Part shown: in pieces, positions 1-64,000 of the stretch
Layout of the letters: each line of letters opens with the position of its first letter
Position numbering within the stretch: the first letter of the stretch is position 1
NCBI GenBank assembly: GCA_964588685.1
Contig: CAZPQG010000005.1
Coordinates: 5,916-69,915 of the forward strand
Direction: 5' to 3'
DNA: 64,000 nt
Origin: an uncultured Pseudomonadales bacterium
Lineage (GTDB): Bacteria > Patescibacteriota > Microgenomatia > UBA1400 > PJMF01
Translations under genes and position numbers: made by a program
The notes under the pieces: generated by a model
Told to the model about the DNA's origin: nothing
Databases searched by the model: none
The model's input: the letters and a program-made list of their open reading frames with translations, nothing else

Positions 1-436
1 CAGTAAATTTTTTATTTTGTGTAGTTAATTGTTTATTTTTAATGATTTGATATTCAAGTTCAACCCAAGTCCAGCGCGGTACCGGGCCGTAAACATTGGG
101 AATTGACAAACAGCCTTCGTAATCCGGTTCGTCTGGGTCTGTGCCAAAAGTTTTGTCACTGCTGTGGGCTTTAATAGTCGGATTGAGCAAGATTTTAGCT
201 TCTCGACTTTCTTTTTTAAAATTTTCTGCAGTAATTTTATCAGGCTTAAAAGCAAAGGCTTGCAGTGATTTATTAATTTGAGGGAAAGCTAAACCTACAC
301 CTTGCGGGTCTTGTTCGTAGTCAAGAGCTGTGATTAACAATTTAATATTGTCAAGCAGTTTTTTGTCAACTTTTTTTATTGGTTGAGCTTTTTTTCTCAA
401 GGTGGGATGGGGGGCGGTGATAATAGGATTGCTCAT
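1..436 (-). CDS. def: Peptide deformylase, N-terminal part. The gene runs off the window start, and the HExxH motif would lie beyond position 1.
   Basis: Minus-strand ATG at 436..434. I translated it by hand as MSNPIITAPHPTLRKKAQPIKKVD...GVGLAFPQI...EGCLSIP with no stop codon down to position 2. GVGLAxPQI matches PDF motif 1 and EGCLS matches motif 2. It is absent from the ORF track because it is truncated. Confidence 0.75.
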   Translation of the reverse strand, partial: MSNPIITAPHPTLRKKAQPIKKVDKKLLDNIKLLITALDYEQDPQGVGLAFPQINKSLQAFAFKPDKITAENFKKESREAKILLNPTIKAHSSDKTFGTDPDEPDYEGCLSIPNVYGPVPRWTWVELEYQIIKNKQLTTQNKKFT

Positions 437-587
437 GGTTGTGTTTAAGGCAGTTGATATTGCTGATTTTTATGCGTTTGATATTTAGTTGCTGATAGTT
501 GCTAGTTAATTTAGTTGCTAGTTAATATTGCCGGCGATTTTATTTTACTATTTTTATTTTAGGTTAAACTGAAACGAATATTATACC

Positions 588-1337
588 TTAAAGCTTAACT
601 TTAATCGGGTAAGAGGCCAGCTGAATTGCTTGCTGCTTGATAGTGGACGGCTTGATTGCGGGCAACTCATTTGAGGTTTGGGCATTAAGCTGTTGTTCGA
701 GTTTTAAAGCAGCTTGCTGCCGTTGCTCAAAGATGGTTTTGTTTTTCCAAGTGTTGTCTTGCGCTTGATATCGATTTTTTAAATCAAGCACTCTGGTTTT
801 TACAGAACTTAAGCCTTGAGGCGTAAAGCGTAAATCGCAGTAATGAATAATTTTTTTCTGCCACTTATTATCTTGAAGTAAAAGCTGTTTTAGTTGGTCA
901 AATGTATGATTATTTAATAACTCGGCGCAAGAATTAAGACCCAGCTGTTGTAAAATTGTTAAATTGGCCTGAGCAGCACTCGAATTGTATCGAGCTTTCA
1001 TTTGTGTTTGCTTTTTACGCCACCAGTTGCGCTGATGATGTTGCTGAATATCAAGCGGCAGTGTGCGGGCGGTTAATTCCAGACCGGCGGTAAGATCGAA
1101 TTTAATTAAATTAGCTACATCATGGAGCAGCAAAGTGGTAATAATTAAGGGCGGTTTAATTGCGCTCGCCTGGCCGGTCCAGTGTTGGCAGATAATTTGG
1201 CCCATAGCTGCGGTTAGCAGCATATGTTCTGCCAGATTGTCAGGCACAGGGCAGCGGCCGTAAAGTTGCTGAATAGTTAAAGTCTGCATGTTAATAAATT
1301 GATAAACAATAGCCGGCTGGGAGCAGTGAACAGTCAA
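588..1337 (-). CDS. HD-domain phosphohydrolase-like protein. The start is probably a later Met (MQTLTIQQ...).
   Basis: H...(LLLHD) arrangement: AEHMLL...LLLHDVANLIKFD, with a later His/Asp (IIHYCDLRF). There is no other recognisable motif, so this is a family-level guess only. Confidence 0.35.
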   Translation of the reverse strand: MTVHCSQPAIVYQFINMQTLTIQQLYGRCPVPDNLAEHMLLTAAMGQIICQHWTGQASAIKPPLIITTLLLHDVANLIKFDLTAGLELTARTLPLDIQQHHQRNWWRKKQTQMKARYNSSAAQANLTILQQLGLNSCAELLNNHTFDQLKQLLLQDNKWQKKIIHYCDLRFTPQGLSSVKTRVLDLKNRYQAQDNTWKNKTIFEQRQQAALKLEQQLNAQTSNELPAIKPSTIKQQAIQLASYPIKVKL

Positions 1338-1366
1338 TTACTAATCAAGCTTGCCAGTTTCAACTG

Positions 1367-3619
1367 TTAATTAAGCTCACCCTCTCTAGCTTTTATTTTT
1401 GATTGTAAATTTTCTATTCTTTCTTTTAGAGCATGGTCGTTGGGTAGTAAATTGCGCAAGTTATATTGATACTGTTCTAAAGCCTGGGTGTAATTACCAC
1501 TGTGTTCGTAAATTAAACCTAATTGGTGGCGCGCTTGATGATAATCAGGCTTCATGATAATAGCCTGCTTAATAGTGTCAATGGCTTGCTCTTGTTTGCC
1601 CATCCTGTATTCAATTAAGCCCTGTTGATAAACTAATTTTGGGTCAGTTGGAGCTTTATTTTGAGCCTTTAGTAATATTTTTCGAGAAGTTTCTAAATGT
1701 TGTTCATCAATAACAGCCAGTCGAGAATAAATGGCTGATTGACTTTTATAAAAATTTAAATGATGAGGGTTTAGCTCCAGTGTTTGTTCAGCTGCGGCTT
1801 TAGTTAGAGCAGTATATTGCTGCGCTGCTTCTGGTTTTCCTTCTTCAAAAAGGTTGACTGCGGCTTGGGCGTAGCCGTCAGCTAACTCATCATAAAATAA
1901 TGCTTCTTGCGGGGCAAGCAATACAGCTCGCTGTAAATCGGCAATGCCTTGGGAGTAATTGTGTTTAGCTAACTGCTGTTTGCCTTTAAAATGCAGATGA
2001 TCAGCATGCCAAATGGCTGTCAGCCGCATCAATAAATAAAAAGCGATTAAGCCTAACCAAAATAAGGTAATAATTTGGAAAAAAGATAGTTTTTTGCCGG
2101 AGTTTGCAGCTTGAGTTGAAGTAGTAAAAGAGCTGCTGCCGGCTGCTGCCTGATTTAAACTTAAATAAGACATGAAAAATACCCAAAGCACAGATACCAT
2201 GACTGTAGAAAACCCTAAAATGTTGGTGATATTGAAGCCCACTAGGCTGGCGCCAAGGCTGAGTATCAGCTGCTGTTGAGCGGAAAAATTATTGGATTGT
2301 TGATGCGGCTGTTTTGTTAAAGTCGGCCAAAGCGCTTTTGCCGTCAAGTAAAAACAGCTGCCCATCAGGAAAAGATAGGTGCTCAAACCCACAATGCCGG
2401 TGGTAGCAAGTAAGTTTAAAAGTTCGTTGTGAGCTTTATTATATAAAAAATCCCACTCTGATACCAAGTTGTGTTCTTGAGGTCGATCAAGATAATAAGT
2501 ATAAGCAAATGTTTCAGGGCCGGAGCCTAGCCAGGGATAGCGTTGCCAGATTTTTAAAGCTCCTTGCCAAACAATTAACCTAATTTTTTCTGAAGGAGTG
2601 ATGGTGATGCCGGCTTGCTGATTTTTATTTGATTCAGACCGCGGCGGTATTGGGTCTTCTGTTGTAGAATCAGGTCTCCAAATAGGCAAAAGCCGGCCTA
2701 AAGAGTGGGTAAAATCAGTGCCGACTACGACAGTTAGGCCGGCTATTAATAAGATTAATGACACCATAGCTTTTTTACTTGCAGTTTGGAGTTTGAATTT
2801 CTTTTCAAGCATAGTTTTGAGAGTGGAGCCGCTTTTAACAAGGCAGCCCAGCATTAACATTAAGCTGACAGCAATTGCCAGCAAAGCTGATCTTGATTGA
2901 GTAAAGAGGAGAGCCAGAAAAATTGCCAAACTGCCCAACAGCCAGCGCTGTCGGAGTAAATTGAAAAGGGTTGATTGATTAAAATTGGTTTTTGGTGTTA
3001 AAACAGTGTGCAGATGAAAGCTAATTCCTAGAGGTAAAAGCATGGCTAAATATGCTCCAAGCCAATTAGGCTGGCCAAAAGTAGCAAAAACTCTGTGCCG
3101 CACGTCTTGCATCCAGCAATTGTCATTGAAGCGTCCACTAATGATAAAACAGCTGGGCGACATACCTAGTTTTTCGGGAATGGCGTATAAACTGACGCCG
3201 ATACCGGCTAAAACGGCTGTTTTGAGTAAGGTTAATACTTGATTTTTATTAAAATTGCTGACAAAAGCCCAATAGAGCAGGGCGTAAGAGAGAGTTGAAA
3301 GCAGCCCGCCGTGAAAGCGGGAATAGTACCCGAAAATTGAGGTATAAGGATGCAGAGAAAAAAAAGTAGCTAACATATTGCTGAGTAAAAAGGCCAGCCA
3401 AGCCCAATCAAGGAAAGTGTGTTTAAAAATAATTTTTTTAGCAGTGATCATGCGTCCAATCCAGGCAGTGGTAATCACAATTGTTATGCCATAAACAAAC
3501 AGCATTTTATTAAACTCAAAAAGCTCCACATTAAACCAGGTAAATAAAAAGGGTGTGACAGCCAAGAGTAAGTTGGCGCCTAAAAAGATGGTTTTTTTAA
3601 AAAATTTATTTAAAAACAT
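1367..3619 (-). CDS. Polytopic membrane protein with an O-antigen ligase/polymerase-like (Wzy_C/WaaL-like) core and a C-terminal TPR repeat domain.
   Basis: Many predicted TM helices. QPNWLGAYLAMLLPLGISF-type segment as in O-antigen ligase family proteins. The C-terminal roughly 230 aa show TPR-like repeats (ALFYDELADGYAQA; HQLGLIYEHSGNYTQALEQY). Confidence 0.55.
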   Translation of the reverse strand: MFLNKFFKKTIFLGANLLLAVTPFLFTWFNVELFEFNKMLFVYGITIVITTAWIGRMITAKKIIFKHTFLDWAWLAFLLSNMLATFFSLHPYTSIFGYYSRFHGGLLSTLSYALLYWAFVSNFNKNQVLTLLKTAVLAGIGVSLYAIPEKLGMSPSCFIISGRFNDNCWMQDVRHRVFATFGQPNWLGAYLAMLLPLGISFHLHTVLTPKTNFNQSTLFNLLRQRWLLGSLAIFLALLFTQSRSALLAIAVSLMLMLGCLVKSGSTLKTMLEKKFKLQTASKKAMVSLILLIAGLTVVVGTDFTHSLGRLLPIWRPDSTTEDPIPPRSESNKNQQAGITITPSEKIRLIVWQGALKIWQRYPWLGSGPETFAYTYYLDRPQEHNLVSEWDFLYNKAHNELLNLLATTGIVGLSTYLFLMGSCFYLTAKALWPTLTKQPHQQSNNFSAQQQLILSLGASLVGFNITNILGFSTVMVSVLWVFFMSYLSLNQAAAGSSSFTTSTQAANSGKKLSFFQIITLFWLGLIAFYLLMRLTAIWHADHLHFKGKQQLAKHNYSQGIADLQRAVLLAPQEALFYDELADGYAQAAVNLFEEGKPEAAQQYTALTKAAAEQTLELNPHHLNFYKSQSAIYSRLAVIDEQHLETSRKILLKAQNKAPTDPKLVYQQGLIEYRMGKQEQAIDTIKQAIIMKPDYHQARHQLGLIYEHSGNYTQALEQYQYNLRNLLPNDHALKERIENLQSKIKAREGELN

Positions 3620-3667
3620 ATTAAAAATAAGGTGATTTAAAATCGGTTGGATAATGCAGTATTAAAT

Positions 3668-4077
3668 TTAATTCTGATTATACCCCGCAGCTTGCTACGG
3701 GGAACAAATCAGAATGGGGTGTAGACTAATTAGGTAATAAAGTTTTTTGCTTATTATTAATTATATTATTTAAAGTTTATTCTAAATCTTTTGTTTATTT
3801 TCTGTGTTGCCTTCTCCTTAAGTGCTTGAGTGCAACACTAGTGTCGTCAGCGCCTTGAAAATAAAACAAAATCTTTATGAAATCAATGCAACTTTATTAC
3901 CCGATTAGTCTATTCAAGGGGGAATCCCCCTTGGTGTGACTGGGGGTTTAATACCCCTAGTCACAGGGGAGCAGGCTTTGTTCTTGCAAAGCAAGACAAA
4001 ACGCTGAGGGCCCTCCCTCAGAATTTATTATACTCTGATCATTGTTGAGCCCATAAAGAATCTATTTTAACAGGCGG
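3668..4077. repeat. Structured, hairpin-dense intergenic element (copy A, full length). A 23-bp module TTAATTCTGATTATACCCCGCAG sits at 3668-3690. A 34-bp module AAAACGCTGAGGGCCCTCCCTCAGAATTTATTA sits at 3997-4030, and TTAACAGGCGG follows at about 4067-4077. Both modules recur at 63845-63951.
   Basis: The same modules occur at both loci, seen directly in the sequence. Between the modules copy A carries at least four strong hairpins: CCAAGGGGGAATCCCCCTTGG, GTGACTGGGG..CCCCTAGTCAC, TTTGTTCTTGCAAAGCAAGACAAA and CTGAGGGCCCTCCCTCAG. The inverted repeat ATTCTGATT/AATCAGAAT lies at 3671-3716. Confidence 0.55.
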
Positions 4078-4227
4078 ACAAGTAGTTAATGTTATTGATT
4101 GTTATAGTTATAGAATTTATGTAATATTTTGCTGCGTCAATGTTTACTATGGCTGTTTCATTAACTGATTTTTGTTGTTATTATTAAAGATAATACTATT
4201 ACTATTTATTAACTTATATTACTGCCT

Positions 4228-5709
4228 ATGCACGTACAAAAAAAGCAAAATCAACAGATGAATGATAATCAAACACAAAACCAGCCAGTACAGCCCGGCC
4301 AGCCCGGCCAACCTGCTCAACCCGGCCAGGCTAAGCAAGCCAACCAACAAGCTCAACCCGGACAAGCAATTCAAACTGAGTCAACAAAAAAAATAACTAA
4401 GCCAAAGCAAAATCAACCGGCTCAGCAGGCGCAATCCAAACAACAGGCCCAACCGGCACAACCTAAACAACCGGCGCAGCCTAAACAAGCCAAAGCACCG
4501 GCCAAACCCAAACAGCCTGCCCAACCTGCGCAGCAACAGCAGGCTGAAAAAACACCACAGCAAGCTGCCAATACACAGCCCGAGCAAAAACAGCAGGAGG
4601 CTTCAGGCAGTCAACAAGCACAACAGGCCGCTGATAACACTGATTATGTTAAATCGTATAATCCACCTGATACAGATAAAGACTCAACTGCTCACAAACA
4701 AACAAAGCAATCAACCGAGGATGACCAGCAAGCAGGGCAGCAACCGGGCAATGACCAACAGCCTGCACAGCAAAATGAGGATCAACAGTCATCAAAGCAA
4801 AAGACTGACCAGCAGCAGAAAAAAGCTGATTTTGAAGAAGTTGATAAAAAATTAGAAGAGGAAATTCAACGCCTTGAAGAAATGGTAAATAAATTTTCCG
4901 GGGAAGCTCCAAAAGCAAAAGCTCCGGAAGAATCAGCTGAGACAGCTAACGCAGGCGAGGTAGCCGGTCAAGCTGGTAAAGGACAGGAGAAAAGCGACCA
5001 GTCAAAATCAGCCGCAGCCCAACCAAAACAACCAGGCCAGCCTGCCCAACCAAAGCAGCCCGGCCAACCTGTGCAACCAAAACAACCAGGCCAGCCCGCA
5101 CAGCCACAGCAGGCTGAAAAAACACAGCAGCAGACATCACAACAGCAGGCATCTCCCTCTGAAGCAGCTCAAACTGATCAGGATCAGACTACTCAAGCTC
5201 AAACAGCACAAGCTCAAACTTCCGGTAGTGAACAGGCAGATTCTGTTCTTCCTAACTCTGAAAAGCTTATTGATCAAAACATTTTTTATTTACTAGGTAT
5301 TCAAAATAATGATCAGCGAGAAAAAGACGATTTTTTAGGTGACCTGCAGGAGATTATTTGGGAGGATTTCTTGGAAAATGATTTGCCGGCCATGATTGAT
5401 GATGACAAGCGAGCTGAAGTTGATAAAATTTTGCAAAATGATCAAGCCGATAATTGGCAAAAACAAGAGCAAGTTTTATCTTTTTTGGAAAGAGAAATGT
5501 CAGATCTGGAACAGGTGATGGAGAAAAAGGCGTTGGTCTTTAAGCAAAAATTAGTAGAGCAAAGAATTGAAGATATGAAAGAGCAATTTGCTCAGAATAA
5601 TGATGTTTTGCAAAAGATCAAGCAAGCAGAGGTAGAGATCGGCCAAGGGAATTGGAAGTCAGGCTCAATTTTGTTAAATGAAGCCGCTGCCATGGCAGCG
5701 GAGGGCTAA
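4228..5709 (+). CDS. Large low-complexity Q/P/A/K-rich protein (predicted intrinsically disordered) with internal PKQPGQPAQ-type repeats and a C-terminal coiled-coil/acidic domain. Function unknown.
   Basis: The protein is 493 aa. QPGQPAQP / KQPAQPKQ repeat blocks occur at about aa 20-110 and aa 265-300. There is no signal peptide or TM segment. The C-terminal 150 aa are non-repetitive. The gene lies immediately upstream of the mreB-like gene. Confidence 0.45.
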   Translation: MHVQKKQNQQMNDNQTQNQPVQPGQPGQPAQPGQAKQANQQAQPGQAIQTESTKKITKPKQNQPAQQAQSKQQAQPAQPKQPAQPKQAKAPAKPKQPAQPAQQQQAEKTPQQAANTQPEQKQQEASGSQQAQQAADNTDYVKSYNPPDTDKDSTAHKQTKQSTEDDQQAGQQPGNDQQPAQQNEDQQSSKQKTDQQQKKADFEEVDKKLEEEIQRLEEMVNKFSGEAPKAKAPEESAETANAGEVAGQAGKGQEKSDQSKSAAAQPKQPGQPAQPKQPGQPVQPKQPGQPAQPQQAEKTQQQTSQQQASPSEAAQTDQDQTTQAQTAQAQTSGSEQADSVLPNSEKLIDQNIFYLLGIQNNDQREKDDFLGDLQEIIWEDFLENDLPAMIDDDKRAEVDKILQNDQADNWQKQEQVLSFLEREMSDLEQVMEKKALVFKQKLVEQRIEDMKEQFAQNNDVLQKIKQAEVEIGQGNWKSGSILLNEAAAMAAEG

Positions 5710-5737
5710 AACTGAAAATATTAGTTAAGATATTTGC

Positions 5738-5766
5738 TAAACCCGGGTTTCAGCCCGGGTTTCATT
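5738..5766 (+). terminator. Candidate intrinsic terminator downstream of the 4228..5709 CDS.
   Basis: AAACCCGGG-TTTCAG-CCCGGGTTT forms a perfect 9-bp GC-rich stem followed by TTCATTC. Confidence 0.4.
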
Positions 5767-5837
5767 CACTCTAGTTAAGACTATTAATAAATATAGTACA
5801 ATAGTTAAACTTTAGATAAAGTAAACACCAGCCGACC

Positions 5838-7040
5838 ATGTTTAACATCACTCAATCTTTAGCTGCAGTTAAAAAAAATTTAAAGCTTAGTAAAATAAGA
5901 TGCGCTTTTGATATTGGGAGTTTTTGCACTAGAGTAATGGTGAACGATCAATTAGCACTTAATCAGCCCAGTTGTTTTTTGTTTAACTACAGTGATCAAA
6001 GAGTGCTGTCATGGGGTGATGAAGCCATCCCAATGTTTGGTCGAGAGCCGTCTGGAACTGAAGTGGTTTTTCCTATTATGCAGGGTGTGGTTTATGATCA
6101 AGACCAGTTTGAATTATTTTTAAAAGCAATAGTCGATACACTTAAACAAGAGCTTGACTGGGCTTGGTTGTCAAGAGCAGAAGCAGCTTACGCTCTCCCA
6201 GCTAATGCTACAGAGCTTGATAAAGATATTATCAAGCAAAGTTTAACTCAAACTGGGTTTAATAAAATCAGTTTAATAAATCGAGCTTCGGCTGTAATGG
6301 CCAGCCTGCATCAAGCTCGAAGCAGTGCGGCTCCGGACGCTTCAATCGAGAGTCAGATTGTGGTGATTGATTTAGGTGATGAGACAACAGAAGTGGTGAT
6401 TGGCAGCGGCGGCAGGGTGAATTTTGCTCAAACTATTCCCAGCGGAGGAAAAAAAATTACAGCGGCCATCAGCAATAAGTTAAAACAAGAACATAATTTG
6501 GTGATTAGTGAGCAGCAGGCACTTAAAATTAAACATAATTTTTATCAGAGTTTGAGCGGGCACGAATTGACTCTTGTCCAGCAGAAGGCGGTTCCAAATA
6601 ATCAGACGCAGGCCGCTGCTCCCTTTTCTCAGGAAAATGATGGAGCTCACGCAAATAGTGATGCTAATCGTAAAGCTGATCATGATGCTGCAGCTGATAT
6701 CATGCAAAAAAATCAAAGCCATAAGCTTAACATCAGAGGTATTAATGCCGCTGACTATATGATTGAAACCAAAACAATTGAGGTAGATGAGCTGAAAGCA
6801 GTGATAGAGCAGGAGCTGGAGCAATTAATGCGTCATATTAAGCAAGTATTAAGTTTAGCTAAATCAGAACAGTTGGTTGCAGCTTTGGGCAACGGAATAA
6901 TTTTAACCGGCGGCGGTAGCAAATTGTGGGATATTGATGACTATTTTTCAATGCAGCTGCAGGCGAATACTGTTAAGTCCAAGCAACCTTTTTTAGACGT
7001 AGTACAGGGGGTAAGTTTAAAAACGGCAGCTGATAAATAA
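5838..7040 (+). CDS. mreB: Divergent actin-like rod-shape protein MreB, with an insertion of about 90 aa.
   Basis: [13 protein letters not shown] resembles the MreB phosphate-1 segment [36 protein letters not shown] resembles [48 protein letters not shown] matches phosphate-2 [20 protein letters not shown] matches VLTGGGALL. The gene is followed by mreC, mreD and mrdA. An extra Q/A/D-rich segment lies at about aa 235-320. Confidence 0.65.
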   Translation: [400 protein letters not shown]

Positions 7041-7184
7041 GATTAAGCAAAAGATGTTAAGAAAATTTTTAAAAAAATGGCGATATAAGTTTTTGGTAGC
7101 AGTTTTTAAGAATGCCTTGAGCAGCTAATTTTCTAAGCAGCTCTAAGCAACCGGTTTTGAATTATTAACTGAATTTTTAGTGAT

Positions 7185-7988
7185 ATGATTTTTTCTTTAG
7201 TGCCAATCTCACTTCAAGATAAAGTTAAAAAACCACTCATATTAATAGTGTTTGTATTGCTGCTGGCTTTTTTTGAGATGCTGGGGATAACCCGGCCTAT
7301 TATTCAAGCCGGCCAAACAAGCTTAACACCTTTGCTGCAGTTTAATGTTAGGCTGGTGGGCAGTTTTTATCAATTTTTTGAGGAAGCAAAAGGCTGGCGC
7401 AGTACAGCGCGCCGGGTGCGTGATTTAGAAATAAAATTAGCTCAGACTTCAGCCCAGTTAGGTGAGTTGCAGCAGCTGCGCCAGGAAAATCAACAGCTGC
7501 GAGAATTGTTGCAAACTGTTGGTCCGGCAAGCAGCGAAGTGTTGATTACCAGGCCGATTTTATCCATTGCTCAGCCGGCAGTGGGCTTACCGGCAGCTGC
7601 AGAGGATGAGCTGAAAGTACAGCCTGGTTTGGCTGTTTTGGTTGAAGAAACACTGGTGGGAGTAGTGAGCCGGGTGCAAAATAATGTGGCTTATGTCGGC
7701 TTATTGTGGCAGAAAGACAGTCCTTTTGTTTTGGCGCAAACTGAAACCGGAGTAAATGGTTTACTGGCTGGTGACGGCAGAAGAGTGCTGCTGACTGAAA
7801 TCCCGGTTGATGAACAAGTTGTAGTAGGTGATCGAGTGACAACAACCGGTCAAGAGGGCATTGCCCAAGGTTTATTTGTTGGCGAGGTACGCAGTATTCA
7901 AAGCGGTGATACGTCAGCTGTTAAAACAGCAGTAATTGAGCAATATGTTTCTTTTTATGAGTCCGGATTAGTCGAAATTAAATTGTAA
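7185..7988 (+). CDS. mreC: Rod shape-determining protein MreC.
   Basis: N-terminal TM segment, a coiled-coil (LEIKLAQTSAQLGELQQLRQENQQLRELL), then a beta-rich domain (LVGVVSRVQNNVAYVGLL...). The position between mreB and mreD/mrdA fits. Confidence 0.7.
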   Translation: MIFSLVPISLQDKVKKPLILIVFVLLLAFFEMLGITRPIIQAGQTSLTPLLQFNVRLVGSFYQFFEEAKGWRSTARRVRDLEIKLAQTSAQLGELQQLRQENQQLRELLQTVGPASSEVLITRPILSIAQPAVGLPAAAEDELKVQPGLAVLVEETLVGVVSRVQNNVAYVGLLWQKDSPFVLAQTETGVNGLLAGDGRRVLLTEIPVDEQVVVGDRVTTTGQEGIAQGLFVGEVRSIQSGDTSAVKTAVIEQYVSFYESGLVEIKL

Positions 7989-8034
7989 GAGCCGGATAAA
8001 AAGCAAAATTAAGCATCCGTTAAAATCTAAAAAC

Positions 8035-8490
8035 ATGAAATTAAAAAAAGTTGCCGTTGCTTTGTTAAAGATAATTGGCTTGGTCTTGTTGATTAGTGTA
8101 GAGAGAGTAATTTATCTGCCGTTTTTATTTATTTTGTTTGGCTTGGTTTGGTTGGATCAAGTAGAAGACTCATTTTATGCTTATCTATTGTTGCTGCTTT
8201 TTTTAAGTTTTGTGTTAGCTGCTACCTACAACGTGCTGTGGCCGGTTAGTTTTTTGGTCTGGGCTGTAACTAGTTTATTAACTTCACTGACTACTGATGT
8301 TATTAAAAGTAAAAATAAAAGATTTTTTATAATGACAATAGCGCAGGTAATATTTTGGTTATGGAGAACGCAAATAGTGTTGACTTATTTGAGTTTAATT
8401 CAGTTTATTGTTAGTTATTTAGTAGTATTGCTGTGGATGAGGCTGCTACAGCCCAAGTTTAACAAACAAACTGTGAAACACACAATTTAA
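8035..8490 (+). CDS. mreD: Putative MreD (small polytopic membrane protein).
   Basis: 151 aa with about five TM helices. It lies between mreC and the PBP2 gene. The call rests on position and topology only. Confidence 0.45.
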   Translation: MKLKKVAVALLKIIGLVLLISVERVIYLPFLFILFGLVWLDQVEDSFYAYLLLLLFLSFVLAATYNVLWPVSFLVWAVTSLLTSLTTDVIKSKNKRFFIMTIAQVIFWLWRTQIVLTYLSLIQFIVSYLVVLLWMRLLQPKFNKQTVKHTI

Positions 8491-8502
8491 GATAAGATAA
8501 CT

Positions 8503-10347
8503 ATGAAAATTAAATTATTGCTGGCTCCTATTTTAGCTCTTTTTTTCTTGTTAACGGTGCGGCTGCTTCATTTACAGGTTTTACAGGGAGCGGATTATCG
8601 TGATTTGGCTGATCGCAATCGTTTTTTCAGGCAAGTTGTGCCGGCGGAACGCGGTATTATTTACGATCGTTATCAACAGCCGCTGGTTAAAAATAAAAAG
8701 CTTTATTTTAGAGATATAGGTGAGGGTTTATATTCACCGCAAGAGGCAATTACGGCTGATCAAGCGCTGCAGCTGATGACACAGCAGCCGGAAAAGGTTA
8801 GTTATGAATTGCGGCGGCATTATCTTTATCCCACGCAATTAGCACATGTCTTGGGTTATACTGCTCCGGCCACGGCGCAGGATTTAATTGGTAATAAGCA
8901 GCTGCGCACCAATGACTGGCTGGGTCGAATGGGTTTGGAACAGCAGTTCGACCACTTATTGCGTGGTCAAGATGGGCATCAGGTTTATGAGGTTAATACT
9001 TTAGGTGAAAAACAGCGCTTGTTGTCAGAAAAGAAGCCGACAGCGGGACATGATCTTTATACTAATTTTGATCCTTACTTAGCCAAGATAGCTTATGAGT
9101 CTTTAGGGCAGATGAAAGGAGCAGCAGTGGTTTTGGATGCAGAGACGGGCGGGGTGTTGGCTATGGTTAGCAAACCCTCGTTTAACCCCAATGATTTAAG
9201 CTCAATATTATTGGATGCAAGTCATGAGCAGCAGCGTCAATTAAATTTAAAAAATTATTTACAAAATGAAGATAAAGTATTTTTTAATCGAGCGGTAAAT
9301 GGTACCTATGCTCCTGGGTCAATTTTTAAGTTGGTGACAGCTTTGGCCGGTTTGGAAAATGAGGCTTTTGATGAACATCAAACAGTGTTGGACGAAGGCG
9401 TTTTAAAAGTAGGGGATTATAGTTATGCCAACTGGTTGTACACTCAGCGTGGAGCTACAGACGGTGAGATTGCTTTAGTGCGAGCTATTGCGCGCAGCAA
9501 TGATATTTATTTCTATAAGGCAGCAGAATGGACCGGGCCTACTACTATTGCCCAACAGGCCAGAGAGTTTGGCTTTGGGCAGATTGCGAATATTGAATTG
9601 CCGAGCGAAGCAGCAGGAATAGTGCCTGATCCGGTGTGGAAAGAAGAAACCACGGGAGAACGCTGGTTTTTAGGCAACACTTATCACTTTGGAATTGGTC
9701 AAGGTGATATGTTAGTGTCGCCGCTGCAAGCTGCGCAGATGGTGCAGGCTTTATTTAAAGAAGGAGAAAGGTGCCAGCCCAGGTTAATAGATAATGCTCA
9801 AACAGGGATTAGTGAACAACAGCTAACAGACAACTGTAAAGGCATGGCTTTAGATCAAAAAAATTTAGAACTGGTATTAAAAGGCATGATTGCTGCCTGT
9901 CAGCCGGGCGGCACAGCTTCTTTGTTGTTTGATTTAAATCAAGGTGTTGTGGAAGCCAATCAGGCAGAAAGCGCTTATGATTTATTGCAGCAGGGAGCAG
10001 TGGCTTGCAAAACCGGTACTTCAGAATTTGGCGGTTTAGATGAACAGGACCGCTACAAAACCCACGGCTGGTTTGTGGCAGCGACCACCATAGAAGTGGA
10101 GGAAATGGTTAAAGCATTGGAGCAAAGAGCAGAGGCAGCAACATCCAGAGAAGACGAAATGACAATCAGCGGCCAGTTAACAGCTGATGAATTAGAACAA
10201 TGGGCAGCACAAATTAAAGAACAGGGCTTTCCTAGCAAGGTGGTATTAACAGCCTTGGTGGAGAGCGATGAAGCCATTCCTTATAAGGAAGGATCACACC
10301 ACGCAGCTCCGATTGTGAAAGAATTGTTGGAATGGATGGGGAAGTAG
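8503..10347 (+). CDS. mrdA: Penicillin-binding protein 2 (elongasome transpeptidase).
   Basis: N-terminal TM segment. SxxK motif (GSIFK), SxN (RSND) and KTG (ACKTGTSE). The gene is adjacent to mreBCD. Confidence 0.85.
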   Translation: MKIKLLLAPILALFFLLTVRLLHLQVLQGADYRDLADRNRFFRQVVPAERGIIYDRYQQPLVKNKKLYFRDIGEGLYSPQEAITADQALQLMTQQPEKVSYELRRHYLYPTQLAHVLGYTAPATAQDLIGNKQLRTNDWLGRMGLEQQFDHLLRGQDGHQVYEVNTLGEKQRLLSEKKPTAGHDLYTNFDPYLAKIAYESLGQMKGAAVVLDAETGGVLAMVSKPSFNPNDLSSILLDASHEQQRQLNLKNYLQNEDKVFFNRAVNGTYAPGSIFKLVTALAGLENEAFDEHQTVLDEGVLKVGDYSYANWLYTQRGATDGEIALVRAIARSNDIYFYKAAEWTGPTTIAQQAREFGFGQIANIELPSEAAGIVPDPVWKEETTGERWFLGNTYHFGIGQGDMLVSPLQAAQMVQALFKEGERCQPRLIDNAQTGISEQQLTDNCKGMALDQKNLELVLKGMIAACQPGGTASLLFDLNQGVVEANQAESAYDLLQQGAVACKTGTSEFGGLDEQDRYKTHGWFVAATTIEVEEMVKALEQRAEAATSREDEMTISGQLTADELEQWAAQIKEQGFPSKVVLTALVESDEAIPYKEGSHHAAPIVKELLEWMGK

Positions 10348-10461
10348 GGAAAATTACAATAAATTTGTCGATTTGATGTATTAGTTTTTTATCATTCTTT
10401 TTCAGTTTCATGTAAGCTTTTTGAGCCAAAGTACTTAATCAATAAGTACTTTCTTTATCAT

Positions 10462-11766
10462 ATGGCAGCGGCTGTTCAAAGTTTTCACACTCTTCCCAAC
10501 AAGCTTTCCGGCGCTAATGCTAATGCTGACACCGTCGCTGCTTCTGCTTCAGCAGCTCTTACGCGTAAACAACACCATACAGCCTTGATTTCTGTGAACG
10601 GAATTGGTCCGAAAACTTTTTTTAATATTTTACAACACCTGAAAATTAACCAAATCTCTTGGCAGGAGTTTTGGGTCAATCAGGATCAAATTTGGGCTAA
10701 AATGCGTTTATCAAAAAAGATTGCTTCATCAATTAAAAAGTTTAAAAAAGAGCATACAATTAGTTCTTTTTGGCAGCTATTGCAGCGCAAAAATATTTCG
10801 GTCATTACTTTTCAGGATCAGTCCTATCCTTGGTTGCTGAAACAAACTGATGCCTATCCACCGGTGCTATTTGTGAAGGGTGATATTAAACTCTGCGCCA
10901 AACTGCCCATTGCCGTCATTGGCACCAGGCGCATGACTGCTTACGGTAAAATGGTGACCACTAAAATCAGCCAAGAATTAACAGCGCACGGTGCGGCAGT
11001 GGTGTCAGGCTTTATGTATGGGGTAGATGTTCAAGCCCAGCAAATAGCTCTTCAGGCCGGCGGCGCCACAGTCGGGGTGTTAGGTTTTGGCTTTGATCAT
11101 ATTTACCCGCGTCGGCATAAAAGTATTATGAAACAGATGTTGCAAAGCAAGCAAGCAGTTTTTATCAGCGAATATCCGCCTGATGTTAAACCGGACCGCG
11201 GTACTTTCCCCAGGAGGAATCGTTTGATTGCGGGCTTATCTCTGGCAGTAGTAGTAACCGAAGCCGGACCCAAAAGCGGGACTCAGATTACAGTCGGCTA
11301 TGCTTTAGATTACGGCCGTGATGTGTTTGCTGTTTCAGGTCCGGTTACTTCTCCTTACCATTTAGGAGTAAAGAAGATGCTAAACCAAGGAGCGCTATTG
11401 ATCGGCAGCGGGCAGGAGGTAATGGCTAACTTATCAGCCCGCCATTGGGGTGTAGCCAAACAAACTACCAAGTTGGTGCAGTCACAAACAAATCAAGCTC
11501 GCCAAATTCAAACTCACCAAGCTCAACCAACAGAGCCAATCCAAACAACTCAACCACAAAAACTAGCTTTAACCGGTCTGCAGTTTAATCCGGTGCAAAA
11601 AAAGATTATGACAGCCCTGCGCACCACCACTCTTTCTACCCGGCAGTTAAGCCAGCAGCTTGAACTGGATGCAGTTGAGGTCAGCACAGCCCTAATTGCT
11701 TTAGAATTAAGAGGTTTGGTGAAATGTTGTGCTCATCAATGGATCATAGTGCCATTGTCAAATTGA
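10462..11766 (+). CDS. dprA: DNA processing protein DprA (Smf).
   Basis: IAVIGTRRMTAYGKMVT..VVSGFMYGVD..GGATVGVLGFGFDHIYP matches the DprA Rossmann core. An N-terminal SAM/HhH-like extension (VNGIGPKT) and a C-terminal winged-helix tail are present. Confidence 0.8.
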   Translation: MAAAVQSFHTLPNKLSGANANADTVAASASAALTRKQHHTALISVNGIGPKTFFNILQHLKINQISWQEFWVNQDQIWAKMRLSKKIASSIKKFKKEHTISSFWQLLQRKNISVITFQDQSYPWLLKQTDAYPPVLFVKGDIKLCAKLPIAVIGTRRMTAYGKMVTTKISQELTAHGAAVVSGFMYGVDVQAQQIALQAGGATVGVLGFGFDHIYPRRHKSIMKQMLQSKQAVFISEYPPDVKPDRGTFPRRNRLIAGLSLAVVVTEAGPKSGTQITVGYALDYGRDVFAVSGPVTSPYHLGVKKMLNQGALLIGSGQEVMANLSARHWGVAKQTTKLVQSQTNQARQIQTHQAQPTEPIQTTQPQKLALTGLQFNPVQKKIMTALRTTTLSTRQLSQQLELDAVEVSTALIALELRGLVKCCAHQWIIVPLSN

Positions 11767-11809
11767 GTTATGTTAGTATAAACTACATTGGAAAAGTTAA
11801 GCTGCCGGA

Positions 11810-11890
11810 CAGTGAGTAAAAACACAGTGAGTAAAAATCATTGGGCTGCTGAGTAAAAATGCCTGCCCGGTGCAAAAATTGCTGCCCGGC
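11810..11890. repeat. Direct repeat cluster upstream of topA. CAGTGAGTAAAAA occurs twice, with a third copy CTGAGTAAAAA. AAAAATGCCTGCCCGG and AAAAATTGCTGCCCGG each occur once.
   Basis: Seen directly in the sequence. The repeats lie 70-150 bp upstream of the topA start, so they could be operator or UP-like elements. Confidence 0.4.
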
Positions 11891-11957
11891 TAAGCAGCAC
11901 TCAAGAGATCAACAATAATAAACAAACCGGCAATAATAATTGTTAAAATAATGTTTT

Positions 11958-14093
11958 ATGAATTTAGTAATAGTAGAGTCACCAACCAAAGCCCGTAAAT
12001 TAACTGATTATTTGGGCAATAAATTTAAAATTGAGGCCTCAGTCGGCCATATCCGTGATTTGCCTAAAAGCAAATTAGGAGTTGATCTGGAAAATGATTT
12101 TGAACCGACTTACACTATTCCCCACGGTAAGGGTAAGGTGGTGAAAAAACTGCAAAAAAGCGCCAAAGAAGCTGATGCCATTTATTTAGCCATGGACCCG
12201 GACCGTGAAGGTGAGGCCATTGCCTGGCATGTAAAACATTTACTGCAGGAAGCCGGCCTAACAGATAAAGAATTGTTCAAGCGCAGTGTTTTTTTTGAGA
12301 TCACCAAGCAGGCTGTCTTAGAAGCCATTGATGAACCGGGAGAAATTAATCGAGATTTAGTTGACGCCCAACAAGCCCGTCGAGTGCTGGACCGGCTGGT
12401 CGGTTACAAACTGTCACCAGTGTTGTGGCGTAAGGTGCGGCGCGGCTTGTCTGCCGGCCGGGTGCAATCAGTAGCTTTACGCTTGATTGTTGAGCGCGAA
12501 CGCGAACGAGAAGCCTTTGAACCGGATGAATACTGGGAGATTGATGTGGCCCTGGACACCGCTGACAGCCAAGTACCGGACAAAATTTTTGTTGACGGTA
12601 AAGCTGTTGAAGACTTGCCGCTTGAAGTTTTAATGGCTGATTTAAAAAGAATTAATGATGATACCCAGGATATAAGCAGCGAAAAAGAAGCTGAGCCGGT
12701 TATTACCGATTTGAAACAAGCTGACTATAAAGTCGATGAAGTAGAGCGCAAAGAACGGCGTAAAAATAGTTATCCCCCTTTTACTACCTCCACCTTGCAG
12801 CAAACCGCAGCCTACACTTTAGGCTTTTCTGCCAAGCAAACTATGATTTTAGCCCAGCAGTTATATGAGGAAGGGTTGATTACCTATCATCGTACGGATG
12901 CTGTTAATTTAAGCTCCGGCGCTGTTAAGATGGCGCGTAATTTTATTAACGAAGAGTACGGAGATAAATATTTACCTAAAAAGCCGCGTGTTTTTAAAAG
13001 TAAATCAAAAACTGCTCAGGAAGCGCACGAAGCCATTCGCATCACTGATATTGGTATTACTAACAAGCAAGTCCCTGACCAGGGGGAAAAATTATCAGGC
13101 CGCCATGCCCGCTTGTATGATTTAATTTGGCGCCGTTTTGTGGCCAGCCAGATGACCCCGGCAGTTTATGACCAAACCAGTATTGTTATTGAGGCTGTTA
13201 ACCCGGAGCACAAAGATACTGTTTACCAACTGCGAGCAGCCGGCTCAATTATGAAATTTCCCGGCTGGCGCAGATTATTTCCGGCCGGCCAAGATACACA
13301 ATTACCTGAGGTGGAAGCGGGCCAGGCTTTAAATTATTTAGCAATTAACCCGCAGCAGAAATTTACTCAGCCGCCGGCACGCTATAATGATGCTTCTTTA
13401 GTGAAGGAACTGGAAAAACGAGGCATTGGCCGGCCCAGCACTTATGCCAATATCATCTCAGTCATTCAAGCTCGAGCCTATGTGGAGCGGGAAAATAAAT
13501 CATTTTTTCCGACTGCTATTGGCTACACTGTCAACGATTTTTTATTGGAGCACTTTCCCGGAGTAATGGATTATGATTTTACAGCTGAGATGGAAGAAGA
13601 TTTAGACCGCATTGCGCGGGGTGAAAAAGAATGGCGAAAAGTGGTGGCTGCTTTTTGGGAACCGATGGCTGACAAAGTTGAAGATGTTATTGAAAATGCT
13701 GAACGCACCCAGATTCCGGTTGAGAAAACAGGTGAAAAATGTCCGTTGTGCGGTGAAGAAGAAGGCGGAGAAATAGTACTGCGCACCGGTAAATACGGCA
13801 AATTTAAAAGTTGCAGTCGTTATCCGGACTGTGAATATACAGACGACTATACTGAAACTTTAGATGATCGACCCTGCCCCTTATGCAGTGAGGGCACTAT
13901 TGTCATTAAAAATACCCGTTGGGGCAAGAAGTTTTACGGCTGCAGTCGTTATCCGGATTGTGATTGGGCCAGTTGGAAAAAACCTGAGCCCGGTTTAAAA
14001 GTCAGTGAGGAAGAATGGGCTGAGATTCAGAAGAAAAAAGAAGCTCGCAAAGCAGCTCGCAAGAAAGCTAAAGCCAAGAAGAAAGGCAAGTAG
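11958..14093 (+). CDS. topA: DNA topoisomerase I.
   Basis: MNLVIVESPTKARKL (Toprim). YQLRAAGS..., and C-terminal CxxC...CxxC zinc ribbons (CPLCG..C; CPLCSEG..C). Confidence 0.9.
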   Translation: MNLVIVESPTKARKLTDYLGNKFKIEASVGHIRDLPKSKLGVDLENDFEPTYTIPHGKGKVVKKLQKSAKEADAIYLAMDPDREGEAIAWHVKHLLQEAGLTDKELFKRSVFFEITKQAVLEAIDEPGEINRDLVDAQQARRVLDRLVGYKLSPVLWRKVRRGLSAGRVQSVALRLIVEREREREAFEPDEYWEIDVALDTADSQVPDKIFVDGKAVEDLPLEVLMADLKRINDDTQDISSEKEAEPVITDLKQADYKVDEVERKERRKNSYPPFTTSTLQQTAAYTLGFSAKQTMILAQQLYEEGLITYHRTDAVNLSSGAVKMARNFINEEYGDKYLPKKPRVFKSKSKTAQEAHEAIRITDIGITNKQVPDQGEKLSGRHARLYDLIWRRFVASQMTPAVYDQTSIVIEAVNPEHKDTVYQLRAAGSIMKFPGWRRLFPAGQDTQLPEVEAGQALNYLAINPQQKFTQPPARYNDASLVKELEKRGIGRPSTYANIISVIQARAYVERENKSFFPTAIGYTVNDFLLEHFPGVMDYDFTAEMEEDLDRIARGEKEWRKVVAAFWEPMADKVEDVIENAERTQIPVEKTGEKCPLCGEEEGGEIVLRTGKYGKFKSCSRYPDCEYTDDYTETLDDRPCPLCSEGTIVIKNTRWGKKFYGCSRYPDCDWASWKKPEPGLKVSEEEWAEIQKKKEARKAARKKAKAKKKGK

Positions 14094-14261
14094 AACCAAT
14101 AGCTGTTAAGAGTATTTAAAAAAGCAGCCCACAGCTTTTAAATTTATTACACTTAGTTTCAACAGCAGTCCATCAATCAACAATCCATAGTAATAAGCAT
14201 AATTGATGTTTTAGACAATGTTTTTTATGACAAACAATAATAATTATTTTTAATTCTAAGT

Positions 14262-14873
14262 ATGAAGATTGCGGTTTTTGGCGGAGCTTTTGACCCTCCG
14301 CATTTAGGTCATCTTCAAATTATCAAAACTTTGTTTCAACAAGAAGTTGCAGACGAAGTGTGGCTGGTGCCGACAGGTATTCACGACTTTGACAAACAGA
14401 TGCAGCCTGCTCGACATCGCATTACTATGCTGAAACTGTTAATTGAGGCTGCGCCTGACCGGGTGCAAGATAAAATTAAGATTAATCGCTGTGAGCTGGA
14501 ACGCGGCGGAGTCAGTCAAACTTATGATACTTTAGCCGAGCTAGCCGGCCGGCATCCACAACATCAGCTTTCTTGGGTCATGGGTTCTGATAATTTAGCT
14601 AAATTCCATGTGTGGGAAAATTATCAACGCTTGTTGACTGAATTTTTAGTTTATATTTATCCCCGTCTAGGTTTTGCTCTGCAGCCAATGTACACCGGCA
14701 TGATTCCTTTAACAGGCGTGGAGCGCATCAAGGTTTCTTCAACTAAGATAAAAGAACTATTGCAGTCGGCAGAAGTGGAGAATCCGGCTGCCAAACAAGT
14801 CAGGAACCAATTAAATGAATTATTACCGGCAGAAATTTTAAAACATATTAAAGATGAATCGCTTTATCAATAA
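14262..14873 (+). CDS. nadD: Nicotinate-nucleotide adenylyltransferase.
   Basis: IAVFGGAFDPPHLGHL is the HxGH nucleotidyltransferase motif typical of NadD. The protein is about 200 aa. Confidence 0.75.
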   Translation: MKIAVFGGAFDPPHLGHLQIIKTLFQQEVADEVWLVPTGIHDFDKQMQPARHRITMLKLLIEAAPDRVQDKIKINRCELERGGVSQTYDTLAELAGRHPQHQLSWVMGSDNLAKFHVWENYQRLLTEFLVYIYPRLGFALQPMYTGMIPLTGVERIKVSSTKIKELLQSAEVENPAAKQVRNQLNELLPAEILKHIKDESLYQ

Positions 14874-14941
14874 ACTTTAGTTAAAATTAGTATTGATTTT
14901 AATTTTTCAATCTATAATAAAATCAAATTGCGGAAAGGAAG

Positions 14942-15247
14942 TTGATGGCGCAGGCAAAATACAAACAATATTATCAAAAAATGATGGCAGAGAATGAGGC
15001 CTTGTTTGCCCGTTTTCGCCAAGTACATGAGCAGTATCGACAGAATAAAGCTAAACATCAACCTGAGTTTGATAAGATTGGCCAAAAGGTGACGACCTTA
15101 ATTCGTGATTGGGATAAAAGACTCTGTTCAGCCATGGGCAAAACCCGCTATGCTCATTATTCGCATGCGGTGTCAGAAAAGTTTTGGAATTTAGTTAGGG
15201 AAGAATTTGATCAAATTGATATGGTTGGTGTTAAAATTGAACAGTAA
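14942..15247 (+). CDS. Hypothetical protein, 101 aa.
   Basis: ORF only; I recognised no motif. Confidence 0.3.
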   Translation: MMAQAKYKQYYQKMMAENEALFARFRQVHEQYRQNKAKHQPEFDKIGQKVTTLIRDWDKRLCSAMGKTRYAHYSHAVSEKFWNLVREEFDQIDMVGVKIEQ

Positions 15248-15460
15248 AAATATAGATATTGAAATAATATAGATGTTTATTCTGATAATTTTGAGGTAAA
15301 TTTAAGAAGACTTATTTTGCATCTGCAATAGTTAACTATTATTAATTACTAATCACTACTATGGCACAACACAAAAAGCAACCACAAAGCACAGCTGACG
15401 GCTATTATTCTGAAGACGAATTAAGTTTTGACAGCGATGAGCTGGATCTAAGCTTTTTAG

Positions 15461-16846
15461 ATGACGAGGACGAAGAGTAGAGCTCGAAATTTTAGCGGTG
15501 CTGCATTTACTAATTTCCAGGCCTGCTTTAATTTTATGAAACTTGCTTTGGTTGTTCCTCATATTTTTATGAACCAGGAGCTGCTGCCTCGGGTTATTTT
15601 TTCGCCCGGACAGTTGGCTTTAACTTTAAGTCATGGTTTGGCTGAGCTGGGTCATGAAGTTACGCTTTTCACTCCCGGTTCAGTGGCTGATTTGCTTGAA
15701 AGCAATCATGTCCATAATGTAACTGCTGATTTAGCTTTTTTTGCAGCAGAGCTGGAGCAGCGGCAAGATGATTATCTGGCATTATTGAAAAAGCACCCCT
15801 TAACTTTTATTACTTTGTCGCGCCAAGTGCAGTCGGAATTAACAGCCCAAGCTTATCAGTTGGCTAACGAGGGTCGATTTGATCTGGTCCATGTGTGGTG
15901 TAATGAAGAAGAGCATGCTGTGATTAACGCCCGCTTTTGTCAAAAGCCGGTTGTTTTTAATCACCATGAGCCGTTTAACTTTTTAGTGCGCTATCGTTCT
16001 ATTTTTCCCAAATACGCTGCTTTAAATTGGATTTCTATCTCTTTTGCCCAGCGGCAAACTTTTGCGCAGCAGCAGGCTTTTACCGAACAAGCAAGAGAGG
16101 AGCGGCAGGCGGGCAGTTTGCAGCAGCGAAGCCAACAATTACCGGCAGTAAATTGGGTAGGCAATGTCTATCACGGCCTGAATCTTCAACAGTTTCAGTT
16201 TAATTCTCAACCTAAAGACTATTTATTGTATATGGGTCGAGTTATCCGGCCCAAGGGTGTACATTATGCTATTGTCTGCGCCAAACAGCTGCAAATGAAA
16301 TTGAAGATTGCCGGCAAACATTATGCCGGCCACAGTAAGGACCAGTATTGGCAGGAGTTTGTTGAACCGGAGTTGGACCATGATCTAATTGAGTATGTCG
16401 GCTATATTAAAGAGCAGTGTGTAAAGCAAAAATTATTGGGCCAGGCTCAGGTTTTACTGATGCCTTCAATTTGGCAGGAGCCGTTTGGCTTGGTGATGTT
16501 GGAAGCCATGGCTTGCGGCACACCGATCGCTGGTTTTGAAGAAGGCGCTGTGGCTGAAGTGGTGAAGCCTAAAAAAAGCGGCGCTTTAGCAGCCTATCAG
16601 GCGGAAGAAAAAGTATTTAAAAACGGTAAAGCAGTCAATAAAAGTTGGCAGCAGCTGCAGCAAGATTCTCAATTTCAAGAAAATGTAAAAGCATTGGCTC
16701 AGGCCGCAGCACAAGCCAAGCAAGTTGATCGAGCCGGCTGCAGAGCTTATTTTGCCGCCAATTTTTCCAGCCAACAGATGTGTCAAGGCTATGAGCAGAT
16801 TTATAAAAAGTTAATTGACAAGCAAAACAATAAAAATAGAAGTTAG
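15461..16846 (+). CDS. Glycosyltransferase, GT4/group-1 family. The true start is probably the ATG at 15536 (MKLALVVPHIF...).
   Basis: The C-terminal EPFGLVMLEAMACGTPIAG is a GT4-type EX7E motif region. The N-terminal LALVVPHIF resembles a GT-B Rossmann start. Confidence 0.65.
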   Translation: MTRTKSRARNFSGAAFTNFQACFNFMKLALVVPHIFMNQELLPRVIFSPGQLALTLSHGLAELGHEVTLFTPGSVADLLESNHVHNVTADLAFFAAELEQRQDDYLALLKKHPLTFITLSRQVQSELTAQAYQLANEGRFDLVHVWCNEEEHAVINARFCQKPVVFNHHEPFNFLVRYRSIFPKYAALNWISISFAQRQTFAQQQAFTEQAREERQAGSLQQRSQQLPAVNWVGNVYHGLNLQQFQFNSQPKDYLLYMGRVIRPKGVHYAIVCAKQLQMKLKIAGKHYAGHSKDQYWQEFVEPELDHDLIEYVGYIKEQCVKQKLLGQAQVLLMPSIWQEPFGLVMLEAMACGTPIAGFEEGAVAEVVKPKKSGALAAYQAEEKVFKNGKAVNKSWQQLQQDSQFQENVKALAQAAAQAKQVDRAGCRAYFAANFSSQQMCQGYEQIYKKLIDKQNNKNRS

Positions 16847-16944
16847 ATAACTGAAAAACGTAGAAAATTGAGTTTTAGAGAGCTGGAAAATACAGAGAAT
16901 TGGGGAAAATAGAGAGCTGTAAAAGCGTTAATACGGCAGAAACA

Positions 16945-17769
16945 TCAAATCACCACCAAGTCTGCTTTAATATGCGGGTGAGATTCATAATTTACCAGCT
17001 TAAAATCATTAATCGTAAAGTCGTCAATATCTTTCACTTCAGGATTAACCCACAATAGGGGCCTTTTTTTTGGCTTTCTGTGAATTTGCTCCTCGGCTTG
17101 CCGTAAATGATTTTTATATAGATGCAAGTCGCCGATCGTATGCACAAACTCGCGCGCTTCCAAGCCTGTTACTTGAGCCACCATCAACAGTAATAGTGAA
17201 TATTGACTTATATTAAAGGGTAGACCTAAAAAAGCGTCAGCGCTGCGTTGATACAACTGCAAGCGTAATTTACCCTTAGTGACGTTGAATTGAAAAAAAG
17301 TGTGACACGGAGGCAGCCTCATTTCGTCAAGTTGAGCCGGATTCCAAGCTGAAACCAGCATAGCTTTGGAATAAGGCTGGGTTTTTATTTCTTGGATAAC
17401 ATTTTTAAGCTGATCAATATGGCCGCCCTCATAATCAGGCCATTTTCGCCATTGATAGCCGTAAACCGGTCCCAGCTCACCATCTTCTTCAGCAAAATCA
17501 TCCCAATAGTGAATTTTTTTCTCTTGCAGCGGTTTTATATTAGTGCTGCCTGATACAAACCATAATAGTTCATTGGTCATGGTCTTAAAAGGCATTTTTT
17601 TTGTGGTTAGAATGGGAAAACCACGCCGGAAGTCAAAACGCATTTGATAGCCAAAAGTGCTTTTGATGTCGTGTACACCGCGAGTTTTTTTACTTTTGCC
17701 GTTTTCCAAAATGTGTTTGAGGGCTTGTAGGTATTGCTGCATGGTGTTTAGTATAGCATTGTCAAACAA
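16945..17769 (-). CDS. thyA: Thymidylate synthase ThyA. The start is probably the internal Met, MQQYLQAL..., near 17742.
   Basis: RMLPPCHTFFQF active-site Cys. SAWNPAQLDEM and DLHLYKNH conserved blocks. Confidence 0.9.
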   Translation of the reverse strand: MFDNAILNTMQQYLQALKHILENGKSKKTRGVHDIKSTFGYQMRFDFRRGFPILTTKKMPFKTMTNELLWFVSGSTNIKPLQEKKIHYWDDFAEEDGELGPVYGYQWRKWPDYEGGHIDQLKNVIQEIKTQPYSKAMLVSAWNPAQLDEMRLPPCHTFFQFNVTKGKLRLQLYQRSADAFLGLPFNISQYSLLLLMVAQVTGLEAREFVHTIGDLHLYKNHLRQAEEQIHRKPKKRPLLWVNPEVKDIDDFTINDFKLVNYESHPHIKADLVVI

Positions 17770-17888
17770 AGAATAAAACTGAGTTTAGAACTAAATAATT
17801 GTTTAAAAAAGAATGTTGATAAGCGATTTTTTTGCCGCTTGACCGTTATAGATTATGGGTATATATTCATAATTAGTATTAACTAATT

Positions 17889-18218
17889 ATGACAAAGGAG
17901 GCAAATATGCCAGCATTAGATCAAACAGGACCAAGAGGTCAGGGGCCAATGACCGGTCGCGGCTTAGGTGCTTGCAATGATGGCCCGGGTTTAGGTATGG
18001 GGCGAGGAAGAGGCTATGGACAGGGTTTCGGACGAGGTTTAGCTAGAGGTTGGGGTAGAGGTTACCCTTGTTATTTGATAGGGCGTCATTTTTTTGCGCC
18101 GGAAAATCAAATAGCTATGCTAGAGCAGCAAAAAGCTATGATGGTAGAAGAAAAAGAGATGCTTGAGCGGGAGATTACAGCTGTAGACGAAGAAATTGAA
18201 GCTTTGCAAGAAGAATAA
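17889..18218 (+). CDS. DUF5320-like small protein: a Gly/Arg-rich N-terminus followed by a coiled-coil.
   Basis: MPALDQTGPRGQGPMTGRGLGAC... then GRGRGYGQGFGRG, and a C-terminal heptad-repeat segment. The DUF5320 assignment comes from remembered family features. Confidence 0.5.
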   Translation: MTKEANMPALDQTGPRGQGPMTGRGLGACNDGPGLGMGRGRGYGQGFGRGLARGWGRGYPCYLIGRHFFAPENQIAMLEQQKAMMVEEKEMLEREITAVDEEIEALQEE

Positions 18219-18261
18219 TATTTTATGTGCTGTAGTCAGTTCAATTTTTAGCTGATTGTGT

Positions 18262-18310
18262 AAAAACAGCCTGTGTTTATGCTAGAATAATTTTAAACCA
18301 GGCTGTTTTT
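18262..18310 (+). terminator. Candidate long-loop hairpin/terminator after the DUF5320 gene.
   Basis: AAAAACAGCCTG...(25 nt)...CAGGCTGTTTTT has 12-bp perfect arms and ends in a T-run. Confidence 0.35.
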
Positions 18311-18398
18311 GTGATTAGGTTACTTTTGGAAGCGTTAATCACAAAGGGCTGCCGATGAATTATACTGCTGTTAGTTTTTTAAATTTAATAATCACACT

Positions 18399-18680
18399 AT
18401 GCCGAGACCTAAACTTTGTAAAAGAATTAGATTTGATCCTGAAGTATGCTATTTTAAACCTAAAGGGGTTCCTTTACGCGAATTGCAAGTGGTAGAGTTA
18501 TCTTTAGAAGAAGTTGAAGCTCTACGCTTAAAAAACATTAAAAATTTGTCACAAATAGAATGTGCTCAAAAAATGAACACTTCTCAGAGCACTGTGCAAA
18601 GAATTTTAAGCTCTGCTTATCAAAAAGTTTCACAAGCTTTAATTGAGGGCCAAGCCATTCGCATCAGTCAATCAGAGTAA
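18399..18680 (+). CDS. DUF134/UPF0251 family putative DNA-binding protein.
   Basis: MPRPKLCKRIRFDPEVCYFKPKGVPLRELQVVELSLEEVEALRL, plus a sigma-70 region-4-like HTH (QKMNTSQSTVQRIL). Confidence 0.6.
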   Translation: MPRPKLCKRIRFDPEVCYFKPKGVPLRELQVVELSLEEVEALRLKNIKNLSQIECAQKMNTSQSTVQRILSSAYQKVSQALIEGQAIRISQSE

Positions 18681-18801
18681 CAAAGTTGGCTAATTAGGTA
18701 AGAGAGTTAGCTAATCATTATGATAAGAATTTTGGCTAAGAGTAATCTTTGTTTTCATCTACTCAATTTTTAAACTAAACCTTTTTACTTTCCAATCAAA
18801 C

Positions 18802-19776
18802 TTAATTTATTTTCTTTACGGTAATGCCTGCCTGCTCCAGCATTTTTTTACCGTAACCGGCTGAGTGGTCATGCTGATAAACTACTGCCTGCAAATTAGT
18901 TCTAGCTAGCATCCGAGCGCAATTAGGGCAGGGCAGCAGATTAATGTATAGGCAGGCGCTGTCCAACTTCACTCCCCGGCGCAAGGCTTTAAGCACGAGT
19001 TCAACTTCAGCATGATTGGTGTCGCAATATTGCAAATCTTGAGGAGGTGTTAAATGTTTTTCCTTGCTTGCGCCCTGATGAAGCATGTAAGTTTCATAAG
19101 GCACAACTTGATTATGGGCTGACAGTACAAAACGCTGTTTTTTAGCTAGTACCGCTGCAGTTTGAAAAGTATAGTCAAAAGAGAGTCGGCTTTCTAGTGT
19201 TGCCAGCTGCATCAGTTCTGATTCAGCATATTGCTGTTTGCGGGCAGGTTCAATGGCCGGCATATTTTTTTTAATTTGTTCTAAATAGCTTAAGGCTTCA
19301 GTCTTATCCACAAATGAGCTGACTAATTTATAAGGAAGCTGTCTCTTTTTTAATTGGCGAAATTCTGCGCGGTAATGAAAAGCTCGATGCCAAGAGCCGT
19401 TAATACCGATTACAGCGGCCCAATTGCCTTGTTGAATAAGGCGTGGCGCTTCAGCTTGAGGGTAGAGTAGAGTCTTAATTTGTTCGCCGTCGCTGTGTTT
19501 AATTTTGCCGCTCCTGTATTTCAGTTGCTTTAGAGCTGAAGTTAATGGCGCTAGACTTAAGGCCTTAAAAGGCAACGAGTTTTCTAAGCCGGCAATATAT
19601 TCTTCTTCAATACAACCCCAAATTAATTTTTTATCAGTATTGCTTAATAATTGGCGTGACAGCTGCCTGATACGTTCTCCTGAAATTTCTCGGGGGCCTA
19701 GAATTAAAATTGGCTGCTCTGTGGTCAGCTGTTTTAAGTCTTGAGGAGTGAGATCAGACCAAGAGTAGTGATTCAT
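18802..19776 (-). CDS. Fusion protein: an N-terminal domain of about 220 aa of unknown function, plus a C-terminal dCMP/cytidine deaminase zinc-binding domain.
   Basis: The C-terminus carries HAEVELVL...PCPNCARML, the CDA-fold HAE...PCxxC motif. The N-terminal 220 aa have no recognisable motif. Confidence 0.6.
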   Translation of the reverse strand: MNHYSWSDLTPQDLKQLTTEQPILILGPREISGERIRQLSRQLLSNTDKKLIWGCIEEEYIAGLENSLPFKALSLAPLTSALKQLKYRSGKIKHSDGEQIKTLLYPQAEAPRLIQQGNWAAVIGINGSWHRAFHYRAEFRQLKKRQLPYKLVSSFVDKTEALSYLEQIKKNMPAIEPARKQQYAESELMQLATLESRLSFDYTFQTAAVLAKKQRFVLSAHNQVVPYETYMLHQGASKEKHLTPPQDLQYCDTNHAEVELVLKALRRGVKLDSACLYINLLPCPNCARMLARTNLQAVVYQHDHSAGYGKKMLEQAGITVKKIN

Positions 19777-19840
19777 AACAAATGGAGTTGATGATTAATA
19801 TTTTGATTGGTATTTTTTGATATTTTTCTAGTTGATATTT

Positions 19841-20416
19841 TTATGGTTGATATTTTTTTTCAAATCTTTTGAGAATTCTTTTAATTTTTTTGGCCTCCTT
19901 TTTGTAAAGAGCTGCGTTTTCCAACGGGGTATACCGCAGCCGCCGGTAATTCCATTGGCATAAATCAGGCTCATCAAAAGGAATAAACTGCATATGCAGA
20001 TGATCAGTAACTGTCATTTGGGCTTTCTCGCCTCCTTCACGAATTAAACTCCACATACCTTTGCAGCCATGCACTTGTTTGATAATTTTTTTGGCTAAGT
20101 AGGCAAACTTGCGCATTGTTTCCCATTGCTTTGGCGTGAGTTCTTTGGGGGATCGAATATGCCGGCGGGGGATAGCCATGAGTTGGCCGTCAATATAGGG
20201 ATACAAATTAATCGTCAATACTATTTCATTTTCCTCCAGCAGAATATATTTGTCTTTTAAGTCGCAGAAGACGCACTTGCCGGTGTTTTGCCAAATTTGA
20301 TCATAATGCCCCTTTGCCCGGGCATTTTTTTTATAGTTCTGACCCGTTTTTTGATGCGAGCTTTTAGAATTAGAAGAGCTGTGTGCCATGGCTTGATTAG
20401 ATGGGTTGTACGGCAT
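19841..20416 (-). CDS. HIT-superfamily protein, HxHxQ variant (GalT/Ap4A-phosphorylase-like branch), with a low-complexity N-terminal extension.
   Basis: CVFCDL (HIT N-terminal CxFC). ...GQLMAIPRRH. DHLHMQFIP carries HxHxQ instead of HxHxH. Confidence 0.5.
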   Translation of the reverse strand: MPYNPSNQAMAHSSSNSKSSHQKTGQNYKKNARAKGHYDQIWQNTGKCVFCDLKDKYILLEENEIVLTINLYPYIDGQLMAIPRRHIRSPKELTPKQWETMRKFAYLAKKIIKQVHGCKGMWSLIREGGEKAQMTVTDHLHMQFIPFDEPDLCQWNYRRLRYTPLENAALYKKEAKKIKRILKRFEKKYQP

Positions 20417-20461
20417 GACTTGCTAAAATAGAAAATAATGCCGATAATACGCTGCTAGTTG

Positions 20462-21040
20462 TTATTTAATTTCGGCGTCTTTTAACGGATTTTTCAAAGG
20501 ATTTTTTCCGTTTTTAAGATATTCTTTTAAAATTTCATTGAGTTGAGCGCTGACACCCTTTTTTAAAATTTTGGTAGTGGAAATAAAAGGGGATTGCCGG
20601 TCAACCAATTTTACCTGGCCGCCGTTTCTGACAACTGTGTTATATTCCGGTGATTCTTTATAGCCTTTATTCCATTCCTCCCTAACAGTGACATAAAAAT
20701 CAGGTTTTAGTTGTTCTAAAGTCGGCTGATTACTCATTTGAGGGACAATAGTGACTAAATCAACAAAGCGGACGTAGCTCAGCATTTCAGCTCGGATTTT
20801 TTCATCTAAAATTGGTCGGTTAGGGCCTTTTAAAGTGCTAATGGTTTGATTGGAACTGATGCCGACCACTAAGACGTCAGCCAGTTTTTTAGCCTCATGC
20901 AGGTACCTTACTTGCCCGACGTGCAGCATATCCCAGGCGCCGGCAGTATAGACAATAGTTTTGCCTTTGGCTCTGATTTTTTCTCCGGCTTTTTTAATTT
21001 GTTGAGGTGCGATTAAGCGCTTTTTCCAGATGAAGGACAT
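20462..21040 (-). CDS. Cytidylyltransferase-superfamily sugar/alcohol-phosphate nucleotidyltransferase, closest in pattern to RfaE domain II or TagD.
   Basis: TIVYTAGAWDMLHVGQVRYLHEAKKLADVLVVGISSNQTISTLKG aligns with RfaE-II [45 protein letters not shown]. C-terminal GGQVKLVD...STTKILKK resembles GGEV..L....STTNIIKK. Confidence 0.65.
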   Translation of the reverse strand: MSFIWKKRLIAPQQIKKAGEKIRAKGKTIVYTAGAWDMLHVGQVRYLHEAKKLADVLVVGISSNQTISTLKGPNRPILDEKIRAEMLSYVRFVDLVTIVPQMSNQPTLEQLKPDFYVTVREEWNKGYKESPEYNTVVRNGGQVKLVDRQSPFISTTKILKKGVSAQLNEILKEYLKNGKNPLKNPLKDAEIK

Positions 21041-21095
21041 AGTTTAAGCTTACTTTTAATAATTTTTAAGTTTGTTTTAGTCGTATTAAAAAACT

Positions 21096-21128
21096 TTACC
21101 CGCACAAGCGAGCGGGCAGCAGACAGGA
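21096..21128 (-). terminator. Weak candidate terminator between the APH-like kinase gene and the nucleotidyltransferase gene.
   Basis: On the minus strand: CCCGC-TCGCTTGT-GCGGG, followed by TAAAGTTTTTT. Confidence 0.3.
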
Positions 21129-21168
21129 TTAGCTCCAACCTATTTATACCAGTTTTGATAAAGATAAA

Positions 21169-22368
21169 TCAACTGCTGTTATTGCTAGTTGACAATAAAT
21201 TCTGTTTTAACAACCAATTTTTAGTACGCACAAAATGTTCGTTTTGAGGCAAAAATTGATAGGGATTGTGCCGTAAAAATTTATAAAAATCATAGAATAG
21301 AAAAAAAGTTGTTAAAGACTGCAACAATTTAGGTTCCGGTAGTTGCTGCTGGCCGCGCTTGGCATAACCGGAGTTGAGAAAGTATTTTTTAACTTGGAGT
21401 TCAGTTTTGTATTGGCAGTCAATCAGTAAAAAGGCCAGTGTTCTGGCCACGTCGAGTACTCTTGGTCCTAGAGCTGCTTTTTCAAAATCTAAAATACCGC
21501 TCACAGTCAGTAATTCTTGGCTTGATTGATTGTCATCCGGGCTTGATTGATTATGATTTGTTTGATTTTTTTGCCTAGTTTTTTGAGGATCTAAAATAAA
21601 TTTTTTGGCAGCCGGATTCTTTTGTACAAAAGTGTATGGCTTATTTTGAAATAAAATATTGCCGCGCACAAAATCTAAATGTAAAATTTGTTGATTTGGT
21701 AAATTTGTAAGATTTTTTAAAACTTGTTGCAAATAAGGAAAGACGTTAAGTTTTGGGTTAAGTTTTAGTTTTTCTTTAAGTGCTTTTTGCACCCCTTCTT
21801 TATAAAAATATGTATTCATTACGTTTAATTTTTCCTCTAAAATCAATCTTTCTCGTTTTATTAAATTGAACTGCTTTGGCTTAAATGCTGCTAAATCGTG
21901 ATGCAGCTGACCCAAAACTTGGCCCAACAGTTTAATGTGCTTCATAGTATAATTGTCCCAGTTAATAGTAGAGCCGGGTAGGTAGTTATACAAGCAGCAA
22001 TAGTATTTGCTGTTGGAATGAGTAATTTGAAGGATGGATTTTAGCCGGCCGGCTTTTTTGTTATTAGCAGCCTTATGAGCGGCTGTGCCGGGAGTGTTAG
22101 TTAATCCAGAGTAGGTTTGGCGGGTCGGCCAGCCTTGCCGGGCTAAGTAATTTGAGACAAGATTGGCTGTTTTAATTTTAGGCAGGATATCAGGTTCATT
22201 TTTGTAAAAAATTAAGGCCAATTTTTTCTCATCCTTTAGTTCCAAAGGAATAATATTGTTGCGATATCCGGTTTGTGGTTGTAAAATTCGTATAGCTTTT
22301 GTCTCTAAGCCATAAGCAGCCAGCACTTTTAAGATTAACGCTTGGTTATGATAAGGCTTGTTAAGCAT
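21169..22368 (-). CDS. Phosphotransferase of the APH/choline-kinase/homoserine-kinase-II fold. Substrate unknown.
   Basis: HLDFVRGNILF is the HxDxxxxN catalytic-loop motif. ILDFEKAALGP is a DFG-like DxE/D segment. The protein is 399 aa. Confidence 0.55.
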   Translation of the reverse strand: MLNKPYHNQALILKVLAAYGLETKAIRILQPQTGYRNNIIPLELKDEKKLALIFYKNEPDILPKIKTANLVSNYLARQGWPTRQTYSGLTNTPGTAAHKAANNKKAGRLKSILQITHSNSKYYCCLYNYLPGSTINWDNYTMKHIKLLGQVLGQLHHDLAAFKPKQFNLIKRERLILEEKLNVMNTYFYKEGVQKALKEKLKLNPKLNVFPYLQQVLKNLTNLPNQQILHLDFVRGNILFQNKPYTFVQKNPAAKKFILDPQKTRQKNQTNHNQSSPDDNQSSQELLTVSGILDFEKAALGPRVLDVARTLAFLLIDCQYKTELQVKKYFLNSGYAKRGQQQLPEPKLLQSLTTFFLFYDFYKFLRHNPYQFLPQNEHFVRTKNWLLKQNLLSTSNNSS

Positions 22369-22417
22369 GTGATTAAAGTTAAGACTTTGAGTCTATCTTT
22401 ATTACTTTTATAATTTT

Positions 22418-23218
22418 ATGCGTATTACTGCTATTAAAACTCCGCTTGTTAAACCTCATGAAGATTTGCAGCAGCTAATTGCTGATAATATTGAGCAGAT
22501 CAGTGAAAAATCGGTTTTAGTTATTACTTCAAAAATAATTAGTTATGCTCAAAATCGATTAGTGCCTATTAAGACCGGCACCAGGCAAGAAAAGCATCAA
22601 CTGGTTCAACAGGAAGCTGATCAGTACCTTGCTCACACCTATTCCCAATATGATATCATTTTAGCAATTAAAAATGGTCATTTAACAGCTAATGCCGGAA
22701 TAGATCAATCAAATGCTGACGGCCATTATGTTTTATGGCCTGAAAATTTACAAGAGACTATCAATCAACTTTGGCATTTTGCGCGCCGGCATTATCAAGT
22801 GCAGGAACTGGGCATCATTGTTACTGACAGTCGCACCTGGCCTTTAAGGTGGGGGGTGGTAGGCACTTGTTTGGCTCACTGTGGTTTTAAACAGCTGCAT
22901 GATTATCGAGGCAAAAAAGATTTATTTGGCCGTAAAATTAAATCAGTGCAGCTCAATATTGCAGAAGCAATTGCCTCAGCAGCCGTACTGGCTATGGGTG
23001 AGGTGGCAGAGCAAACACCGCTGGCTCTAGTCAATCAAATCAACCACATTGCATTTCAGGATCGAGTGCCCACTGAACAAGAATTAAAAGATCTTAAAAT
23101 TAAGTTGGCGGATGATATGTATGGTCCGTTTTTAAAAAGTGTTCCGTGGCAGAAAAACAAATCCAAGCATAAACCTGACCAAGAAGTTGGGTTAGGGCAG
23201 AAAAATAAGTCTATTTAA
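22418..23218 (+). CDS. CofE-like (F420-0:gamma-glutamyl ligase family) protein.
   Basis: VLVITSKIISYAQNRL, IIVTDSRTWPLRWGVVGTCLAHCG and AEAIASAAVLAMGE resemble conserved CofE-family blocks. Confidence 0.5.
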   Translation: MRITAIKTPLVKPHEDLQQLIADNIEQISEKSVLVITSKIISYAQNRLVPIKTGTRQEKHQLVQQEADQYLAHTYSQYDIILAIKNGHLTANAGIDQSNADGHYVLWPENLQETINQLWHFARRHYQVQELGIIVTDSRTWPLRWGVVGTCLAHCGFKQLHDYRGKKDLFGRKIKSVQLNIAEAIASAAVLAMGEVAEQTPLALVNQINHIAFQDRVPTEQELKDLKIKLADDMYGPFLKSVPWQKNKSKHKPDQEVGLGQKNKSI

Positions 23219-23222
23219 GGTT

Positions 23223-23504
23223 TTAAATATCGCTAAAATCTTCTTCCAAAATCACTGTCTCTTCTAATTCCTGCCAAATTGTTTCCAAGTCATCGTCATT
23301 ACTTATTTCCGGCTGTGAATCCAACTCCTGTTCAATTAATTCTTCTTCACTAGGGAGATCTTCAGCCCTTTCGATCTTAGCTTCTTCTGTAGTCGGTTCA
23401 TAATCGGCTTCAAATCCACCAAATCGATAAACATAAAATAATGCTCCAAAGCCGATAGTTAACAGAGCGATCAGCACAATTAAAAAAAGTAGGTTGTTTT
23501 TCAT
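23223..23504 (-). CDS. Small membrane-anchored protein with an acidic C-terminal tail.
   Basis: N-terminal TM segment (LLFLIVLIALLTIGFGALFYV), then a D/E-rich tail. Confidence 0.3.
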   Translation of the reverse strand: MKNNLLFLIVLIALLTIGFGALFYVYRFGGFEADYEPTTEEAKIERAEDLPSEEELIEQELDSQPEISNDDDLETIWQELEETVILEEDFSDI

Positions 23505-23573
23505 AGATAAATTTTATTTAGTAGATGAAGTAGTGATGAGGTAATGTCGTATTTTTAATAATTGTTAAAAGAT

Positions 23574-24260
23574 TTATTCCATTACAGCCAGCACAGCCTG
23601 ACGCATTTCAAGTAATGTTTGCATGAATAAAGCTTGAGCTTGCAACGCATCATCTCGTGCTTGCAAAGCTATGCGGCGCTGCGCCTGATAATCTTCAGGA
23701 TCAACATTGTTAAATCCTTCTTGAGCTGTTTCTGCTTTTTCCATGGCTTGCTCCAGCAGTTTCAAGGCGTCAGCCAATCTTTCTTGACCTTGAGTAACAT
23801 CTTTTCCTTCTTCAGCCAATTTTTCTAACCGTGTTTCAATCTTTTCTGAAATTGAAGTTAGTCGTTGATAATAAAAAGTATATCTTTTTTGAATGCGCAT
23901 GGCGTGCTGATTAAGCATTTGAGCTCTGGCTTGAGTTTGTTTTTGCGTTTGCTGGGCTGTTTCCTGGTCCGGTAGTGTTCCATCGCGGGCTTGTTCAGCT
24001 TTTTTTTGTGCTTGTCCGGGCTGTTCTTGAATTTGGATGCTCGCCTCTTCATCAGGGGCGGTGTTCGGCTCGGTTTCGTCGTCATAATTTTCTTCTATAA
24101 TAATTTTTTCTTGATTTTGCTGCTCTTGTTCATGACTGTTAGGCTGAGCAGTATTGATTGGTTGAGCCAAAACTTTGGGAACACTGACGGCTAAAAGCAG
24201 GGCTGTTAACAATAGTGCAGAGGCAGTAGGAAAGAAGGGAGTTTTTTTCATAGTTTTCAT
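23574..24260 (-). CDS. Secreted or anchored coiled-coil protein, hypothetical.
   Basis: Signal-peptide-like N-terminus (MKTMKKTPFFPTASALLLTALLLAVSVPKVLA), then a Q/E-rich coiled-coil. Confidence 0.3.
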   Translation of the reverse strand: MKTMKKTPFFPTASALLLTALLLAVSVPKVLAQPINTAQPNSHEQEQQNQEKIIIEENYDDETEPNTAPDEEASIQIQEQPGQAQKKAEQARDGTLPDQETAQQTQKQTQARAQMLNQHAMRIQKRYTFYYQRLTSISEKIETRLEKLAEEGKDVTQGQERLADALKLLEQAMEKAETAQEGFNNVDPEDYQAQRRIALQARDDALQAQALFMQTLLEMRQAVLAVME

Positions 24261-24321
24261 TTCAATGGTTTTTAAGGTAATCGCTACTTCCTAGTATAGG
24301 GGGTTATTGAGTAAAAGTAAA

Positions 24322-25638
24322 CTATGGAGCTGTTGAAAACAGATCAGCGGCTGCATTGACCAGTTCGGGGTTGCTGAAGTATTGATTCAGCTGTGCCTGC
24401 CAATCCGGATCTTTTATATGTATCATTGGTTCCACACCATTGCCTTCAATCGGTGCGCCGTCCTCGCGCAAAGTTAAGTGATGCACCAAAAATACAGAGT
24501 ATTTTTCTTGATCTGTGAGCTGATTTTCCAGGGGAAAAACTTTTTCGATAGTACCCCAGCCCATGGTAGGAGTGCCGACTAGCACGCCGACATTATATTT
24601 TTTAAGCACACTAGCCATGACTTCAGCCGTCGATTGAGTTTGATCGTCTATAAGAATAATTATTTTCTTGTAACGAACTAAACTGGGCAGCCAGCCGGTG
24701 CGAGTTTTGTAATCTACAATCTGATCTTGTTGTATGAATTGATAAGCGTATCGATTATTGCCGATAAACGGTCCTAAAAAATAGGGCAGGCCATCAATAG
24801 CGCCGCCAATATTACCCCTTAGGTCTAAGATTAAGCTGTCCAGTCCGTCGCCTCTGTCATCTACTTTTTCAGTAACTTCGGCTAATTCTTGGACAGTGGT
24901 TGGCGAAAATTGCTTGATTCTTAAATAAAAAATTTGATCGGACAGCAGACGCCATTCCATGGTGGGGTTAACGCCTGTTTCATCATATCGCGAGCGGGCA
25001 GCTTCATCGCCTAAAGTTTGACGGGCAGCTTTGACTTGGGCTAACTGTTCTTGTGCTTCAGGACTGTCATCTTGGGTTAGTTCCTGGCTTTTTTGTTCAT
25101 AAGCTTGCACTATTTCTTCTTGCGAGGATTCCGAATCTACTTCCAGAGCTTGATAATGGTCGGTTTCAGGATCAATATTGCTTACTTTTTCCACTAGATC
25201 TTGTTCTAATTGTTGTGAATAGAGCCGGCTGCGGCTAAACGGTTCAAGGTTAGCTAAGACCATATCAGCTAGCTGCACAGCAAACTCGCGCTTGGTTTCA
25301 TCATTGGAATATTGTTTGAGTAGTTCTAAAATTTTATCGTCTAATTCATTATAAGTTTGAACAGTATTACCCAGAGGTTGGGCTGTTAATTTTTCAATGG
25401 CTAAAACATGTATTTTAACTAATTGCTGCTCACTGACTTTATTCCAATAATTATCTAAAATAATGCTGCGAATTTCGCGTAAAAATGCCAGCTGCGGATG
25501 AGCTGTTTCTTGTTCACTGTCGGAAAATTGATTAAGCAGCGGTAGTTGATCTTGATGATTGGCAATCAATAGCCCACCGCCCAACCCAATTAAGAGTGCC
25601 ATTGCGATAGATAAAAGCAGTTTGTAAATTTTTTTCAT
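24322..25638 (-). CDS. S41-family (tail-specific/C-terminal processing) peptidase-like protein, membrane anchored.
   Basis: N-terminal TM segment. LILDLRGNIGGAIDG matches the S41 DLRxNxGG motif. TQSTAEVMASVLK resembles the SxSASE Ser region. Confidence 0.55.
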   Translation of the reverse strand: MKKIYKLLLSIAMALLIGLGGGLLIANHQDQLPLLNQFSDSEQETAHPQLAFLREIRSIILDNYWNKVSEQQLVKIHVLAIEKLTAQPLGNTVQTYNELDDKILELLKQYSNDETKREFAVQLADMVLANLEPFSRSRLYSQQLEQDLVEKVSNIDPETDHYQALEVDSESSQEEIVQAYEQKSQELTQDDSPEAQEQLAQVKAARQTLGDEAARSRYDETGVNPTMEWRLLSDQIFYLRIKQFSPTTVQELAEVTEKVDDRGDGLDSLILDLRGNIGGAIDGLPYFLGPFIGNNRYAYQFIQQDQIVDYKTRTGWLPSLVRYKKIIILIDDQTQSTAEVMASVLKKYNVGVLVGTPTMGWGTIEKVFPLENQLTDQEKYSVFLVHHLTLREDGAPIEGNGVEPMIHIKDPDWQAQLNQYFSNPELVNAAADLFSTAP

Positions 25639-25848
25639 GGCTTGTTGTTAACTTAACATAGTTTGGTTGCAGGTAAAAGACAAAATTAAGCTGTTTTTTT
25701 AAATTAAATTTAAATGGAAAAAATTTCCGACAGCAATTTAATTGTTGACTGATTTAAAGTTTTAATAAATGCATTAACTGGACATTTTTAAAAAGATATT
25801 ATAAAATTACCTCTGGTTACTTATTAAATACATACTTGTTTTTATAAA

Positions 25849-26745
25849 ATGAAAAAAGAAAGAGGAATAAATCCAAAGCAAAATAATCATGTTGAGAAAT
25901 CAGCAGAAGCCCCAGAGTGCTTAGGGGAAGAAAAAAATCTTGAACAGTTAGCTGCAGATATTTTAGAAATGTGCGATCCATTATTAGGAGAAGAGTTATT
26001 AAAAAAGGGTACACGAAACTTTATTTTTTACAAAATGGAATGTTTAGAAGAAGTAATTAATCGTGAAAAACAATCTGAGAAAAAATGCCGAGAAATTATT
26101 GAAAACATATATGATTTATTTAGCTTTGTGATTAAAAGCTTGATAACCCTGATAGATGATTCGGAAAATGGGCACGACTTTGTTTTTGTTGAAGATCCGG
26201 CGCTTTATAATAATTCGAAACCGAAAATTAATGATTTATTAAAAGAATTAAGTGGTAAGTTGAAAAATTCAAATGAATTATCAGAAGAACTAGAATTATT
26301 GGTGGAAAATAAGCTGGAACCATTAAGCAAATTGAGCGAAGCATTGGAAGCTATGCACAGTTTGGCAGCAATGGTTGAAGAAGCAGAAATAACAATTCAA
26401 AATATAGTTCTAATCAATGAAGAGCTCAGCTTAAATCAAGATTGTCAAACATTAGAAGAATTAGTTGGAGAAGCATATAATTTGCTTAATGAATCTCAAA
26501 TAATCGGTCAAAATTTAGCAGATTTTGAGGAAGCAAAAACAAAACTTTGGACAACTAGAACCCAAACTTTATTTGAGTTAAAAAAAGAAATTAAGATGTC
26601 TGAACCTCCAACTGACGATCTTAAAAGAACAGTTCAAAAAATAATTAGTAGATATCCGCAAAAAGATTGTAATTATGGGGGAAACGGCTTCATGGTTTTA
26701 GGGGATTATTTTCCCTCTAAAATTTTGAGATATATGATCTCTTAG
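25849..26745 (+). CDS. Hypothetical protein, strongly AT-rich and compositionally atypical relative to its flanks.
   Basis: 298 aa, E/K/L/N-rich, with no recognisable motif. The local GC content is visibly lower than the surrounding genes. Confidence 0.35.
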   Translation: MKKERGINPKQNNHVEKSAEAPECLGEEKNLEQLAADILEMCDPLLGEELLKKGTRNFIFYKMECLEEVINREKQSEKKCREIIENIYDLFSFVIKSLITLIDDSENGHDFVFVEDPALYNNSKPKINDLLKELSGKLKNSNELSEELELLVENKLEPLSKLSEALEAMHSLAAMVEEAEITIQNIVLINEELSLNQDCQTLEELVGEAYNLLNESQIIGQNLADFEEAKTKLWTTRTQTLFELKKEIKMSEPPTDDLKRTVQKIISRYPQKDCNYGGNGFMVLGDYFPSKILRYMIS

Positions 26746-26807
26746 AGAAAGTTTTTTAAGCAAATAACCACTTAGCTCGCGCCAACTGTTGTTGTATACT
26801 AAACTCC

Positions 26808-27347
26808 ATGCAAGTATTTTTAATTGTGGCTGTCAGCCTAGATGGCTTTATTGCTCAAACAATTGAGCAACCGTCAACTGACTGGACCAGTGCGGAAGAT
26901 AAACAGCATTTTCATCAAAAAACTAAGCAGGCGGGTATAATTGTAATGGGCAAAACAACTTTTGATACCATTGGCAAACCTTTGCCTAAGCGTCTTAATA
27001 TTATCTACAGTTATAAGACTAAGCAGGATTTAACGGCAAACTATAATTTAACAGCTGATCAGACAGCAGAAGATAGGCTGAGAGTCACATCTTTGCCGCC
27101 GGCTCAATTGGTGCAGCAGCTTAAAAAAGAAGGCAGACAGCAACTGGCTATTTGCGGCGGTAGTTCGATTTATACGCAATTTATCCAAAGCGAGGTAGTT
27201 GACAAAATGTTTTTAACAGTTGAACCTGTTATTTTTGGCGACGGCATTAAACTTTTCAATCAACCTCTAGAGCAAAAGTTAACCTTAGTCAACAGCCGGC
27301 GCCTAAATGAAGCCGGGACTTTGTTGTTGGAGTATGATTGCTGCTAG
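26808..27347 (+). CDS. Dihydrofolate reductase family protein (DHFR/RibD-C fold).
   Basis: LIVAVSLDGFIAQ...IIVMGKTTFDTIGKPLPKRLNIIYS matches the DHFR N-terminal pattern (IAALA.D..IG....MPW......GR.T.ESIGRPLPGR.NI.LS). Confidence 0.6.
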   Translation: MQVFLIVAVSLDGFIAQTIEQPSTDWTSAEDKQHFHQKTKQAGIIVMGKTTFDTIGKPLPKRLNIIYSYKTKQDLTANYNLTADQTAEDRLRVTSLPPAQLVQQLKKEGRQQLAICGGSSIYTQFIQSEVVDKMFLTVEPVIFGDGIKLFNQPLEQKLTLVNSRRLNEAGTLLLEYDCC

Positions 27348-27464
27348 AGTATTGGCATGTGATCATTCAGCAAGATGATGAAGCTTAATTAATTGCTAAT
27401 GGCAGTTAGTCTTTACAATACAATAAATAAAATAACTAATTTTAAAAATGAATGAGGTTTAAAA

Positions 27465-27920
27465 ATGAGTCAGGCATCAAAAAATTCTATAACAGTAACA
27501 GTTAAACGTTTCGATAAAAGCCTGCCTTTGCCGCAATATCAGAGCCAAGGGGCGGCGGCATTGGATTTAGCAGCCCGCTGCTCAAAAACCATTCCGCCTC
27601 AAACTGTGAAGCTAGTGCCGCTGAATATTGCGCTGCAGCCGCCGCCCAATTATTGGGTGTTGATGTCTGCGCGCAGTAGTTTATACAAAAAAGGCTTGAT
27701 GCTGGCCAATGGTATTGGAGTAGGAGATTCTGATTATCGAGGCGACAATGATGAATATCAAGCAGCTTTATTTAATTTTACTGACCGGCCGGTTAAAGTT
27801 GAAAAAGGAGAACGGCTCACTCAAATGATGCTTTTATCCAGAAAGAAAATCATCTGGCAAGAGCGCGATAATTTTAAGACGGATGATAGAGGTGGTTTTG
27901 GCTCCACCGGGCAAAGTTAA
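27465..27920 (+). CDS. dut: dUTP diphosphatase.
   Basis: GVGDSDYRGD is the dUTPase motif 3. QGAAALDL is motif 1. RLTQMML is motif 4. Confidence 0.85.
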   Translation: MSQASKNSITVTVKRFDKSLPLPQYQSQGAAALDLAARCSKTIPPQTVKLVPLNIALQPPPNYWVLMSARSSLYKKGLMLANGIGVGDSDYRGDNDEYQAALFNFTDRPVKVEKGERLTQMMLLSRKKIIWQERDNFKTDDRGGFGSTGQS

Positions 27921-27999
27921 TTTTTTTAAACCTGATGCCGTATATGTGCTGTTTGCGGCTTAGTATTTATTATTAATTTTAAAGACTGGAACAATAAAA

Positions 28000-28644
28000 A
28001 TGGGAAAATCATACCCCGGTTATTTGATTACTTTTGAGGGCGGTGAAGGAGGAGGTAAGACCACTCAATCTGTCCGCATCCGCAACAACTTGACCGAAGC
28101 CGGACATGATGTGGTAGTATTAAGAGAACCCGGTGGAACAGTTATCAGCGAGCAAATTCGTCAAGTTGTGTTGTCGCCGAACAATACAGGGATGGCTTTT
28201 ACTACAGAAGTATTGCTTTTTCAGGCAGCTCGAGCTCAGATTTACCGCGAAATTGTTTTGCCGTCCTTAAAAGCCGGTAAAATTGTTTTGATGGATCGTT
28301 CACGCGACAGCAGCGTAGTTTACCAAGGAATGGTGCGCGGCTTTGGACGGGATTTAATTGAGCAGCTTAATAATCTCTCCACTAAAAATATTTACCCTGA
28401 TTTAACTATTTTGCTTGATTTGCCAATAAAAATAGGTTTGGCAAGAAAAAATGATGCCGGGGAAATGAATCGTTTGGAAATGGAAGACAAAAATTTCCAC
28501 CAACAAGTACGCGAAGCTTATTTACAACTAGCAAAAGAGAATGAGCAGCAGCGTTGGATAATAGTTGATGCGCAGCAGAGCATGGAGGAAGTTGAGGCAG
28601 AAATTTGGCAGACAGTAGCAGAGGAATTAAACAGCTCAGATTAA
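28000..28644 (+). CDS. tmk: Thymidylate kinase.
   Basis: ITFEGGEGGGKTTQ (P-loop). DRSRDSSVVYQG (DR(Y/F) motif and lid). Confidence 0.9.
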   Translation: MGKSYPGYLITFEGGEGGGKTTQSVRIRNNLTEAGHDVVVLREPGGTVISEQIRQVVLSPNNTGMAFTTEVLLFQAARAQIYREIVLPSLKAGKIVLMDRSRDSSVVYQGMVRGFGRDLIEQLNNLSTKNIYPDLTILLDLPIKIGLARKNDAGEMNRLEMEDKNFHQQVREAYLQLAKENEQQRWIIVDAQQSMEEVEAEIWQTVAEELNSSD

Positions 28645-28720
28645 TTGTAATTAAAAGTAGTTTTCATAACTCATAGCTCGCAGCAAAAAAAATTGAATGT
28701 AATTTTTAATTATTTAAATT

Positions 28721-29326
28721 ATGGCAAAATTACCCAAAGCAGTCACTAAATTAATTGACCAATTTGAACACTTACCCGGTATTGGGCCAAAATCAGCTCA
28801 GCGCTTAGTATTTTATCTACTCCATAATCCGGAAGAAAAGATCAATGACTTTGCCGAACGTTTGAAGGCGATTAAAACTGATACTGTTTTATGTTCTCAG
28901 TGCCATAATGTGACAGAGCATGACCCGTGTCGTATTTGCGAGGATCAAAGTCGGGATGAAACGGTGCTGTGTGTGGTTGAACGTCCTTTAGACTTAATTG
29001 CGATTGAAAGTTCAGATAAATTTCAGGGTCAATATCATGTCTTGCATGGGGCAATTGATCCCTTAAATAATATCGGTCCGGAGCAGTTATTTTTACTTGA
29101 TATTAAAAGTAAACTGAATGGCTTGGATGAGTTAATATTAGCCACCAACCCTACCATGGAAGGCGAAGCTACAGCGCTTTATATTAAAGAGATGATTAGT
29201 AAAATGGGCCAATATCAAGATTTAAAAATTACCCGCATTGGCCACGGGCTGCCGATTGGAGCTGATATTGAATATGCCGACGGCGTTACTTTGGCTAGAG
29301 CATTAGAGGGTAGGAAAAAGATATAG
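28721..29326 (+). CDS. recR: Recombination protein RecR.
   Basis: LPGIGPKSAQRL (HhH). C4 zinc finger CSQCHN...CRIC. C-terminal Toprim domain. Confidence 0.9.
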   Translation: MAKLPKAVTKLIDQFEHLPGIGPKSAQRLVFYLLHNPEEKINDFAERLKAIKTDTVLCSQCHNVTEHDPCRICEDQSRDETVLCVVERPLDLIAIESSDKFQGQYHVLHGAIDPLNNIGPEQLFLLDIKSKLNGLDELILATNPTMEGEATALYIKEMISKMGQYQDLKITRIGHGLPIGADIEYADGVTLARALEGRKKI

Positions 29327-29598
29327 TTTTAACAGCTGCTTATAACAGAAAAAAGGAATAGGTACTTCAAAACTGAAAACAACCGGATTTAAGACCTAAA
29401 AATATTTAATAGTTGAAAATGTGCCATCCAAAGCTTACATTGTAAGTAATGAGATTTTTCTCACGATTATATATCCGACCAAAGTTTATTCATAAACTTG
29501 AGCCGGATTTTTTAATTTCCTTGGTTATTTTTCTGTTTGCTCTCCGGAAATAACGGCAGGTTGGTAATCCATATCAACTAATAAAAAGGAACAAGCAT

Positions 29599-29904
29599 AT
29601 GAAAATTTTAGTCCAGGCTAAGAATATGAGGGTTACTCAAGGTATTAAAAATTTTGTAGAGGCAAAAGTAGTACGTCAAATTTCTAAATTAGGTAAAAGA
29701 GCTTTGACGGTTAAAGTGTATTTGGAAAACATCACTCGTAAAAAAAATGATCCTAACGCTTCTCAAGCAAAAGTACAAATAGATATGCCGGGTGAAAGTA
29801 TTGTCGTAGAGCAAAAATCATTTGATCCCTATCAAGCAATTAGTAAGGCTATTAAAGCTAGTGCTCGTAAATTAAGAAAAACTAAAGAAAAAAGGGAATA
29901 CTAA
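29599..29904 (+). CDS. hpf: Ribosome hibernation promoting factor / RaiA (sigma-54 modulation protein family).
   Basis: MKILVQAKNMRVTQGIKNFVEAKV...DPYQAISKAIKASARKLRK matches the HPF short-form pattern. Confidence 0.7.
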   Translation: MKILVQAKNMRVTQGIKNFVEAKVVRQISKLGKRALTVKVYLENITRKKNDPNASQAKVQIDMPGESIVVEQKSFDPYQAISKAIKASARKLRKTKEKREY

Positions 29905-29982
29905 AGTTAGATCAACTTTCACAGTAGGTTTTTACCACTTTGTTATTGGGGATATAAATACAGATATGTTATTATTAACTAT

Positions 29983-30393
29983 ATGCCAAATGACAAAACT
30001 CAAGATTCAGCTCAACAAAAAATTAGCCAAACTTCTCAGGGTCAAAAATCTTCTGTAAATGATGGCAATGACCCCATTGATTCTTTGGAGGATTTAATCA
30101 AAAAATCGCAGCGAAGACAGAAACTGCGCTCGCAAGATGAACCCCAATTTCAGGATAATGAAGCAGAAAATGAGAAAAGTAGGATAGCGGAATTAAAAAA
30201 ACAAAAAAAACAACAGACTTCAGCAAGATTAAAAGCGCAGCAGGCACAACTGCAGCAAGTTATTACGCAATCGTCTCAAAAAGAAAAAAATAATGCGTCC
30301 AAACAAAATAACAAAGATTCGGAGCAAGAAGAGCAAAGCTCAGCCATCAAACAGCTGTCTTGGAAAAATATTAAAAAACCGGTTGAAGAATAA
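29983..30393 (+). CDS. Low-complexity Q/K/S-rich hypothetical protein.
   Basis: ORF only. Confidence 0.3.
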   Translation: MPNDKTQDSAQQKISQTSQGQKSSVNDGNDPIDSLEDLIKKSQRRQKLRSQDEPQFQDNEAENEKSRIAELKKQKKQQTSARLKAQQAQLQQVITQSSQKEKNNASKQNNKDSEQEEQSSAIKQLSWKNIKKPVEE

Positions 30394-30446
30394 GAAGAAT
30401 AAAAAGCTGAAGAATAAAAATTATTAACAAAATTGTTGTTATTGTT

Positions 30447-31070
30447 ATGAAAAAAACTAAGCCATCACTGGTTCGACAGTCCGGGGGCAGTCGTTCTAAT
30501 TTGGGAGGTTTAGATAGTGAGCGCATGGAAAAACAAGCTGTGCAGGCAGCAGTGCAACAAAAAGCACAGCAGCAAACAGGCAGCACTGCCGGCAGCCAAA
30601 GCCGTCAATTAAAGCAAAGTCGAGCTCAAGCTGAACAAAGTAAAACCAAAACTCACAGCCCGCGTGCGGTCGGTTCTTTAAAACAGGAATTAATTGCCAG
30701 GCCGGTAGAGGATATGAAAGATGCTTTTACCAGTTTTTTTGACATCAATGTTTTATTAAACATTGATCAGGAAAGCGACAGCCCAGCAGAACAAGCCAAG
30801 AAAAGAGAGATTCACCGTCGCTTACGGCAGCTCACTCAAGCCGAACAAGAGGAGGCTCAAAAGCAGTTTCGTTTAAGAATGAAGCAAAAACAGGCAGAAG
30901 AAAAGGAAAAAGAGTTAAAAAAACAGCAAAGCAAAGAACAAGAAAAAAAGCCTTTGACCCCACCGTCAGGTAAAGTAAACAGAAAAGGTTTATTTTTAAC
31001 CGGTCAAAGCAATAAGAAAAAAGCACAAAATAGGCTGCAGCAGCAGAGGAGAACTATTGGTACGGTTTAA
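30447..31070 (+). CDS. Low-complexity Q/K/E-rich hypothetical protein.
   Basis: ORF only. Confidence 0.3.
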   Translation: MKKTKPSLVRQSGGSRSNLGGLDSERMEKQAVQAAVQQKAQQQTGSTAGSQSRQLKQSRAQAEQSKTKTHSPRAVGSLKQELIARPVEDMKDAFTSFFDINVLLNIDQESDSPAEQAKKREIHRRLRQLTQAEQEEAQKQFRLRMKQKQAEEKEKELKKQQSKEQEKKPLTPPSGKVNRKGLFLTGQSNKKKAQNRLQQQRRTIGTV

Positions 31071-31112
31071 TTAGGTAGGCGCCACTTTATTTATATTTAA
31101 CGTTAAAGATTT

Positions 31113-32594
31113 ATGCAGCTTTATAATTCACTCACTAATCAACTGGAAAAGTTTGCCCCGCTTAATCCTCCTGAAGTAAAGTTATATGCCTGCGGTCCTA
31201 CTGTCTATGACTATGCTCATTTGGGTCATCTGCGCAAATATTGTATGGATGATGTTTTGCGCCGCACACTGATTAATCAAGGTTATCAAGTGACTCATGT
31301 GCAAAACGTAACTGATGTTGGTCATTTGGCTTCTGATGCTGACACCGGTGAAGATAAAATTGAAAAAGGAGCGCGCAAGTACTCTTTAGATGTTCATGCT
31401 TTGGCTCAAAAGTTTGAGGATTATTTTTATTATTCAATGGATTTAATGAATAATTTACGCCCGACTGTGATCTGTCGAGCAACAGAACATATTCAAGAAA
31501 TGTTGCAGCTGGTTGAGACTTTAGAGGAGAAAGGCTATACCTATGTTATTGAGGGTGACGGTGTTTATTTTGATACCGGCAAATTAGACGATTATGGACA
31601 ATTGGCCGGCATTGATCCGGATGAACTGCAAGAAGGAGCTAGGGTTGAAAAGGTGCCGGGTAAACGGAATCTGACTGATTTTGCGCTTTGGAAGTTTGAG
31701 CGCCCTAATGAAAATCGAGCTATGGCTTGGTCCAGCAAGTGGCATGAACGCAGTTTTCCAGGCTGGCATATTGAATGTTCAGCCATGAGCATGAAGTATT
31801 TAGGAGAGCAAATCGATATTCATACCGGGGGGATAGATCATATCCCGGTTCATCATACTAATGAGATCGCTCAATCGGAGGCTGCCACCGGCAAAAAACC
31901 CTTTTGTAAATATTGGGTGCACCATAATTTTTTATTAGTTGAGGGTGAAAAAATGAGCAAGTCAAAAGGTAATTTTTATACTATTGATGATGTGCTGGCT
32001 AAAGATTTTTCGCCGTTGGCATTACGATTGTTGTTTTTATCAGCTCATTATCGCAAAGAGATGAATTTTACGTGGGAAAATTTGGCAGGCGCTCAGAAGA
32101 GTTGGGTTAGGTTGAAAAAATTGACAGCCGGGTTAAAAACAAAACAAGATGAGCAGCTGCCTAATGAACGGCCGGCCGATCAACTCCCACCCAAGCCTTC
32201 AGCTCAATTTCAACACTACCAAACTGAATTTAAACGGTCACTGGCTAGAGATATAAACACACCGGAGGCTCTGGCAGTGTTATGGTCTGTAGTTAAAGAT
32301 GAGCAGCTGGGAGGAGCTGAAAAACTAGAGCTGCTTTTACAGTTTGGCCAAGTGCTGGGTTTGGATTTAGCTAAAGTTGAAAAATTACAGCATTCTACTG
32401 ATTCATTCCTTCACTTTAGCAAACAGCAGCTGCCTGCTAAAATTCAAAGCTTACTTAAAAAAAGACAACAAGCCAGACAGAATGAGAATTTTGATCAAGC
32501 GGACCAGCTGCGCCGACAACTATCGCAGCTGGGTTACAAAGTAGAGGATACGGCGCAAGGTCAAAGGATAATAAAACAAAAGAGCAGCCATTAA
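31113..32594 (+). CDS. cysS: Cysteine--tRNA ligase.
   Basis: YACGPTVYDYAHLGHLR (HIGH motif). KMSKSKGNF (KMSKS motif). Class I anticodon-binding tail. Confidence 0.9.
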   Translation: MQLYNSLTNQLEKFAPLNPPEVKLYACGPTVYDYAHLGHLRKYCMDDVLRRTLINQGYQVTHVQNVTDVGHLASDADTGEDKIEKGARKYSLDVHALAQKFEDYFYYSMDLMNNLRPTVICRATEHIQEMLQLVETLEEKGYTYVIEGDGVYFDTGKLDDYGQLAGIDPDELQEGARVEKVPGKRNLTDFALWKFERPNENRAMAWSSKWHERSFPGWHIECSAMSMKYLGEQIDIHTGGIDHIPVHHTNEIAQSEAATGKKPFCKYWVHHNFLLVEGEKMSKSKGNFYTIDDVLAKDFSPLALRLLFLSAHYRKEMNFTWENLAGAQKSWVRLKKLTAGLKTKQDEQLPNERPADQLPPKPSAQFQHYQTEFKRSLARDINTPEALAVLWSVVKDEQLGGAEKLELLLQFGQVLGLDLAKVEKLQHSTDSFLHFSKQQLPAKIQSLLKKRQQARQNENFDQADQLRRQLSQLGYKVEDTAQGQRIIKQKSSH

Positions 32595-32596
32595 TT

Positions 32597-33679
32597 TTGA
32601 TTTTTAAGATATTTAATATGATGTTTGAGACACGTTTAGTTGAATTTACTACTACTGACAATTTACAGCTGCCTGGTGTATTGTTTGTCCCCGAGAAGGC
32701 AGCAACAACAGTTAATCAAAATCAACTCAATAAGCGAGCCAAAGTCAATCATCGGGCTAAAACCAATAGCTCGCAAGATAAAAAGGCAGCTATTTTTTTA
32801 CACGGCAATGGCAGCGCTTCTGTTTTTTATTCGCAAAAAAGGGCTAAAGCTTTAGCCAAACAACTTGCCGTCTGTCAAATTTCCTTATTAATGTTTAATA
32901 ACCGCGGCGCTCATTTTATTAAAACCATTAATCAAGCTGATGACCAAGTTAATCAAGTTCAATCTGCCGACAGCAACAACCCTCATGATCATGACGTGAC
33001 GTTGGGCACTGCTTATGAATTAATCAAAGATTGCCGCTATGATATTGAGGGAGCAGTTAACTTTTTACAGCAATTAGGTTACAGTGAATTTTATTTAATC
33101 GGCCACTCTTCAGGAGCTAATAAAATTTGCGTTTTTAACCATTACCAGCCTCAGAACTCAATTAAAAAATATGTTTTGTTGAGCGGAGGCGATGACACCG
33201 GTATTTACTATAAATTGATCGGCAGCAGAGAGAAACTTTTCCAATACTTGCAGCAGGCTCAAGAAAAAATTAAACAAGGTAAGGGTCAAAAATTAATTCC
33301 TCAGTATATAGTAGACAGGATTTTATCTTATCAGTCGTTTTATGATACAGCCAATCCCGACGGGGACTACAACACTTTCCCGTTCACTGAATATTGGACA
33401 CAAATTGAATTATCAACTAAACCTTTATTTCGCTATTTTAAACAGCTGCAGAAGCCCAGTTTAGTGATGTATGGTGAAAATGACAGCTGCTTACCACAAA
33501 AAGACTTGCCGCAAAAAGAGATCGTCAAAATGTCCGGTTTCCAAGCAGTTGAAATTTTGCAAGAGCAAGTGCAAGACAAGGATAATTTCAAGCTGCAGGC
33601 CATGCCCGCAGCAGACCACAGCTTTCATGGTAAAGAGGAGCAGTTGGGCCAAATAATTGCAGAGTGGTTATCTGCTTAA
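32597..33679 (+). CDS. Alpha/beta-hydrolase fold protein.
   Basis: LIGHSSGAN (GxSxG nucleophile elbow). AADHSFHG is a late His. Confidence 0.5.
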   Translation: MIFKIFNMMFETRLVEFTTTDNLQLPGVLFVPEKAATTVNQNQLNKRAKVNHRAKTNSSQDKKAAIFLHGNGSASVFYSQKRAKALAKQLAVCQISLLMFNNRGAHFIKTINQADDQVNQVQSADSNNPHDHDVTLGTAYELIKDCRYDIEGAVNFLQQLGYSEFYLIGHSSGANKICVFNHYQPQNSIKKYVLLSGGDDTGIYYKLIGSREKLFQYLQQAQEKIKQGKGQKLIPQYIVDRILSYQSFYDTANPDGDYNTFPFTEYWTQIELSTKPLFRYFKQLQKPSLVMYGENDSCLPQKDLPQKEIVKMSGFQAVEILQEQVQDKDNFKLQAMPAADHSFHGKEEQLGQIIAEWLSA

Positions 33680-33731
33680 CCTGTTTGGCTACCGTACAGC
33701 TGTTAAGCCCTCTGAGTTTGCTATGCCAAGG

Positions 33732-34433
33732 CTAGTTTTCTTTGCCCCTCCAGGCTGCCAAGCCTGCTTTTTTTAGCGAAAAATAGCTCCTGCTCGTCAC
33801 AATAACATGGTCAACAAGATTGACTCCTACCAAATTGGCCCCTTGAGCCACTTGTTTAGTGACTGCAATATCTTGTGTGCTGGGTTGAGGATTGCCTGAA
33901 GGGTGATTGTGCACCAAGATAAATCCCGCTGCGGGCAGAATCAGAGCCGGTTTTAATAATTCCCTGAATTCTAAAAAATTTTGGTTCAATGAGCCGATGG
34001 CTAAAGTTTTCTTTTTTAATAAGTGTTGGCTGCCGTCAATATAAAAAGCTAAACAAAATTCCTGCTTTTTATCTTTAATGCCGTAAGCTTGTTGAAATAC
34101 TTTGGCGGGATTATTTAAGGCTGCCAACTTGTTTTGCTGATGATACCGCTGGCTGAGTTCAAAACAGGCCAGCAATGTGCTGGCCTTGGCCGGCCCAATA
34201 CCGCTGAATTCACATAATTTTTGTTGGGATAGCTGAAAAAGCTCAGTTAATTTGTATTGCTTCATCACTTGCTGCGCTAATTGCAAGACTGATTGACGAT
34301 GAGAGCCGGAACGCAGTAAAATTGCCAGCAATTCTTGGTTAGTGAGATTTTTTACACCCAGAGCAGTCAACCTTTCTCGAGGTTTTTGAATTTCGGCTAA
34401 ATCTTTAATAAATAATTTTGAGTGCTGAGTCAT
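33732..34433 (-). CDS. radC: RadC-like JAB/MPN domain protein.
   Basis: HNHPSGNPQPSTQDIAVT is the JAMM motif typical of RadC. N-terminal HhH-like GIGPAKA. Confidence 0.8.
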   Translation of the reverse strand: MTQHSKLFIKDLAEIQKPRERLTALGVKNLTNQELLAILLRSGSHRQSVLQLAQQVMKQYKLTELFQLSQQKLCEFSGIGPAKASTLLACFELSQRYHQQNKLAALNNPAKVFQQAYGIKDKKQEFCLAFYIDGSQHLLKKKTLAIGSLNQNFLEFRELLKPALILPAAGFILVHNHPSGNPQPSTQDIAVTKQVAQGANLVGVNLVDHVIVTSRSYFSLKKAGLAAWRGKEN

Positions 34434-34559
34434 GATGCGATTGATTAAAAATTAGTTTTAAGAAATACAACAGAGAAAGTGAGCACTAACGAAGCAACTA
34501 AAATTTGGATGGCACTGGCAGTTGTTTGACAAACTATAATATAATGAGAGAAACTGAAA

Positions 34560-34931
34560 TTAGACTGACAGCAATGAGTCTAAAGTAATGAGAGTTAGTT
34601 TTTTTGAAGCATTGTGGGTTAGAATAGCAACTTTGTCTCCCCACTGAGTGCCGGAGACAGTTGAAATTGGTTGAGTAAGATCAACTACTAACAATAAAGG
34701 AATAATATTTTGTTTGAAATTATATTTAAAACTGTTGAGCAGTGATAATTGTTTTTCCGGGGAAAAACTGGTGCTGAGGATAAAACAGTCAAAATTAGTT
34801 TTAGCAAGCTGTTTGTGGGCATCCTTAATGGAATCTACTTTAGTCATTTGTAGTTTAGCAGCTAGATAGTCATAGGGATGAATTAGTTTAGCGTTAGGCT
34901 CAATAACTAGGGCAGTTAAATTTTCAGTCAT
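34560..34931 (-). CDS. Hypothetical 123-aa protein, possibly a degenerate CheY-like receiver fold.
   Basis: An alternating beta/alpha pattern with FDCFIL (a position like the phospho-acceptor Asp) and PLLLVV. The canonical DD/T/K residues are not all present. Confidence 0.25.
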   Translation of the reverse strand: MTENLTALVIEPNAKLIHPYDYLAAKLQMTKVDSIKDAHKQLAKTNFDCFILSTSFSPEKQLSLLNSFKYNFKQNIIPLLLVVDLTQPISTVSGTQWGDKVAILTHNASKKLTLITLDSLLSV

Positions 34932-34987
34932 TTAAAGATTTAAAAATCTATATATATTAGAATTATTCTACTTAAATTAGAGCAGCT

Positions 34988-35311
34988 ATGTCAAATAATA
35001 AACAAGCAGAGAATAAGCAACTAAAGTTAATAGCGCGTAAAATTAAAGCTGCCAGACAGGAGATTGGCTATTCGCAAAAAGAATTGGGAAAAGCTTTAAA
35101 TTTGTCAGATAAAACTGTTAGTTCCTATGAAGTAGGGCGGGCTCAGCCGAATCTGCAGACACTAACCCAATTAAGTAAAATTACTCATAAACCGGTCAGC
35201 TACTTCTTAACTGCAGAGGATGATAAAGATATAGATTTAGAATTAAAGATTAAGAAGATTGAGCAGGAATTGCTGGCAATTAAGAAGTTATTGCAAGAAG
35301 ATAAAAAATAA
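34988..35311 (+). CDS. XRE-family helix-turn-helix transcriptional regulator with a C-terminal coiled-coil.
   Basis: IKAARQEIGYSQKELGKALNLSDKTVSSYEVGRAQPNLQTLTQLSKI is a Cro/C1-type HTH. Confidence 0.65.
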   Translation: MSNNKQAENKQLKLIARKIKAARQEIGYSQKELGKALNLSDKTVSSYEVGRAQPNLQTLTQLSKITHKPVSYFLTAEDDKDIDLELKIKKIEQELLAIKKLLQEDKK

Positions 35312-35387
35312 GACTTATAAAAAATTTAAAAAGACTGAAAAGCCAATTGTGGCAAATTTCTTTAATCTATTTTAATTTATTCTAAAT

Positions 35388-36497
35388 TTAAATATTTCCA
35401 CCTTTTAATCTTAATTGTTTCATGAGCTCGGCATAAAAATGAAGATTATGAATAGTAGCCAGTCGCAAGGCTAAAGTGTCTTTGATTTTAAACAAATGGT
35501 GCAGGTAAGCTCGAGTGTAGTGTCGGCAGGCCGGACAAGAGCAGAAGTCGCTAATAGGATTGTCATCTGCAGCACAGGCTCCTCGGCTTAAATATAAATA
35601 TTGATACCATTCTTCTTGGGGTTGGAATCCGATTTCATTGGGATTTTTAGTAAAAACGTACAGCCGTTGATGCCTAGCATCACGAGTTGGCAAAACGCAG
35701 TCAAACAAGTCATAACCCATTTGGGAAAGTTGAGTAATGTTTTCCGGTTTGCCAATGCCTAAGGCAAAGCGTAATTTATTGTCTGGTGTGAGTGCGCTGT
35801 TGCGCCGTGCCATTTCATAATCAAAATCACCGTTGTCATTAAAAGGCCAGCCTCCTAAGCCGTAGATGTCAAAGTCAAGAGCCATTAATTTTTGAGCACA
35901 TTTTTGCCGTAGTTTCCAATTTCGGTGGCCTTGAATTACTCCGGTTAACAGGGGGCGTGTTTCTTCAGAATAATCGTTTTTTTGCACTAACGACTCAAAT
36001 TTTTTTTTGCTGCGTTTGGCCCAATGAATAGTTCTGGCGACACTGTCCTGAGCTCTTTTTTCATCGGCGTCCGGAGGAGTAAAATCATCCAAACAGATCA
36101 TAATATCAGTCTGCAAAGCAAATTGAAGCTCAATTGAATCTTCAGGTGTAAACACTTGCTTGGTTTGTTTATTTTTGCCGGTGTAAGTTACTACGCCTTC
36201 ATCGGTGATTTTGCCTAAAGATGGATTTTTATTGATTAAAGAAAATAGTTGAAAGCCTCCGGAATCAGAGGCTGTAATTCCGGACCAATTCATTAATGAC
36301 TTAATACCATCTAGTTTTTTAAGAATTTTTATACCGGGAGAGCGGCGTAAATGATAAGTGTTGACCATTAAGGCTTGAATACCGGCTTGAATTAAATCTT
36401 GGCTTGACAAGCCTCGCACCACACCATAAGTAGCATCGGGTAAAAATAAGGGGAGGGGATGATTTTTGTTGGCAAGCTGCTGTGGGTTAAGTTTCAT
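35388..36497 (-). CDS. tgt: Queuine tRNA-ribosyltransferase.
   Basis: DLFDCVLPTRDARHQ. Zinc site CSCPACRHYTRAYLHHL. Catalytic Asp context LPDATYGVVRG. Confidence 0.9.
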   Translation of the reverse strand: MKLNPQQLANKNHPLPLFLPDATYGVVRGLSSQDLIQAGIQALMVNTYHLRRSPGIKILKKLDGIKSLMNWSGITASDSGGFQLFSLINKNPSLGKITDEGVVTYTGKNKQTKQVFTPEDSIELQFALQTDIMICLDDFTPPDADEKRAQDSVARTIHWAKRSKKKFESLVQKNDYSEETRPLLTGVIQGHRNWKLRQKCAQKLMALDFDIYGLGGWPFNDNGDFDYEMARRNSALTPDNKLRFALGIGKPENITQLSQMGYDLFDCVLPTRDARHQRLYVFTKNPNEIGFQPQEEWYQYLYLSRGACAADDNPISDFCSCPACRHYTRAYLHHLFKIKDTLALRLATIHNLHFYAELMKQLRLKGGNI

Positions 36498-36552
36498 GTT
36501 TGGTTGATGGCGTTGAGTTTAATGTGTAGTTGGCATTGGTTTGCTTTAATAT

Positions 36553-37986
36553 TTACCTACTGCTATTTTTTTCACAATTATAGATGCCAATGTCGGTAAA
36601 AAGTTCCTCTTTAGGGCCGTCAATAATGGTTAATCTGTGGCAGTATTGGTCAAAAATTTCCTGATCAAAAAAACCATCAAAGCCGTGATCTAAATTTGGA
36701 TTTTGCGGAATATTAGCAATTTTAACAAGTAAATAGGCTCCTTGCTCGACTACTTGTTGTGAAATTTGTTTTTTATTAAGAACGCCTGACCCAAAAAGTT
36801 GAGCATTAGTATCAGCATAATTGCCTAAAAGTTTTCGTTCGCTTTTGAGTGCCACTAAAGGAGCCACTTCGTGTGAGCCGTAAAGTGGTTTAACAGGTAG
36901 GTTTTTAATATATGCTGCTGCTGTTTCAACATGAGCGAATTGGCCTTGCTGCTGGGTTGATTGTTGATAGAGATAAACCCCTACCGCTTGGCTTAAGATA
37001 AGAGTTGTTATTACTATAGCTGACAACTGAGCTTGATTTTCAGCCAACCAAGGAGGCTGTTTTTGATTTTTAAAATAAAGCAGCAGCTGTTTAACAGCCA
37101 GCACTAGCCAGAAAGCTAGCACTCCTAAGTATAAATAATATAAATCTTTAAAAATTAAATAAAAGTTGAGCCAAGCAATAATAGGTAGCAAGAGCTTTTT
37201 GTTTTTAGTGAGAACAAGACTGGCAGTAGTTAACAGCAATAAAGTGAAATCATGCAGTACAAAGAATCTAAAAATATTAATTTTGCTTAAACCGATCGGC
37301 CGATTAAATTGATGAATGATAATGTAATTAATTACAGTTTTGGGAGCAATAAATAAAAAAGGCAGCATAAAGAAAGTTCCGGTGGTTATATAAGCTAAAA
37401 TGGTTTTTCGTATATTTTTAATTTGCCCACTTAACTTTAACCAAAGCAGCCAACCTAAAAAACCCGGGATAACATAGAGTTTGATGAGTGTGGCCAGTCC
37501 CCAAAAAAATCCTGATAAATAGGGGTTCTTTCTAAAATAATAAGCTAAGGCAATCAGCAGTGTAACAAAGTGCAAACCGGTTAAATAATCAGTTGTGGCT
37601 AGGATTAAAAAAGAAAATAGATATAAGACGGGAAAGAATTTGGCATAGTTGGGCAGGCTTTTTTTAACTTCAAGATATATCACTAAAGCAGTCATAGTTT
37701 CCAGCACAATGGGGACAGCTTGAAATAAAATAATATTTGAACCAATGACGCTTTTAATACCGGCCAGCAACAAGATCAATAGAGGAGGATCGGCAATTAA
37801 AAAATCGCGGTAAGGTAGAAAACCGCTTAGTATTTGTTCTGCCATATAAAAATAGGCATTGCCGTCGCCAAAACGATATGAAAAACCTCCGGCTTTTACT
37901 AGATAAAAAATAACAAAAGTGAAAGTGATGATTAGTAAATCAAATAGCAGTGGACGTTTTAATTTTAAAGTTTTGATTGAGAACAT
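36553..37986 (-). CDS. GT-C fold membrane glycosyltransferase (PMT_2/ArnT-like, GT39/GT83-like).
   Basis: About 11 TM helices. The first-loop motif GDGNAYFYMAEQILSG..PYRDFLIADPPLL resembles the DE..Y...A..M...G.....EKPPL of the ArnT/PMT family. A C-terminal soluble domain follows. Confidence 0.5.
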   Translation of the reverse strand: MFSIKTLKLKRPLLFDLLIITFTFVIFYLVKAGGFSYRFGDGNAYFYMAEQILSGFLPYRDFLIADPPLLILLLAGIKSVIGSNIILFQAVPIVLETMTALVIYLEVKKSLPNYAKFFPVLYLFSFLILATTDYLTGLHFVTLLIALAYYFRKNPYLSGFFWGLATLIKLYVIPGFLGWLLWLKLSGQIKNIRKTILAYITTGTFFMLPFLFIAPKTVINYIIIHQFNRPIGLSKINIFRFFVLHDFTLLLLTTASLVLTKNKKLLLPIIAWLNFYLIFKDLYYLYLGVLAFWLVLAVKQLLLYFKNQKQPPWLAENQAQLSAIVITTLILSQAVGVYLYQQSTQQQGQFAHVETAAAYIKNLPVKPLYGSHEVAPLVALKSERKLLGNYADTNAQLFGSGVLNKKQISQQVVEQGAYLLVKIANIPQNPNLDHGFDGFFDQEIFDQYCHRLTIIDGPKEELFTDIGIYNCEKNSSR

Positions 37987-38267
37987 ATGAGCTTGCTTTA
38001 GCTTTTTGCTTTAAATGATTTGGTTAAGGTTATTGGCTTATTTATCGCGGGCAGCGGTGTTTAAAGGATGCCAATAAAGTTGTTATTTTTTTTAGCCGCT
38101 ACCACTATATTTTTTTGCTTATTTATTAATCGTTTTAACTATTGTAATATATATAATCAAAATGAAAGCAGTTAGGGTAGTAATGCAGCGGTTTAAATAA
38201 GAAAATAATAAGAAATGAAATAAAGTGGATTAGAAGATGTTTTTTATCAATTAATCATCTAAAAGCA

Positions 38268-38849
38268 ATGAAAAATAAAAATATTTTAATCATAGTAGGT
38301 TTAGCTGCTGTAGCAGTGATAGGTTTAGTCCTTTTTAATCGTTATGAAGCTCAAGATTTAGTACTGGAAGAGGATCGAGAGCAGGAAGCATTGATGGAAG
38401 AGCAGAATGAAGCAGAGGAACCGGCTGATTTGGAATTTACCATCAAGCAGCCTGAAGATGAAACTGAAGAAGCAGCAGGAGACACTGAAGAACTAACAGC
38501 ACCGGAAACTGAAGAACCCGGTGAAGAATTAGACGAAGCTGCTGCGGATGAAGCGGTATTAAGCACTACCAGCGAAGAGAAGGAAGTTTACACCTTTTTC
38601 TACGGCGACACTTGTCCATATTGTCATGATGTCATTGATTGGTTTGAAGAAACCGGCATTGAGTCAACTCTGAATATTGTGAGAAAAGAAACTTACAATG
38701 ATCTAGCTAACAGCGAGCAATTAAAGTTAGCGGCAGAAACTTGCGGCGAGAAAGGCACCGGTGTACCATTCCTATTTACTCCTGACAAAGAATGTATTAT
38801 TGGTTCTAATATGATTATTGATTATTTATCTGAAGAAGCCGGGCTGTAA
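38268..38849 (+). CDS. Membrane-anchored acidic protein with a C-terminal glutaredoxin-like CPYC thioredoxin-fold domain.
   Basis: N-terminal TM segment, an E/D-rich linker, then FYGDTCPYCHDVIDWFEE with the CPYC active-site motif. Confidence 0.45.
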   Translation: MKNKNILIIVGLAAVAVIGLVLFNRYEAQDLVLEEDREQEALMEEQNEAEEPADLEFTIKQPEDETEEAAGDTEELTAPETEEPGEELDEAAADEAVLSTTSEEKEVYTFFYGDTCPYCHDVIDWFEETGIESTLNIVRKETYNDLANSEQLKLAAETCGEKGTGVPFLFTPDKECIIGSNMIIDYLSEEAGL

Positions 38850-38953
38850 AATTAAGCAAAACAGAGTTGTAAAATTAGTTGAAGCAAAGCGGCAAAACTA
38901 GTCAAGAATAGTTAGAGGTTTTAAAAAGATTGGCTATAAAACAGAAATTACTC

Positions 38954-38983
38954 TTGCAATGTTGAGTAATTTTTGCGTAGAAT
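38954..38983 (+). promoter_or_regulatory. Candidate sigma-70-type promoter for the pyrE leader.
   Basis: TTGCAA, an 18-bp spacer, then TAGAAT. Confidence 0.35.
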
Positions 38984-39052
38984 GGTTTTTTAGTGCTTAA
39001 TCTAAAAAAGCCGCTAATTCAGATATTAATTTTTTACATTTTTATATTTCAG

Positions 39053-39080
39053 ATCCCGCTGTTAAGCGGGATTTTTTAAT
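39053..39080 (+). terminator. Intrinsic terminator/attenuator hairpin in the pyrE leader, about 27 nt upstream of the pyrE start.
   Basis: ATCCCGCT-GTTA-AGCGGGAT forms an 8-bp stem followed by TTTTTTAAT. Confidence 0.45.
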
Positions 39081-39106
39081 GATAATTTATATTATTTGTT
39101 ATATTA

Positions 39107-39760
39107 TTGGCCATGCCGGAAACACAATCATCAGTCATCAAAATTTTGAAATCTGTCGGAGCAATCTTAACTGATAATCATTTTGTTTATACATCAGGCA
39201 AACATGGCAGTGTTTATATTAATAAAGACGCCTTGTATCCGCATGCAGTAAAAACTTCTTTGATTTGTGAACAGATGGCCCGCCAATGTTTTTCTTTGGA
39301 CGTAGATACAGTGGCAGCTCCGGCCTTAGGCGGCATTATTTTATCGCAGTGGGTAGGTTATCACCTGTCAAAATTAAAAGAAAAACCGATTCATGCAGTG
39401 TATGCAGAAAAAGACGGGCAGGGAGGATTTGTTTTTACTAGAGGTTATGACGCTTTTATAAAAGACAAAAATGTTTTAGTGTTAGAAGATTTAACTACCA
39501 CCGGAGGTTCAGTTAAAAAAGTAGTAGATGCGGTGCGTTTTTATCAAGGACAAGTGACAGGTGTTTGTGTCATGATTAATCGCAATCCTGACCATGTAAA
39601 TCAAAATTTATTTCAGGCGCCATTTTTTTGTTTGGGGGAAATGTTGGTTAAAGCTTATGATGAAAGTGAGATGCCGGCTGAACTTCGCTCGCGGCCAATT
39701 AATACGCAAGTGGGCCATGGTCAAGAATATCTTGACCAGCAGAAGAAAAAGTCCGGCTAA
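39107..39760 (+). CDS. pyrE: Orotate phosphoribosyltransferase. The track start is a TTG; the in-frame ATG is at 39113.
   Basis: VLVLEDLTTTGGSVKKVV (PRPP-binding motif). YTSGKHGSVYIN. Confidence 0.85.
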   Translation: MAMPETQSSVIKILKSVGAILTDNHFVYTSGKHGSVYINKDALYPHAVKTSLICEQMARQCFSLDVDTVAAPALGGIILSQWVGYHLSKLKEKPIHAVYAEKDGQGGFVFTRGYDAFIKDKNVLVLEDLTTTGGSVKKVVDAVRFYQGQVTGVCVMINRNPDHVNQNLFQAPFFCLGEMLVKAYDESEMPAELRSRPINTQVGHGQEYLDQQKKKSG

Positions 39761-39792
39761 TTATAAATTGTAGAAAATCTAAATAAAAAACA

Positions 39793-40623
39793 GTGTTATT
39801 TATGAAAAAGAACAACAAACAATTAGGGCAGATTGAACAAAAGCTGCGACAGAGAATAAATAAGGTTAATTCTTTATTGTGTGTGGGTTTGGATAGCAAT
39901 ATAGACCGGCTGCCTGCTCAGTTTAAAGAACAAGACCAACCTCAATTTGCTTTTAATCGCTGGATTATTGACCAAACTCACCACTTAGTGTGTGCTTATA
40001 AACCGAATTTAGCTTTTTATGAAGAACGAGGCGCAATTGGCTGGCAAGAATTGGGGTTAACCACTCAATATTTACAAGAACATTATCCTGATATTGTGTT
40101 AATTGCTGATGCCAAACGAGCTGATATTGGCTCAACCAATCAAGGCTATGTAACTGCTATTTTTGACCAGCTTGGCTGTGATGCTGTCACACTTAATCCT
40201 TATTTAGGCCAAGAAGCACTGCAGCCGTTTTTACAACGGACTGATAAAGCTTGTATTATTTTGTGCCGTACTTCCAATGAAGGAGCAGGGGAGTTTCAAG
40301 ATTTGGAAGCTGATGGCAAGGCGATTTGGCAGCATGTGGCCGAAAATGTGGTTAAAAACTGGAACCAAAACAACAACTGTATGTTGGTTGCGGGTGCCAC
40401 TTATCCGGCAGAGTTAGCTGAGATCAGAGAAATTACGGGAGAGATGACGCTGCTGGTTCCGGGTATTGGAGCTCAGGGAGGAGATTTAGAGGCCGTACTG
40501 CAAGCCGGTTTACTGCGAAATTCACAAGGCTTAATTATTAATTCTTCCAGAGGTATTATCTTTGATGATGAGCCCGGTCAAGCAGCAGCTTCTTTACAGC
40601 AGCAAATCAATGAATATCGTTAG
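39793..40623 (+). CDS. pyrF: Orotidine 5'-phosphate decarboxylase (type 2).
   Basis: LCVGLDSNIDRLP, LIADAKRADIGSTNQ (DxKxxDIxxT) and LLVPGIGAQGG. Confidence 0.85.
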   Translation: MLFMKKNNKQLGQIEQKLRQRINKVNSLLCVGLDSNIDRLPAQFKEQDQPQFAFNRWIIDQTHHLVCAYKPNLAFYEERGAIGWQELGLTTQYLQEHYPDIVLIADAKRADIGSTNQGYVTAIFDQLGCDAVTLNPYLGQEALQPFLQRTDKACIILCRTSNEGAGEFQDLEADGKAIWQHVAENVVKNWNQNNNCMLVAGATYPAELAEIREITGEMTLLVPGIGAQGGDLEAVLQAGLLRNSQGLIINSSRGIIFDDEPGQAAASLQQQINEYR

Positions 40624-40857
40624 CTTTTTAAATTAAATTAAAATTAAACGTGCAGCGCTATTAATTTTTATACCCCCAATCTTATATAATAAGGCAGCTT
40701 AGTTGCTAAATATATTAGCTAGTTGTTAGCTAGTTAAATTTTTGGACAAGACAGCTAGCTAAAGTTTCAACCGTCAATAAAAAATTTGTCACTATAAACT
40801 AGCTTGAAACTATCCTACTAACTGTTTTATTAATTGTTATAAAATTGAATTTTAAAT

Positions 40858-41988
40858 ATGAATCTATCAGTCGGGATTGTCGGCTTACCCAATGTAGGCA
40901 AGTCCACCTTATTTAATGCTTTACTAAAAAAACAAGCGGCTTTATCCGCCAATTATCCCTTTGCCACCATTGAGCCTAATGTGGGTGTAACAGAAGTACC
41001 TGATTCACGCTTACCTGTTTTAGCTGAAATTGTTGACACAGAAATTATTAAACCGGCTTTGGTGGAGTTTATTGATATTGCGGGCTTAGTAAAAGGAGCT
41101 GCTCAGGGTGAGGGCTTGGGCAACAAATTTTTGTCCCATATTCGTACTACTGATGCTATTTGTCATGTTTTGCGTGCTTTTGAGGATCAAACAGTGGCGC
41201 GCGAAGGTTCAGTTAATCCTCAAGAAGATTTGGCTGCAATTAGAACTGAATTGCAGCTTGCAGATTTAGCTATTGTTAATAAACAAAAAGAAACTAGAGG
41301 CGCTGTTGATCAAGCTGAACAGGAGCGGTGGCAGGCAATTGTTAACTTTAAAGTCAGATTAGAAGCAGGACAGAATGCTTTACCCGCTAGTCAGTTTAAT
41401 AAAAAAACGCAGCACCTGACTTCTCAAGAAAAAACTAATTTTCAAGTAGCCCGTGAGCTGAATTTATTAACTTGTAAACCCGAGCTGTTTGTTTTAAATG
41501 TAAATGAGATAGATTTAAAACAAACAGCTGCGTTGAGAAAAAAATACGCGCATTTGCTGTCAACAAAACAGCAATCAATTAAGCCTGAACAAATAGTGGT
41601 GGTTAGTGCTAAAATTGAGAGCGAATTGGCAGCCTTGTCAGCTCAAGAGCAGGCTTTATATATGCAGGAGCTGGGGTTAGAACAATCCGGTTTAGCAAGA
41701 TTGGCTCAAGTGGCTTATCAAACCTTAGGTTTGCAAAGTTTCTTAACCGCCGGTGAATTAGAAGTGAGAGCTTGGACTATTGAAAAAGGGACAACCGCTC
41801 TTGAAGCTGCTGGTGTTATTCACAGCGACTTTGCCCAAAATTTTGTGAAAGCGAAAATAGCAAGTTTTAAAGACTTTGTTCAGCATCAAGGCTGGATTGG
41901 TTGCAAAGAAGCCGGCAAATTACGTTTGGAAGGCCGTGATTATGTCATGCAGCCGGATGATGTGGTGGAGTTTATGGTCGGCCGCTAA
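40858..41988 (+). CDS. ychF: Ribosome-binding ATPase YchF.
   Basis: VGIVGLPNVGKSTLFNAL (G1), TIEPNVG and DIAGLVKGA (G3). C-terminal TGS domain (MQPDDVVEF). Confidence 0.9.
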   Translation: MNLSVGIVGLPNVGKSTLFNALLKKQAALSANYPFATIEPNVGVTEVPDSRLPVLAEIVDTEIIKPALVEFIDIAGLVKGAAQGEGLGNKFLSHIRTTDAICHVLRAFEDQTVAREGSVNPQEDLAAIRTELQLADLAIVNKQKETRGAVDQAEQERWQAIVNFKVRLEAGQNALPASQFNKKTQHLTSQEKTNFQVARELNLLTCKPELFVLNVNEIDLKQTAALRKKYAHLLSTKQQSIKPEQIVVVSAKIESELAALSAQEQALYMQELGLEQSGLARLAQVAYQTLGLQSFLTAGELEVRAWTIEKGTTALEAAGVIHSDFAQNFVKAKIASFKDFVQHQGWIGCKEAGKLRLEGRDYVMQPDDVVEFMVGR

Positions 41989-42037
41989 AGGTAATTGCTA
42001 AAAGCAATTCGTTAGTTAAAAATAGACAAGAAATAGC

Positions 42038-42098
42038 ATTCAGCAATAAATTTGACGAAAATATTATTCAGCAATTAAATAGTGCTCAGCAATTGAAG
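42038..42098. repeat. Three direct repeats, ATTCAGCAATAAAT, ATTCAGCAATTAAAT and GCTCAGCAATTGAAG, upstream of rpsF. A TATAAT box follows at 42149-42154.
   Basis: Seen directly in the sequence. The repeats lie 190-250 bp upstream of the rpsF start. Confidence 0.4.
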
Positions 42099-42285
42099 GT
42101 CAAAGAACAGTCTCGGAGAACAGTTATAGAATTTTTAAAAGAATGCTGTATAATATATTTCTCAAGCGTAATATACGAACATAATATGTGACCCAAAATA
42201 CGAAATGGGAAACGCAGCATAAACCTTAATTAAAAGAAATAAAATATAAATATAAATAAGTTTACAAAAATAGAAAATTTTAATT

Positions 42286-42609
42286 ATGAAGATTCCACCT
42301 AAAGTCAGTAATCGAAGTTATGAGTTGACTTGTTTACTCAATCCGGATTATTCACAAGATGAATTAAAAGAAGTTTCCGAAATTATTCAAGAAGTTATTG
42401 CCGACAATGGCGGCGAAGTTCAAGAAACTGAAGAATGGGGTAAGAAGGATCTGGCTTATAAAATTAAAAATGAGGGCAGGAAGTATCAACAGGCTCATTA
42501 TCTCCATTTTATTTTTGAGGCAGCAGCCAGTCAGGCTACTGACATCAAAGAAGCGGTTAATATGAATGAGAATATCATTAGGTATTTATTAGTACAGCAA
42601 GAGAAATAA
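42286..42609 (+). CDS. rpsF: 30S ribosomal protein S6.
   Basis: YELTCLLNPD...WGKKDLAYKIKN...GRKYQQAHYLHFIFEA. Confidence 0.85.
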   Translation: MKIPPKVSNRSYELTCLLNPDYSQDELKEVSEIIQEVIADNGGEVQETEEWGKKDLAYKIKNEGRKYQQAHYLHFIFEAAASQATDIKEAVNMNENIIRYLLVQQEK

Positions 42610-42768
42610 GATTTTAAATTACGGAAAAATTATCCTAAATAAAAAAATCCTAACCCATATATTTTAAATTTAATTTGGAATTGTGTTTTTAATTTATACG
42701 CTTTTTGAAAGAATTGTTGTTTAATATCTAAAGTTATCTATAAATTAGTCTGATAGAGGAGGAAAAAT

Positions 42769-43254
42769 ATGGCTGTCAGATCATTAAATAAAGTTATGTT
42801 AATCGGGAATCTCACCCGCGATCCAAATTTGAGATACACTCCCAGCAATACGGCAGTTTGTTCTTTTGGGATTGCCACCAACCGCTCGTGGACAACTAGT
42901 GAAGGCGAGCTGGAAGAAAGGACAGATTTTCACAATTTAGTGGCGTGGGCAAAATTAGCTGAAATTTGCGATCAGATTTTGCGCAAAGGCGATAAAGTTT
43001 ATGTTGAGGGGCGAATACAAACTAGAGATTGGAAAAGCGATGATGAGCAAGATCGCCGAGTGACCGAGGTCGTGCTAGACAGCATGATTAAACTAGGATC
43101 ACCTCGCAGCAGAAGAAGAGATTCAACTGAAGAAGACGAGGCACTAGCAGCTGATGAGGATAGTGAAAAAGAAGCAAAAGCAAGCAGCGAACAAACAGAA
43201 TCGGAAGAAAAAGAAGTTGATGTCGATGAGGTCAGTGATGAGATGCCTTTTTAG
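42769..43254 (+). CDS. ssb: Single-stranded DNA-binding protein.
   Basis: NKVMLIGNLTRDPNLRYTPS (OB fold). Acidic tail ending DEMPF. Confidence 0.85.
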   Translation: MAVRSLNKVMLIGNLTRDPNLRYTPSNTAVCSFGIATNRSWTTSEGELEERTDFHNLVAWAKLAEICDQILRKGDKVYVEGRIQTRDWKSDDEQDRRVTEVVLDSMIKLGSPRSRRRDSTEEDEALAADEDSEKEAKASSEQTESEEKEVDVDEVSDEMPF

Positions 43255-43287
43255 TTAAGAACTGAATGCAATTAAACACAGCCCTTT

Positions 43288-43330
43288 AAACATTAGCCAA
43301 GAAATTGGCTAGTGTTTAATGTTGCTTTTA
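43288..43330 (+). terminator. Intrinsic terminator between ssb and rpsR.
   Basis: AAACATTAGCCAA-GAAA-TTGGCTAGTGTTT forms a 13-bp stem with one mismatch, followed by AATGTTGCTTTTATT. Confidence 0.55.
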
Positions 43331-43458
43331 TTAGAAAGATGATTCTCTGTAATCCTGTTAAGGGTTTTAAAATATAAAAAAAATACTATAATTTGTAGAA
43401 CTAACTTAAATTAAAAGAATAACACTAAACTGTAATTATCTTTAGGAATAATTTTATT

Positions 43459-43632
43459 ATGCAAAAATTTTCGTATAAAAGACCACAACAACTAACTAAA
43501 TATATGAACAGGCAGGGGATGATTTTGCCTAGAGCAAAAACGGGTTTGAGTAAAAAAGAACAAAAAAAGCTTTCCCAAGCAATTGAAAGAGCCAGGCATC
43601 TGGCTTTAGTGCAGTACACTCAAACCTTATAG
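43459..43632 (+). CDS. rpsR: 30S ribosomal protein S18. It is 57 aa, so it is missing from the ORF track.
   Basis: Hand translation: MQKFSYKRPQQLTKYMNRQGMILPRAKTGLSKKEQKKLSQAIERARHLALVQYTQTL, which matches the S18 core (..TGL..KQQR.LA.AIKRAR.LALLPY). AGGA lies 11 nt upstream. Confidence 0.8.
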   Translation: MQKFSYKRPQQLTKYMNRQGMILPRAKTGLSKKEQKKLSQAIERARHLALVQYTQTL

Positions 43633-43706
43633 ATTTAAACCTATCTTTAATTGTTGATATTTTTAGATATATAATTTTAATATAGTGAATGATTTTGTAA
43701 TTTAAT

Positions 43707-44972
43707 ATGAAATCAGTTTTCAGCATCATCCGCAATCTAGTCATCGCTATTTTATTAATAGTGTTGGGTATTGTGATCGGACAACGCTACAGCAGCAGCA
43801 TTCCTTTAATGGCTCCTAATCTAGAAAAACAGGACTCTATTCTTCAAGAGTTTACAGATGGCTTAAGGGACAGATCAATTTTATCTGAAGATAGAACAGA
43901 AACCAGCTTTAATGTTTTTTGGGAAGTGTGGAGCATTTTAGATGAACATTATTTAGAGCCGGAAAAACTTGATGATACTCAGATGATTGACGGAGCTATA
44001 CAAGGTATGGTTGGAGCTCTGGATGACCCTTACACTGTTTATTTGCCTCCTGATGACCATGAAAGAGCTGGTCAAGATTTGGATGGTGCTTTTTATGGAG
44101 TTGGCATTGAATTGGGTTATAAAGATGATGTGTTGGCTGTTGTCTCTCCGTTAGAAGGGACTCCGGCTGATCAGGTTGGTTTGGAAGCCGGTGATTTAAT
44201 TTTACATGTTTACGATGAAAATAAAGGTATTGATGAAGATAGTTCGCAATGGAGCCTGACGGAAGCAGTAGAAAAAATTAGAGGGCCTAAAGGGACAGAA
44301 ATTACTTTTAGCATTTACAGAGAAGGGGTTGAAGAGCCTTTTGATGTCACAATGGTGCGTGGTGAAATTTTGGTAGATACAGTTGATTTGAGAATAATAG
44401 AAGATCAGGGCAGTCAAATAGCTCATGTTAAAGTCAGCCGTTTTGGCGGTCGTACTAAACAAGAATGGGATTCAGCCGTGGGAACAATTTTAGCTCACCA
44501 ACCCGCAATAGCAGGGATTGTACTGGATTTACGTAATAATCCGGGCGGTTATTTTGATGGGGCCATTGATTTAGCTAGTGATTTTATTGAGCATGACGTA
44601 GTAGTGACGCAAAAAGGTAGATTTTCTCAACAAGATTTTTATAGTAATGGAGAAGGGAGATTAAAGCATTATCCTTTGGTAGTTTTAGTTAATAAGGGTA
44701 CTGCTTCAGCATCAGAGATTTTAGCAGGAGCTTTGCGTGATGATTTAGGAGTTAAGTTAGTGGGCACTCAGACTTTTGGTAAGGGGACAGTACAAGATAG
44801 AATTGAATTATCTAATCAAGGCGGTGTTCATGTTACTGTTGGCAGATGGATGCTGCCGGGAGGGGACTGGATTCATGATGAAGGTATTCCGGTTGATGTG
44901 GAAGTAGAATTTGATCGAGATACCGAAGAAGATGAGGTTTTTAACAAAGGGCTGGAAGTATTAAATTTTTAA
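43707..44972 (+). CDS. ctpA: Carboxy-terminal processing protease (S41A) with a PDZ domain.
   Basis: IVLDLRNNPGGYFDGA. NKGTASASEILAGAL (catalytic Ser region). N-terminal TM segment. Confidence 0.8.
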   Translation: MKSVFSIIRNLVIAILLIVLGIVIGQRYSSSIPLMAPNLEKQDSILQEFTDGLRDRSILSEDRTETSFNVFWEVWSILDEHYLEPEKLDDTQMIDGAIQGMVGALDDPYTVYLPPDDHERAGQDLDGAFYGVGIELGYKDDVLAVVSPLEGTPADQVGLEAGDLILHVYDENKGIDEDSSQWSLTEAVEKIRGPKGTEITFSIYREGVEEPFDVTMVRGEILVDTVDLRIIEDQGSQIAHVKVSRFGGRTKQEWDSAVGTILAHQPAIAGIVLDLRNNPGGYFDGAIDLASDFIEHDVVVTQKGRFSQQDFYSNGEGRLKHYPLVVLVNKGTASASEILAGALRDDLGVKLVGTQTFGKGTVQDRIELSNQGGVHVTVGRWMLPGGDWIHDEGIPVDVEVEFDRDTEEDEVFNKGLEVLNF

Positions 44973-44988
44973 CAATTTAAGGTTAATA

Positions 44989-46182
44989 ATGTTCAGTAAT
45001 AAAGAAATTAAATCAATTTTAATCGGGCTGCTTACAGCTGTTATTGTCATTGTTAGTTTTTTTGTTGGCGGGATAGCAGACAGGTTGTTTGTTCTTAAAC
45101 CAATTAATCTAATTTTACAGAGCACAGATTGGCAAAGAATGGCCGGGTCGGAAGAGCGGCAAGATTTTTCTCACACTAGCTTAGGCGAAATGATGGCATC
45201 AGGATTTTATAACGTGGCAGATGTGGCAGAAAAAGCTTCAGAATCAGTCGTGACTGTTTCTATCAAAAAACAACAAAGAGTTATTGAGCCCGGTAGTATC
45301 TTTGGCTCTTTTGGCTTATTTGGCTTTGGTGATCAAGAAATTCAGTTAGAAGAAATACAGAGAGATATTGGCAGCGGCTTTGTGGTAGAGGAAAATTTAA
45401 TAGTGACTAATAAACATGTGGTTAATGATCCCGCTGCTGAATATTTGATTATTGATAAAGAGGAAAAAGAATATCAGGTGACTGAAATTTATCGTGATCC
45501 GGGTTTGGATTTAGCTATTTTGCAAGTGAAAGATTTTTCAGCGCCTTCTCTTCCTCTAGGCAACAGCGATAAGGTGAGAGTAGGTGAGCCGGTAATAGCA
45601 ATTGGTACAGCTTTAGGTCAGTTTAGGCACACAGTCACTACCGGAGTTATTTCCGGTGTGGGCCGATCTTTAGATACTGCCATCGGCAGGCATTCTGAAA
45701 GTTTCCAAAATATGCTGCAAACTGATGCTGCCATCAACCCCGGTAATTCCGGCGGGCCGTTGATTAATGAAAAGGGAGCAGTGATTGGAGTGAATGTGGC
45801 TACTACTGCTGCTGATAATGTCAGTTTTTCTATTCCTATTAATGTAGTCACAGCAGCGATTGATAATTTTAATGAAACCGGTCAGTTTGAACGACCAATG
45901 CTGGGCGTTCGCTACTCCATGATCAGTGAAGAAGCAGCTATCGTTAATGAGGTTCCTCAGGGAGCTTATGTGGCAGAAGTGCTGCCTGACAGCAGTGCAG
46001 ATCAGGCTGGGATAAGAGAGGGAGATATAATCGTTGAGTTTAATGATCAAAAATTGACAGATGATCTTGAGCTGGCTCAATTAATTAATCAGCAGAAAAT
46101 AGGGTCCACAGTTCAGGTTAGATTGTGGCGAAAGGGAGAGTTTCTCACCAGGAGCCTTGAATTAACCGGTCAAAGTCAATAA
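44989..46182 (+). CDS. htrA: HtrA/DegP-family serine protease with a C-terminal PDZ domain.
   Basis: TNKHVV (His), DLAILQV (Asp) and GNSGGPLIN (Ser), followed by a PDZ domain (GDIIVEFNDQKL). Confidence 0.85.
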   Translation: MFSNKEIKSILIGLLTAVIVIVSFFVGGIADRLFVLKPINLILQSTDWQRMAGSEERQDFSHTSLGEMMASGFYNVADVAEKASESVVTVSIKKQQRVIEPGSIFGSFGLFGFGDQEIQLEEIQRDIGSGFVVEENLIVTNKHVVNDPAAEYLIIDKEEKEYQVTEIYRDPGLDLAILQVKDFSAPSLPLGNSDKVRVGEPVIAIGTALGQFRHTVTTGVISGVGRSLDTAIGRHSESFQNMLQTDAAINPGNSGGPLINEKGAVIGVNVATTAADNVSFSIPINVVTAAIDNFNETGQFERPMLGVRYSMISEEAAIVNEVPQGAYVAEVLPDSSADQAGIREGDIIVEFNDQKLTDDLELAQLINQQKIGSTVQVRLWRKGEFLTRSLELTGQSQ

Positions 46183-46267
46183 GAAAATATATCCAAAATT
46201 ATAACTTTAATTACAATTTTTATAAATTGAGCGATAAAATATTAGTTATGGCAAAGAGCTTTATATT

Positions 46268-46831
46268 ATGAGCAATAATAATGATAAGGATAATCCATTT
46301 AAGGTAGGCGATAAGATTATTCGCTTTGGCAAAGTGCATGAAATATTTAAGATTGAAGAGGAAGAAAACCCCCAAAGCGGTGAAGTAGATGAAATTTTGT
46401 ATTTTAAACCTGTTTATGAAACACAAGCTAACAAAAGTTTGGTTTGTTCAATTGCCGCTTCCAATTTGGAGCTGACTGAAATACGCCGCCCTTTATCAGA
46501 AGAGGGATTAGATGAATTAATTGAATTTTTGCGCTCAAAAATTGATATGGAAGGCAGGTTTAATACACGCTCTGCTAAGGAAGTTATCAAATCTAATGAT
46601 CCTAAAAAAATAGCTATGATCTTGAAAAAGTTAGCAATTGTAAGGCGTGATCCTGATACTAATTTCACTTATACAAAAAAAAGGCTTTTTAAGAGAGGCG
46701 TAAAAAAAATAAGAGAAGAAATAGCTCTAGTCAGGGACATATCAATAAAAGAAGCTCATGATTTAGTGTTGGAAATTCTTATAGAACAAGCAGTTAAAAG
46801 TTTTGATATAGAGGAAGAAGAATCAGATTAA
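46268..46831 (+). CDS. CarD/CdnL-family RNA polymerase-binding regulator (tentative).
   Basis: N-terminal FKVGDKIIRFGKVHEIFKIEE resembles the CarD FKVGD.VV.P.HG motif. The downstream spacing of hydrophobic blocks resembles CarD. Confidence 0.45.
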   Translation: MSNNNDKDNPFKVGDKIIRFGKVHEIFKIEEEENPQSGEVDEILYFKPVYETQANKSLVCSIAASNLELTEIRRPLSEEGLDELIEFLRSKIDMEGRFNTRSAKEVIKSNDPKKIAMILKKLAIVRRDPDTNFTYTKKRLFKRGVKKIREEIALVRDISIKEAHDLVLEILIEQAVKSFDIEEEESD

Positions 46832-46923
46832 TTAGTTGTTTTAGCTTTATTAAGCCAGAAGATATTTTTATTTTAAAGCCGCTTTAATTTTTTTCAACTG
46901 TCTTTCTGACCCTCGCGAGTTAC

Positions 46924-47943
46924 TTATTTATCCATAGTATGTTCATCTGAGGTATCCGAAATTTTTGCTTTGACAGTGCTGATAACAGGATCTAGGTCGC
47001 CTTCAATAATGTTTTCTAATTGATGCCAGCTCTCATTAATGCGATGATCAGTCACTCTGTTTTGGGGATAATTATAAGTACGTATTTTTTCAGCTCGCAT
47101 ACTGCGGCCGATAGCTGATCTGGCTGATTGAATTTTTTCCTCTTTTTTTTCCTGCTCGATTGACCATAATTGACTTCTTAATAATTCTAGCGCTAAAGCT
47201 CGGTTTTGCAACTGCTTTCTTTCCTGGCTGACTCTTATGACAATGCCGCTTGGTTTATGGGTTAAGCGGACTGCGCTGCTGGTTTTATTAACTGATTGGC
47301 CACCGGCTCCACTGGAGCGCATAAACTCCCAATTTAAATCTGTATCCTTAATTTTAATTTTATCAGCTTTTATTTCCGGCAAGACCGCTACCGAAGCAGT
47401 GGAAGTATGTATTCTGCCTTGCGTCTCGGTGGCAGGTACTCGCTGTACTCGATGGACTCCTGCTTCATGTTTAAATAACTGATATGGATAAAGAGTTTTG
47501 TTGACAGTCTTAGTTTCTTTGCTGTCAGAGTCTACTAATGTTATCTTAAGTTTGGTTTTTTTAGAAATTTTCAGGACTGAATTATCAATAAATTCCACTT
47601 TTAGATTTTTATTTTGACTATAACGAACATACATTCTTAAAAGATCTTCTGCCCAAATTTTAGCTTCATCACCCCCAGCACCGGCTCTTAATTCTAGAAT
47701 GGCGCTTGAAGTAAGAGTTTCATCTTGCTCGGCTTCTTCTTGCTCGGTTAAAGTGTCTTTGTATTCTTGAGCGTATTTGTTTAAAGAGGCAAGTTCTTTT
47801 TTAAGGCGGGAGATTTCTTCTTCAGCCAAAGATTTAAATTCAGGATCAGACAACAGCTTTTTATTGTCAGCAATTTTTGTTTTAAGCTGCTTGATTTGTT
47901 TCTGGTAAATATCAGGGTTGTCGGACATATTATTGGGCTTCAT
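46924..47943 (-). CDS. prfA: Peptide chain release factor 1.
   Basis: GGQ motif (SGAGGQSVNKT). The tripeptide anticodon PAT (RVQRVPATETQGRIHTS) is the RF1 PxT, not the RF2 SPF. Confidence 0.85.
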   Translation of the reverse strand: MKPNNMSDNPDIYQKQIKQLKTKIADNKKLLSDPEFKSLAEEEISRLKKELASLNKYAQEYKDTLTEQEEAEQDETLTSSAILELRAGAGGDEAKIWAEDLLRMYVRYSQNKNLKVEFIDNSVLKISKKTKLKITLVDSDSKETKTVNKTLYPYQLFKHEAGVHRVQRVPATETQGRIHTSTASVAVLPEIKADKIKIKDTDLNWEFMRSSGAGGQSVNKTSSAVRLTHKPSGIVIRVSQERKQLQNRALALELLRSQLWSIEQEKKEEKIQSARSAIGRSMRAEKIRTYNYPQNRVTDHRINESWHQLENIIEGDLDPVISTVKAKISDTSDEHTMDK

Positions 47944-48152
47944 TAATGCTGCTCACATTATTTGTTGCAGCGATGTTTTGTATTATGTTTAATATTGTAT
48001 CTATTATAGCTCAAGGTCTACAAATTTCTCGTCATTAGTATTTTGCTATTAATATAAAGATTTCTGTAATATCAACAGAATTAACATAAAGCTAATTAAA
48101 ACTGGAAGAATTAAATTGCCTGCGAAAAGCAAAATTATTTTTTAAGCTATTT

Positions 48153-48482
48153 TTACTTTTCTTTTCTGAGTTGAGAGCGTTTTTCTCGAAGGATTTGTTG
48201 ATAACTAAGAGGTTCTTCTTCTTTAGTTTCGTTTTCATCTTTTGCTTTCTTTTTCTTAGCCGCTTGCTGCTGTTGCTTTTTAGCTTGTTCCATTTTTTTT
48301 CTAAATTTATCAACTCTGCCTTGTTGATCAACAAACTTCATTTCACCAGTAAAAAATGGGTGGCATTTACTGCAAATCTCAACTTCAATTTTTTCTAAAG
48401 TAGAGCCTGTAGTAAAAGTGTTGCCGCAACTGCAAACCACTGCAGCGTTATCGTGCCAGTTAGGATGAATATTTTTTTTCAT
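48153..48482 (-). CDS. rpmE: 50S ribosomal protein L31, with a lysine-rich C-terminal extension.
   Basis: [10 protein letters not shown]...CSCGNTF...[10 protein letters not shown] (Zn ribbon). About 40 extra K/E/Q-rich residues. Confidence 0.85.
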
Positions 48483-48593
48483 AATGAACAGTAATTATAA
48501 CATAAAAAATATAAGATTATAAAATACGGCTGCAGCACAGGGGCAGAAATTTATGAAAGCAGAGCTAAAAAATGAATTTAATATTGTGTTTAT

Positions 48594-49568
48594 TTAGCGA
48601 TGAACTCTCTTTTCCGCCAACAGTACTCCCAGCAAAACTAAAAATAAGCTCAAAATTTGCTGCGCTGAGACCGTCTCACTCAACAGCAGGATACCCAAAG
48701 GCAGGTAAACTAAGGGCTGCAGGTAAGTAAACAAGCTCGCTTCAGAAGCTTCAATTTTATCTTGTCCTTTAATATAGCTGATTAAACCAATCACTGAGCC
48801 AAAGATGCCCATGTAGATTGAAGCAAATCTAACTTGAGGAAATTGCCAATCCTGAATGATAAAAGACGTTAACTGTGAAAAATTAAATTCAACTATTACT
48901 AAATTAATTATTAAAAAACTAACTAATCCCACTAGAAAACTAACAGCACCAACCAGAGTTTTATTCAGCCGAGCATAATATTTTTTAGCTAAGATAAAAT
49001 ATAGAGCGTTGGTAACATTAAAGCCAGCCACTAATAAGTTGCCTGCAAGTGAAATTTGATTGACGCAACTGTTTTGAGTGGTGACAATTAAGATAGAACC
49101 AAGCAAAGAGACAGCTAAGCCCACCCATTCCCAGCCTTCCTGTTTTTCTTTAAGTAAAATTACGCCTGCTAAGGTGATGAAAACAGGCCCTGTGGTGCCG
49201 ATTAAGCTGGCTTCAATGGCTGATGTTTGAGCTAGGCCGAAAAATAAGATGCTTAAAGAAAAAACTGTACCCAAAAGTTCGATAGAAATTATTTTAAAGA
49301 GTTGTTTGGTTGTTAGTTCTTGGACAGCGGTGTTTAGTTTTTGGCCGGTAATATTCGATTTTCGCTGGATAATATATAAATAGGGCACAGAAAACAACAG
49401 CCCGGCTATTAAGTAGCGGTAAAATAAAAACCGAAAAGCAGTAGTGAACTCAAAAGCAGGTTTAACAAAAACTAGAGCGGCACCCCAGCACAAAGTATTA
49501 ATCAGTAGATAAAAATAGGATTTTTTTCTAATTGAGCTTAATTTGCCTTGAATAATTTTTTTACCCAT
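48594..49568 (-). CDS. EamA/DMT-superfamily transporter.
   Basis: About 10 TM helices arranged as two repeats. This is a pattern-only call. Confidence 0.45.
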   Translation of the reverse strand: MGKKIIQGKLSSIRKKSYFYLLINTLCWGAALVFVKPAFEFTTAFRFLFYRYLIAGLLFSVPYLYIIQRKSNITGQKLNTAVQELTTKQLFKIISIELLGTVFSLSILFFGLAQTSAIEASLIGTTGPVFITLAGVILLKEKQEGWEWVGLAVSLLGSILIVTTQNSCVNQISLAGNLLVAGFNVTNALYFILAKKYYARLNKTLVGAVSFLVGLVSFLIINLVIVEFNFSQLTSFIIQDWQFPQVRFASIYMGIFGSVIGLISYIKGQDKIEASEASLFTYLQPLVYLPLGILLLSETVSAQQILSLFLVLLGVLLAEKRVHR

Positions 49569-49681
49569 TACGAATATTGGTCCTGAACCTAATAATAATT
49601 AATCTGTGAAACAGGCACTCCAACTATGAGAATAGACAGCAAACAATTAAGTTTATTATTAGCAATTAAATTAATAATTAA

Positions 49682-50935
49682 TTAATTGCGTTTTTCTTTT
49701 AATAATTGAATTACCTCAGATAATGATAACTGTTTTTGTTTGCCGGTTTTCATATTCTTTAAGGTCGCTTGATTATTTTTTTGTTCATCTTCGCCGATAA
49801 CAATGGTAAAAGGTATTTGTTTTTGATCAGCCATTTTAAACTGTTTGCCTAACTTATCAAGTTCGGGGTAGATTTCCACTGCGATACCGGCTTGCCGCAG
49901 CTGGTTGGCTGCTTTTAATGAATTGCTAACAGTATTTTCATTAAAGAGAGTAATTAACACTTGACTACCGGCTGCAAAGTCAGGAAATAAATTGGCTTCA
50001 GAAGCTGCTGCCACTATTCGATCTACTCCAAAACTAAAACCAACAGCTGGAATAGCAACGCCGCTTAATTCTTTTATTAAATTATCGTAACGACCGCCGC
50101 CGCCGCAAGAACCGCTTTGATACGCAGGGAGATTAACTTCTACAATCATGCCGGTATAGTAATCTAAGCCGCGAGCTAGAGTAGGGGAGTAAATTAAATT
50201 TTCAGCTTTCACTCCTAATTTGATAGCTTGCTCTTTAATAGTTTCTAAATTTTGATTAATTTTAAGCTGCGAAACAGTTTTTATTACGTCTTGAGCAGTA
50301 GCAGCTGTCAATCCTTTTTCAGTTAGCTCTGCTCGTACCTCTTCTTGACTGAATTTATCTAATTTGTCTAAGCTTTGAATTAAAGAAAAGACATCTGCTT
50401 GCTCAGTGGCAACAGCTTTAAGTTTTTCAACTAATAATTGTCGGTCATTAATTAATAGTTGAACTTGATCAAACCCAATATTAATAAAGGCTTGATAAGT
50501 GCAAGCTAAAATTTCAGCGTCTGCTAACTGAGAAGTGGTGCCAAAAATATCCATATCGCACTGCATAAATTCTCTAAACCGACCCTGCTGTGGGTTTTCT
50601 GCTCTAAATACATTTTGAATCTGATAGCGTCTAAAAAATTTAGGAAGATTATTGCGGTATTGAGCTAAAATACGAGCCGTGGGTACTGTTTGATCGTAGC
50701 GCAGCCCCAGCTTGCGGCCGCCTCTGTCAGTAAAGGTATAAATTAGCTTGTCAGCTTCAGTGCCGTATTTGTCTAATAATAACTCTGCGTATTCTAAAGT
50801 AGGAGTTTCCAAGGGCTCAAAAGCAAATAATTCAAAAGCCTTGATAATTTTATTAATAATAAAATTACGCTGCCGTTTTTGCTGCGGCATTATGTCGCGA
50901 AACCCTTTCAGTGTTTGCAGTTTTTGTTTATCCAT
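49682..50935 (-). CDS. hisS: Histidine--tRNA ligase.
   Basis: LKGFRDIMP (motif 1 region). LRYDQTVPTARI. GGGRYDNL (motif 3). Confidence 0.9.
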   Translation of the reverse strand: MDKQKLQTLKGFRDIMPQQKRQRNFIINKIIKAFELFAFEPLETPTLEYAELLLDKYGTEADKLIYTFTDRGGRKLGLRYDQTVPTARILAQYRNNLPKFFRRYQIQNVFRAENPQQGRFREFMQCDMDIFGTTSQLADAEILACTYQAFINIGFDQVQLLINDRQLLVEKLKAVATEQADVFSLIQSLDKLDKFSQEEVRAELTEKGLTAATAQDVIKTVSQLKINQNLETIKEQAIKLGVKAENLIYSPTLARGLDYYTGMIVEVNLPAYQSGSCGGGGRYDNLIKELSGVAIPAVGFSFGVDRIVAAASEANLFPDFAAGSQVLITLFNENTVSNSLKAANQLRQAGIAVEIYPELDKLGKQFKMADQKQIPFTIVIGEDEQKNNQATLKNMKTGKQKQLSLSEVIQLLKEKRN

Positions 50936-51181
50936 GTTAATTAAAATAAATTAAATAATTTTTTGTTTATAAATAGATTGGCAAATAAATGGCAGCCAAG
51001 TAATTAAAATAATAAGTCGTAAATAATTAAAATAACGAGTTGTTAAAAGCAATTTTAAATCAGTTTTAACAACAACAGTATTATAACGCGGCGGCATTTA
51101 AAAATCAGGGGAAATTTAATGATTTGTGATAAAATGGAAATTAGTTTATTAACGAGTATACTTTTGAAAAGCGTTTATTCA

Positions 51182-51255
51182 GGGCTTGTAGCTCAGTTGG
51201 CTAGAGCGCTGCTATCGCACAGCAGAGGTCAGGGGTTCGATTCCCCTCAAGTCCA
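51182..51255 (+). tRNA. tRNA-Ala (anticodon CGC). CCA is not encoded.
   Basis: Hand-folded cloverleaf: acceptor GGGCTTG/CAAGTCC with a G3:U70 pair; D-stem GCTC/GAGC; anticodon stem CTGCT/AGCAG, loop ATCGCAC; T-arm AGGGG-TTCGATT-CCCCT. Total 74 nt. Confidence 0.8.
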
Positions 51256-51329
51256 CAAAGAAGAAGATTTTGTTATTGATTACGTTGCTTTGCCTTTAAT
51301 CTTTTTGATTAAATTTTTTTAATTAAAAA

Positions 51330-52028
51330 TTAAAGATCACTTACTAAGGATTTTACTACTTGAGTATATTTTGTTTCTGTATCCTGCTCCTCATCAGTCT
51401 CAATATATCCGGCCATAATCATCTGCATGTCTTGAAAAAGATCAGTTCTGTTTATTTTATCTCCAACTAAATCTTCGTATCTGGTTTGGGTAGTAGTTAC
51501 TATTTGATGCTCTTTTCCATCTTTTCTTGATGCCAGCGTTATTCGATTGCCGTCGAGATTTAAGATAGTGCCGATTAAGACTAATTGTGGTTTTGGTCTA
51601 AAATCATTTTCTGTAATAATAATTCTTAAAGGTGTAAAATCATTTTCTTCTTGATAACCTAAAACAATGGCTGAATTTTCAATTTCAATATCTCCAACTT
51701 CAATGGCTTGATCATTTTTAATAAGTTCTACAGTTTCTGCTAATGAGACAACTTGAGGACCTTTCATATTATTAATTGTGATCGTTTCTTCAGAAACTCT
51801 TTCAACTTGTCCCACAAATCCTCGTTTTGTTTTGCCGTTATCCTGTCCATTGGCCGAATTTTTTTCTTGAACTGCTTTTTCAATTCTATCTTTTAGTGCT
51901 TCGGTTGCAGCAGGGTTTGCTTCGGAGTCTTCATCAGTAGTTTCAGTTTGAGCAAAAATTGTACCGGCGCAAATAAGAGCAGATATACTCAAAAAAACAA
52001 ATAGGAGTTTAATTTTAGGGATTAACAT
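51330..52028 (-). CDS. Secreted hypothetical protein.
   Basis: Signal-peptide-like N-terminus. No motif recognised. Confidence 0.3.
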   Translation of the reverse strand: MLIPKIKLLFVFLSISALICAGTIFAQTETTDEDSEANPAATEALKDRIEKAVQEKNSANGQDNGKTKRGFVGQVERVSEETITINNMKGPQVVSLAETVELIKNDQAIEVGDIEIENSAIVLGYQEENDFTPLRIIITENDFRPKPQLVLIGTILNLDGNRITLASRKDGKEHQIVTTTQTRYEDLVGDKINRTDLFQDMQMIMAGYIETDEEQDTETKYTQVVKSLVSDL

Positions 52029-52058
52029 TTTTTTATTTAGGGATATTAGCTATTGTTG

Positions 52059-52574
52059 TTAATTAGTTTCTGTTTCTGTTTCTGTTTCTGTTTCATCATC
52101 AACCTCTGCTTCTTCTGTTTCACTTTCTTCTTCCTCAGAAACAGGCATATATTCTTGATCGTAAACAATGACGGTTCTTTTAATGACTTCATGTTCGCCT
52201 AATTTGTCTATTACATGTATGTGAATAATATTGGCAAAATTTTGTAATTGAACCTCTTTTGAAAAATTGCCTGTTTCATCAGCTTGAGTAATGATAGGTT
52301 GATCATTGACATAAATAATGACAAATACTCCAGGCGCAGCTTTGCCGGTGACAGTAGTAGATTTTTCTTTAATTACGCTTTCATCAGTCGGCAAAAATAC
52401 AGTGGTTCGGCCATTAGATTCTTGAGATTCTTTAGGCTCTGTCTGCTCAAGTTTGTCAATAGTGGCAGCAGTTTGAGTTTTCTCCTCAGTTTTTTGAGAA
52501 TAATAGTAGCCATAAGTGATAAATAGGCCCATGGTTAAGCCAATCAGGATGGCAATAATAAATTCTTTTTTCAT
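52059..52574 (-). CDS. Membrane-anchored protein with an acidic C-terminus ending in an (ET)n repeat.
   Basis: N-terminal TM segment. The C-terminus reads ...EEEESETEEAEVDDETETETETETN. The ET repeat is encoded by the (GTTTCT)n tract at 52066-52095. Confidence 0.3.
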   Translation of the reverse strand: MKKEFIIAILIGLTMGLFITYGYYYSQKTEEKTQTAATIDKLEQTEPKESQESNGRTTVFLPTDESVIKEKSTTVTGKAAPGVFVIIYVNDQPIITQADETGNFSKEVQLQNFANIIHIHVIDKLGEHEVIKRTVIVYDQEYMPVSEEEESETEEAEVDDETETETETETN

Positions 52575-52868
52575 TATATTAACTATTATAACTCATTCCG
52601 ATGATTATTTTAACTATTTTGACTTGAATTTAATCTAAAATGACCGACAGCACTTTTAACAGTATCCTTAACATCATTTTTAAGCTGTATTAATTTGAGA
52701 CTTTTAAATTTGCAGCAAGCTGCCTGAAATTTATTTAGCAGCAGCTGTTATAATAAAATGGTTGTTAAAATAAAAAATAGTTGATAAAACTAATTACTAC
52801 ATAAACAAAGACGGAAGCTGTAGGTTGAGCGAATTTATTACTTATTTTTTTACTAAAGAAAGGTAATT

Positions 52869-53531
52869 ATGATTATTAAATATTACGGCCACGCCTGCTT
52901 CAAACTTAGGGGCACTGATGGGTCAGTTGTTACTGACCCTTATCATGATTTTATTGGCTTTGACTTGCCGAACTTAAGCGCAGATATTGTGACAGTGTCG
53001 CATGATAATCCGGCTCATAATAATTATGAAGCTATTAATAACACCTCGCGGCGTGAAAGCCCGTTTATTATTGAGAAACCGGGTGAATATCAAATTCAAA
53101 ATATTTCCATCTTTGGAGTTAAAGCGTATCAAGATGATAAACAAGGATCATTGAGAGGGGAAAACTATATTTTCAGTCTTTTAGTTGACGGCCTCAAGGT
53201 ATGTCATTTAGGGGGCTTAGGTCATAAATTAGATGATAAAAAAGTTGCTGAAATTGGATTGGTTGATATCCTTTTTTTACCTATTGGCGGAGGGATGACT
53301 TTAAATCCTAAAGAGGCAACACAGGTGGCTCGTTCTTTAGAGCCTAACATTGTGATCCCCATGATTCATAAACTGCCTGATCATAATCAAGAAAATTTTT
53401 CAGAATTAAGCTCTTTAGAAGATTTTTACAAAGCTTATGAAGCTGAGCCGAAACCAATCAATAAGCTTAATATCGCCCGCAGCAATTTACCTGAAGAAAT
53501 GGAATTAATGGTTCTAAACAAATTTAATTAA
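52869..53531 (+). CDS. Metallo-beta-lactamase-fold hydrolase (UPF0173-like).
   Basis: MIIKYYGHACFKL...VTVSHDNPAHNN (HxHxD-like). A later CHLGGLGH. Confidence 0.5.
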   Translation: MIIKYYGHACFKLRGTDGSVVTDPYHDFIGFDLPNLSADIVTVSHDNPAHNNYEAINNTSRRESPFIIEKPGEYQIQNISIFGVKAYQDDKQGSLRGENYIFSLLVDGLKVCHLGGLGHKLDDKKVAEIGLVDILFLPIGGGMTLNPKEATQVARSLEPNIVIPMIHKLPDHNQENFSELSSLEDFYKAYEAEPKPINKLNIARSNLPEEMELMVLNKFN

Positions 53532-53809
53532 GCATTAACCAGCTGGCTAAACTCTAATAAAATTCTAGGAAATTTTAACAGCATTAGGCAGCTAACAGCT
53601 CAACCGATAGAATAAAAGTCTTGCATAAGTATTAAAAGTTGCTAAACTAAAAATTGCACTATAGTTTAGATATTAATAGTGCTTTTCCTGCCCGTATGAG
53701 GTGATGTCATTTGAAGAGGTTAATCTTCAATCAGTGCTTTATTTAGAGTTATTATTTAGAGTTGCCTTTAATTTATTTTGATTTTAATTTTTAATTTACT
53801 TTTTAACTC

Positions 53810-55114
53810 ATGGATTCAAAAATACCTCCACATGATCTAGAAGCAGAGCGGTCTGTGCTGGCAGCTATTTTAATTGATGACGAAGCTATTATTAAAGTGT
53901 CTGATTATCTTAACGTAGAAAGTTTTTACGACCGTTCTCATCAGTTAATTTACCAAAGTGCTGTTGAACTTTACGAAGACAGAGAAGCAATAGATGTAGT
54001 GACTCTAACCAATCAACTTAAAAAAAATGAAGTTTTGCAAAGAGTTGGCGGTGCCAGCGCTATTGCTAAACTGTCTAATTTATTGTCAACAGCAGCAAAT
54101 GTTGAAAGTTATGCCAAATTAATCAAAGAACATTTTATTAAGCGGCGTTTAATTAGTATTTCCGGTAATTTGAGTGAACTGGCTTTTGATAATAGCAAGA
54201 CTGCTCAGGAAGCTTTAAACATGGCCGAGGCTAAGGTCTTTAAGGTTTCACAGGCTCATTCTGATCGCGATTTTATTCCTCTTAAAGATACTTTAGTTGA
54301 AAGTTTTGAAAGATTGGATGAGCTGCAGAAGAGCGGAGGAGACCTGCGCGGAGTGCCGACAGGTTATAAGGATATTGATGATTTGCTGGCCGGATTGCAG
54401 AAGTCAAATTTAATTATTTTAGCAGCGCGGCCGGGCATGGGAAAAACAGCTCTCTCTTTAAATATTGCTCAAAACATTGCAGTCAAATACAGCAAAAAAG
54501 TTGGGTTTTTTTCTCTAGAAATGAGTAAAGAAGAGTTAGTTGACCGTTTGCTAGTGTCACAAGCTGATATTGATGCCTGGAAATTAAAGACGGGTAGACT
54601 CAATCAACAGGATTTTTTAAAAATATCTGATGCTATGGGGGTCTTGGCTGAAGCTAATTTATTTATTGACGACACTCCCGGTTTGAGCATTTTTGATATG
54701 AGAACTAAAGCTAGAAGATTGATGTCGGAGCAAAATATTGATGTTTTGGTTGTTGATTATTTACAGTTGGCCCATGGACGGACTAAAGATAATCGCGTGC
54801 AAGAGGTGTCAGAGATATCACAAGGTTTAAAAAATATAGCTAGGGAGTTAAGAGTGCCGGTTTTATCTTTATCTCAACTATCTCGTGCTATCGAGAATAG
54901 GGGAGAGAAAAGACCTCAATTGTCTGATTTAAGGGAGTCCGGTGCTATTGAGCAGGATGCAGATGTGGTGATGTTTTTGTATCGCAAAGATGAAGACATT
55001 AGAGAGCAAGTGACATTGAGAGTTTCTAAGCATCGTAATGGTCCGTTGGGTGAGGCTGAGCTTTACTTCAGAGGTGATAGAATCAGATTTTATGGGATGG
55101 AAGATAGGATGTAA
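53810..55114 (+). CDS. dnaB: Replicative DNA helicase DnaB. It has a normal length and no intein.
   Basis: PHDLEAERSVLAAIL (N-terminal domain). ILAARPGMGKTALSLNIAQN (Walker A). VDYLQL, and an arginine-finger region. Confidence 0.9.
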   Translation: MDSKIPPHDLEAERSVLAAILIDDEAIIKVSDYLNVESFYDRSHQLIYQSAVELYEDREAIDVVTLTNQLKKNEVLQRVGGASAIAKLSNLLSTAANVESYAKLIKEHFIKRRLISISGNLSELAFDNSKTAQEALNMAEAKVFKVSQAHSDRDFIPLKDTLVESFERLDELQKSGGDLRGVPTGYKDIDDLLAGLQKSNLIILAARPGMGKTALSLNIAQNIAVKYSKKVGFFSLEMSKEELVDRLLVSQADIDAWKLKTGRLNQQDFLKISDAMGVLAEANLFIDDTPGLSIFDMRTKARRLMSEQNIDVLVVDYLQLAHGRTKDNRVQEVSEISQGLKNIARELRVPVLSLSQLSRAIENRGEKRPQLSDLRESGAIEQDADVVMFLYRKDEDIREQVTLRVSKHRNGPLGEAELYFRGDRIRFYGMEDRM

Positions 55115-55277
55115 TAAAAAATCTTGCACGAGGTTTAATTCAAGAGATTTAAATCAAGATTTTTTGCTGCGATAATTTTTAATGCCAACAAAGAATTTTC
55201 AACTGATAATTTTTATTACTACTGTAAACGAAAAAGTGCTGCGCAGAAAATAAGGTGTTGCAGAGGCTAGGTTGTTG

Positions 55278-55511
55278 TTAACGAGGAGCCATCCCAAAGA
55301 GAAGGAAAATTAGACTACTTGAAACCGCAATTAAGATGAGGAACGATCCTAAGTATGATTTTGTACCTTGTTTAATTTGATCAGGGTCCGGATTGTCGGT
55401 AGCTATCAGGATTAAAATTGAAACAATGATCCAGATTAAAGCCCTAAAAACTACTGACCAAGTGTTAGTGACATCAAATAAACTAAAAGCAATTGATTTT
55501 ACAAACTCCAT
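55278..55511 (-). CDS. Small two-TM hypothetical membrane protein.
   Basis: ORF only. Confidence 0.25.
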   Translation of the reverse strand: MEFVKSIAFSLFDVTNTWSVVFRALIWIIVSILILIATDNPDPDQIKQGTKSYLGSFLILIAVSSSLIFLLFGMAPR

Positions 55512-55649
55512 ATCTTAATAATGCTTTAATTTCTAGTAAAATGCAAGGGTTATTGATAGAATAAAGCTGTAGTTAGTGAAGTTTTAAGGTTGATAATTAA
55601 AATTTTCAGCAGATTATTAATTAATTGTTAGCCTTAGTCGTTATTTTGA

Positions 55650-55735
55650 GCCGCGGTGGCGGAACTGGCAGACGCGTGGGTCTCAAAAACCCATGAGTTT
55701 TAACACTCGTGTGAGTTCGATTCTCACCCGCGGCA
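55650..55735 (+). tRNA. tRNA-Leu (anticodon CAA), type II with a long variable arm. CCA is not encoded.
   Basis: Hand fold: acceptor GCCGCGG/CCGCGGC; anticodon stem TGGGT/ACCCA, loop CTCAAAA; a 17-nt variable arm with a GAGT/ACTC stem; T-arm GTGAG-TTCGATT-CTCAC. Total 86 nt. Confidence 0.8.
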
Positions 55736-55905
55736 CAAAAAAAGATAAACACAGAAATAGATTTAAATAGTGCAACAAGTTGAAGCGCATATTGAAACGC
55801 ATATTGAAACGCATAAACAACTTTAAACACAGTAGTAAGTTTTGATATTTGGCAAGGCGCAATTAGGTTACAATATTAATTAGGTATTTATTAACCACAT
55901 TTTTT

Positions 55906-56718
55906 ATGTTTCCTACGCTTTTAAATATAGGCTCATTTCATTTGCGAACCTTGAGTGTTTTTCAAGCTATAGCTTTTTTTGCCTGCGCTTTAGTATTTTG
56001 GAAAAGAGCAAGAGAAGAAAGCTATTCAGAAGTAAAAGTATTCGACGGCTTTTTAATATCTTTTATTATCGGCTGGCTGAGCGGCAGAGTAGGGCATATT
56101 GTTATTAATTATGATCAATTCGGGTTTGATGTTTTGAAATGGTTGAATGTGGTGCACTATCCGGGCCAGCTGTTGTCGTTTTTTTTATTAGGCGCCACAC
56201 TATACCTTTATTTTTATGCAAAAAAAGAAAAATGGGATGCTTTTGAAATTTTGGACTGGTGGGCCCAGGCATTGACAATGGGGTTAATATGGTTAAATTT
56301 GGGCTTTTTTTTCACAGGTATACTTTTCGGTAAAACTACTAACTTGCCTTGGGGAGTAGTTTTTCCGGGCGTTTTTGAACCCCGACATCCGGTGCAAATA
56401 TATTATGTCATATTTTTAGTCATACTTTATAAATTTTTAAATTGGCTGGAATTCAACTATCGTACTTTTAGCTGGTATCGCGCCGGTAAGAAGACTGCTC
56501 AAACAGGGTTTTTATTTATTGTTTTTTTATTTAGTTATGGTTTATTTTCATTATTAATGAAATTTTTTCAACCTGCTTTGATTGTGGTTGGCGAATTTTC
56601 ATTTGATACTTTGTTTTATTTAGGTTTAATTTTTTTTGCTTTATATTTACTGCTGCTGCGTTCAAATCGATCCTTTTTCTCTGTTAATAAAAAGAAATTC
56701 TTTGCGATTAAAAGATAA
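55906..56718 (+). CDS. lgt: Prolipoprotein diacylglyceryl transferase.
   Basis: Polytopic membrane protein. GWLSGRVGHIVINYDQFG resembles the Lgt signature G.RLGNF.N.E..G. Confidence 0.6.
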   Translation: MFPTLLNIGSFHLRTLSVFQAIAFFACALVFWKRAREESYSEVKVFDGFLISFIIGWLSGRVGHIVINYDQFGFDVLKWLNVVHYPGQLLSFFLLGATLYLYFYAKKEKWDAFEILDWWAQALTMGLIWLNLGFFFTGILFGKTTNLPWGVVFPGVFEPRHPVQIYYVIFLVILYKFLNWLEFNYRTFSWYRAGKKTAQTGFLFIVFLFSYGLFSLLMKFFQPALIVVGEFSFDTLFYLGLIFFALYLLLLRSNRSFFSVNKKKFFAIKR

Positions 56719-57596
56719 TGGTTAAGGCAAGCAATTTTTCTTTACTAGATTCTTCTTTAATTTTTGAAGACAATTTTTTATTGGCCATTAATAAGCCGAC
56801 TGGGATTGTAGTTAACAACTCTGCTACTATTCAGGAACCAACAGTCCAGCACTGGATTTATAAAAAATTAGGGGGAGAGCAGGGGGTAAAAAAAATAATC
56901 GCTGCCAAGAAGCAGTGGGCGAAGCTAGTGCCGTCTGATTTTGACAACAAATTTGGCACACCAAAAGAGATTTTTTTACGCCGGCAGGGACTAGTTCATC
57001 GGCTTGATAAAGAAACCAGCGGAGTTTTGCTCTTGGCTAAAGATCCGGGAACATTGGTTAATTTAATGAGTCAATTCAAAGCTAGAAAAGTTAGAAAGAA
57101 ATACTTAGGTTTAGTGCATGGAAAAATGAAGGTGGATAGCTCTGCTGTTAATGCTGCTATTGCTAGATCTAAGGCCAACCCATTTCAGTTTAGGGCAGAA
57201 ATAGACGGCCGAGCTGCCACTACTTATTATCGAGTTATTGACTTTTTCCCCGGCTTAGCAGTCAGCAGAATTAAAGATATTAGCAAGAAAAATAGGAATA
57301 AAATTATAAAGAATATTAATTCTTATCAACAAGGCTTTTCTTTACTGGAATGTATTCCCAAGACCGGGCGTACCCATCAAATTAGAGTCCATTTGGCTCA
57401 TTTAAACCATTCTATTGTGGCTGACAAGACTTATTCTGGTAAAAAAAGAAGCCGTTTGGATCGACGCTGGTGTCCTCGGCAATTTTTACATGCTTGGCAG
57501 CTGCAATTTAAGCATCCTCACACCAATAACAAGAAAACTATTAAAGCCGAGCTGCCTTCAGATTTGGCAACAGTGTTGGATTATTTAAAGGCCTAA
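56718..57596 (+). CDS. RluA-family pseudouridine synthase (RluD-like).
   Basis: HRLDKETSGVLLLAKD is the catalytic Asp motif. TGRTHQIRVHLA. Its start overlaps the lgt stop by 1 nt. Confidence 0.8.
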   Translation: MVKASNFSLLDSSLIFEDNFLLAINKPTGIVVNNSATIQEPTVQHWIYKKLGGEQGVKKIIAAKKQWAKLVPSDFDNKFGTPKEIFLRRQGLVHRLDKETSGVLLLAKDPGTLVNLMSQFKARKVRKKYLGLVHGKMKVDSSAVNAAIARSKANPFQFRAEIDGRAATTYYRVIDFFPGLAVSRIKDISKKNRNKIIKNINSYQQGFSLLECIPKTGRTHQIRVHLAHLNHSIVADKTYSGKKRSRLDRRWCPRQFLHAWQLQFKHPHTNNKKTIKAELPSDLATVLDYLKA

Positions 57597-57606
57597 AGGT
57601 TATTGA

Positions 57607-57668
57607 GGCAGCCCGGATTAAGGCAGCCCGGATTAAGGTTGCCGGGATTAAGGTTGCCCGGGCCTAAA
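57607..57668. repeat. 15-bp tandem repeat: GGCAGCCCGGATTAA, GGCAGCCCGGATTAA, GGTTGCCGGGATTAA, then GGTTGCCCGGGCC. It lies between rluD-like and nfo.
   Basis: Seen directly in the sequence: 3.5 units, each with a palindromic GCCCGG/CCGGG core. Confidence 0.6.
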
Positions 57669-57699
57669 AAGGTATTTTTAAGAGCCGGGGGTAGGCGAG

Positions 57700-58596
57700 T
57701 TGCTGAAGATATCCAACTTTCATCATTTTATGATTGATTTCAAAATTGGGGCGCATGTTTCTATAAAGGGAGGGCTGCATCTTGCTGTAGAGCGAGCAGC
57801 GGCTATAGGTTGTAATTGTATGCAGGTTTTTTCGGGAAATCCTCGGTCATGGCAAAGGTCTATGTTAGCTGACGAAATTGTCAAAAAAATGTTTGCAAAA
57901 CAGCAAGAATTAAAGGTAGCGTCAATATTTATTCATGCTTCATATTTAATTAATTTGGCTTCTGATAAACAAGAACTTGTTGCTAAATCTGTTCGGTCGT
58001 TGATCTTTGATTTACGCGTTAATAGTTTGGTAAAAGGTTCGGGAGTGATTGTACATTTAGGCAGCCATCAAGGTAGAGGTTGGGCTGCTGCTAAAACTCA
58101 AGTAAAAGAGGCGATTAATGAAATTTTAGCCCAAACTCCTCAAGATAGTGTTTTGTTGATTGAAAATTCAGCTGGCCAAAAAGGCAAAATTGCTTCCGAT
58201 TTGAAGGAAATTAAATGGTTTTTAGATCAATTGCAATCGTCTAGAATCGGTTGGTGTGTCGATACTAGCCATAGTTTTGCTGCCGGTTATCCATTGGTTA
58301 AAAGTTCTGTTTTTAATCAAAAATCAAATAATCAAGATCTGATTAGTACTATTACGGCTCTAAAACTTGACACTGCTCTTAAATGCATTCATGTTAACGA
58401 CAGTAAGACCGCTTTCAATTCAGGCCGGGACCGCCATGAAAATATTGGTGATGGCTTAATTCCCCGCCAAGACTTACGTGGTTTTTTACGGAATAACTTA
58501 TTTCGCCATATGCCAATGATTGCTGAAGTGCCGGGTTTAGACGGCACTGGTCCGGATAAAGAAAATATTAAAAGACTCAAGGAGATTGTGAGTTAA
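57700..58596 (+). CDS. nfo: Endonuclease IV (AP endonuclease family 2). The start is probably MIDFKIGAH near 57730.
   Basis: IGAHVS.KGGL...HASYLINLAS...VVHLGSH...IENSAGQ...HVNDSK are the Endo IV metal-binding blocks. Confidence 0.85.
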   Translation: MLKISNFHHFMIDFKIGAHVSIKGGLHLAVERAAAIGCNCMQVFSGNPRSWQRSMLADEIVKKMFAKQQELKVASIFIHASYLINLASDKQELVAKSVRSLIFDLRVNSLVKGSGVIVHLGSHQGRGWAAAKTQVKEAINEILAQTPQDSVLLIENSAGQKGKIASDLKEIKWFLDQLQSSRIGWCVDTSHSFAAGYPLVKSSVFNQKSNNQDLISTITALKLDTALKCIHVNDSKTAFNSGRDRHENIGDGLIPRQDLRGFLRNNLFRHMPMIAEVPGLDGTGPDKENIKRLKEIVS

Positions 58597-58816
58597 TAAT
58601 AATTAGTAATTAATAAGTTGCAAGTTAATGAGAGCCAGTAATTAACAAGTTGCTAAGAAATTTTGAATTTTAGACTTTTTATGCTATACTTTCATCCTCT
58701 GCAGGAGATATTATATTATTAATTTAAGCTTGTTTAACTTCTCTCCTGAGTCCTGAATTTAAGTTAAACAAACATTTCCTTGCTTTAATAAAGCGGGAAA
58801 AAACAAGGACGCTATT

Positions 58817-59791
58817 ATGACTAAAATAAATCTTTCCAAACTACCTGATAAGGCTCCTGATTATGATTTACGGGATTTGTTAGAGGCTGGCTGTCATTTT
58901 GGACACCAGCGCGACAAATGGAACCCGAAAATGGCGGAATATGTATATCGTGATAAAGAAGGGGTTAATATTTTTGATTTAGCAAAAACAGCGGAGCAGT
59001 TAAGCTTGGCTTACAACTATTTTTATCAATTGGGCAAAAAGAATAAAAAGGTTATTATGGTTGGCACTAAACGCCAAGCAAGAAAGGCTGTTCGGGAAAC
59101 AGCTCAAGATGCAGGCATGATGTATATTTCTTCACGGTGGCTGGGAGGTTTTTTAACAAACTGGAAGCAAATTAAACAATCTTTGGATAAATTAAAAACA
59201 ATGAAAGATAATTTTGAAAAAGACGAGTATGACAATTTAACTACTTATGAGCAAGCTCAGCTTAAAAAAGAAATAACTAGGCTGGAGAGATTTTTTGAAG
59301 GTATAATGGATTTGAATTCCCGTCCGGATGTTATCTTTGTAGTTGATCCTGTTAAGGAGGATATAGCGGTTAAAGAGGCAAATTTGATGGATGTTCCCGT
59401 TGTGGCAATTGCAGACAGTGATGCTAATCCTGATTTATTAAAGATTACAATTCCGGCTAATGATGATGCAATTAAAAGTGTCAGTTTTTTGGTCAAGCAA
59501 ATAGGCGAGGCTTATAAAGCCGGCAGTGAAGGGGAGTTGGTTAAGAAAAAACAAGCTGGTAAAAAATCCGGCGAAAAAGAGTCAGTTGAGAAAGAAGAAC
59601 AAAAAAAGGAAGAGCAAGCTGGCAAGGAAAAAAAGCAAACTGATAAAAAAGAAAAAGCTGAACCCGAAAAAAAAGATGAAAAAGAACCAGTTGACCAGAA
59701 TAAGAAGGACAAGGAAACTGACCAGAATAAGAAAGGCAAGAAAAAAGAAAAACCTGCCAAAGATGAAAAAGATATCAAAGATGAAGAGTAG
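58817..59791 (+). CDS. rpsB: 30S ribosomal protein S2 with a K/E-rich C-terminal extension of about 80 aa.
   Basis: LLEAGCHFGHQRDKWNPKMAEYVY...GVNIFDL. The tail is KKKQAGKKSGEKE...KDEE. Confidence 0.9.
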   Translation: MTKINLSKLPDKAPDYDLRDLLEAGCHFGHQRDKWNPKMAEYVYRDKEGVNIFDLAKTAEQLSLAYNYFYQLGKKNKKVIMVGTKRQARKAVRETAQDAGMMYISSRWLGGFLTNWKQIKQSLDKLKTMKDNFEKDEYDNLTTYEQAQLKKEITRLERFFEGIMDLNSRPDVIFVVDPVKEDIAVKEANLMDVPVVAIADSDANPDLLKITIPANDDAIKSVSFLVKQIGEAYKAGSEGELVKKKQAGKKSGEKESVEKEEQKKEEQAGKEKKQTDKKEKAEPEKKDEKEPVDQNKKDKETDQNKKGKKKEKPAKDEKDIKDEE

Positions 59792-60002
59792 TTTAGTTTT
59801 CTATTCATCACTCAATATAATATACTGCTTATTAATGGTGTTAATCAGGAGATAGAGCAATAAGTTGAACGGCTGGTAATAACTAGCAATAAGCGGTTGG
59901 CAATAATTAGACTAGTAATAATTAGAGCAGTAATAGTTGCTTTATCTACATTTTTATATCTCAGATAGTTAATAAATTTATAATAAAATAAGGTAAGAAG
60001 TT

Positions 60003-60467
60003 ATGAAAAAAAATAAACTTGATGTAAAAGCTATTAAAAAGCTGAGAGATGAAACTGGAGCTCGAATGATAGATTGCAAAAAAGCTTTGGAAGAAGCAGA
60101 AGGTGATTTTGATGAGGCGATTGAGATAGTTGAAAAAGCGGGTTTGGCTAGGGCAGAGGAGGTTCAGAAAAGAAAAGCCGGAGCAGGTTTAATTGAAAGT
60201 TATGTTCATAACAACGGCAAAATTGGAGCTTTAGTGGAACTGCATTGTGAGACAGATTTTGTAGCTAAAAATAATGAGTTCCGAACACTGGCCCGAGATA
60301 TTGCGATGCAAGTAGCAGCCATGAAGCCACAGGATGTGGATGAGCTTTTAGAGCAGGAGTTTATTAAAGATTCTACGGTTACTATTAAAAGATTAATTAA
60401 GAGGTTGAGCGGCAAGATTGGTGAGAAAATGAAAGTTGAACGTTTTGTTAGGTTTTCTTTAGATTAA
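60003..60467 (+). CDS. tsf: Elongation factor Ts, short form (154 aa).
   Basis: IKKLRDETGARMIDCKKALEEAEGDFDEAIE (UBA-like N-terminus). YVHNNGKIGALVELHCETDFVAKN. Confidence 0.8.
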   Translation: MKKNKLDVKAIKKLRDETGARMIDCKKALEEAEGDFDEAIEIVEKAGLARAEEVQKRKAGAGLIESYVHNNGKIGALVELHCETDFVAKNNEFRTLARDIAMQVAAMKPQDVDELLEQEFIKDSTVTIKRLIKRLSGKIGEKMKVERFVRFSLD

Positions 60468-60569
60468 GTTAGCCTAATTTTAGAAAAAGTTGTTGCGAGA
60501 CAAGTATAATTTCTAGTTTAAATTAAAATAATTTAATTTTAAAAATATCTCAACTGTCCAGCTGCATAA

Positions 60570-61532
60570 TTGCATCTTATGAGAGATTTTGCCAGCAAAT
60601 CTGCTAATAAAAAAAAGAGAAAAACACTAGTTGCTTTTTTAAAAAGCTGCGTTGCTTTTTTTATAAAATTTATTAAATTAAGTTTAACTCTCCTGGCTAG
60701 CTTATTGTTGTTCGGCTTGCTTGTTTGGGTAATTTTACCTCACTTAATAACACCTCAGCACCACAGAAGTATTGTATTCATTAATTATATTGAAAATGGA
60801 TATGAAGGTGAAATGTTATTTGCATCATTTGATGCTGATATTAATAAAATTAAGGCTTATTTAATCACCCAAGAACATCAAGCCAACTTTATTAATGAAC
60901 AGACACGATCTGTTGAGTCTATTGCTTTTAATACAGCAGTTGAAGATTTAGAAATTGAAAAAATTAATACCACGCAGATTTCGTGGTTAACAGGCAGAGT
61001 AGTGAATGAGGTGGTGTTATTATCGGGCGAAAAAGGTATTGAGCTGTCAAAGCTGCATAATTTAACACGATTATTGAAAGAAAAACTGTTTTCTGATTTA
61101 GCTTCTGTTAAGAAAATTGCAGATATTAAAAAAATGCAAGAGCTTTTTTACCTCTTACTAGTGTTAAGAAAAATGGATTATGACTTTATTCCTCAAGAAA
61201 GCAATTTGCCTCAAACTGCAGTCTTACCTGATAATTGCGCAGCAGCTGTTATTAATACTACTGATATTGTTGACTACGCCTCAACGTTTACTTCAATTTT
61301 AGAAACAAGTGGGGCTAGAGTGATAAGAGTTGATACCGGTTTTCAAGATCGGACGTATGAACAATCTGTCTTAGCTTTTAATCAAGAAAAGAAAGCTTGC
61401 AATTTATTGGCTGAGCTTTTGCAAGAGAATCTTTTTATCCAACCACTACAGCAAATTAGAGGTCCGCAAGCAGAATCTCTTTTAAATCGCTATCGGGCTG
61501 ATTTAATTATTTTATTGGGAGCTAATTATTGA
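60570..61532 (+). CDS. Membrane-anchored hypothetical protein.
   Basis: N-terminal TM segment. No motif recognised. Confidence 0.3.
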   Translation: MHLMRDFASKSANKKKRKTLVAFLKSCVAFFIKFIKLSLTLLASLLLFGLLVWVILPHLITPQHHRSIVFINYIENGYEGEMLFASFDADINKIKAYLITQEHQANFINEQTRSVESIAFNTAVEDLEIEKINTTQISWLTGRVVNEVVLLSGEKGIELSKLHNLTRLLKEKLFSDLASVKKIADIKKMQELFYLLLVLRKMDYDFIPQESNLPQTAVLPDNCAAAVINTTDIVDYASTFTSILETSGARVIRVDTGFQDRTYEQSVLAFNQEKKACNLLAELLQENLFIQPLQQIRGPQAESLLNRYRADLIILLGANY

Positions 61533-61581
61533 AAAGCCAATTATTGAAAAGCTAATAAATCAATTACCAAGGATCGGCCTG

Positions 61582-62295
61582 CTAATTATTAGTAATAGGA
61601 TAGTTGGTTGATAAATTAGTTAAATTATCTTCTTCTAATTTTTTATTAACCGGGAAAGAAGTAACGCCTTTGTTTTCCTCTGAAACTTTGCTTTCTTTTA
61701 CTAAAACTTTGCACTCTCTTTTTTCCGGGTTAATAGAATGAATAGTGCATTCATATTCATTATTTTTTTTAATTAATTTAATTAATCTTGAGGAAATTTT
61801 TTGCGGCAAAGTTCCTAAATATTGCGATTGAGTACTCTTATCAGCTGCCTTAGTGTCAGTTGTATATATTGAAATATATTTATTTTTTGGTTCTAACACA
61901 CAATTTTGCCCCATAGATAATTCAGACAATGTTTTTTTGTCCGCAGTTCTAGTGAGCGCTATTACTTGAGATTTGCCCGGTTCTTCAATGTAAGCTGGAT
62001 TTTGATTAAATTGAATAGTCGGTCCGGTGCTTTTTTTCTTAGCCCGCTCAAGATTTTTGGCGGCAATTTTATTATGTTTATCAAGTCGTAAAATCTGTTT
62101 TAATAGTTTTTCTGCAATTCGGTTATGCCCCAATTGCATTCGAGCCAAGGCTAATCTATTCAGAGCACTGATGTTATGAGCGTCTATTTCTAAAATTTCT
62201 TTATTAATCTCTTTGGCAAGCCTCCAATCCTTATTTTTTGCCGCTGCGATCGCTTTTTTAGTTAAAGGGGCAATATTTCTCATAATATAATGCAT
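61582..62295 (-). CDS. Hypothetical protein with an N-terminal TPR-like region.
   Basis: ORF only. Helical repeat pattern (ALNRLALARMQLGHNRIAEKLLKQIL). Confidence 0.3.
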   Translation of the reverse strand: MHYIMRNIAPLTKKAIAAAKNKDWRLAKEINKEILEIDAHNISALNRLALARMQLGHNRIAEKLLKQILRLDKHNKIAAKNLERAKKKSTGPTIQFNQNPAYIEEPGKSQVIALTRTADKKTLSELSMGQNCVLEPKNKYISIYTTDTKAADKSTQSQYLGTLPQKISSRLIKLIKKNNEYECTIHSINPEKRECKVLVKESKVSEENKGVTSFPVNKKLEEDNLTNLSTNYPITNN

Positions 62296-62430
62296 GATTG
62301 CTATCTAGGTCAGTTTGAGTCAAAGAATACTGATTTTTAGGCGAATTGTCAAGCATGATAAAATAAAGGTGTAATAAAGCAAGGGTTAAATTTTAAACTA
62401 ATTATTAATTATCATAGGATTTATCAAATT

Positions 62431-62985
62431 ATGGCAGGACATAGCAAATGGTCTAATATTAAACATAAGAAGAAAGCAGAGGATCGTAAAAGAGGTAAAA
62501 TTTTTAGTAAATTGTCTCGAAAAATTAGAGCTGCTGTTAGAGAAGGGGGGACTGATCCTGAAACTAATGTTAATTTAAGAACTTGGCTGGATAAAGCTCG
62601 AGACGCTAATATGCCAAAGGAAAATGTACAGCGAGCGATTGACGCCGGAGCTGGCAAAGGAGAGAATGGGCCGCTGCAGGAAGTGGTTTATGAGGCTTTT
62701 ACTCCTTTCGGCGCCGGAATGTTAATTGTGACTACTACAGATAATAAAAATAGAACTACAGCTAAGATTAGGAATGTGCTGACTGAAGCCGGAGGATCGC
62801 TTGGAGCTCCCGGTTCGAGCAGCTATATGTTTAAGCGAACTGATCAAGGTAAATACCAAGCAACTATTACTGTCCCCCAAGACGATGAACAAAGGAAAAA
62901 TTTAGATGCTATGATAGAGAAGTTGTTGGAACTGGAAGATGTGACAGATATTTATTGCGCAATAGACGGTTGGGAAAGTCCTTAG
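62431..62985 (+). CDS. YebC/PmpR-family (DUF28) transcriptional regulatory protein, shortened (184 aa).
   Basis: MAGHSKWSNIKHKKKAEDRKRGKIFSKLSRKI is the canonical YebC N-terminus. The middle subdomain appears reduced. Confidence 0.8.
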   Translation: MAGHSKWSNIKHKKKAEDRKRGKIFSKLSRKIRAAVREGGTDPETNVNLRTWLDKARDANMPKENVQRAIDAGAGKGENGPLQEVVYEAFTPFGAGMLIVTTTDNKNRTTAKIRNVLTEAGGSLGAPGSSSYMFKRTDQGKYQATITVPQDDEQRKNLDAMIEKLLELEDVTDIYCAIDGWESP

Positions 62986-63033
62986 CTTTTGATAATTATT
63001 ATTAATAAAATATCTTAACTATTTAATTAACCA

Positions 63034-63801
63034 ATGAGGCGAAGAGAAAAATTTGTACTTTCTACTATCTTTTTATCAATATTGTTTTTTGCCATTCAAT
63101 ATGTGAGCTTAGATTGGCGCTATCTGGCTATTGCCGGTTTAACGGTTGTGACTTATATTGTGGCTTCTTTTGCTTTGTCAGACGATTTAGAGTTTCATGA
63201 GCGCTTAACTATTGTGCCGCTGCCGACTATGTATGCCATGGCAGTGGCATTATTTTACTTTTTATTACCGGATAATTTTTTAAGCCAATTATTAATTTTA
63301 ATTTTATTCAGCATCGGACTTTATGCCTTATTTTTAACAGCTAATATTTACTCTGTTGTTAAGGGCAAAACAATTCAGTTATTGTATGCAGCCCGCACCA
63401 TCGGTTTTTTCTTTACACTTTTAACTTCTTTATTACTTACCAATACTATTTTATCTTTAAATTTACCTTTCTGGGCAATAGGGTTGTTGGTGGGATTGGC
63501 TCATTTCCCTTTACTTTTCATATCTTTGTGGGCGGTTAATTTTGAAGATTTTATTGCTAAAGATATTTTAATTTATTCTTCAGTCATCAGTTTATTTTTG
63601 ATGGAATTTGCCATCTTATTATCTTTGATTCCAATGCCAGTGTGGAATGCTTCTTTATTCGTGATCGGGGTCGTTTATTTAGTATTGGGTTTGCTGCAAT
63701 CTTATTTAAGAGGCAGGTTGTTTAAAAATACTATAGCTGAATATTCTTTAATGGCCGCTATTTTAGCTTTTCTCTTCATCATTTTTTTTCCTTTTAAGTA
63801 A
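63034..63801 (+). CDS. Polytopic membrane protein, hypothetical.
   Basis: About 7 TM helices. No motif recognised. Confidence 0.35.
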   Translation: MRRREKFVLSTIFLSILFFAIQYVSLDWRYLAIAGLTVVTYIVASFALSDDLEFHERLTIVPLPTMYAMAVALFYFLLPDNFLSQLLILILFSIGLYALFLTANIYSVVKGKTIQLLYAARTIGFFFTLLTSLLLTNTILSLNLPFWAIGLLVGLAHFPLLFISLWAVNFEDFIAKDILIYSSVISLFLMEFAILLSLIPMPVWNASLFVIGVVYLVLGLLQSYLRGRLFKNTIAEYSLMAAILAFLFIIFFPFK

Positions 63802-63844
63802 GAATTTAGTTTTAAAGAATTACAACTGGTCAATTTACCTCTAG

Positions 63845-63951
63845 TTAATTCTGATTATACCTCGCAGTTAATTCTGATTATACCTCGCAGTTTGGCCATA
63901 TTTAACGGATAAAACACTGAGGGCCCTCCCTCAAAATTTATTAACAGGCAG
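63845..63951. repeat. Second, shortened copy of the 3668-4077 element. The 23-bp module TTAATTCTGATTATACCTCGCAG is tandemly duplicated (63845-63867 and 63868-63890). AAAACACTGAGGGCCCTCCCTCAAAATTTATTAACAGGCAG follows at 63911-63951. The window ends 49 bp later.
   Basis: Direct comparison by eye. The two loci share the end modules but not the hairpin-rich roughly 300-bp core, nor a 37-bp segment present in copy A. Confidence 0.55.
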
Positions 63952-64000
63952 TTTGGTTGGTTTACTTGGCGGTTATATCGGGGGCAGCAGCTGATCAGTA

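What the first reader, a model, noticed from the sequence alone, without database searches (positions are those of the whole stretch)
18802..19776. dCMP/cytidine-deaminase domain fused to a 220-aa N-terminal domain of unknown function, next to thyA
The C-terminal 100 aa carry the CDA zinc motif HAE...PCPNC. The N-terminal two-thirds have no motif I recognise. Typical bacterial dCMP deaminases (ComEB) are about 150 aa. The gene lies in a loose dTMP-synthesis neighbourhood (thyA, a DHFR-like gene, dut and tmk within 12 kb). The extra domain could regulate or redirect deaminase activity, for example by allostery or substrate channeling, or it could be a different nucleic-acid deaminase altogether.
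Basis: partly seen in the sequence, partly recalled or inferred. Interest (0 to 1): 0.5.

Follow-up and report, generated by a model that had tools for sequence, protein, structure and literature searches.

The report
Long dCMP-type deaminase with new domain
This gene encodes a real two-part enzyme found only in ultra-small CPR/Patescibacteria: a divergent dCMP-type deaminase joined to a previously unclassified nucleotide-binding-like domain, always sitting in one conserved operon (kinase, cytidylyltransferase-like, HIT enzyme, deaminase, thymidylate synthase) that probably supplies the dUMP needed to make thymidine.

The parts
18802..19776 (-). Complete ORF, 324 aa: N-domain + linker + dCMP-type deaminase domain
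19261..19776 (-). N-terminal domain (aa 1-172). Unclassified Rossmann/HUP-like alpha/beta domain. Invariant residues W6, R29, G54, G63, Y105, G127, S128, H134, F155, A161
19672..19698 (-). G-P-R29-x-I-S32-x-x-R35 loop after strand beta1 of the N-domain; putative anion/phosphate-binding loop
   Evidence: Conservation; position relative to DSSP strands; coordinates. The function is inferred
19375..19401 (-). N-G127-S128-W129-H-x-x-F-H134 segment after strand beta4 of the N-domain; second half of the putative ligand site
   Evidence: The function is inferred
19225..19260 (-). Inter-domain linker (aa 173-184), poorly conserved (18% mean pairwise identity)
18802..19224 (-). Deaminase domain (aa 185-324 plus stop) of the dCMP-deaminase clade, divergent
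19006..19014 (-). H255-A-E257 catalytic/zinc motif (70/70 conserved)
18919..18933 (-). P282-C283-P-N-C286 zinc motif (P, C and C 70/70 conserved)
19099..19119 (-). A-H-N222-Q-V-V-P226: degenerate counterpart of the G(Y/W)N(A/G) allosteric motif and NxxP of canonical dCMP deaminases (N and P invariant; spacing is NxxxP)
   Evidence: motif definitions from PMC12088426 and PMC3239186
18853..18879 (-). Y300-Q-H-D-H304-S305-x-G307-Y308, family-specific conserved motif after strand 4; includes the clade-typical Tyr
19841..20416 (-). HIT-family gene immediately upstream (HLHMQ triad variant, CxxC); closest to Ap4A-phosphorylase-type HIT enzymes. Obligate partner of the deaminase
   Evidence: Adjacent in 82/82 loci with median gap -4 nt. 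Fused to the deaminase in P0084, L021, L025, L028, L054 and in P0239, P0249, P0291, P0292
20462..21040 (-). Cytidylyltransferase-like gene (PF01467), closest to ECT and RfaE domain II; H-V-G-Q in place of HxGH
   Evidence: present in 78/82 loci
21169..22368 (-). APH/choline-kinase-fold small-molecule kinase (HxDxxxxN and DFE motifs conserved), first gene of the module
   Evidence: present in 71/82 loci
16945..17769 (-). Thymidylate synthase ThyA, downstream consumer of dUMP
   Evidence: Pfam 6e-112; within the locus in 71/82; start overlaps the deaminase stop in L087 and several other loci
26808..28644 (+). DHFR (26808-27347), dUTPase (27465-27920) and thymidylate kinase (28000-28644): the rest of the dTMP gene set in this window

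Best explanation
The gene encodes a Patescibacteria-specific 'long-form' deaminase of the dCMP-deaminase clade. Its C-terminal 140 aa are a catalytically competent zinc deaminase that most likely converts dCMP to dUMP for the neighbouring thymidylate synthase. It is the last enzyme of a conserved, often translationally coupled module: APH-like kinase, then cytidylyltransferase-like enzyme, then HIT (or HIT-NUDIX) enzyme, then deaminase. HIT enzymes release a nucleoside monophosphate from an NMP-X compound, so the HIT protein probably hands (d)CMP directly to the deaminase. The N-terminal 172 aa are a new Rossmann/HUP-like accessory domain. Its invariant Arg, Ser and His residues sit on the loops that follow strands beta1 and beta4, which is where Rossmann-type folds bind phosphorylated ligands. 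It probably binds a nucleotide or phosphorylated effector, or docks the HIT partner. In doing so it takes over regulation or assembly functions that canonical dCMP deaminases perform through their inter-subunit dCTP/dTTP site and second zinc site, both of which this family has lost. What is shown: the architecture, conservation, fold class, clade assignment, operon and fusions. What is inferred: the substrate, the direction of flux, and ligand binding by the N-domain.
Confidence: 0.55

Rival explanations
1. The deaminase does not act on free dCMP. It acts on a cytidine-nucleotide conjugate made by the upstream cytidylyltransferase-like enzyme (CDP-X or dCDP-X), or on CMP, dCDP or dCTP. The HUP-like N-domain holds the second phosphate or the X moiety, and HIT acts after deamination rather than before it.
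For: The operon with a cytidylyltransferase-like enzyme and HIT/NUDIX enzymes, which all handle NDP-X compounds, is tight. The N-domain's best fold matches are cytidylyl- and adenylyl-transferases that bind NDP-X products. The family has lost canonical dCMP-deaminase signatures and scores low against ComEB. Precedents exist for DCTD-like enzymes acting on triphosphates: PBCV-1, XP-12 and CDADC1 (PMC12088426).
Against: ThyA needs dUMP. The fusions fix only proximity, not the order of steps. The N-domain lacks the transferase motifs. HIT-CDA fusions lacking the N-domain exist, so an N-domain-dependent substrate grip cannot be general.
Confidence: 0.2
2. The N-domain is purely structural. It is an oligomerisation or docking scaffold that tethers the deaminase to the dimeric HIT enzyme, or replaces the canonical hexamer interface, and it binds no small-molecule ligand.
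For: It lies between HIT and CDA in the triple fusions. The full-length model has a high pTM (0.90), implying a fixed inter-domain packing. It has no recognisable nucleotide-binding motif. It is dispensable in HIT-CDA fusions, where covalent linkage could replace docking.
Against: Ten invariant residues, including two Arg, a Ser and a His on the classic ligand-binding edge of a Rossmann-type sheet, are more than a scaffold usually needs. Conservation is spread over the whole domain.
Confidence: 0.15
3. The N-domain is a second catalytic domain, for example a phosphotransferase, nucleotidase or nucleotidyl-transferase. That would make the protein bifunctional and add a fifth chemical step to the pathway.
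For: HUP-class domains are usually enzymes. The invariant His134, Ser128, Tyr105 and Arg29 could form an active site.
Against: There is no invariant acidic residue for metal binding, and no HxGH, SGGxDS or ISTT signature. HHalign to the neighbouring transferase gives probability 1%. The operon functions without the domain in the HIT-CDA lineage.
Confidence: 0.07
4. It is a nucleic-acid-editing, toxin or anti-phage (dCTP-depleting) deaminase rather than a metabolic enzyme.
For: There are weak Pfam hits to toxin-type deaminases (MafB19 E 2.8e-10; SNAD4 and XOO_2897 about 2e-3). There are weak hits to the anti-phage dCTP deaminase models (22 bits against a cut-off of 400; PADLOC 28.6 bits). Related CDA domains fused to P-loop kinases resemble the anti-phage architecture.
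Against: Those hits cover only the shared zinc-motif core. There is no immunity, secretion or defence context. It sits as a single-copy gene in a thymidylate operon in 82/82 species across a whole phylum. Its structural neighbours are dCMP deaminases, well ahead of TadA and APOBEC. Its partners give no PADLOC hits.
Confidence: 0.02
5. The long ORF is an assembly or frameshift artefact joining two genes.
For: None found.
Against: The identical protein occurs in independent assemblies. Full-length coverage is seen in 79 clusters and 96 species. The confident single-chain model packs both domains. The N-domain is never found encoded alone except on truncated contigs.
Confidence: 0.01

Closest known systems
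Canonical dCMP deaminases (DCTD/ComEB; T4 Cd 1vq2, S. mutans 2hvv, cyanophage S-TIM5 4p9c, PBCV-1 7fh4, human 2w4l)
   Different: This protein is twice as long because of a 172-aa N-terminal domain. It has no second zinc site, no 'NA' after HxE, and G(Y/W)N(A/G) is degenerate. Its ComEB model score is 42 against a cut-off of 219. It is always paired with a HIT enzyme. Its oligomeric state is unknown.
Anti-phage dCTP deaminase and related P-loop-kinase + CDA proteins (NF041025, PADLOC dCTPase; P0160 and P0168 here)
   Same: An N-terminal nucleotide-binding-type domain fused to a dCMP-deaminase-type C-terminal domain, of similar total length (about 330 aa).
   Different: The N-domain there is a P-loop kinase fold; here it is an unrelated Rossmann/HUP-like domain with no P-loop. 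Their context is not a thymidylate operon. The window protein scores 22 bits against NF041025.
[quoted passage not shown]
   Same: A DCTD-derived enzyme in which an extra N-terminal domain accompanies loss of canonical allosteric control. This is a conceptual precedent for 'fusion makes the allosteric site obsolete'.
HIT-CDA fusion proteins of related Patescibacteria (P0239, P0249, P0291, P0292; locus L091)
   Same: The same operon (DHFR, APH, CTPt, HIT, deaminase, ThyA, GT4) and the same HIT subfamily (about 56-61% identical to the window's HIT). The deaminase is ComEB-like and divergent.
   Different: There is no N-domain; the deaminase is joined directly to HIT. An extra TadA-like 154-aa deaminase gene follows, which is absent from all 86 N-domain-type loci.
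HUP-class nucleotide-binding domains (cytidylyltransferases HldC/CCT, PPAT, NaMNAT, universal stress proteins)
   Different: No HxGH, ISTT or USP G-x2-G-x9-G(S/T) motifs. Identity is 14% or less. The HHalign probability is 1% against the operon's own cytidylyltransferase. GT-B and ALDH half-domains score about as well, so only the general fold class is established.

Membership tests
dCMP deaminase / ComE clade of the deaminase superfamily | HxE in helix 2 and PCxxC zinc-binding/catalytic motifs | tested here: met
   H255, E257, P282, C283 and C286 are invariant in 70/70
dCMP deaminase / ComE clade of the deaminase superfamily | Closest structural and sequence neighbours are dCMP deaminases (helix-4 division fold) | tested here: met
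dCMP deaminase / ComE clade of the deaminase superfamily | [quoted passage not shown] | tested here: met
   The model has two short helices, 230-234 and 237-241, between strand 215-221 and helix 256-266. The insert is highly conserved (G235 and E239 invariant)
dCMP deaminase / ComE clade of the deaminase superfamily | Second, structural zinc site: two Cys and a His in the insert plus a Cys between helix 1 and strand 1 | tested here: not met
   No Cys in the insert in 66/70 and none in the helix1-strand1 loop in 62/70
dCMP deaminase / ComE clade of the deaminase superfamily | NxxP at the end of strand 2 | tested here: inconclusive
   N222 and P226 are both invariant, but the spacing is NxxxP, one residue longer
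dCMP deaminase / ComE clade of the deaminase superfamily | 'NA' two residues after HxE (HAExNA) | tested here: not met
   Positions 259-260 are E (57/70) and L (54/70)
dCMP deaminase / ComE clade of the deaminase superfamily | G(Y/W)N(A/G) allosteric-site motif (PMC12088426) | tested here: not met
   Position 1 is A42/T14/S8/G5. Position 2 is H40/Y20/F6. Position 3 is N70. Position 4 is R26/K20/Q7/A4. Only the Asn is retained
dCMP deaminase / ComE clade of the deaminase superfamily | TxxxT in strand 3 | tested here: not met
   The first position is S41/T21 and the second is N64/70, giving (S/T)xxxN
dCMP deaminase / ComE clade of the deaminase superfamily | Conserved Tyr between strand 4 and helix 4 | tested here: met
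   Y300 in 67/70
dCMP deaminase / ComE clade of the deaminase superfamily | Scores above the curated ComEB equivalog threshold (TIGR02571, 219 bits) | tested here: not met
   42.1 bits. Other ComEB-like fusion proteins score 109-139 bits
dCMP deaminase / ComE clade of the deaminase superfamily | Ring-shaped homohexamer; dCTP activation and dTTP inhibition; dCMP-to-dUMP activity | not testable with these tools
   Requires biochemistry or structure determination
Anti-phage dCTP deaminase (NF041025 / PADLOC dCTPase) | N-terminal P-loop kinase-like domain plus CDA; score above the model cut-off; defence-island context | tested here: not met
   22 bits against a cut-off of 400. The PADLOC match is 28.6 bits over 50 of 630 positions. 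The N-domain has no P-loop or AAA hit. The context is a thymidylate operon
RibD-type bifunctional deaminase-reductase | Deaminase domain fused to a RibD_C/DHFR-like reductase domain | tested here: not met
   No RibD_C hit. TIGR00326 scores 15.9 bits against 156. The extra domain is N-terminal and not DHFR-like
HUP-class nucleotidyltransferases / USP (for the N-domain) | HxGH (or SGGxDS, or USP G-x2-G-x9-GS/T) phosphate-binding signature after beta1/beta4, and detectable profile similarity | tested here: not met
   The loop after beta1 is GPRxISxxR and the loop after beta4 is NGSWH. No Pfam hit in 34 members. HHalign probability 1% against the operon's PF01467 family. There is fold-level similarity only
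CDADC1-like tandem deaminases | N-terminal domain is a (degenerate) deaminase fold | tested here: not met

The most novel reading that the evidence does not exclude
The conserved module (APH-like kinase, HxGQ cytidylyltransferase-like enzyme, HIT or HIT-NUDIX enzyme, N-domain deaminase, ThyA) is an undescribed route to dUMP/dTMP in Patescibacteria. A cytidine nucleotide such as dCTP is first coupled to a phosphorylated carrier X-P to give (d)CDP-X. The HIT enzyme cleaves this to (d)CMP, which is deaminated in a HIT-deaminase complex. The new N-terminal domain acts as the nucleotide sensor or docking element. This route would replace the dCTP-deaminase pathway used by host-associated Saccharibacteria such as Southlakia.
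Probability: 0.25. Interest if true: 0.8.

Novelty: new variant of a known kind. Interest (0 to 1): 0.6.

Why it matters
CPR/Patescibacteria cannot make nucleotides de novo, and how they balance their dNTP pools is poorly understood. This locus defines a phylum-restricted operon seen in 96 GTDB species representatives. In it, three poorly characterised enzymes and a domain absent from the family databases searched here are locked to thymidylate synthase. If the module is a new way of generating dUMP, it fills a gap in metabolic reconstructions of a large fraction of uncultivated bacteria. It would also give a function to a HIT subfamily with more than 1,200 sequence clusters, and add a new regulatory or scaffold domain to the well-studied dCMP deaminase family. 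The hypothesis can be tested directly with four small recombinant proteins. If the protein is instead simply a dCMP deaminase with a lineage-specific appendage, the result is a modest annotation improvement: current labels range from 'hypothetical protein' to 'TadA'.

Tried and rejected
1. N-domain as a known domain. Pfam on the window protein and on 34 family members, NCBIfam, PHROGs, and PDB sequence and profile searches all gave nothing. The marginal TFB2 hit (E 0.27) was dismissed as chance.
3. N-domain as a degenerate deaminase (CDADC1-like) or a RibD reductase. Rejected by the fold searches.
4. Defence system or toxin. PADLOC and NCBIfam scores are far below threshold and the context is wrong.
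5. Fusion artefact. Rejected.
Model coordinates are not exposed to scripts, so I could not measure the distance between the N-domain patch and the active site.
7. Source names and accessions for key proteins: none on record.
8. Literature searches for this architecture or operon in CPR or Saccharibacteria found no description. The Southlakia Tn-seq paper does not contain the gene family.
9. Promoter and terminator scans were not above the shuffled background.
10. A profile of the APH-like kinase against the PDB gave only marginal hits (YihE 1e-3), so the kinase substrate could not be narrowed down.

Full report
**1. The observation**

Window 18802-19776 (minus strand) is one uninterrupted ORF of 324 aa. 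HAE lies at residues 255-257 and PCPNC at 282-286. Pfam dCMP_cyt_deam_1 matches residues 185-300 (E 7e-12). Nothing in Pfam, NCBIfam or the PDB sequence set matches residues 1-180.

thyA is at 16945-17769 (-), a DHFR at 26808-27347, a dUTPase at 27465-27920 and tmk at 28000-28644.

The frame is not an artefact. The identical protein is called on contigs from independent sequencing runs. 79 sequence clusters of about 315 aa align over 90-100% of its length. A scan of GTDB species representatives finds 96 species encoding the same two-domain protein.

The only correction concerns boundaries. An AlphaFold2 model built on 70 homologs is very confident (pLDDT 94.5, pTM 0.90). It shows an N-domain of about 172 aa, a 12-aa linker and a deaminase domain of about 140 aa.

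**2. The C-terminal domain**

I scored the clade synapomorphies listed by Iyer et al. (PMC3239186, Table 1) and the allosteric motif described in PMC12088426 on the 70-sequence alignment.
- Retained: HxE and PCxxC (70/70), the bihelical insert, an invariant strand-2 Asn and Pro (spaced NxxxP rather than NxxP), and Tyr300 (67/70).
- Lost: the second zinc site (no Cys in the insert in 66/70), the 'NA' after HxE (now E-L), the second Thr of TxxxT (now Asn), and three of the four positions of G(Y/W)N(A/G).

The ComEB equivalog model scores only 42 bits against a cut-off of 219. So this is a catalytically intact but strongly diverged branch of the dCMP-deaminase clade. The features that have decayed include the motif tied to dCTP/dTTP regulation and the second, structural zinc site.

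**3. The N-terminal domain**

It is under selection in its own right. Mean pairwise identity is 39%, against 18% for the linker and 53% for the deaminase domain. Ten residues are invariant (W6, R29, G54, G63, Y105, G127, S128, H134, F155, A161) and several are nearly invariant (S32, R35, Q69, F70, W129, S153, Y164).

No Pfam or PHROG family matches any of 34 members. HHalign against the operon's own cytidylyltransferase family gives probability 1%.

An exhaustive HMM search of 1.84 billion representative proteins finds the domain in only 73. Where checked, the matches are this architecture or truncated copies of it, and the domain never has a different partner.

Mapping the invariant residues on the DSSP string places most of them directly after strands:
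- R29, S32 and R35 after beta1
- Y105 at the end of beta3
- G127, S128 and W129 after beta4, with H134 at the end of the helix that follows
- S153 and F155 after beta5

This is the edge where Rossmann-type folds bind phosphorylated ligands.

**4. Context: the main new finding**

I called ORFs in 82 non-redundant loci and classified them with phmmer, using the window's genes and those of two distant relatives as queries. The results:
- A HIT-family gene lies immediately upstream on the same strand in 82/82 loci. The median gap is -4 nt, and independent gene calls show ATGA-type overlaps.
- A PF01467 cytidylyltransferase-like gene precedes HIT in 78/82, and an APH-fold kinase precedes that in 71/82. 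Where either gene was not found, many of the loci are short or the deaminase lies near a contig end.
- thyA lies within the locus in 71/82, a GT4 glycosyltransferase in 64, DHFR in 62 and tmk in 26.

The most divergent branch of the family (P0145; N-domain E 5e-6) has APH, CTPt, HIT, Ndom-CDA and ThyA with every junction overlapping.

Fusions tie HIT and the deaminase together in two ways:
- HIT-Ndom-CDA triple fusions occur in P0084 and in four GTDB species.
- HIT-CDA fusions that lack the N-domain altogether occur in an otherwise identical operon (P0239, P0249, P0291, P0292; locus L091). There a TadA-like 154-aa gene follows, and that gene is absent from all N-domain-type loci.

The partners:
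- The HIT partner keeps its histidine triad (HxHxH in 65/82, HxHxQ in 16/82, the window among the latter). It is nearest to Ap4A-phosphorylase-type HIT enzymes. In 21/82 loci its ORF is 300-479 aa, the size of a HIT-NUDIX fusion, and precomputed Pfam hits confirm a NUDIX domain in L003 and L006.
- The cytidylyltransferase-like partner is closest to ECT and RfaE domain II. It carries HxGQ instead of HxGH in 71/76.
- The kinase keeps the HxDxxxxN and DFE motifs but has no close characterised relative.

**5. Distribution**

The record titles are predominantly Patescibacteria: mostly Saccharimonadia, including complete genomes of 1.1-1.45 Mb, plus Woesebacteria- and Pacebacteria-type Microgenomates (the window's closest relatives, at 50-56% identity), Dojkabacteria and a Parcubacteria-labelled MAG. 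A minority of records carry other labels, which I read as mislabelling (see the items noticed in passing).

The cultivated, very reduced Southlakia epibionticum lacks any PF00383 or PF01636 protein. It has Tmk, dCTP deaminase, DHFR and ThyA side by side, all scored non-essential in co-culture (PMC10633639 supplements). This single comparison fits the module being an alternative way to reach dUMP, but it does not prove it.

**6. How it most likely works**

- **Shown:** an intact deaminase active site of dCMP-deaminase type; a separately conserved, family-exclusive N-domain of Rossmann/HUP-like fold; an obligate operon and recurrent gene fusion with a HIT enzyme; constant association with thyA.
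- **Established knowledge:** HIT enzymes cleave or transfer NMP from NMP-X compounds. PF01467 enzymes make NDP-X from NTP and X-phosphate. APH-fold kinases phosphorylate small alcohols or sugars. ThyA needs dUMP.
- **Inferred:** the HIT enzyme liberates (d)CMP, which the deaminase converts to dUMP for ThyA. The N-domain binds a phosphorylated effector and/or docks HIT, compensating for the lost inter-subunit allosteric site. Because HIT-CDA fusions work without it, the N-domain is an accessory to the coupling, not its core.

The rivals, with evidence for and against each, are set out in the structured fields:
- a conjugate or triphosphate substrate
- a pure scaffold role for the N-domain
- a second catalytic activity in the N-domain
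- a defence or toxin function (PADLOC gives only 28.6 bits over the shared core)
- an assembly artefact

**7. Comparison with known systems, and novelty**

The protein works like a dCMP deaminase and belongs to that clade in the broad sense. It fails several defining signatures and the curated ComEB threshold, so I file it as a new variant, not as a ComEB ortholog.

Other 'nucleotide-binding N-domain + dCMP-type CDA' proteins exist. These include P-loop kinase + CDA proteins that resemble the anti-phage dCTP deaminase, and dUTPase + CDA fusions. Their extra domains are unrelated to this one and their contexts differ. CDADC1 offers a conceptual precedent for a fused extra domain replacing canonical allostery.

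I found no publication describing this architecture or operon.

**8. Verdict**

- The protein is a new variant of a known enzyme kind, embedded in a conserved and uncharacterised five-gene thymidylate module.
- Interest is 0.6. The domain alone is a moderate curiosity. The operon, which may be an undescribed route to dUMP in a major uncultivated phylum, is what makes it worth experimental follow-up.

Noticed in passing
window 20462-21040 (-) and orthologs in 76 loci: The cytidylyltransferase-like operon partner carries H-(V/A)-G-Q instead of the family's canonical HxGH signature in 71/76 orthologs (window: HVGQ). This suggests altered chemistry or nucleotide handling.
   Followed up: partly
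window 17889-18680 (+); also L008 8994-9706 and L012 13431-14060: A DUF5320 + DUF134 (sigma-70 region-4-like) gene pair on the opposite strand is inserted between the deaminase and thyA in the window and in its closest relatives, but not in Saccharibacteria loci.
   Followed up: no
L087 3869-5293: In the most divergent branch, the ThyA that overlaps the deaminase stop codon is a 474-aa fusion: MtrA-like + thymidylate synthase + pterin-binding DUF4346 domain.
   Followed up: no
L091 2408-4744; long 'Tmk' ORFs in many Saccharibacteria loci (e.g. L005 9518-11095): Thymidylate kinase is fused to a Thy1 (ThyX, flavin-dependent thymidylate synthase) domain in a 778-aa protein beside an operon that also encodes ThyA. 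Tmk ORFs of 1.6-2.4 kb are common next to the module.
   Followed up: no
L003 6991-8004, L006 6298-7290 and about 21 of 82 loci: In L003 and L006 the HIT partner is fused to a C-terminal NUDIX hydrolase domain, a second enzyme type that cleaves NDP-X compounds. HIT ORFs of matching size (300-479 aa) occur in 21 of 82 loci. My strict Nudix-box regular expression matched only 6 of the 82 HIT ORFs, so the NUDIX content of the others is unconfirmed.
   Followed up: partly
L091 7969-8433: In the lineage whose deaminase is fused directly to HIT (no N-domain), a TadA-like 154-aa deaminase gene overlaps the fusion's stop codon. No such gene lies within 8 kb in any of 86 N-domain-type loci. Whether it substitutes for the N-domain or is simply tadA is unknown.
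   Followed up: partly
window 15461-16846 (+) and 64 of 82 loci: A GT4 glycosyltransferase is almost always convergent with thyA, often with overlapping 3' ends. It has no obvious link to thymidylate metabolism.
   Followed up: no
window 22418-23218 (+): Divergently adjacent to the kinase is a CofE-like 'putative folate metabolism gamma-glutamate ligase' (TIGR04132, 251 bits, below the 350 cut-off). It also lies next to the module in the window's close relatives L007-L015.
   Followed up: no
L007-L013, L015, L034, L053, L056, L069 (record titles): Several GTDB records carrying this CPR-specific operon are titled 'uncultured Pseudomonadales', 'Bacillota', 'Verrucomicrobiia', 'Magnetospirillaceae' or 'Pristimantibacillus'. 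These are probably mislabelled MAG taxonomy rather than real occurrences outside Patescibacteria.
   Followed up: no
L083 6310-7028 (-) and L085 5397-6420: One Saccharibacteria MAG (CAVUMM01) carries extra, split copies of the Ndom-CDA gene. These may be pseudogenised duplicates or assembly redundancy.
   Followed up: no
P0160, P0168 (L089 6001-6999) and P0173: The deaminase half's more distant relatives include P-loop kinase + CDA proteins of about 332 aa (one source names Micrarchaeia). These resemble the anti-phage dCTP deaminase below threshold and lie outside thymidylate operons. There is also a ComEB + dUTPase fusion of 375 aa.
   Followed up: partly
window 21097-21118 (-): A terminator-like hairpin (7 bp stem, 5 GC pairs, T-rich tail) lies between the kinase and the cytidylyltransferase-like gene. 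The number of such sites in the region is not above the shuffled expectation.
   Followed up: no

What the first reader, a model, noticed from the sequence alone, without database searches (positions are those of the whole stretch)
19841..23218. Four-gene module: HIT(HxHxQ) nucleotidyltransferase-like, RfaE-II/TagD-like cytidylyltransferase, APH-fold kinase and CofE-like ligase
Three consecutive minus-strand genes and one divergent plus-strand gene each carry a recognisable catalytic signature for small-molecule activation. These are a GalT/Ap4A-phosphorylase-type HIT protein (CxFC, HxHxQ), an HxGH-class cytidylyltransferase closely patterned on ADP-heptose synthase domain II, a choline/aminoglycoside-kinase-fold phosphotransferase (HxDxxxxN, DFE), and a CofE-family amide ligase. 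Kinase plus nucleotidyltransferase is the logic of Kennedy-type CDP-alcohol or NDP-sugar formation. A CofE-like ligase adds an acyl or amino acid step. Together with the GT4 glycosyltransferase and the GT-C glycosyltransferase elsewhere in the window, this points to a pathway making an activated head group or sugar for envelope decoration. The pathway is not identifiable from sequence alone.
Basis: inference. Interest (0 to 1): 0.55.

Follow-up and report, generated by a model that had tools for sequence, protein, structure and literature searches.

The report
Unknown enzyme trio in thymidylate operon
Three of the four flagged genes (a small-molecule kinase, an unusual nucleotidyltransferase and a HIT enzyme) are the front of an operon conserved across Patescibacteria that continues into a two-domain dCMP-type deaminase and sits beside thymidylate synthase, DHFR and dTMP kinase, so they most likely feed DNA-precursor (dTMP) synthesis by an undescribed route rather than decorate the cell envelope.

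Summary
All four ORFs exist at the stated coordinates and their family assignments hold. The module is drawn wrongly. In 83 loci from different Patescibacteria species, the kinase is accompanied by the nucleotidyltransferase (NT, 77), HIT (77), a ~320-aa deaminase (69), ThyA (66), a GT4 glycosyltransferase (61), DHFR (71) and Tmk (26-38). The CofE-like gene accompanies it in only 9. The order kinase>NT>HIT>deaminase is fixed and often has 4-nt overlaps. HIT is fused to the deaminase in two architectures and to a NUDIX domain in a third. The NT carries HxGQ rather than HxGH in 72 of 77 sequences. The window's HxHxQ is a clade variant of HxHxH. The deaminase has a lineage-restricted N-terminal nucleotidyltransferase-fold domain. 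The CofE-like protein best matches TIGR04132, the FolC2-type "folate gamma-glutamate ligase". My best reading, which is inferred, is that the kinase makes X-P, the NT makes (d)CDP-X, HIT releases (d)CMP, the deaminase makes dUMP, and ThyA/DHFR/Tmk follow. The envelope-decoration reading is weakly supported. I found no published description.

The parts
21169..22368 (-). APH-fold small-molecule kinase; first cistron of the conserved core operon.
20462..21040 (-). Cytidylyltransferase-like (HUP-class) nucleotidyltransferase with a variant HxGQ motif; second cistron.
   Evidence: PF01467 43.8 bits; TIGR02199 109 bits, below its cut-off of 181.5. H40-V-G-Q43 lies at nt 20912-20923, and HxGQ occurs in 72 of 77 orthologs. 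R148-x4-I-S-T-T156 lies at nt 20573-20599. The family profile against PDB gives ECT 87 bits over two domains, HldC 67.8, CCT 50.8 and TagD 41. It accompanies the kinase in 77 of 83 loci. Median identity to orthologs is 53.5%, nearly that of ThyA.
19841..20416 (-). Single-domain HIT protein with an N-terminal CxFC pair; third cistron.
   Evidence: PF11969 and PF01230 are above cut-off. C48-C51 lies at nt 20264-20275 and H139-L-H-M-Q143 at nt 19988-20002. CVFC occurs in 73 of 78 orthologs; HxHxH is the majority form and HxHxQ occurs in 12. The profile's best solved relatives are 6af2 (46 bits) and the Rv2613c Ap4A phosphorylase (44 bits); a GalT-like protein scores only 21.8. HIT is fused to the deaminase in L013, L024, L026, L033 and L059. 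It is fused to NUDIX in L084-L086.
18802..19776 (-). It has an N-terminal nucleotidyltransferase-fold domain (aa 1 to about 180, no HxGH) and a C-terminal T4-type dCMP deaminase domain.
16945..17769 (-). Thymidylate synthase ThyA; canonical.
   Evidence: PF00303 373 bits; NF002497 387 bits, above its cut-off of 327. The PPCH and PFNI motifs are conserved. It lies within 10 kb of the kinase in 66 of 83 loci, in at least two different placements.
15461..16846 (+). GT4 glycosyltransferase, convergent with ThyA. It is co-conserved with the cluster, and its role in it is unresolved.
   Evidence: PF00534 and PF13692. Only generic GT4 hits appear in NCBIfam. It is present in 61 of 83 loci, always on the strand opposite ThyA (60 of 60), and within 600 nt of ThyA in 43.
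22418..23218 (+). CofE-like gamma-glutamyl ligase, most likely a FolC2-type folate (poly)glutamate ligase. It is divergent from the kinase and is a clade-specific addition.
   Evidence: TIGR04132 251 bits (cut-off 350), against CofE TIGR01916 at 119 bits; PF01996 129 bits. It accompanies the kinase in only 9 of 83 loci, all in the window's own clade, plus L085. A RimK-type ligase lies next to it or to DHFR in L001 and L086. The Chlamydia CofE homolog CT611 complements an E. coli folC mutant (PMC1971073).
26808..27347 (+). Dihydrofolate reductase (RibD_C/DHFR-type).
   Evidence: PF01872 73.8 bits and PF00186 61.6 bits. The best NCBIfam hits are DHFRs, all below cut-off. A DHFR of this type or of canonical FolA type lies near the kinase in 71 of 83 loci, in at least five placements.
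27465..27920 (+). dUTPase.
   Evidence: PF00692 72 bits. TIGR00576 96.7 bits, just below its cut-off of 102.55. It is near the kinase in only 7 of 83 loci.
28000..28644 (+). dTMP kinase Tmk.
   Evidence: PF02223 155 bits. TIGR00041 174 bits, above its cut-off of 83. A Tmk or long Tmk fusion is found in 26-38 of 83 loci, often directly downstream of deaminase-DHFR.

Best explanation
What it is. The kinase, NT and HIT genes are the first three cistrons of an ancient Patescibacteria operon: kinase > NT > HIT > two-domain dCMP-type deaminase. This operon is kept next to ThyA, DHFR and Tmk. I read it as a pyrimidine deoxynucleotide module that supplies dUMP and dTMP. It is not an envelope pathway. 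I put this general assignment at about 0.75.

Proposed mechanism (inferred; about 0.3 for this exact chemistry).
1. The APH-fold kinase phosphorylates a small hydroxyl compound X, an amino-alcohol or a sugar, to X-P.
2. The HxGQ nucleotidyltransferase condenses X-P with (d)CTP to give (d)CDP-X plus PPi.
3. The HIT enzyme cleaves the pyrophosphate link through a nucleotidyl-His intermediate and releases (d)CMP. In some lineages HIT is fused to a NUDIX domain or to the deaminase itself.
4. The deaminase converts dCMP to dUMP. Its N-terminal nucleotide-binding-fold domain probably binds a regulatory or substrate nucleotide.
5. ThyA makes dTMP, DHFR regenerates tetrahydrofolate, and Tmk makes dTDP.

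The gene order follows this reaction order.

The CofE-like gene is a separate addition limited to the window's clade. It is a FolC2-type folate gamma-glutamyl ligase serving the ThyA/DHFR cofactor cycle (about 0.6).

Shown: the conservation, gene order, fusions, folds and motifs. Inferred: every substrate.
For: Co-conservation. Across 83 species-level loci the kinase is accompanied by NT 77, HIT 77, deaminase 69, ThyA 66, GT4 61, DHFR 71 and CofE 9.

Operon structure. Called genes overlap by 4 nt or more at NT/HIT, HIT/deaminase and deaminase/DHFR in L002, L003, L085 and L086.

Linkage survives rearrangement. ThyA lies downstream in 39 loci and elsewhere (mostly upstream and divergent) in about 27. 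Two non-orthologous DHFR types occupy at least five placements.

Rosetta-stone fusions.
- HIT plus long deaminase in L013.
- HIT plus short CDA-type deaminase in L024, L026, L033 and L059, directly followed by ThyA.
- HIT plus NUDIX in L084-L086.

Enzyme features.
- The NT belongs to the family that forms N-PP-X from NTP plus X-P. Its relatives are ECT, CCT, TagD and HldC.
- The kinase has intact catalytic motifs, and its nearest folds are small-molecule kinases including ethanolamine and choline kinases.
- NT and HIT are nearly as conserved as ThyA: 53.5% and 52.4% against 57% median identity.

Precedent. ECT accepts dCTP (PMC2784872). dCDP-choline and dCDP-ethanolamine occur naturally (PMC10505902).

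CofE-like gene. TIGR04132 is its best match, and CT611/FolC2 has been shown to complement folC.
Against: - No substrate is demonstrated for any of the three enzymes.
- A carrier cycle whose net reaction is dCTP to dCMP plus PPi is less parsimonious than a single dCTPase. L085 also carries MazG-like and DCD genes nearby.
- The HIT's closest solved relatives are phosphorylases (Rv2613c type). Phosphorolysis would give an NDP rather than an NMP.
- The NT's best single-domain relative, HldC, uses ATP and a sugar-1-phosphate.
- The effect of Gln in place of the second His of HxGH is unknown.
- CDA-fold enzymes can also deaminate dCTP, as in CDADC1 and the chlorovirus bi-DCD. The order of the HIT and deaminase steps is therefore not fixed.
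- In the Dojkabacteria locus L084 the kinase-NT pair has no deaminase or ThyA within 7 kb.
- The co-conserved GT4 gene is left unexplained.
Confidence: 0.4

Rival explanations
1. The kinase and NT activate a head group or sugar, Kennedy- or HldC-type, giving CDP-X or NDP-sugar. The co-conserved GT4 or another transferase then uses it for envelope decoration. HIT edits or exchanges the nucleotide-linked intermediate, as NahK plus GalT do in the LNB/GNB pathway. Proximity to thymidylate genes reflects nucleotide recycling or co-regulation only.
For: - The kinase-NT pair is the tightest in the cluster and persists alone in L084.
- The NT is closest to HldC and ECT.
- GT4 is present in 61 of 83 loci.
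- The window copy of HIT has CxFC plus HxHxQ, as in the GalT branch.
Against: - HIT is fused to a cytosine-nucleotide deaminase or to NUDIX, never to a transferase.
- The operon reads through into deaminase, DHFR and Tmk with overlapping stop and start codons.
- GT4 is always convergent with ThyA and lies outside the kinase transcription unit.
- No CDP-alcohol, LicD or TagF transferase is conserved nearby or found in the annotated part of the window.
- HxHxQ is not the family state, and the GalT-like profile match is only 21.8 bits.
- No GmhA or GmhB heptose genes are nearby.
Confidence: 0.2
2. This is a nucleoside-salvage reading. The APH-fold kinase is a non-canonical (deoxy)cytidine or deoxyuridine kinase that produces dCMP or dUMP directly for the deaminase and ThyA. 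NT and HIT interconvert or buffer the resulting nucleotide, for example as a 5'-5' dinucleotide in the manner of NMN and NAD.
For: - The operon context is purely pyrimidine deoxynucleotide metabolism.
- Patescibacteria are generally held to depend on nucleotide salvage (own knowledge).
- NT-fold enzymes such as NadD adenylylate nucleoside 5'-phosphates, and a bona fide NadD is encoded in the window at 14262-14873.
- HIT and NUDIX enzymes classically cleave 5'-5' dinucleotides (own knowledge).
Against: - I know of no nucleoside kinase with the APH fold.
- The nearest folds all act on amino-alcohols, sugars or antibiotics.
- The NT-plus-HIT steps would be a futile loop.
- The NT is closer to ECT, HldC and CCT than to NadD.
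Confidence: 0.12
3. This is a dinucleoside-polyphosphate or alarmone reading. The HIT (Ap4A-phosphorylase-like), its NUDIX partner and the NT make and break an Np(n)N-type or other nucleotide signal. That signal tunes dNTP and thymidylate synthesis or replication, with the deaminase N-domain as its sensor.
For: - The best solved relatives of the HIT are Ap4A phosphorylases, and the only NCBIfam hit is ATP adenylyltransferase.
- Both HIT and NUDIX families contain Ap(n)A-degrading enzymes (own knowledge), and the two are fused in L084-L086.
- The deaminase carries an extra, conserved nucleotide-binding-fold domain.
Against: - The NCBIfam score of 38 bits is far below the cut-off of 290.
- A direct HIT-deaminase fusion followed by ThyA looks like metabolic channelling rather than signalling.
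- The role of the kinase is unexplained.
Confidence: 0.1
4. There is no shared function. The kinase, NT and HIT are unrelated housekeeping enzymes that sit beside thymidylate genes only through inherited synteny in slowly rearranging, reduced genomes.
For: - Ribosomal-operon synteny (SecE-NusG-L11-L1-L10-L7/12) is also conserved in many of the same Saccharimonadia loci.
- Each protein on its own gets only generic annotations.
Against: - The core is shared between Microgenomates-like and Saccharimonadia genomes whose flanks differ.
- ThyA-GT4 and DHFR have moved around the core repeatedly yet stay adjacent, and DHFR has even been replaced by a non-orthologous type.
- Translational overlaps are common.
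- There are three independent HIT fusion architectures.
Confidence: 0.08

Closest known systems
Kennedy-type activation: choline/ethanolamine kinase plus CTP:phospho-alcohol cytidylyltransferase (CCT, ECT, TagD).
   Same: It pairs an APH-fold kinase with a PF01467 nucleotidyltransferase. The NT profile matches human ECT (87 bits over two domains), CCT (50.8) and TagD (41). It has an R-x4-[ILV]-STT motif resembling RTEGISTT. ECT can use dCTP.
   Different: The second His of HxGH is Gln in 72 of 77 sequences. No CDP-alcohol phosphotransferase partner is present. The kinase is not detectably related by sequence to choline or ethanolamine kinases. The operon continues into HIT, deaminase and thymidylate genes.
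[quoted passage not shown]
   Same: It is the best single-domain sequence relative, at 67.8 bits by profile. The match includes the N-terminal helix and the KGxxRPI segment.
   Different: The score is below the equivalog cut-off (109 against 181.5). The motif is HxGQ. There is no (F/L)xxGRSTT motif (PMC11573728). No GmhA, PfkB-type heptose kinase or GmhB lies nearby. The partner kinase has the APH fold.
Ap4A phosphorylase-type HIT proteins (M. tuberculosis Rv2613c, PDB 3ano; 6af2) and the GalT branch of the HIT superfamily.
   Same: It is a single HIT domain of about 190 aa. These are its best solved relatives, at 44-46 bits by profile. The window copy has the GalT-like CxxC plus HxHxQ.
   Different: The NCBIfam score is 38 bits against a cut-off of 290. 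Most family members have HxHxH. The protein is not a two-lobed GalT. It is uniquely fused to deaminase or NUDIX domains.
T4-type / ComEB-type dCMP deaminase.
   Different: It has an additional conserved N-terminal nucleotidyltransferase-fold domain of about 180 aa. That domain lacks HxGH, is restricted to this family (51 clusters) and is not detectably related to the neighbouring NT. ComEB TIGR02571 scores 42 bits against a cut-off of 219.
FolC2 (Chlamydia CT611) / TIGR04132 'putative folate metabolism gamma-glutamate ligase', the CofE-like COG1478 family.
   Same: It is the best-scoring model (251 bits). The gene lies in a ThyA/DHFR neighbourhood, which is the context that defines the family. 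A RimK-type ligase lies next door in relatives.
   Different: The score is below the TIGR04132 cut-off of 350. The activity is untested. The gene is present only in the window's clade and in L085, so it is not part of the conserved core.
LNB/GNB pathway pair NahK (APH-fold anomeric kinase) plus GalT-type HIT uridylyltransferase (own knowledge).
   Different: The HIT here is a single small domain closer to the Hint and Ap4A-phosphorylase types. An extra HUP-class NT is present. The context is nucleotide metabolism, not sugar catabolism.

Membership tests
PF01467 cytidylyltransferase-like (HUP class I nucleotidyltransferases) | Pfam score above the gathering threshold. | tested here: met
   43.8 bits against a cut-off of 21.
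PF01467 cytidylyltransferase-like (HUP class I nucleotidyltransferases) | (T/H)xGH signature with both histidines. | tested here: not met
   The window has H40-V-G-Q43. HxGQ occurs in 72 of 77 orthologs and HxGH in only 5.
PF01467 cytidylyltransferase-like (HUP class I nucleotidyltransferases) | C-terminal RTxGISTT-type phosphate-binding motif. | tested here: met
   R148-Q-S-P-F-I-S-T-T156. R, Q, S and STT are invariant, and the spacing is one residue longer than in TagD and CCT.
HldC / HldE domain II (TIGR02199, heptose-1-P adenylyltransferase) | Equivalog score at or above the cut-off. | tested here: not met
   109.2 bits against 181.5.
HldC / HldE domain II (TIGR02199, heptose-1-P adenylyltransferase) | Heptose pathway partners (GmhA, PfkB-type kinase, GmhB) in the neighbourhood. 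| tested here: not met
   None is among the recurrent families in 83 loci. The partner kinase has the APH fold.
HldC / HldE domain II (TIGR02199, heptose-1-P adenylyltransferase) | ADP-heptose-forming activity. | not testable with these tools
   This needs an enzyme assay.
HIT superfamily, GalT / Ap4A-phosphorylase (transferase) branch | HIT-fold domain with a His-x-His core. | tested here: met
   PF11969 32.5 bits and PF01230 24.8 bits, both above cut-off. H139 and H141 are invariant.
HIT superfamily, GalT / Ap4A-phosphorylase (transferase) branch | HxHxQ as the family signature. | tested here: not met
   Q occurs in only 12 of 78 orthologs. HxHxH is the majority form.
HIT superfamily, GalT / Ap4A-phosphorylase (transferase) branch | ATP adenylyltransferase equivalog score (NF052622). 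| tested here: not met
   38.4 bits against a cut-off of 290.
HIT superfamily, GalT / Ap4A-phosphorylase (transferase) branch | Phosphorolytic or transferase chemistry rather than hydrolysis. | not testable with these tools
   This needs an assay with Pi against water as the acceptor.
APH / choline-kinase-fold phosphotransferases (PF01636) | Pfam threshold, the catalytic HxDxxxxN loop and the DFE/DFG metal motif. | tested here: met
Homoserine kinase type II (NF003558) | Equivalog score. | tested here: not met
   30.6 bits against a cut-off of 271. The similarity is structural only, 16% identity.
dCMP deaminase (CDA fold; T4 Cd / ComEB) | CDA-fold domain with HAE and PCxxC Zn ligands. | tested here: met
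dCMP deaminase (CDA fold; T4 Cd / ComEB) | ComEB equivalog score and single-domain architecture. | tested here: not met
   TIGR02571 scores 42.1 bits against 219.45. An extra conserved N-terminal domain of about 180 aa is present.
dCMP deaminase (CDA fold; T4 Cd / ComEB) | Substrate is dCMP rather than dCTP, cytidine or (d)CDP-X. | not testable with these tools
   CDA-fold dCTP deaminases exist. This needs an assay.
CofE (F420-0:gamma-glutamyl ligase, TIGR01916) | Equivalog score. | tested here: not met
   119.1 bits against 180.65. The Pfam F420_ligase domain is met at 129 bits.
TIGR04132 / FolC2-type folate gamma-glutamate ligase | Model score at or above the cut-off. | tested here: not met
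   251.3 bits against 350. It is nevertheless by far the best-scoring model.
TIGR04132 / FolC2-type folate gamma-glutamate ligase | Genomic association with DHFR and thymidylate synthase. | tested here: met
   ThyA lies 4.6 kb upstream and DHFR 3.6 kb downstream in the window. The same holds in L001, L004-L011 and L085.
TIGR04132 / FolC2-type folate gamma-glutamate ligase | Folate glutamylation activity, and absence of F420 biosynthesis from the genome. | not tested
   The whole genome is not available. A complementation precedent exists only for Chlamydia CT611.
Kennedy-type CDP-alcohol pathway | Kinase plus cytidylyltransferase plus a CDP-alcohol or phospho-head-group transferase. | tested here: not met
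   The first two are present. No transferase of that kind is conserved in 83 loci or found in the annotated part of the window.

The most novel reading that the evidence does not exclude
Patescibacteria make the dCMP or dUMP needed for thymidylate synthesis by a carrier-mediated shunt not described in any organism. An APH-fold kinase primes a small carrier X-P. An HxGQ cytidylyltransferase loads it with dCMP from dCTP. A HIT (or HIT-NUDIX) enzyme unloads dCMP directly into a two-domain deaminase, possibly as a multi-enzyme complex. The lineage-specific N-terminal domain of the deaminase senses or binds the dCDP-X intermediate. This would be a new, essential and lineage-wide step of DNA-precursor metabolism.
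Probability: 0.25. Interest if true: 0.75.

Novelty: new variant of a known kind. Interest (0 to 1): 0.6.

Why it matters
Patescibacteria (CPR) have tiny genomes in which almost every conserved operon is likely to matter. Here three enzymes of unknown substrate are nearly as conserved as thymidylate synthase itself and are physically fused to the dUMP-producing deaminase in several lineages. If they form a new route from cytosine nucleotides to dUMP, that would fill a gap in how these organisms balance DNA precursors. It would also address where dCMP comes from in organisms that depend on dCMP deaminase. It would define new activities for an HxGQ nucleotidyltransferase subfamily, a sequence-isolated APH-kinase subfamily and a CxFC-HIT subfamily. 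It would also give lineage-specific targets and markers for Saccharibacteria. In addition, the analysis corrects generic annotations in the public sources ("RfaE domain II", "RdoA Ser/Thr kinase", "homoserine kinase type II").

Tried and rejected
1. Deaminase N-domain as a diverged duplicate of the adjacent NT, a possible heterodimer partner. hhalign probability was below 1%. Rejected at sequence level; the fold resemblance alone remains.
2. Anti-phage defence system. PADLOC gave nothing except a weak deaminase-motif hit.
3. ADP-heptose pathway. The NT is below the equivalog cut-off, there are no Gmh genes, and the STT motif is of the wrong type.
4. GalT-type HxHxQ as the diagnostic feature. 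It is only a clade variant.
5. DNA hypermodification, with ThyA acting as a hydroxymethylase. ThyA passes the thymidylate synthase equivalog model, and DHFR is co-conserved.
6. Riboflavin (RibD-like) reading of the deaminase plus RibD_C-type reductase. T4 dCMP deaminase is the better structural match. Canonical FolA replaces the reductase in about 23 loci. ThyA, Tmk and Dut lie in the context.
7. Phage homologs as functional clues. The NT has only generic HldC-like hits at 31-37% identity, and the kinase has none.
8. Sequence and profile searches of the kinase against PDB sequences. No hits.
9. Literature searches for the cluster in Saccharibacteria or CPR. Nothing found.
10. Promoter and terminator scan. 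Counts were not above the shuffled controls, so no operon boundaries were drawn from it.
11. Foldseek against afdb50. The library was unavailable.

Full report
**1. Observation**

- HIT, 19841-20416(-)
- cytidylyltransferase-like NT, 20462-21040(-)
- APH-fold kinase, 21169-22368(-)
- CofE-like protein, 22418-23218(+)

Profile searches confirm each family. The motifs quoted for the kinase (HxDxxxxN, DFE) and the HIT (CxFC, HxHxQ) are present.

Two details are wrong or misleading:
- The NT reads H-V-G-Q, not HxGH.
- The best model for the ligase is not CofE proper. It is TIGR04132, "putative folate metabolism gamma-glutamate ligase", at 251 bits against 119 for CofE.

Homolog names place the organism in the Patescibacteria: Microgenomates, Pacebacteria, Woesebacteria and Saccharimonadales.

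**2. Surroundings**

The block lies inside a thymidylate and folate neighbourhood.
- Upstream: ThyA at 16945-17769 and a 324-aa dCMP-deaminase-like gene at 18802-19776.
- Downstream: DHFR at 26808-27347, dUTPase at 27465-27920 and Tmk at 28000-28644.

The rest of the annotated window holds cell-shape, replication and translation genes. It also holds PyrE-like and PyrF genes. It contains no CDP-alcohol, LicD or TagF-type transferase.

**3. Co-conservation**

I built a kinase alignment (A1) and fetched 80 loci from species-representative genomes. Three more came from metagenome contigs. I scanned their six-frame ORFs with the window proteins. Counts within 10 kb of the kinase, out of 83 loci:

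| Gene | Loci |
|---|---|
| NT | 77 |
| HIT | 77 |
| long deaminase | 69 |
| ThyA | 66 |
| GT4 | 61 |
| DHFR (RibD_C-like) | 56 by this scan; 48 by clustering |
| DHFR (canonical FolA), extra loci | 23 |
| any DHFR | 71 |
| Tmk | 26-38 |
| CofE-like | 9 |

The DHFR and Tmk figures also draw. Most absences are at contig ends.

- The order kinase>NT>HIT>deaminase on one strand is constant.
- In called genes, NT/HIT, HIT/deaminase and deaminase/DHFR overlap by 4 nt or more.
- An unbiased all-against-all clustering found no other recurrent partner.
- Starting instead from NT homologs recovered the same arrangement in two further lineages. In a Dojkabacteria genome only the kinase-NT pair is adjacent.
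- ThyA-GT4 and DHFR have been shuffled around the core many times and still stay adjacent. DHFR has even been replaced by a non-orthologous type. This argues for selection on proximity rather than frozen synteny.

The real module is therefore kinase-NT-HIT-deaminase plus ThyA, DHFR and Tmk, with GT4 also linked. The CofE-like gene is a clade-specific neighbour.

**4. Anatomy of the parts**

Kinase.
- All catalytic residues are invariant.
- The AF2 model has pLDDT 88.8.
- No solved structure is detectable by sequence, even with a profile.

NT.
- It is very conserved, at 55-80% identity across classes. Median identity is 53.5%, against 57% for ThyA.
- HxGQ occurs in 72 of 77 sequences, with an R-x4-[ILV]-STT motif.
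- Its profile matches ECT, HldC, CCT and TagD.
- It is below the HldC equivalog cut-off.
- It lacks the STTR5 motif of promiscuous heptose nucleotidyltransferases.

HIT.
- CVFC is near-invariant. The triad is HxHxH in most members and HxHxQ in 12 of 78, mainly the window's clade.
- Its best solved relatives are Ap4A-phosphorylase-type HITs. GalT-like proteins are marginal.

Deaminase.
- The AF2 model has pLDDT 93.5.
- The N-domain carries conserved R29/S32/R35 where HxGH would be.
- It is found in only 51 of 1.84 billion representative clusters, essentially always N-terminal to this deaminase.
- It is not detectably homologous to the neighbouring NT.

**5. Fusions**

HIT is fused to three different partners:
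- the long deaminase in L013
- a short CDA-type deaminase in L024, L026, L033 and L059, where ThyA follows immediately
- a NUDIX domain in L084-L086

NUDIX and HIT enzymes both cleave pyrophosphate links of nucleoside-diphosphate-X compounds (established knowledge of both superfamilies). These fusions are the strongest evidence that the HIT substrate or product is a cytosine or uracil nucleotide on the path to dUMP.

**6. Mechanism**

NT-fold enzymes of this family make N-PP-X from NTP plus X-P. HIT enzymes release NMP from NMP-X through a histidyl-NMP intermediate. A dCMP-type deaminase feeds ThyA.

Reading the operon in gene order gives this proposal:
1. X is phosphorylated to X-P by the kinase.
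2. X-P plus (d)CTP gives (d)CDP-X through the NT.
3. HIT, with or without NUDIX, releases (d)CMP.
4. The deaminase makes dUMP.
5. ThyA makes dTMP while DHFR recycles the folate.
6. Tmk makes dTDP.

The use of dCTP by ECT-type enzymes and the natural occurrence of dCDP-choline and dCDP-ethanolamine are documented.

Weaknesses:
- No substrate is known.
- The cycle is less economical than a single dCTPase.
- The HIT's nearest relatives are phosphorylases.
- The deaminase could act before HIT, because CDA-fold dCTP deaminases exist.
- GT4 is unexplained.
- In L084 the kinase-NT pair stands apart from the rest.

I rate the assignment to pyrimidine deoxynucleotide metabolism at about 0.75. I rate the specific (d)CDP-X shunt at about 0.3.

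**7. CofE-like gene**

- Its best model is TIGR04132.
- It lies between ThyA and DHFR.
- Relatives have a RimK-type ligase or DHFR next to it.
- A Chlamydia CofE homolog (CT611, FolC2) complements an E. coli folC mutant (PMC1971073).

It is most simply a folate gamma-glutamyl ligase supporting the ThyA/DHFR cycle.

**8. Rivals**

| Reading | Confidence |
|---|---|
| Envelope head-group or NDP-sugar activation with GT4 as consumer | 0.2 |
| Non-canonical nucleoside kinase salvage | 0.12 |
| Np(n)N or signal-nucleotide turnover | 0.1 |
| Synteny without shared function | 0.08 |

Each is set out with its evidence in the structured fields.

**9. Novelty and verdict**

I found no description of this cluster in the searchable literature. 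Public annotations of its members are generic. Every protein belongs to a known superfamily. The following features appear undescribed in what I could search:
- the operon composition
- the HxGQ NT subfamily
- the sequence-isolated kinase subfamily
- the CxFC-HIT fusions
- the two-domain deaminase

I class it as a new variant of a known kind: a thymidylate gene cluster with an added three-enzyme front end. Interest is 0.6.

Noticed in passing
L054:14365-16197, and about 38 other loci; also L003:12368-14173: In many Saccharimonadia the Tmk gene downstream of the operon is extended, or followed, by a conserved region of about 400 aa with no Pfam match. The long ORFs are 500-800 aa.
   Followed up: partly
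window 15461-16846 (+) with 16945-17769 (-): The GT4 glycosyltransferase and ThyA form a convergent pair. It is kept intact in 60 of 60 loci that have both genes, wherever the pair sits relative to the kinase operon. The reason is unknown.
   Followed up: partly
window 17889-18218 (+) and 18399-18680 (+): A DUF5320 gene and a DUF134 (HTH/sigma-70 region 4-like) gene are inserted between the deaminase and ThyA. This occurs only in the window's clade (4 of 83 loci). They may be a local regulator pair.
   Followed up: no
window 24322-25638 (-): An S41 C-terminal-processing peptidase carries an internal DnaJ (J-domain) segment at aa 160-219. This is an unusual combination. It is conserved in the window's clade (L001, L004-L010) and partly in L085.
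   Followed up: no
L001:1736-3931: A 731-aa protein combines a xanthine-PRTase-like domain with a C-terminal NUDIX domain. It sits between DHFR and the S41 peptidase in the closest relative. The window has an unrelated 298-aa ORF (25849-26745, no family hits) at that position.
   Followed up: no
L001:6415-7221; L086:5343-6014: A RimK-type ATP-grasp ligase lies next to the CofE-like gene or to DHFR in relatives. It is absent from the window. This hints at alpha- as well as gamma-glutamylation of a folate-like cofactor.
   Followed up: no
L026:3728-4252 and about 22 other loci, compared with window 26808-27347: Two non-orthologous DHFR types serve the same cluster. One is a RibD_C-like type, as in the window. 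The other is a canonical FolA type (PF00186, 171 bits) placed right upstream of the kinase.
   Followed up: partly
window 21097-21118 (-): A G+C-rich hairpin followed by a T-run lies in the 128-nt gap between the kinase and the NT. It may be an internal attenuator or terminator. The overall scan was not above shuffled controls.
   Followed up: no
window 39107-39760 (+) and 39793-40623 (+): The window encodes PyrE-like phosphoribosyltransferase and PyrF (OMP decarboxylase) genes, the last two steps of UMP synthesis. The lineage is usually described as lacking de novo nucleotide synthesis.
   Followed up: no
L004-L011 record titles: Several MAGs carrying the closest relatives of this locus are titled 'uncultured Pseudomonadales bacterium'. 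Their gene content and their homologs are Patescibacteria-like, so the taxonomy labels are probably wrong.
   Followed up: no
L085:1028-1933 and 3765-4415: In one lineage the cluster is also flanked by DCD (dCTP deaminase-like), MazG-like, two HAD hydrolases and a Vut_1 family transporter. This forms an extended nucleotide and vitamin salvage island.
   Followed up: no
window 1367-3619 (-): A 750-aa Wzy_C (O-antigen ligase-like) membrane protein has C-terminal TPR repeats. It is not linked to the cluster in other genomes.
   Followed up: no

What the first reader, a model, noticed from the sequence alone, without database searches (positions are those of the whole stretch)
63845..63951. Tandemly duplicated 23-mer plus hairpin module forms a reduced copy of the element at the window edge
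TTAATTCTGATTATACCTCGCAG occurs twice in direct tandem. It is followed by the CTGAGGGCCCTCCCTCAA hairpin module and TTAACAGGCAG, all shared with 3668-4077. The window ends 49 bp later, so this copy may continue beyond it. The two copies bracket nearly the whole window as direct repeats. The DNA between them is core housekeeping sequence, so an integrated element is unlikely. A dispersed repeat family is more plausible.
Basis: seen in the sequence. Interest (0 to 1): 0.5.

Follow-up and report, generated by a model that had tools for sequence, protein, structure and literature searches.

The report
Decayed copy of a structured repeat
The flagged sequence is a broken-down remnant of a previously undescribed ~230-base, hairpin-rich repeat element that is scattered in many copies through the genomes of a group of ultra-small (Patescibacteria/CPR) bacteria; the remnant is ordinary, the family is new.

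Summary
The 23-mer occurs twice in exact tandem at 63845-63890. It and a 33-nt hairpin module recur at 3668-4030 (0.00 matches expected by chance). Both loci belong to a multi-copy family of about 230 nt, made of six hairpins (P1-P6) joined by conserved linkers. I found at least 34 strong matches in eight Patescibacteria genomes, up to nine per draft genome. None was found in viral contigs, and Rfam has no family for it.

The helices covary strongly: 29 of 56 pairs change on both sides. Orthologous sites are filled in some relatives and empty in others. Two copies in one genome are 99% identical. The sense strand is the G-rich strand in 30 of 33 copies. There are no terminal inverted repeats and no target duplication.

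Copy A (3668-4066) is full length and carries a nested 187-nt TA-flanked inverted-repeat element. The flagged copy B kept only the first ~23 nt, a decayed P4 and the P5 hairpin. It lost about 105 nt between short direct repeats. The 23-mer duplication is a strain polymorphism; another sample has one copy. B ends inside the window.

Best reading: a non-autonomous, probably single-strand-mobilised element. A functional multi-copy RNA remains possible.

The parts
63845..63867 (+). Copy B: first 23-mer. It is an extra tandem copy of the element's 5' end (the 5' strand of P1 up to the apex, CGCAG).
   Evidence: Exact tandem. It is absent from contig L002 of another sample, which has a single 23-mer. 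The unit is bounded by AGTT...AGTT microhomology, read directly from the sequence.
63868..63890 (+). Copy B: second 23-mer. This is the original 5' end of the element: TTAAT, then the P1 5' strand ATTCTGATTATACC, then TCGCAG.
   Evidence: It aligns with the 5' end of all family members.
63891..63916 (+). Copy B: TTTG (end of linker J3/4), a decayed P4 helix (GCCATATTTAACGGAT) and linker ATAAAACA. The internal deletion junction lies at 63890/63891.
   Evidence: The model aligns this stretch to model positions 144-170. It is 21/25 identical to TTTGTCCATATCTAATGGACAAAAC of L016 and L024.
63917..63934 (+). Copy B: P5 hairpin (6-bp stem, CCCT loop), terminator-like on both strands.
   Evidence: Terminator-like on + (tail AAATTTATTA) and on - (tail TGTTTTATCC). 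It corresponds to the invariant P5 of the family (helix 9).
63935..63951 (+). Copy B: 3' terminus AAATTTATT plus the tail AACAGGCAG that is shared only with copy A. The P6 module between them is missing.
   Evidence: The family 3' end is ...GAATTTAT.
3668..3715 (+). Copy A: P1 hairpin (ATTCTGATT 3671-3679 pairs with AATCAGAAT 3707-3715; inner stem CCCCG/CGGGG).
   Evidence: Covariation in helices 1-3.
3724..3910 (+). Nested 187-nt element inside copy A, with ~24-nt terminal inverted repeats and a TA on each side (3722-3723 and 3911-3912). It is not part of the family consensus.
   Evidence: It is absent from L003 and all other full copies. The inverted-repeat arms appear. A homologous insert, in the opposite orientation, sits at the same position of the host element in L041 (81% over 78 nt).
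3915..4021 (+). Copy A core: P2 3915-3933, P3 3936-3964, linker ACAGGGGAGCAGGCTTTG 3963-3980, P4 3982-3996, linker CAAAACG 3997-4003, P5 4004-4021.
   Evidence: 82.5% identical to L003 although the surrounding DNA is otherwise unrelated. Model hit of 127.6 bits. P5 is terminator-like on both strands.
4022..4078 (+). Copy A: diverged 3' module (the P6 position, ending ...GAATCTAT at 4066) plus the tail TTTAACAGGCGG shared with B.
Evidence: MAFFT places it at the 3' module in the family alignment, and the model hit 3859-4087 spans model positions 1-253.
15482..15537 (+). Empty site. The orthologous intergenic spacer in the related MAG160 genome (L024) carries a full-length element.
   Evidence: tblastx synteny of L024 with window 15536-22074. 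The two sequences are compared.

Best explanation
B is a decayed copy of a ~230-nt structured intergenic repeat element specific to a clade of Patescibacteria.

The intact element reads, 5' to 3':
- P1, a long hairpin (ATTCTGATTATACCCCG...CGGGGAACAAATCAGAAT)
- linker GGGGGU
- P2 (CTAGGGGGATTCCCCCTAG)
- P3, a variable helix
- invariant linker ACAGGGGAGCAGGCTTTG
- P4
- linker CAAAACG
- P5 (CTGAGGGG-loop-CCCCTCAG)
- P6 (AAATGAGC...GCGAATTT), followed by AT.

The family is best explained as a non-autonomous mobile element. This is inferred. It has no ORF, no terminal inverted repeats and no target duplication beyond an ambiguous AT. It is filled or empty at orthologous sites, and its orientation follows the G-rich strand. 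This fits movement of one strand as a folded single-stranded intermediate, in the style of HUH/IS200-IS605 elements, better than cut-and-paste of duplex DNA. On this view the hairpins are kept because only folded copies propagate. P5 followed by CGUUUUGUC is a strong intrinsic terminator on the antisense strand. That would also select against insertions facing local transcription.

B itself descends from a full copy like the one at the same locus in MAG160. This is shown by comparison. It lost about 105 nt (P1 3' strand, P2, P3 and most of J3/4) by deletion between the imperfect direct repeats GCAGCTTG (P1 apex) and GCAGGCTTTG (J3/4). It also lost P6. In some strains it then gained a 23-nt slippage duplication between AGTT microhomologies. 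At most, the P5 hairpin remains functional, as a bidirectional terminator after the DUF5656 gene.

Confidence by part: about 0.9 that B is a decayed member of a dispersed structured repeat family; about 0.6 that the family is or was mobile; about 0.25-0.3 for the single-strand (HUH-type) route specifically.
For: - Family size: one hit in JGI metagenomes (L003). The GTDB scan gave 29 real hits in 7 MAGs plus 4 chance hits. The covariance model found 34 strong matches plus remnants in 344 kb.
- Structure: 91.8% of cells paired against 83.3% in shuffles (0 of 500 shuffles as high). 29 of 56 pairs change on both sides. Slid controls give 39-50%.
- Filled versus empty sites. The rho-M23 spacer is filled in L003 and L007 and empty in L004, L005 and L006 (gene map; spacer sequences of L003, L007, L004 and L006). 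After removing the element, L003's flank aligns base for base in length with the empty site. The spacer upstream of radA is filled in L009 and L035 and is a 2-nt spacer in L004, L006 and L007. The window site 15482-15537 is empty but filled in L024.
- The element is more conserved than its hosts: A versus L003 is 82-90% identical with no other DNA similarity between the two.
- L016 and L024 are 99% identical within one genome.
- The ends do not match as inverted repeats, and the base left of the terminal AT varies while the right end is fixed.
- Orientation: the sense strand is G-rich in 30 of 33 copies. Downstream genes are co-oriented 20:6.
- G-U outnumbers A-C 16 to 3 in the well-aligned helices.
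- Downstream genes are unrelated housekeeping genes.
- B specifically: synteny with L016, a P4 of the L016 type, a single 23-mer in L002, and similar short forms in L009 and L026.
- P5 is terminator-like.
Against: - No transposase, reverse transcriptase or other candidate mobilising gene was found next to any copy or repeated among the fetched loci. Whole genomes could not be searched.
- Most copies differ by 10-25% yet keep their helices. That also fits selection on each copy as a functional RNA.
- The two terminal hairpins, P1 and P6, are unlike each other, whereas IS200/IS605 ends usually carry similar hairpins.
- The strand bias is confounded with gene orientation.
- Several sites are occupied in more than one lineage (rho-M23, radA, downstream of DUF5656). 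This could mean old vertical inheritance with loss rather than insertion.
- 15-nt invariant single-stranded linkers are more than a transposase hairpin signal would need.
Confidence: 0.6

Rival explanations
1. The family is a functional structured RNA, either a multi-copy small RNA or a cis-acting RNA module co-transcribed with neighbouring genes (processing, stability, insulation or antitermination). It would be kept at each locus by selection and spread by duplication, recombination and horizontal transfer. B would then be a dead paralogue.
For: - Six helices covary, and the single-stranded linkers are invariant.
- G-U exceeds A-C on the sense strand, 16 to 3.
- Helix apices tolerate insertions, as in functional RNAs: P1 apex, P4 apex, P5 apex and J1/2.
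- Tandem G-A motifs (GAGC...GCGA) occur in P6 and in one P3 variant.
- Copies sit in the sense orientation 3-30 nt before start codons, so they must be transcribed with those genes.
- There is a weak resemblance to the P2-P3 region of Rfam Clostridiales-2 (22.9 bits).
Against: - Neighbouring genes have no common function.
- Some copies are antisense to both neighbours: L017, L019 and L038.
- No conserved promoter was found (flank columns are unconserved).
- Close relatives do without the element at the same sites.
- Truncated, internally deleted and nested-insertion copies are common.
- No Rfam family reaches threshold.
Confidence: 0.25
2. The family is a SINE-like retroelement copied through RNA by a reverse transcriptase supplied in trans (target-primed reverse transcription), which would account for fragments that keep only the 3' end.
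For: - Solo 3' ends lie directly 5' of full copies in L017, L022 and L035, and in tandem in L004.
- The element is in the sense orientation relative to transcription.
- There are no inverted repeats.
- The structure is conserved on the transcribed strand.
Against: - No reverse transcriptase was seen in any locus.
- There is no target duplication of the usual length.
- Neither an Rfam group II intron model nor any other ribozyme model matches.
- Short forms such as B are internal deletions, not 5' truncations.
- L041, which looked 5'-truncated, is in fact interrupted by the nested element at a contig end.
Confidence: 0.1
3. The two window copies are attL/attR-type direct repeats of a 60-kb integrated element, mobilised by the tyrosine recombinase 2 kb downstream of B.
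For: A and B are direct repeats 60 kb apart. A phage-integrase-family gene lies at L001 10164-11141. In another genome a copy lies 19 nt upstream of the orthologous recombinase (L028).
Against: - The interval holds core genes, including MreB, MreC, ribosomal protein S2, EF-Ts and tRNAs.
- GC skew is uniform across it.
- The recombinase is a conserved syntenic Xer-like gene (74% amino-acid identity with MAG160).
- The repeats occur at more than 30 unrelated loci.
- B and A differ in their P4 type.
Confidence: 0.02
4. B is just an ordinary intrinsic terminator plus a chance or slippage repeat, with no family relationship.
For: P5 in B scores as a terminator on both strands. B as a whole is not significantly structured.
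Against: The 23-mer and the 33-nt module match copy A and the family ends far beyond chance. The intervening 16 nt matches a family P4 variant. A full copy occupies the same locus in MAG160.
Confidence: 0.02

Closest known systems
BOX elements of Streptococcus pneumoniae and ERIC/IRU-type enterobacterial intergenic repeats (from my own knowledge of the literature)
   Same: Both are small, ORF-less, multi-copy intergenic repeats with a modular build. Modules can be missing or duplicated. They fold into stable stem-loops, lie close to gene ends, and no dedicated transposase is known for them.
   Different: The sequence is unrelated and the host phylum is different (Patescibacteria). This family has six separate helices with invariant single-stranded linkers rather than one long imperfect palindrome or A/B/C boxes. 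It also shows a strong strand bias and carries an internal antisense terminator.
IS200/IS605-derived non-autonomous elements (PATEs), mobilised by a Y1 HUH transposase
   Same: No terminal inverted repeats and no target duplication. Hairpins lie right at both ends. Empty sites are seamless. The orientation is tied to the G-rich (lagging-strand-template) strand. The helices tolerate G-T on one strand.
   Different: No TnpA or TnpB was found near any copy. The two end hairpins, P1 and P6, are dissimilar. The left-flank motif is only loosely conserved (TTNAT, whose AT is part of P1). There is a large conserved interior that a transposase signal would not need. No Rfam TnpB- or IscB-associated RNA model matches.
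Classical MITEs such as Correia elements of Neisseria (derived from DDE transposons)
   Same: Size, copy number, intergenic location, presence/absence polymorphism, embedded terminator signals, and co-transcription with neighbours.
   Different: The defining terminal inverted repeats and target-site duplication are absent here. The 187-nt element nested in copy A (3724-3910) does have both (inverted ends and flanking TA) and is the MITE-like one.
Rfam Clostridiales-2 RNA (RF02937)
   Same: A local resemblance over P2-P3: AAU-GGGGGU, then a G5/C5 hairpin, a second hairpin and GUC-A-AGGG-A.
   Different: The score is 22.9 bits against a gathering score of 58.6. It covers under a third of the element and comes from a different phylum. 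This is not membership.

Membership tests
Classical MITE (DDE-transposon derivative) | Terminal inverted repeats | tested here: not met
   The left end (A)TTCTGATTATACC and the reverse complement of the right end (ATAAATTCGCAAATT) do not match.
Classical MITE (DDE-transposon derivative) | Target-site duplication of fixed length | tested here: not met
   Only AT is shared by both junctions. The base 5' of it varies while the right end is fixed. The empty versus filled rho-M23 sites show no duplication of 2 nt or more.
Classical MITE (DDE-transposon derivative) | Short, non-coding, multi-copy, with insertion polymorphism | tested here: met
   (no conserved ORF).
IS200/IS605-type non-autonomous element (PATE) | No inverted repeats, no target duplication, seamless empty site | tested here: met
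IS200/IS605-type non-autonomous element (PATE) | Similar subterminal hairpins at the left and right ends, recognised by one TnpA | tested here: inconclusive
   Hairpins P1 and P6 are at the ends, but their sequences differ. P2 and P5 resemble each other but are internal.
IS200/IS605-type non-autonomous element (PATE) | Insertion 3' of a fixed tetra- or pentanucleotide | tested here: inconclusive
   The left flank reads TT[A/T/G/C]AT, but the AT pairs within P1. The empty rho sites read GCTGT^T.
IS200/IS605-type non-autonomous element (PATE) | Orientation bias relative to replication | tested here: inconclusive
   The sense strand is G-rich in 30 of 33 copies, but this is confounded with gene orientation, and no replication origin is mapped.
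IS200/IS605-type non-autonomous element (PATE) | An autonomous partner encoding a Y1 transposase with the same ends in the same genome | not testable with these tools
   Only ~8-kb slices of the MAGs could be fetched. No such ORF occurs in them.
Any Rfam RNA family (release 15) | Score at or above the family's gathering threshold | tested here: not met
   Window, copy A, copy B, the L001 extension and the compact copy L019 were all searched. The best score is 22.9 bits against 58.6.
Riboswitch or gene-specific 5' leader | Consistent association with one gene family or pathway, always upstream and in sense | tested here: not met
   Judged from their translated sequences (not family-searched), the downstream genes look like tpiA, gltX, rpmA, radA, dnaG, fusA, pth, xer and glycosyltransferases. 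Six copies face convergent genes, and three (L017, L019, L038) are antisense to both neighbours.
Intrinsic (Rho-independent) terminator (applies to P5 only) | G+C-rich hairpin followed by a T-run | tested here: met
   Met on the antisense strand in all copies examined (CGTTTTGTC). Met on the sense strand as well in window copies A and B. Function was not tested.
attL/attR of an integrated island | Direct repeats bounding foreign DNA next to its integrase | tested here: not met
   The interior is core genome with uniform skew. The recombinase is a syntenic Xer-like gene.

The most novel reading that the evidence does not exclude
The element is a new class of structured RNA that is itself the active part of a mobile system in CPR bacteria. 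Examples would be an ORF-less ribozyme or retroelement, or a guide or bridge-type RNA module used in trans by a recombinase encoded once elsewhere in the genome. The invariant linkers (ACAGGGGAGCAGGCUUUG, CAAAACG) would then be catalytic or protein-binding cores rather than passive transposase signals.
Probability: 0.15. Interest if true: 0.85.

Novelty: new variant of a known kind. Interest (0 to 1): 0.5.

Why it matters
Patescibacteria have tiny, streamlined genomes, and I am not aware of repeat families described in them (two literature searches, turned up nothing relevant). Here a ~230-nt element is kept in up to nine or more copies per draft genome. It has six covarying helices and invariant linkers, and it sits directly against start and stop codons of core genes. 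That makes it either an unusually well-preserved selfish element or an unrecognised RNA with a genome-wide role. Either way it gives a concrete covariance model for annotating these MAGs. It explains some assembly breaks, since copies lie at contig ends (L011, L029, L033, L041). It also offers natural filled and empty site pairs for studying how DNA moves in organisms that cannot yet be manipulated genetically. The flagged locus itself is only a decayed remnant and has little importance of its own.

Tried and rejected
- Rfam searches at gathering and E-value thresholds on the window, both copies, the downstream extension and a compact copy gave nothing usable.
- tRNA/tmRNA scan: only two ordinary tRNAs, far from the copies.
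- Viral contig scans with three patterns gave 0 hits.
- The exact 21-mer scan of GTDB gave 0 hits. It succeeded only after I redesigned the pattern from the A/L003/L007 comparison.
- A pseudoknot between the P1 apex (AGCUUGCU) and J3/4 (AGCAGGCU) was considered and dropped, because the apex varies or is replaced in many copies.
- A small ORF starting at the conserved ATG of P6 was rejected. The ATG is lost or followed by early stops in several copies, and it covaries as part of a stem.
- A sigma-70 promoter inside the element: no match in copy A or B, and one borderline 9-of-12 match with its first hexamer at the 3' end of L034. An antisense TTGTTC-N19-TATAAT across P1 was noticed, but its spacer is too long and variable.
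- TTAACAG as a genome-wide motif: it is common by chance, although it is enriched just after the 3' end of five copies.
- Seeking an empty site for copy A through MreB homologues failed. The nearest relative in the protein database is 47% identical.
- The window's own 95-kb NCBI contig could not be retrieved.
- Literature searches found no description of such an element.
- All-vs-all comparison of ORFs in the fetched loci found no repeated transposase-like gene.

Full report
**1. The observation**

The sequence is as described. TTAATTCTGATTATACCTCGCAG lies at 63845-63867 and again at 63868-63890. A one-mismatch copy lies at 3668-3690. With up to three mismatches there are three matches in the window against 0.00 expected from shuffles. 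The 33-nt module around the CTGAGGG-CCCT-CCCTCA hairpin occurs at 63911-63943 and 3998-4030, two matches against 0.00 expected.

Copy A (3660-4090) folds far better than shuffles on both strands (z = -7.6 and -9.0). Copy B does not (z = +0.49). No Rfam family and no tRNA or tmRNA explains either locus.

**2. What lies beyond the window**

The gene just upstream of B (63034-63801, DUF5656) is also carried by contig L001. L001 is a near-identical strain: 38 mismatches in 8346 nt, with window position = L001 position + 55654. After B come about 2 kb without credible ORFs, then a Xer-like tyrosine recombinase and a tRNA.

Nothing in that 2 kb resembles copy A or the family model, even with filters off. 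So B ends at about 63951.

**3. A family, not a pair**

The 21-mer core gave no hit in GTDB representatives or viral contigs. It gave one hit in JGI metagenomes, L003. L003 carries a compact ~170-nt version between rho and a LysM/M23 peptidase gene. It equals copy A without A's segment 3720-3912.

A and L003 are 82-90% identical over the element. The rest of the two sequences shares no detectable DNA similarity, and homologous proteins are at most about 50% identical.

Rho homologues of L003 led to relatives. L007 has a diverged copy at the same site. L004, L005 and L006 have an empty site.

I then scanned GTDB with a pattern built from the blocks conserved in A, L003 and L007: GGGGAGCAGG-N10-40-AAAACRCTGAGG. 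It returned 33 loci. Of these, 29 are real copies in seven Patescibacteria MAGs, with 9, 6, 4, 3, 3, 2 and 2 per MAG. The other 4 are chance hits in unrelated phyla, about the number expected. Five of these MAGs are titled 'uncultured Pseudomonadales', but the named relatives of their Rho proteins are Patescibacteria.

A covariance model, R1, then found 34 strong matches. Three of these were full copies that the pattern had missed. It also found several remnants. In the 64-kb window only A matches.

**4. Anatomy and structure**

The consensus runs:
- P1: ATTCTGATTATACCCCG - variable apex - CGGGGAACAAATCAGAAT
- linker GGGGGT
- P2: CTAGGGGGATTCCCCCTAG
- P3: four different helix types
- linker ACAGGGGAGCAGGCTTTG
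- P4: at least four helix types
- linker CAAAACG
- P5: CTGAGGGG-loop-CCCCTCAG
- P6: AAATGAGC - AT-rich - GCGAATTT, followed by AT

On the model-based alignment of 30 full copies:
- 91.8% of cells are paired, against 83.3% in shuffles (0 of 500 shuffles as high).
- 29 of 56 pairs show changes on both sides.
- Sliding the partners by 1-3 columns drops pairing to 39-50%.

The alignment was fitted to the structure, which inflates these numbers somewhat. However, whole-helix replacements in P3 and P4 are visible in the raw sequences.

At paired columns G-U outnumbers A-C by 40 to 30 overall, and by 16 to 3 in the reliably aligned helices. The strand I call sense is therefore the one under structural constraint.

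P5 followed by CGTTTTGTC scores as an intrinsic terminator on the antisense strand in every copy examined. In the window copies it also scores on the sense strand.

**5. Evidence that the family moves or has moved**

- Filled and empty orthologous sites:
  - rho-M23
  - the 2-nt spacer before radA in L004, L006 and L007, against a full copy in L009 and L035
  - window 15482-15537, empty where MAG160 (L024) has a copy
- L016 and L024, at different loci of MAG160, are 99% identical. Other intragenomic pairs are 83-92% identical.
- The ends are not inverted repeats, and there is no target duplication beyond an ambiguous AT. When the L003 element is removed, the flank has the same length as the empty site of L004.
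- The sense strand is the G-rich strand of the surrounding locus in 30 of 33 copies. The window's + strand has positive skew throughout. Downstream genes are co-oriented 20:6 and upstream genes 16:10.
- Neighbouring genes are unrelated core genes. Many start 3-30 nt after the element. This rules out a gene-specific leader and implies co-transcription.

No transposase-like or otherwise repeated ORF is present in the fetched loci.

**6. What copy B is**

MAG160 contig L016 is syntenic with the end of the window: YebC, DUF5656, element, about 2.2 kb non-coding, then Xer at 74% amino-acid identity. It carries a full-length element at that locus. The L016 element starts 2 nt after the stop codon, whereas B starts 45 nt after it.

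The model aligns B's TTTGGCCATATTTAACGGATAAAAC to the end of J3/4, P4 and J4/5. This stretch is 21/25 identical to TTTGTCCATATCTAATGGACAAAAC, the P4 of L016. It is unlike A's P4.

So B keeps the P1 5' strand up to CGCAG, then jumps to TTTG of J3/4. The deletion of about 105 nt lies between the imperfect direct repeats GCAGCTTG (P1 apex) and GCAGGCTTTG (J3/4).

Comparable short forms exist in L009 and in L026. The L009 deletion lies between two copies of a mini-palindrome, TCCCGCTTAGCGGGAC.

B also lacks P6.

The 23-nt tandem duplication is bounded by AGTT microhomology. It is absent from L002, a contig from another sample that encodes the identical protein. It is therefore a recent slippage event.

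P5 and the tail TTAACAGGC are shared by A and B but not by L016. This points to exchange between copies within the genome.

**7. Copy A's extra segment**

Positions 3724-3910 form a separate 187-nt element with ~24-nt inverted ends and a TA on each side. A homologous insert sits at the same linker of the host element in L041, in the opposite orientation. There the contig ends inside it. This nested element looks like a classical MITE and inserted independently at the same spot.

**8. Interpretation**

It is shown that B is a decayed member of a dispersed, structured, strand-biased repeat family, and that the family is absent from Rfam.

It is inferred that the family is a non-autonomous mobile element moved as a folded single strand. 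The lack of inverted repeats and target duplication, the seamless empty sites and the strand bias point that way.

The missing partner gene, the dissimilar end hairpins and the long invariant linkers leave room for a functional-RNA reading. I rate that reading at about 0.25.

The island and attachment-site reading and the 'just a terminator' reading are contradicted.

**9. Verdict**

The flagged locus is an ordinary remnant. The family behind it is a new variant of the small intergenic repeat elements known from other bacteria, and it merits a proper census. Interest 0.5.

Noticed in passing
window 3724-3910 (TA at 3722-3723 and 3911-3912); L041 389-463: A second repeat family: a 187-nt element with ~24-nt terminal inverted repeats and flanking TA, nested in linker J1/2 of copy A. 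A homologous insert, inverted, sits at the same host position in another genome, where the contig breaks inside it.
   Followed up: partly
L001 8300-10160 (just beyond the window end); L016 3390-5610: About 2 kb with no credible ORF lies between copy B and a Xer-like recombinase gene, and the same arrangement occurs in MAG160. Only three short islands are conserved (L001 8611-8646, 9067-9106, 9431-9535). The region contains TTGTGAAAA three times (the 11-mer TTTGTGAAAAC twice) at 9814-9845 and TGATATAGTT x2 at 8625-8644. There is no Rfam hit. It could be a replication origin or terminus region, or an unknown RNA.
   Followed up: partly
L021, L025, L036, L042, L035 (P1 apex); L020 and L042 7383-7707 (P4 apex); L034 (P5 apex); L009 6033-6307 (inside J3/4): Two mini-palindromes of 15-20 nt, TCCCGCTTAGCGGGA and CCTGCC(TA)CCGGTAGGCAGG, recur as insertions at different helix tips and once inside the invariant linker of the element. 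They look like a still smaller layer of hairpin insertions.
   Followed up: no
right flanks of window A (4068), window B (63941), L009 ~8262, L039 (two), L021: TTAACAG(G/C) follows the element's 3' end within 0-25 nt in five copies, far more often than its background frequency suggests. It could be a target preference or an extra module.
   Followed up: partly
L017, L022, L035 left flanks; L004 1-70; L006 5665-5801: Isolated pieces of the element occur. Solo P6 3' halves lie directly before full copies and in tandem. In L006 a solo P1 hairpin abuts an inverted P6.
   Followed up: partly
window 4228-5709: A 493-aa ORF directly downstream of copy A is extremely rich in Q/P/A/K, with 9-nt periodic DNA repeats (PGQ/PKQ units) and no Pfam match. 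It precedes the MreB- and MreC-like genes.
   Followed up: no
L011-L042 record titles: Five TPA MAG assemblies that carry the element are titled 'uncultured Pseudomonadales'. Their gene content and Rho proteins are those of Patescibacteria, so the taxonomy label is probably wrong.
   Followed up: partly
L019 7076-7147: The P2-P3 region gives a sub-threshold match to Rfam Clostridiales-2 (22.9 bits; gathering score 58.6), with the same layout of G-rich flanks around two hairpins.
   Followed up: no
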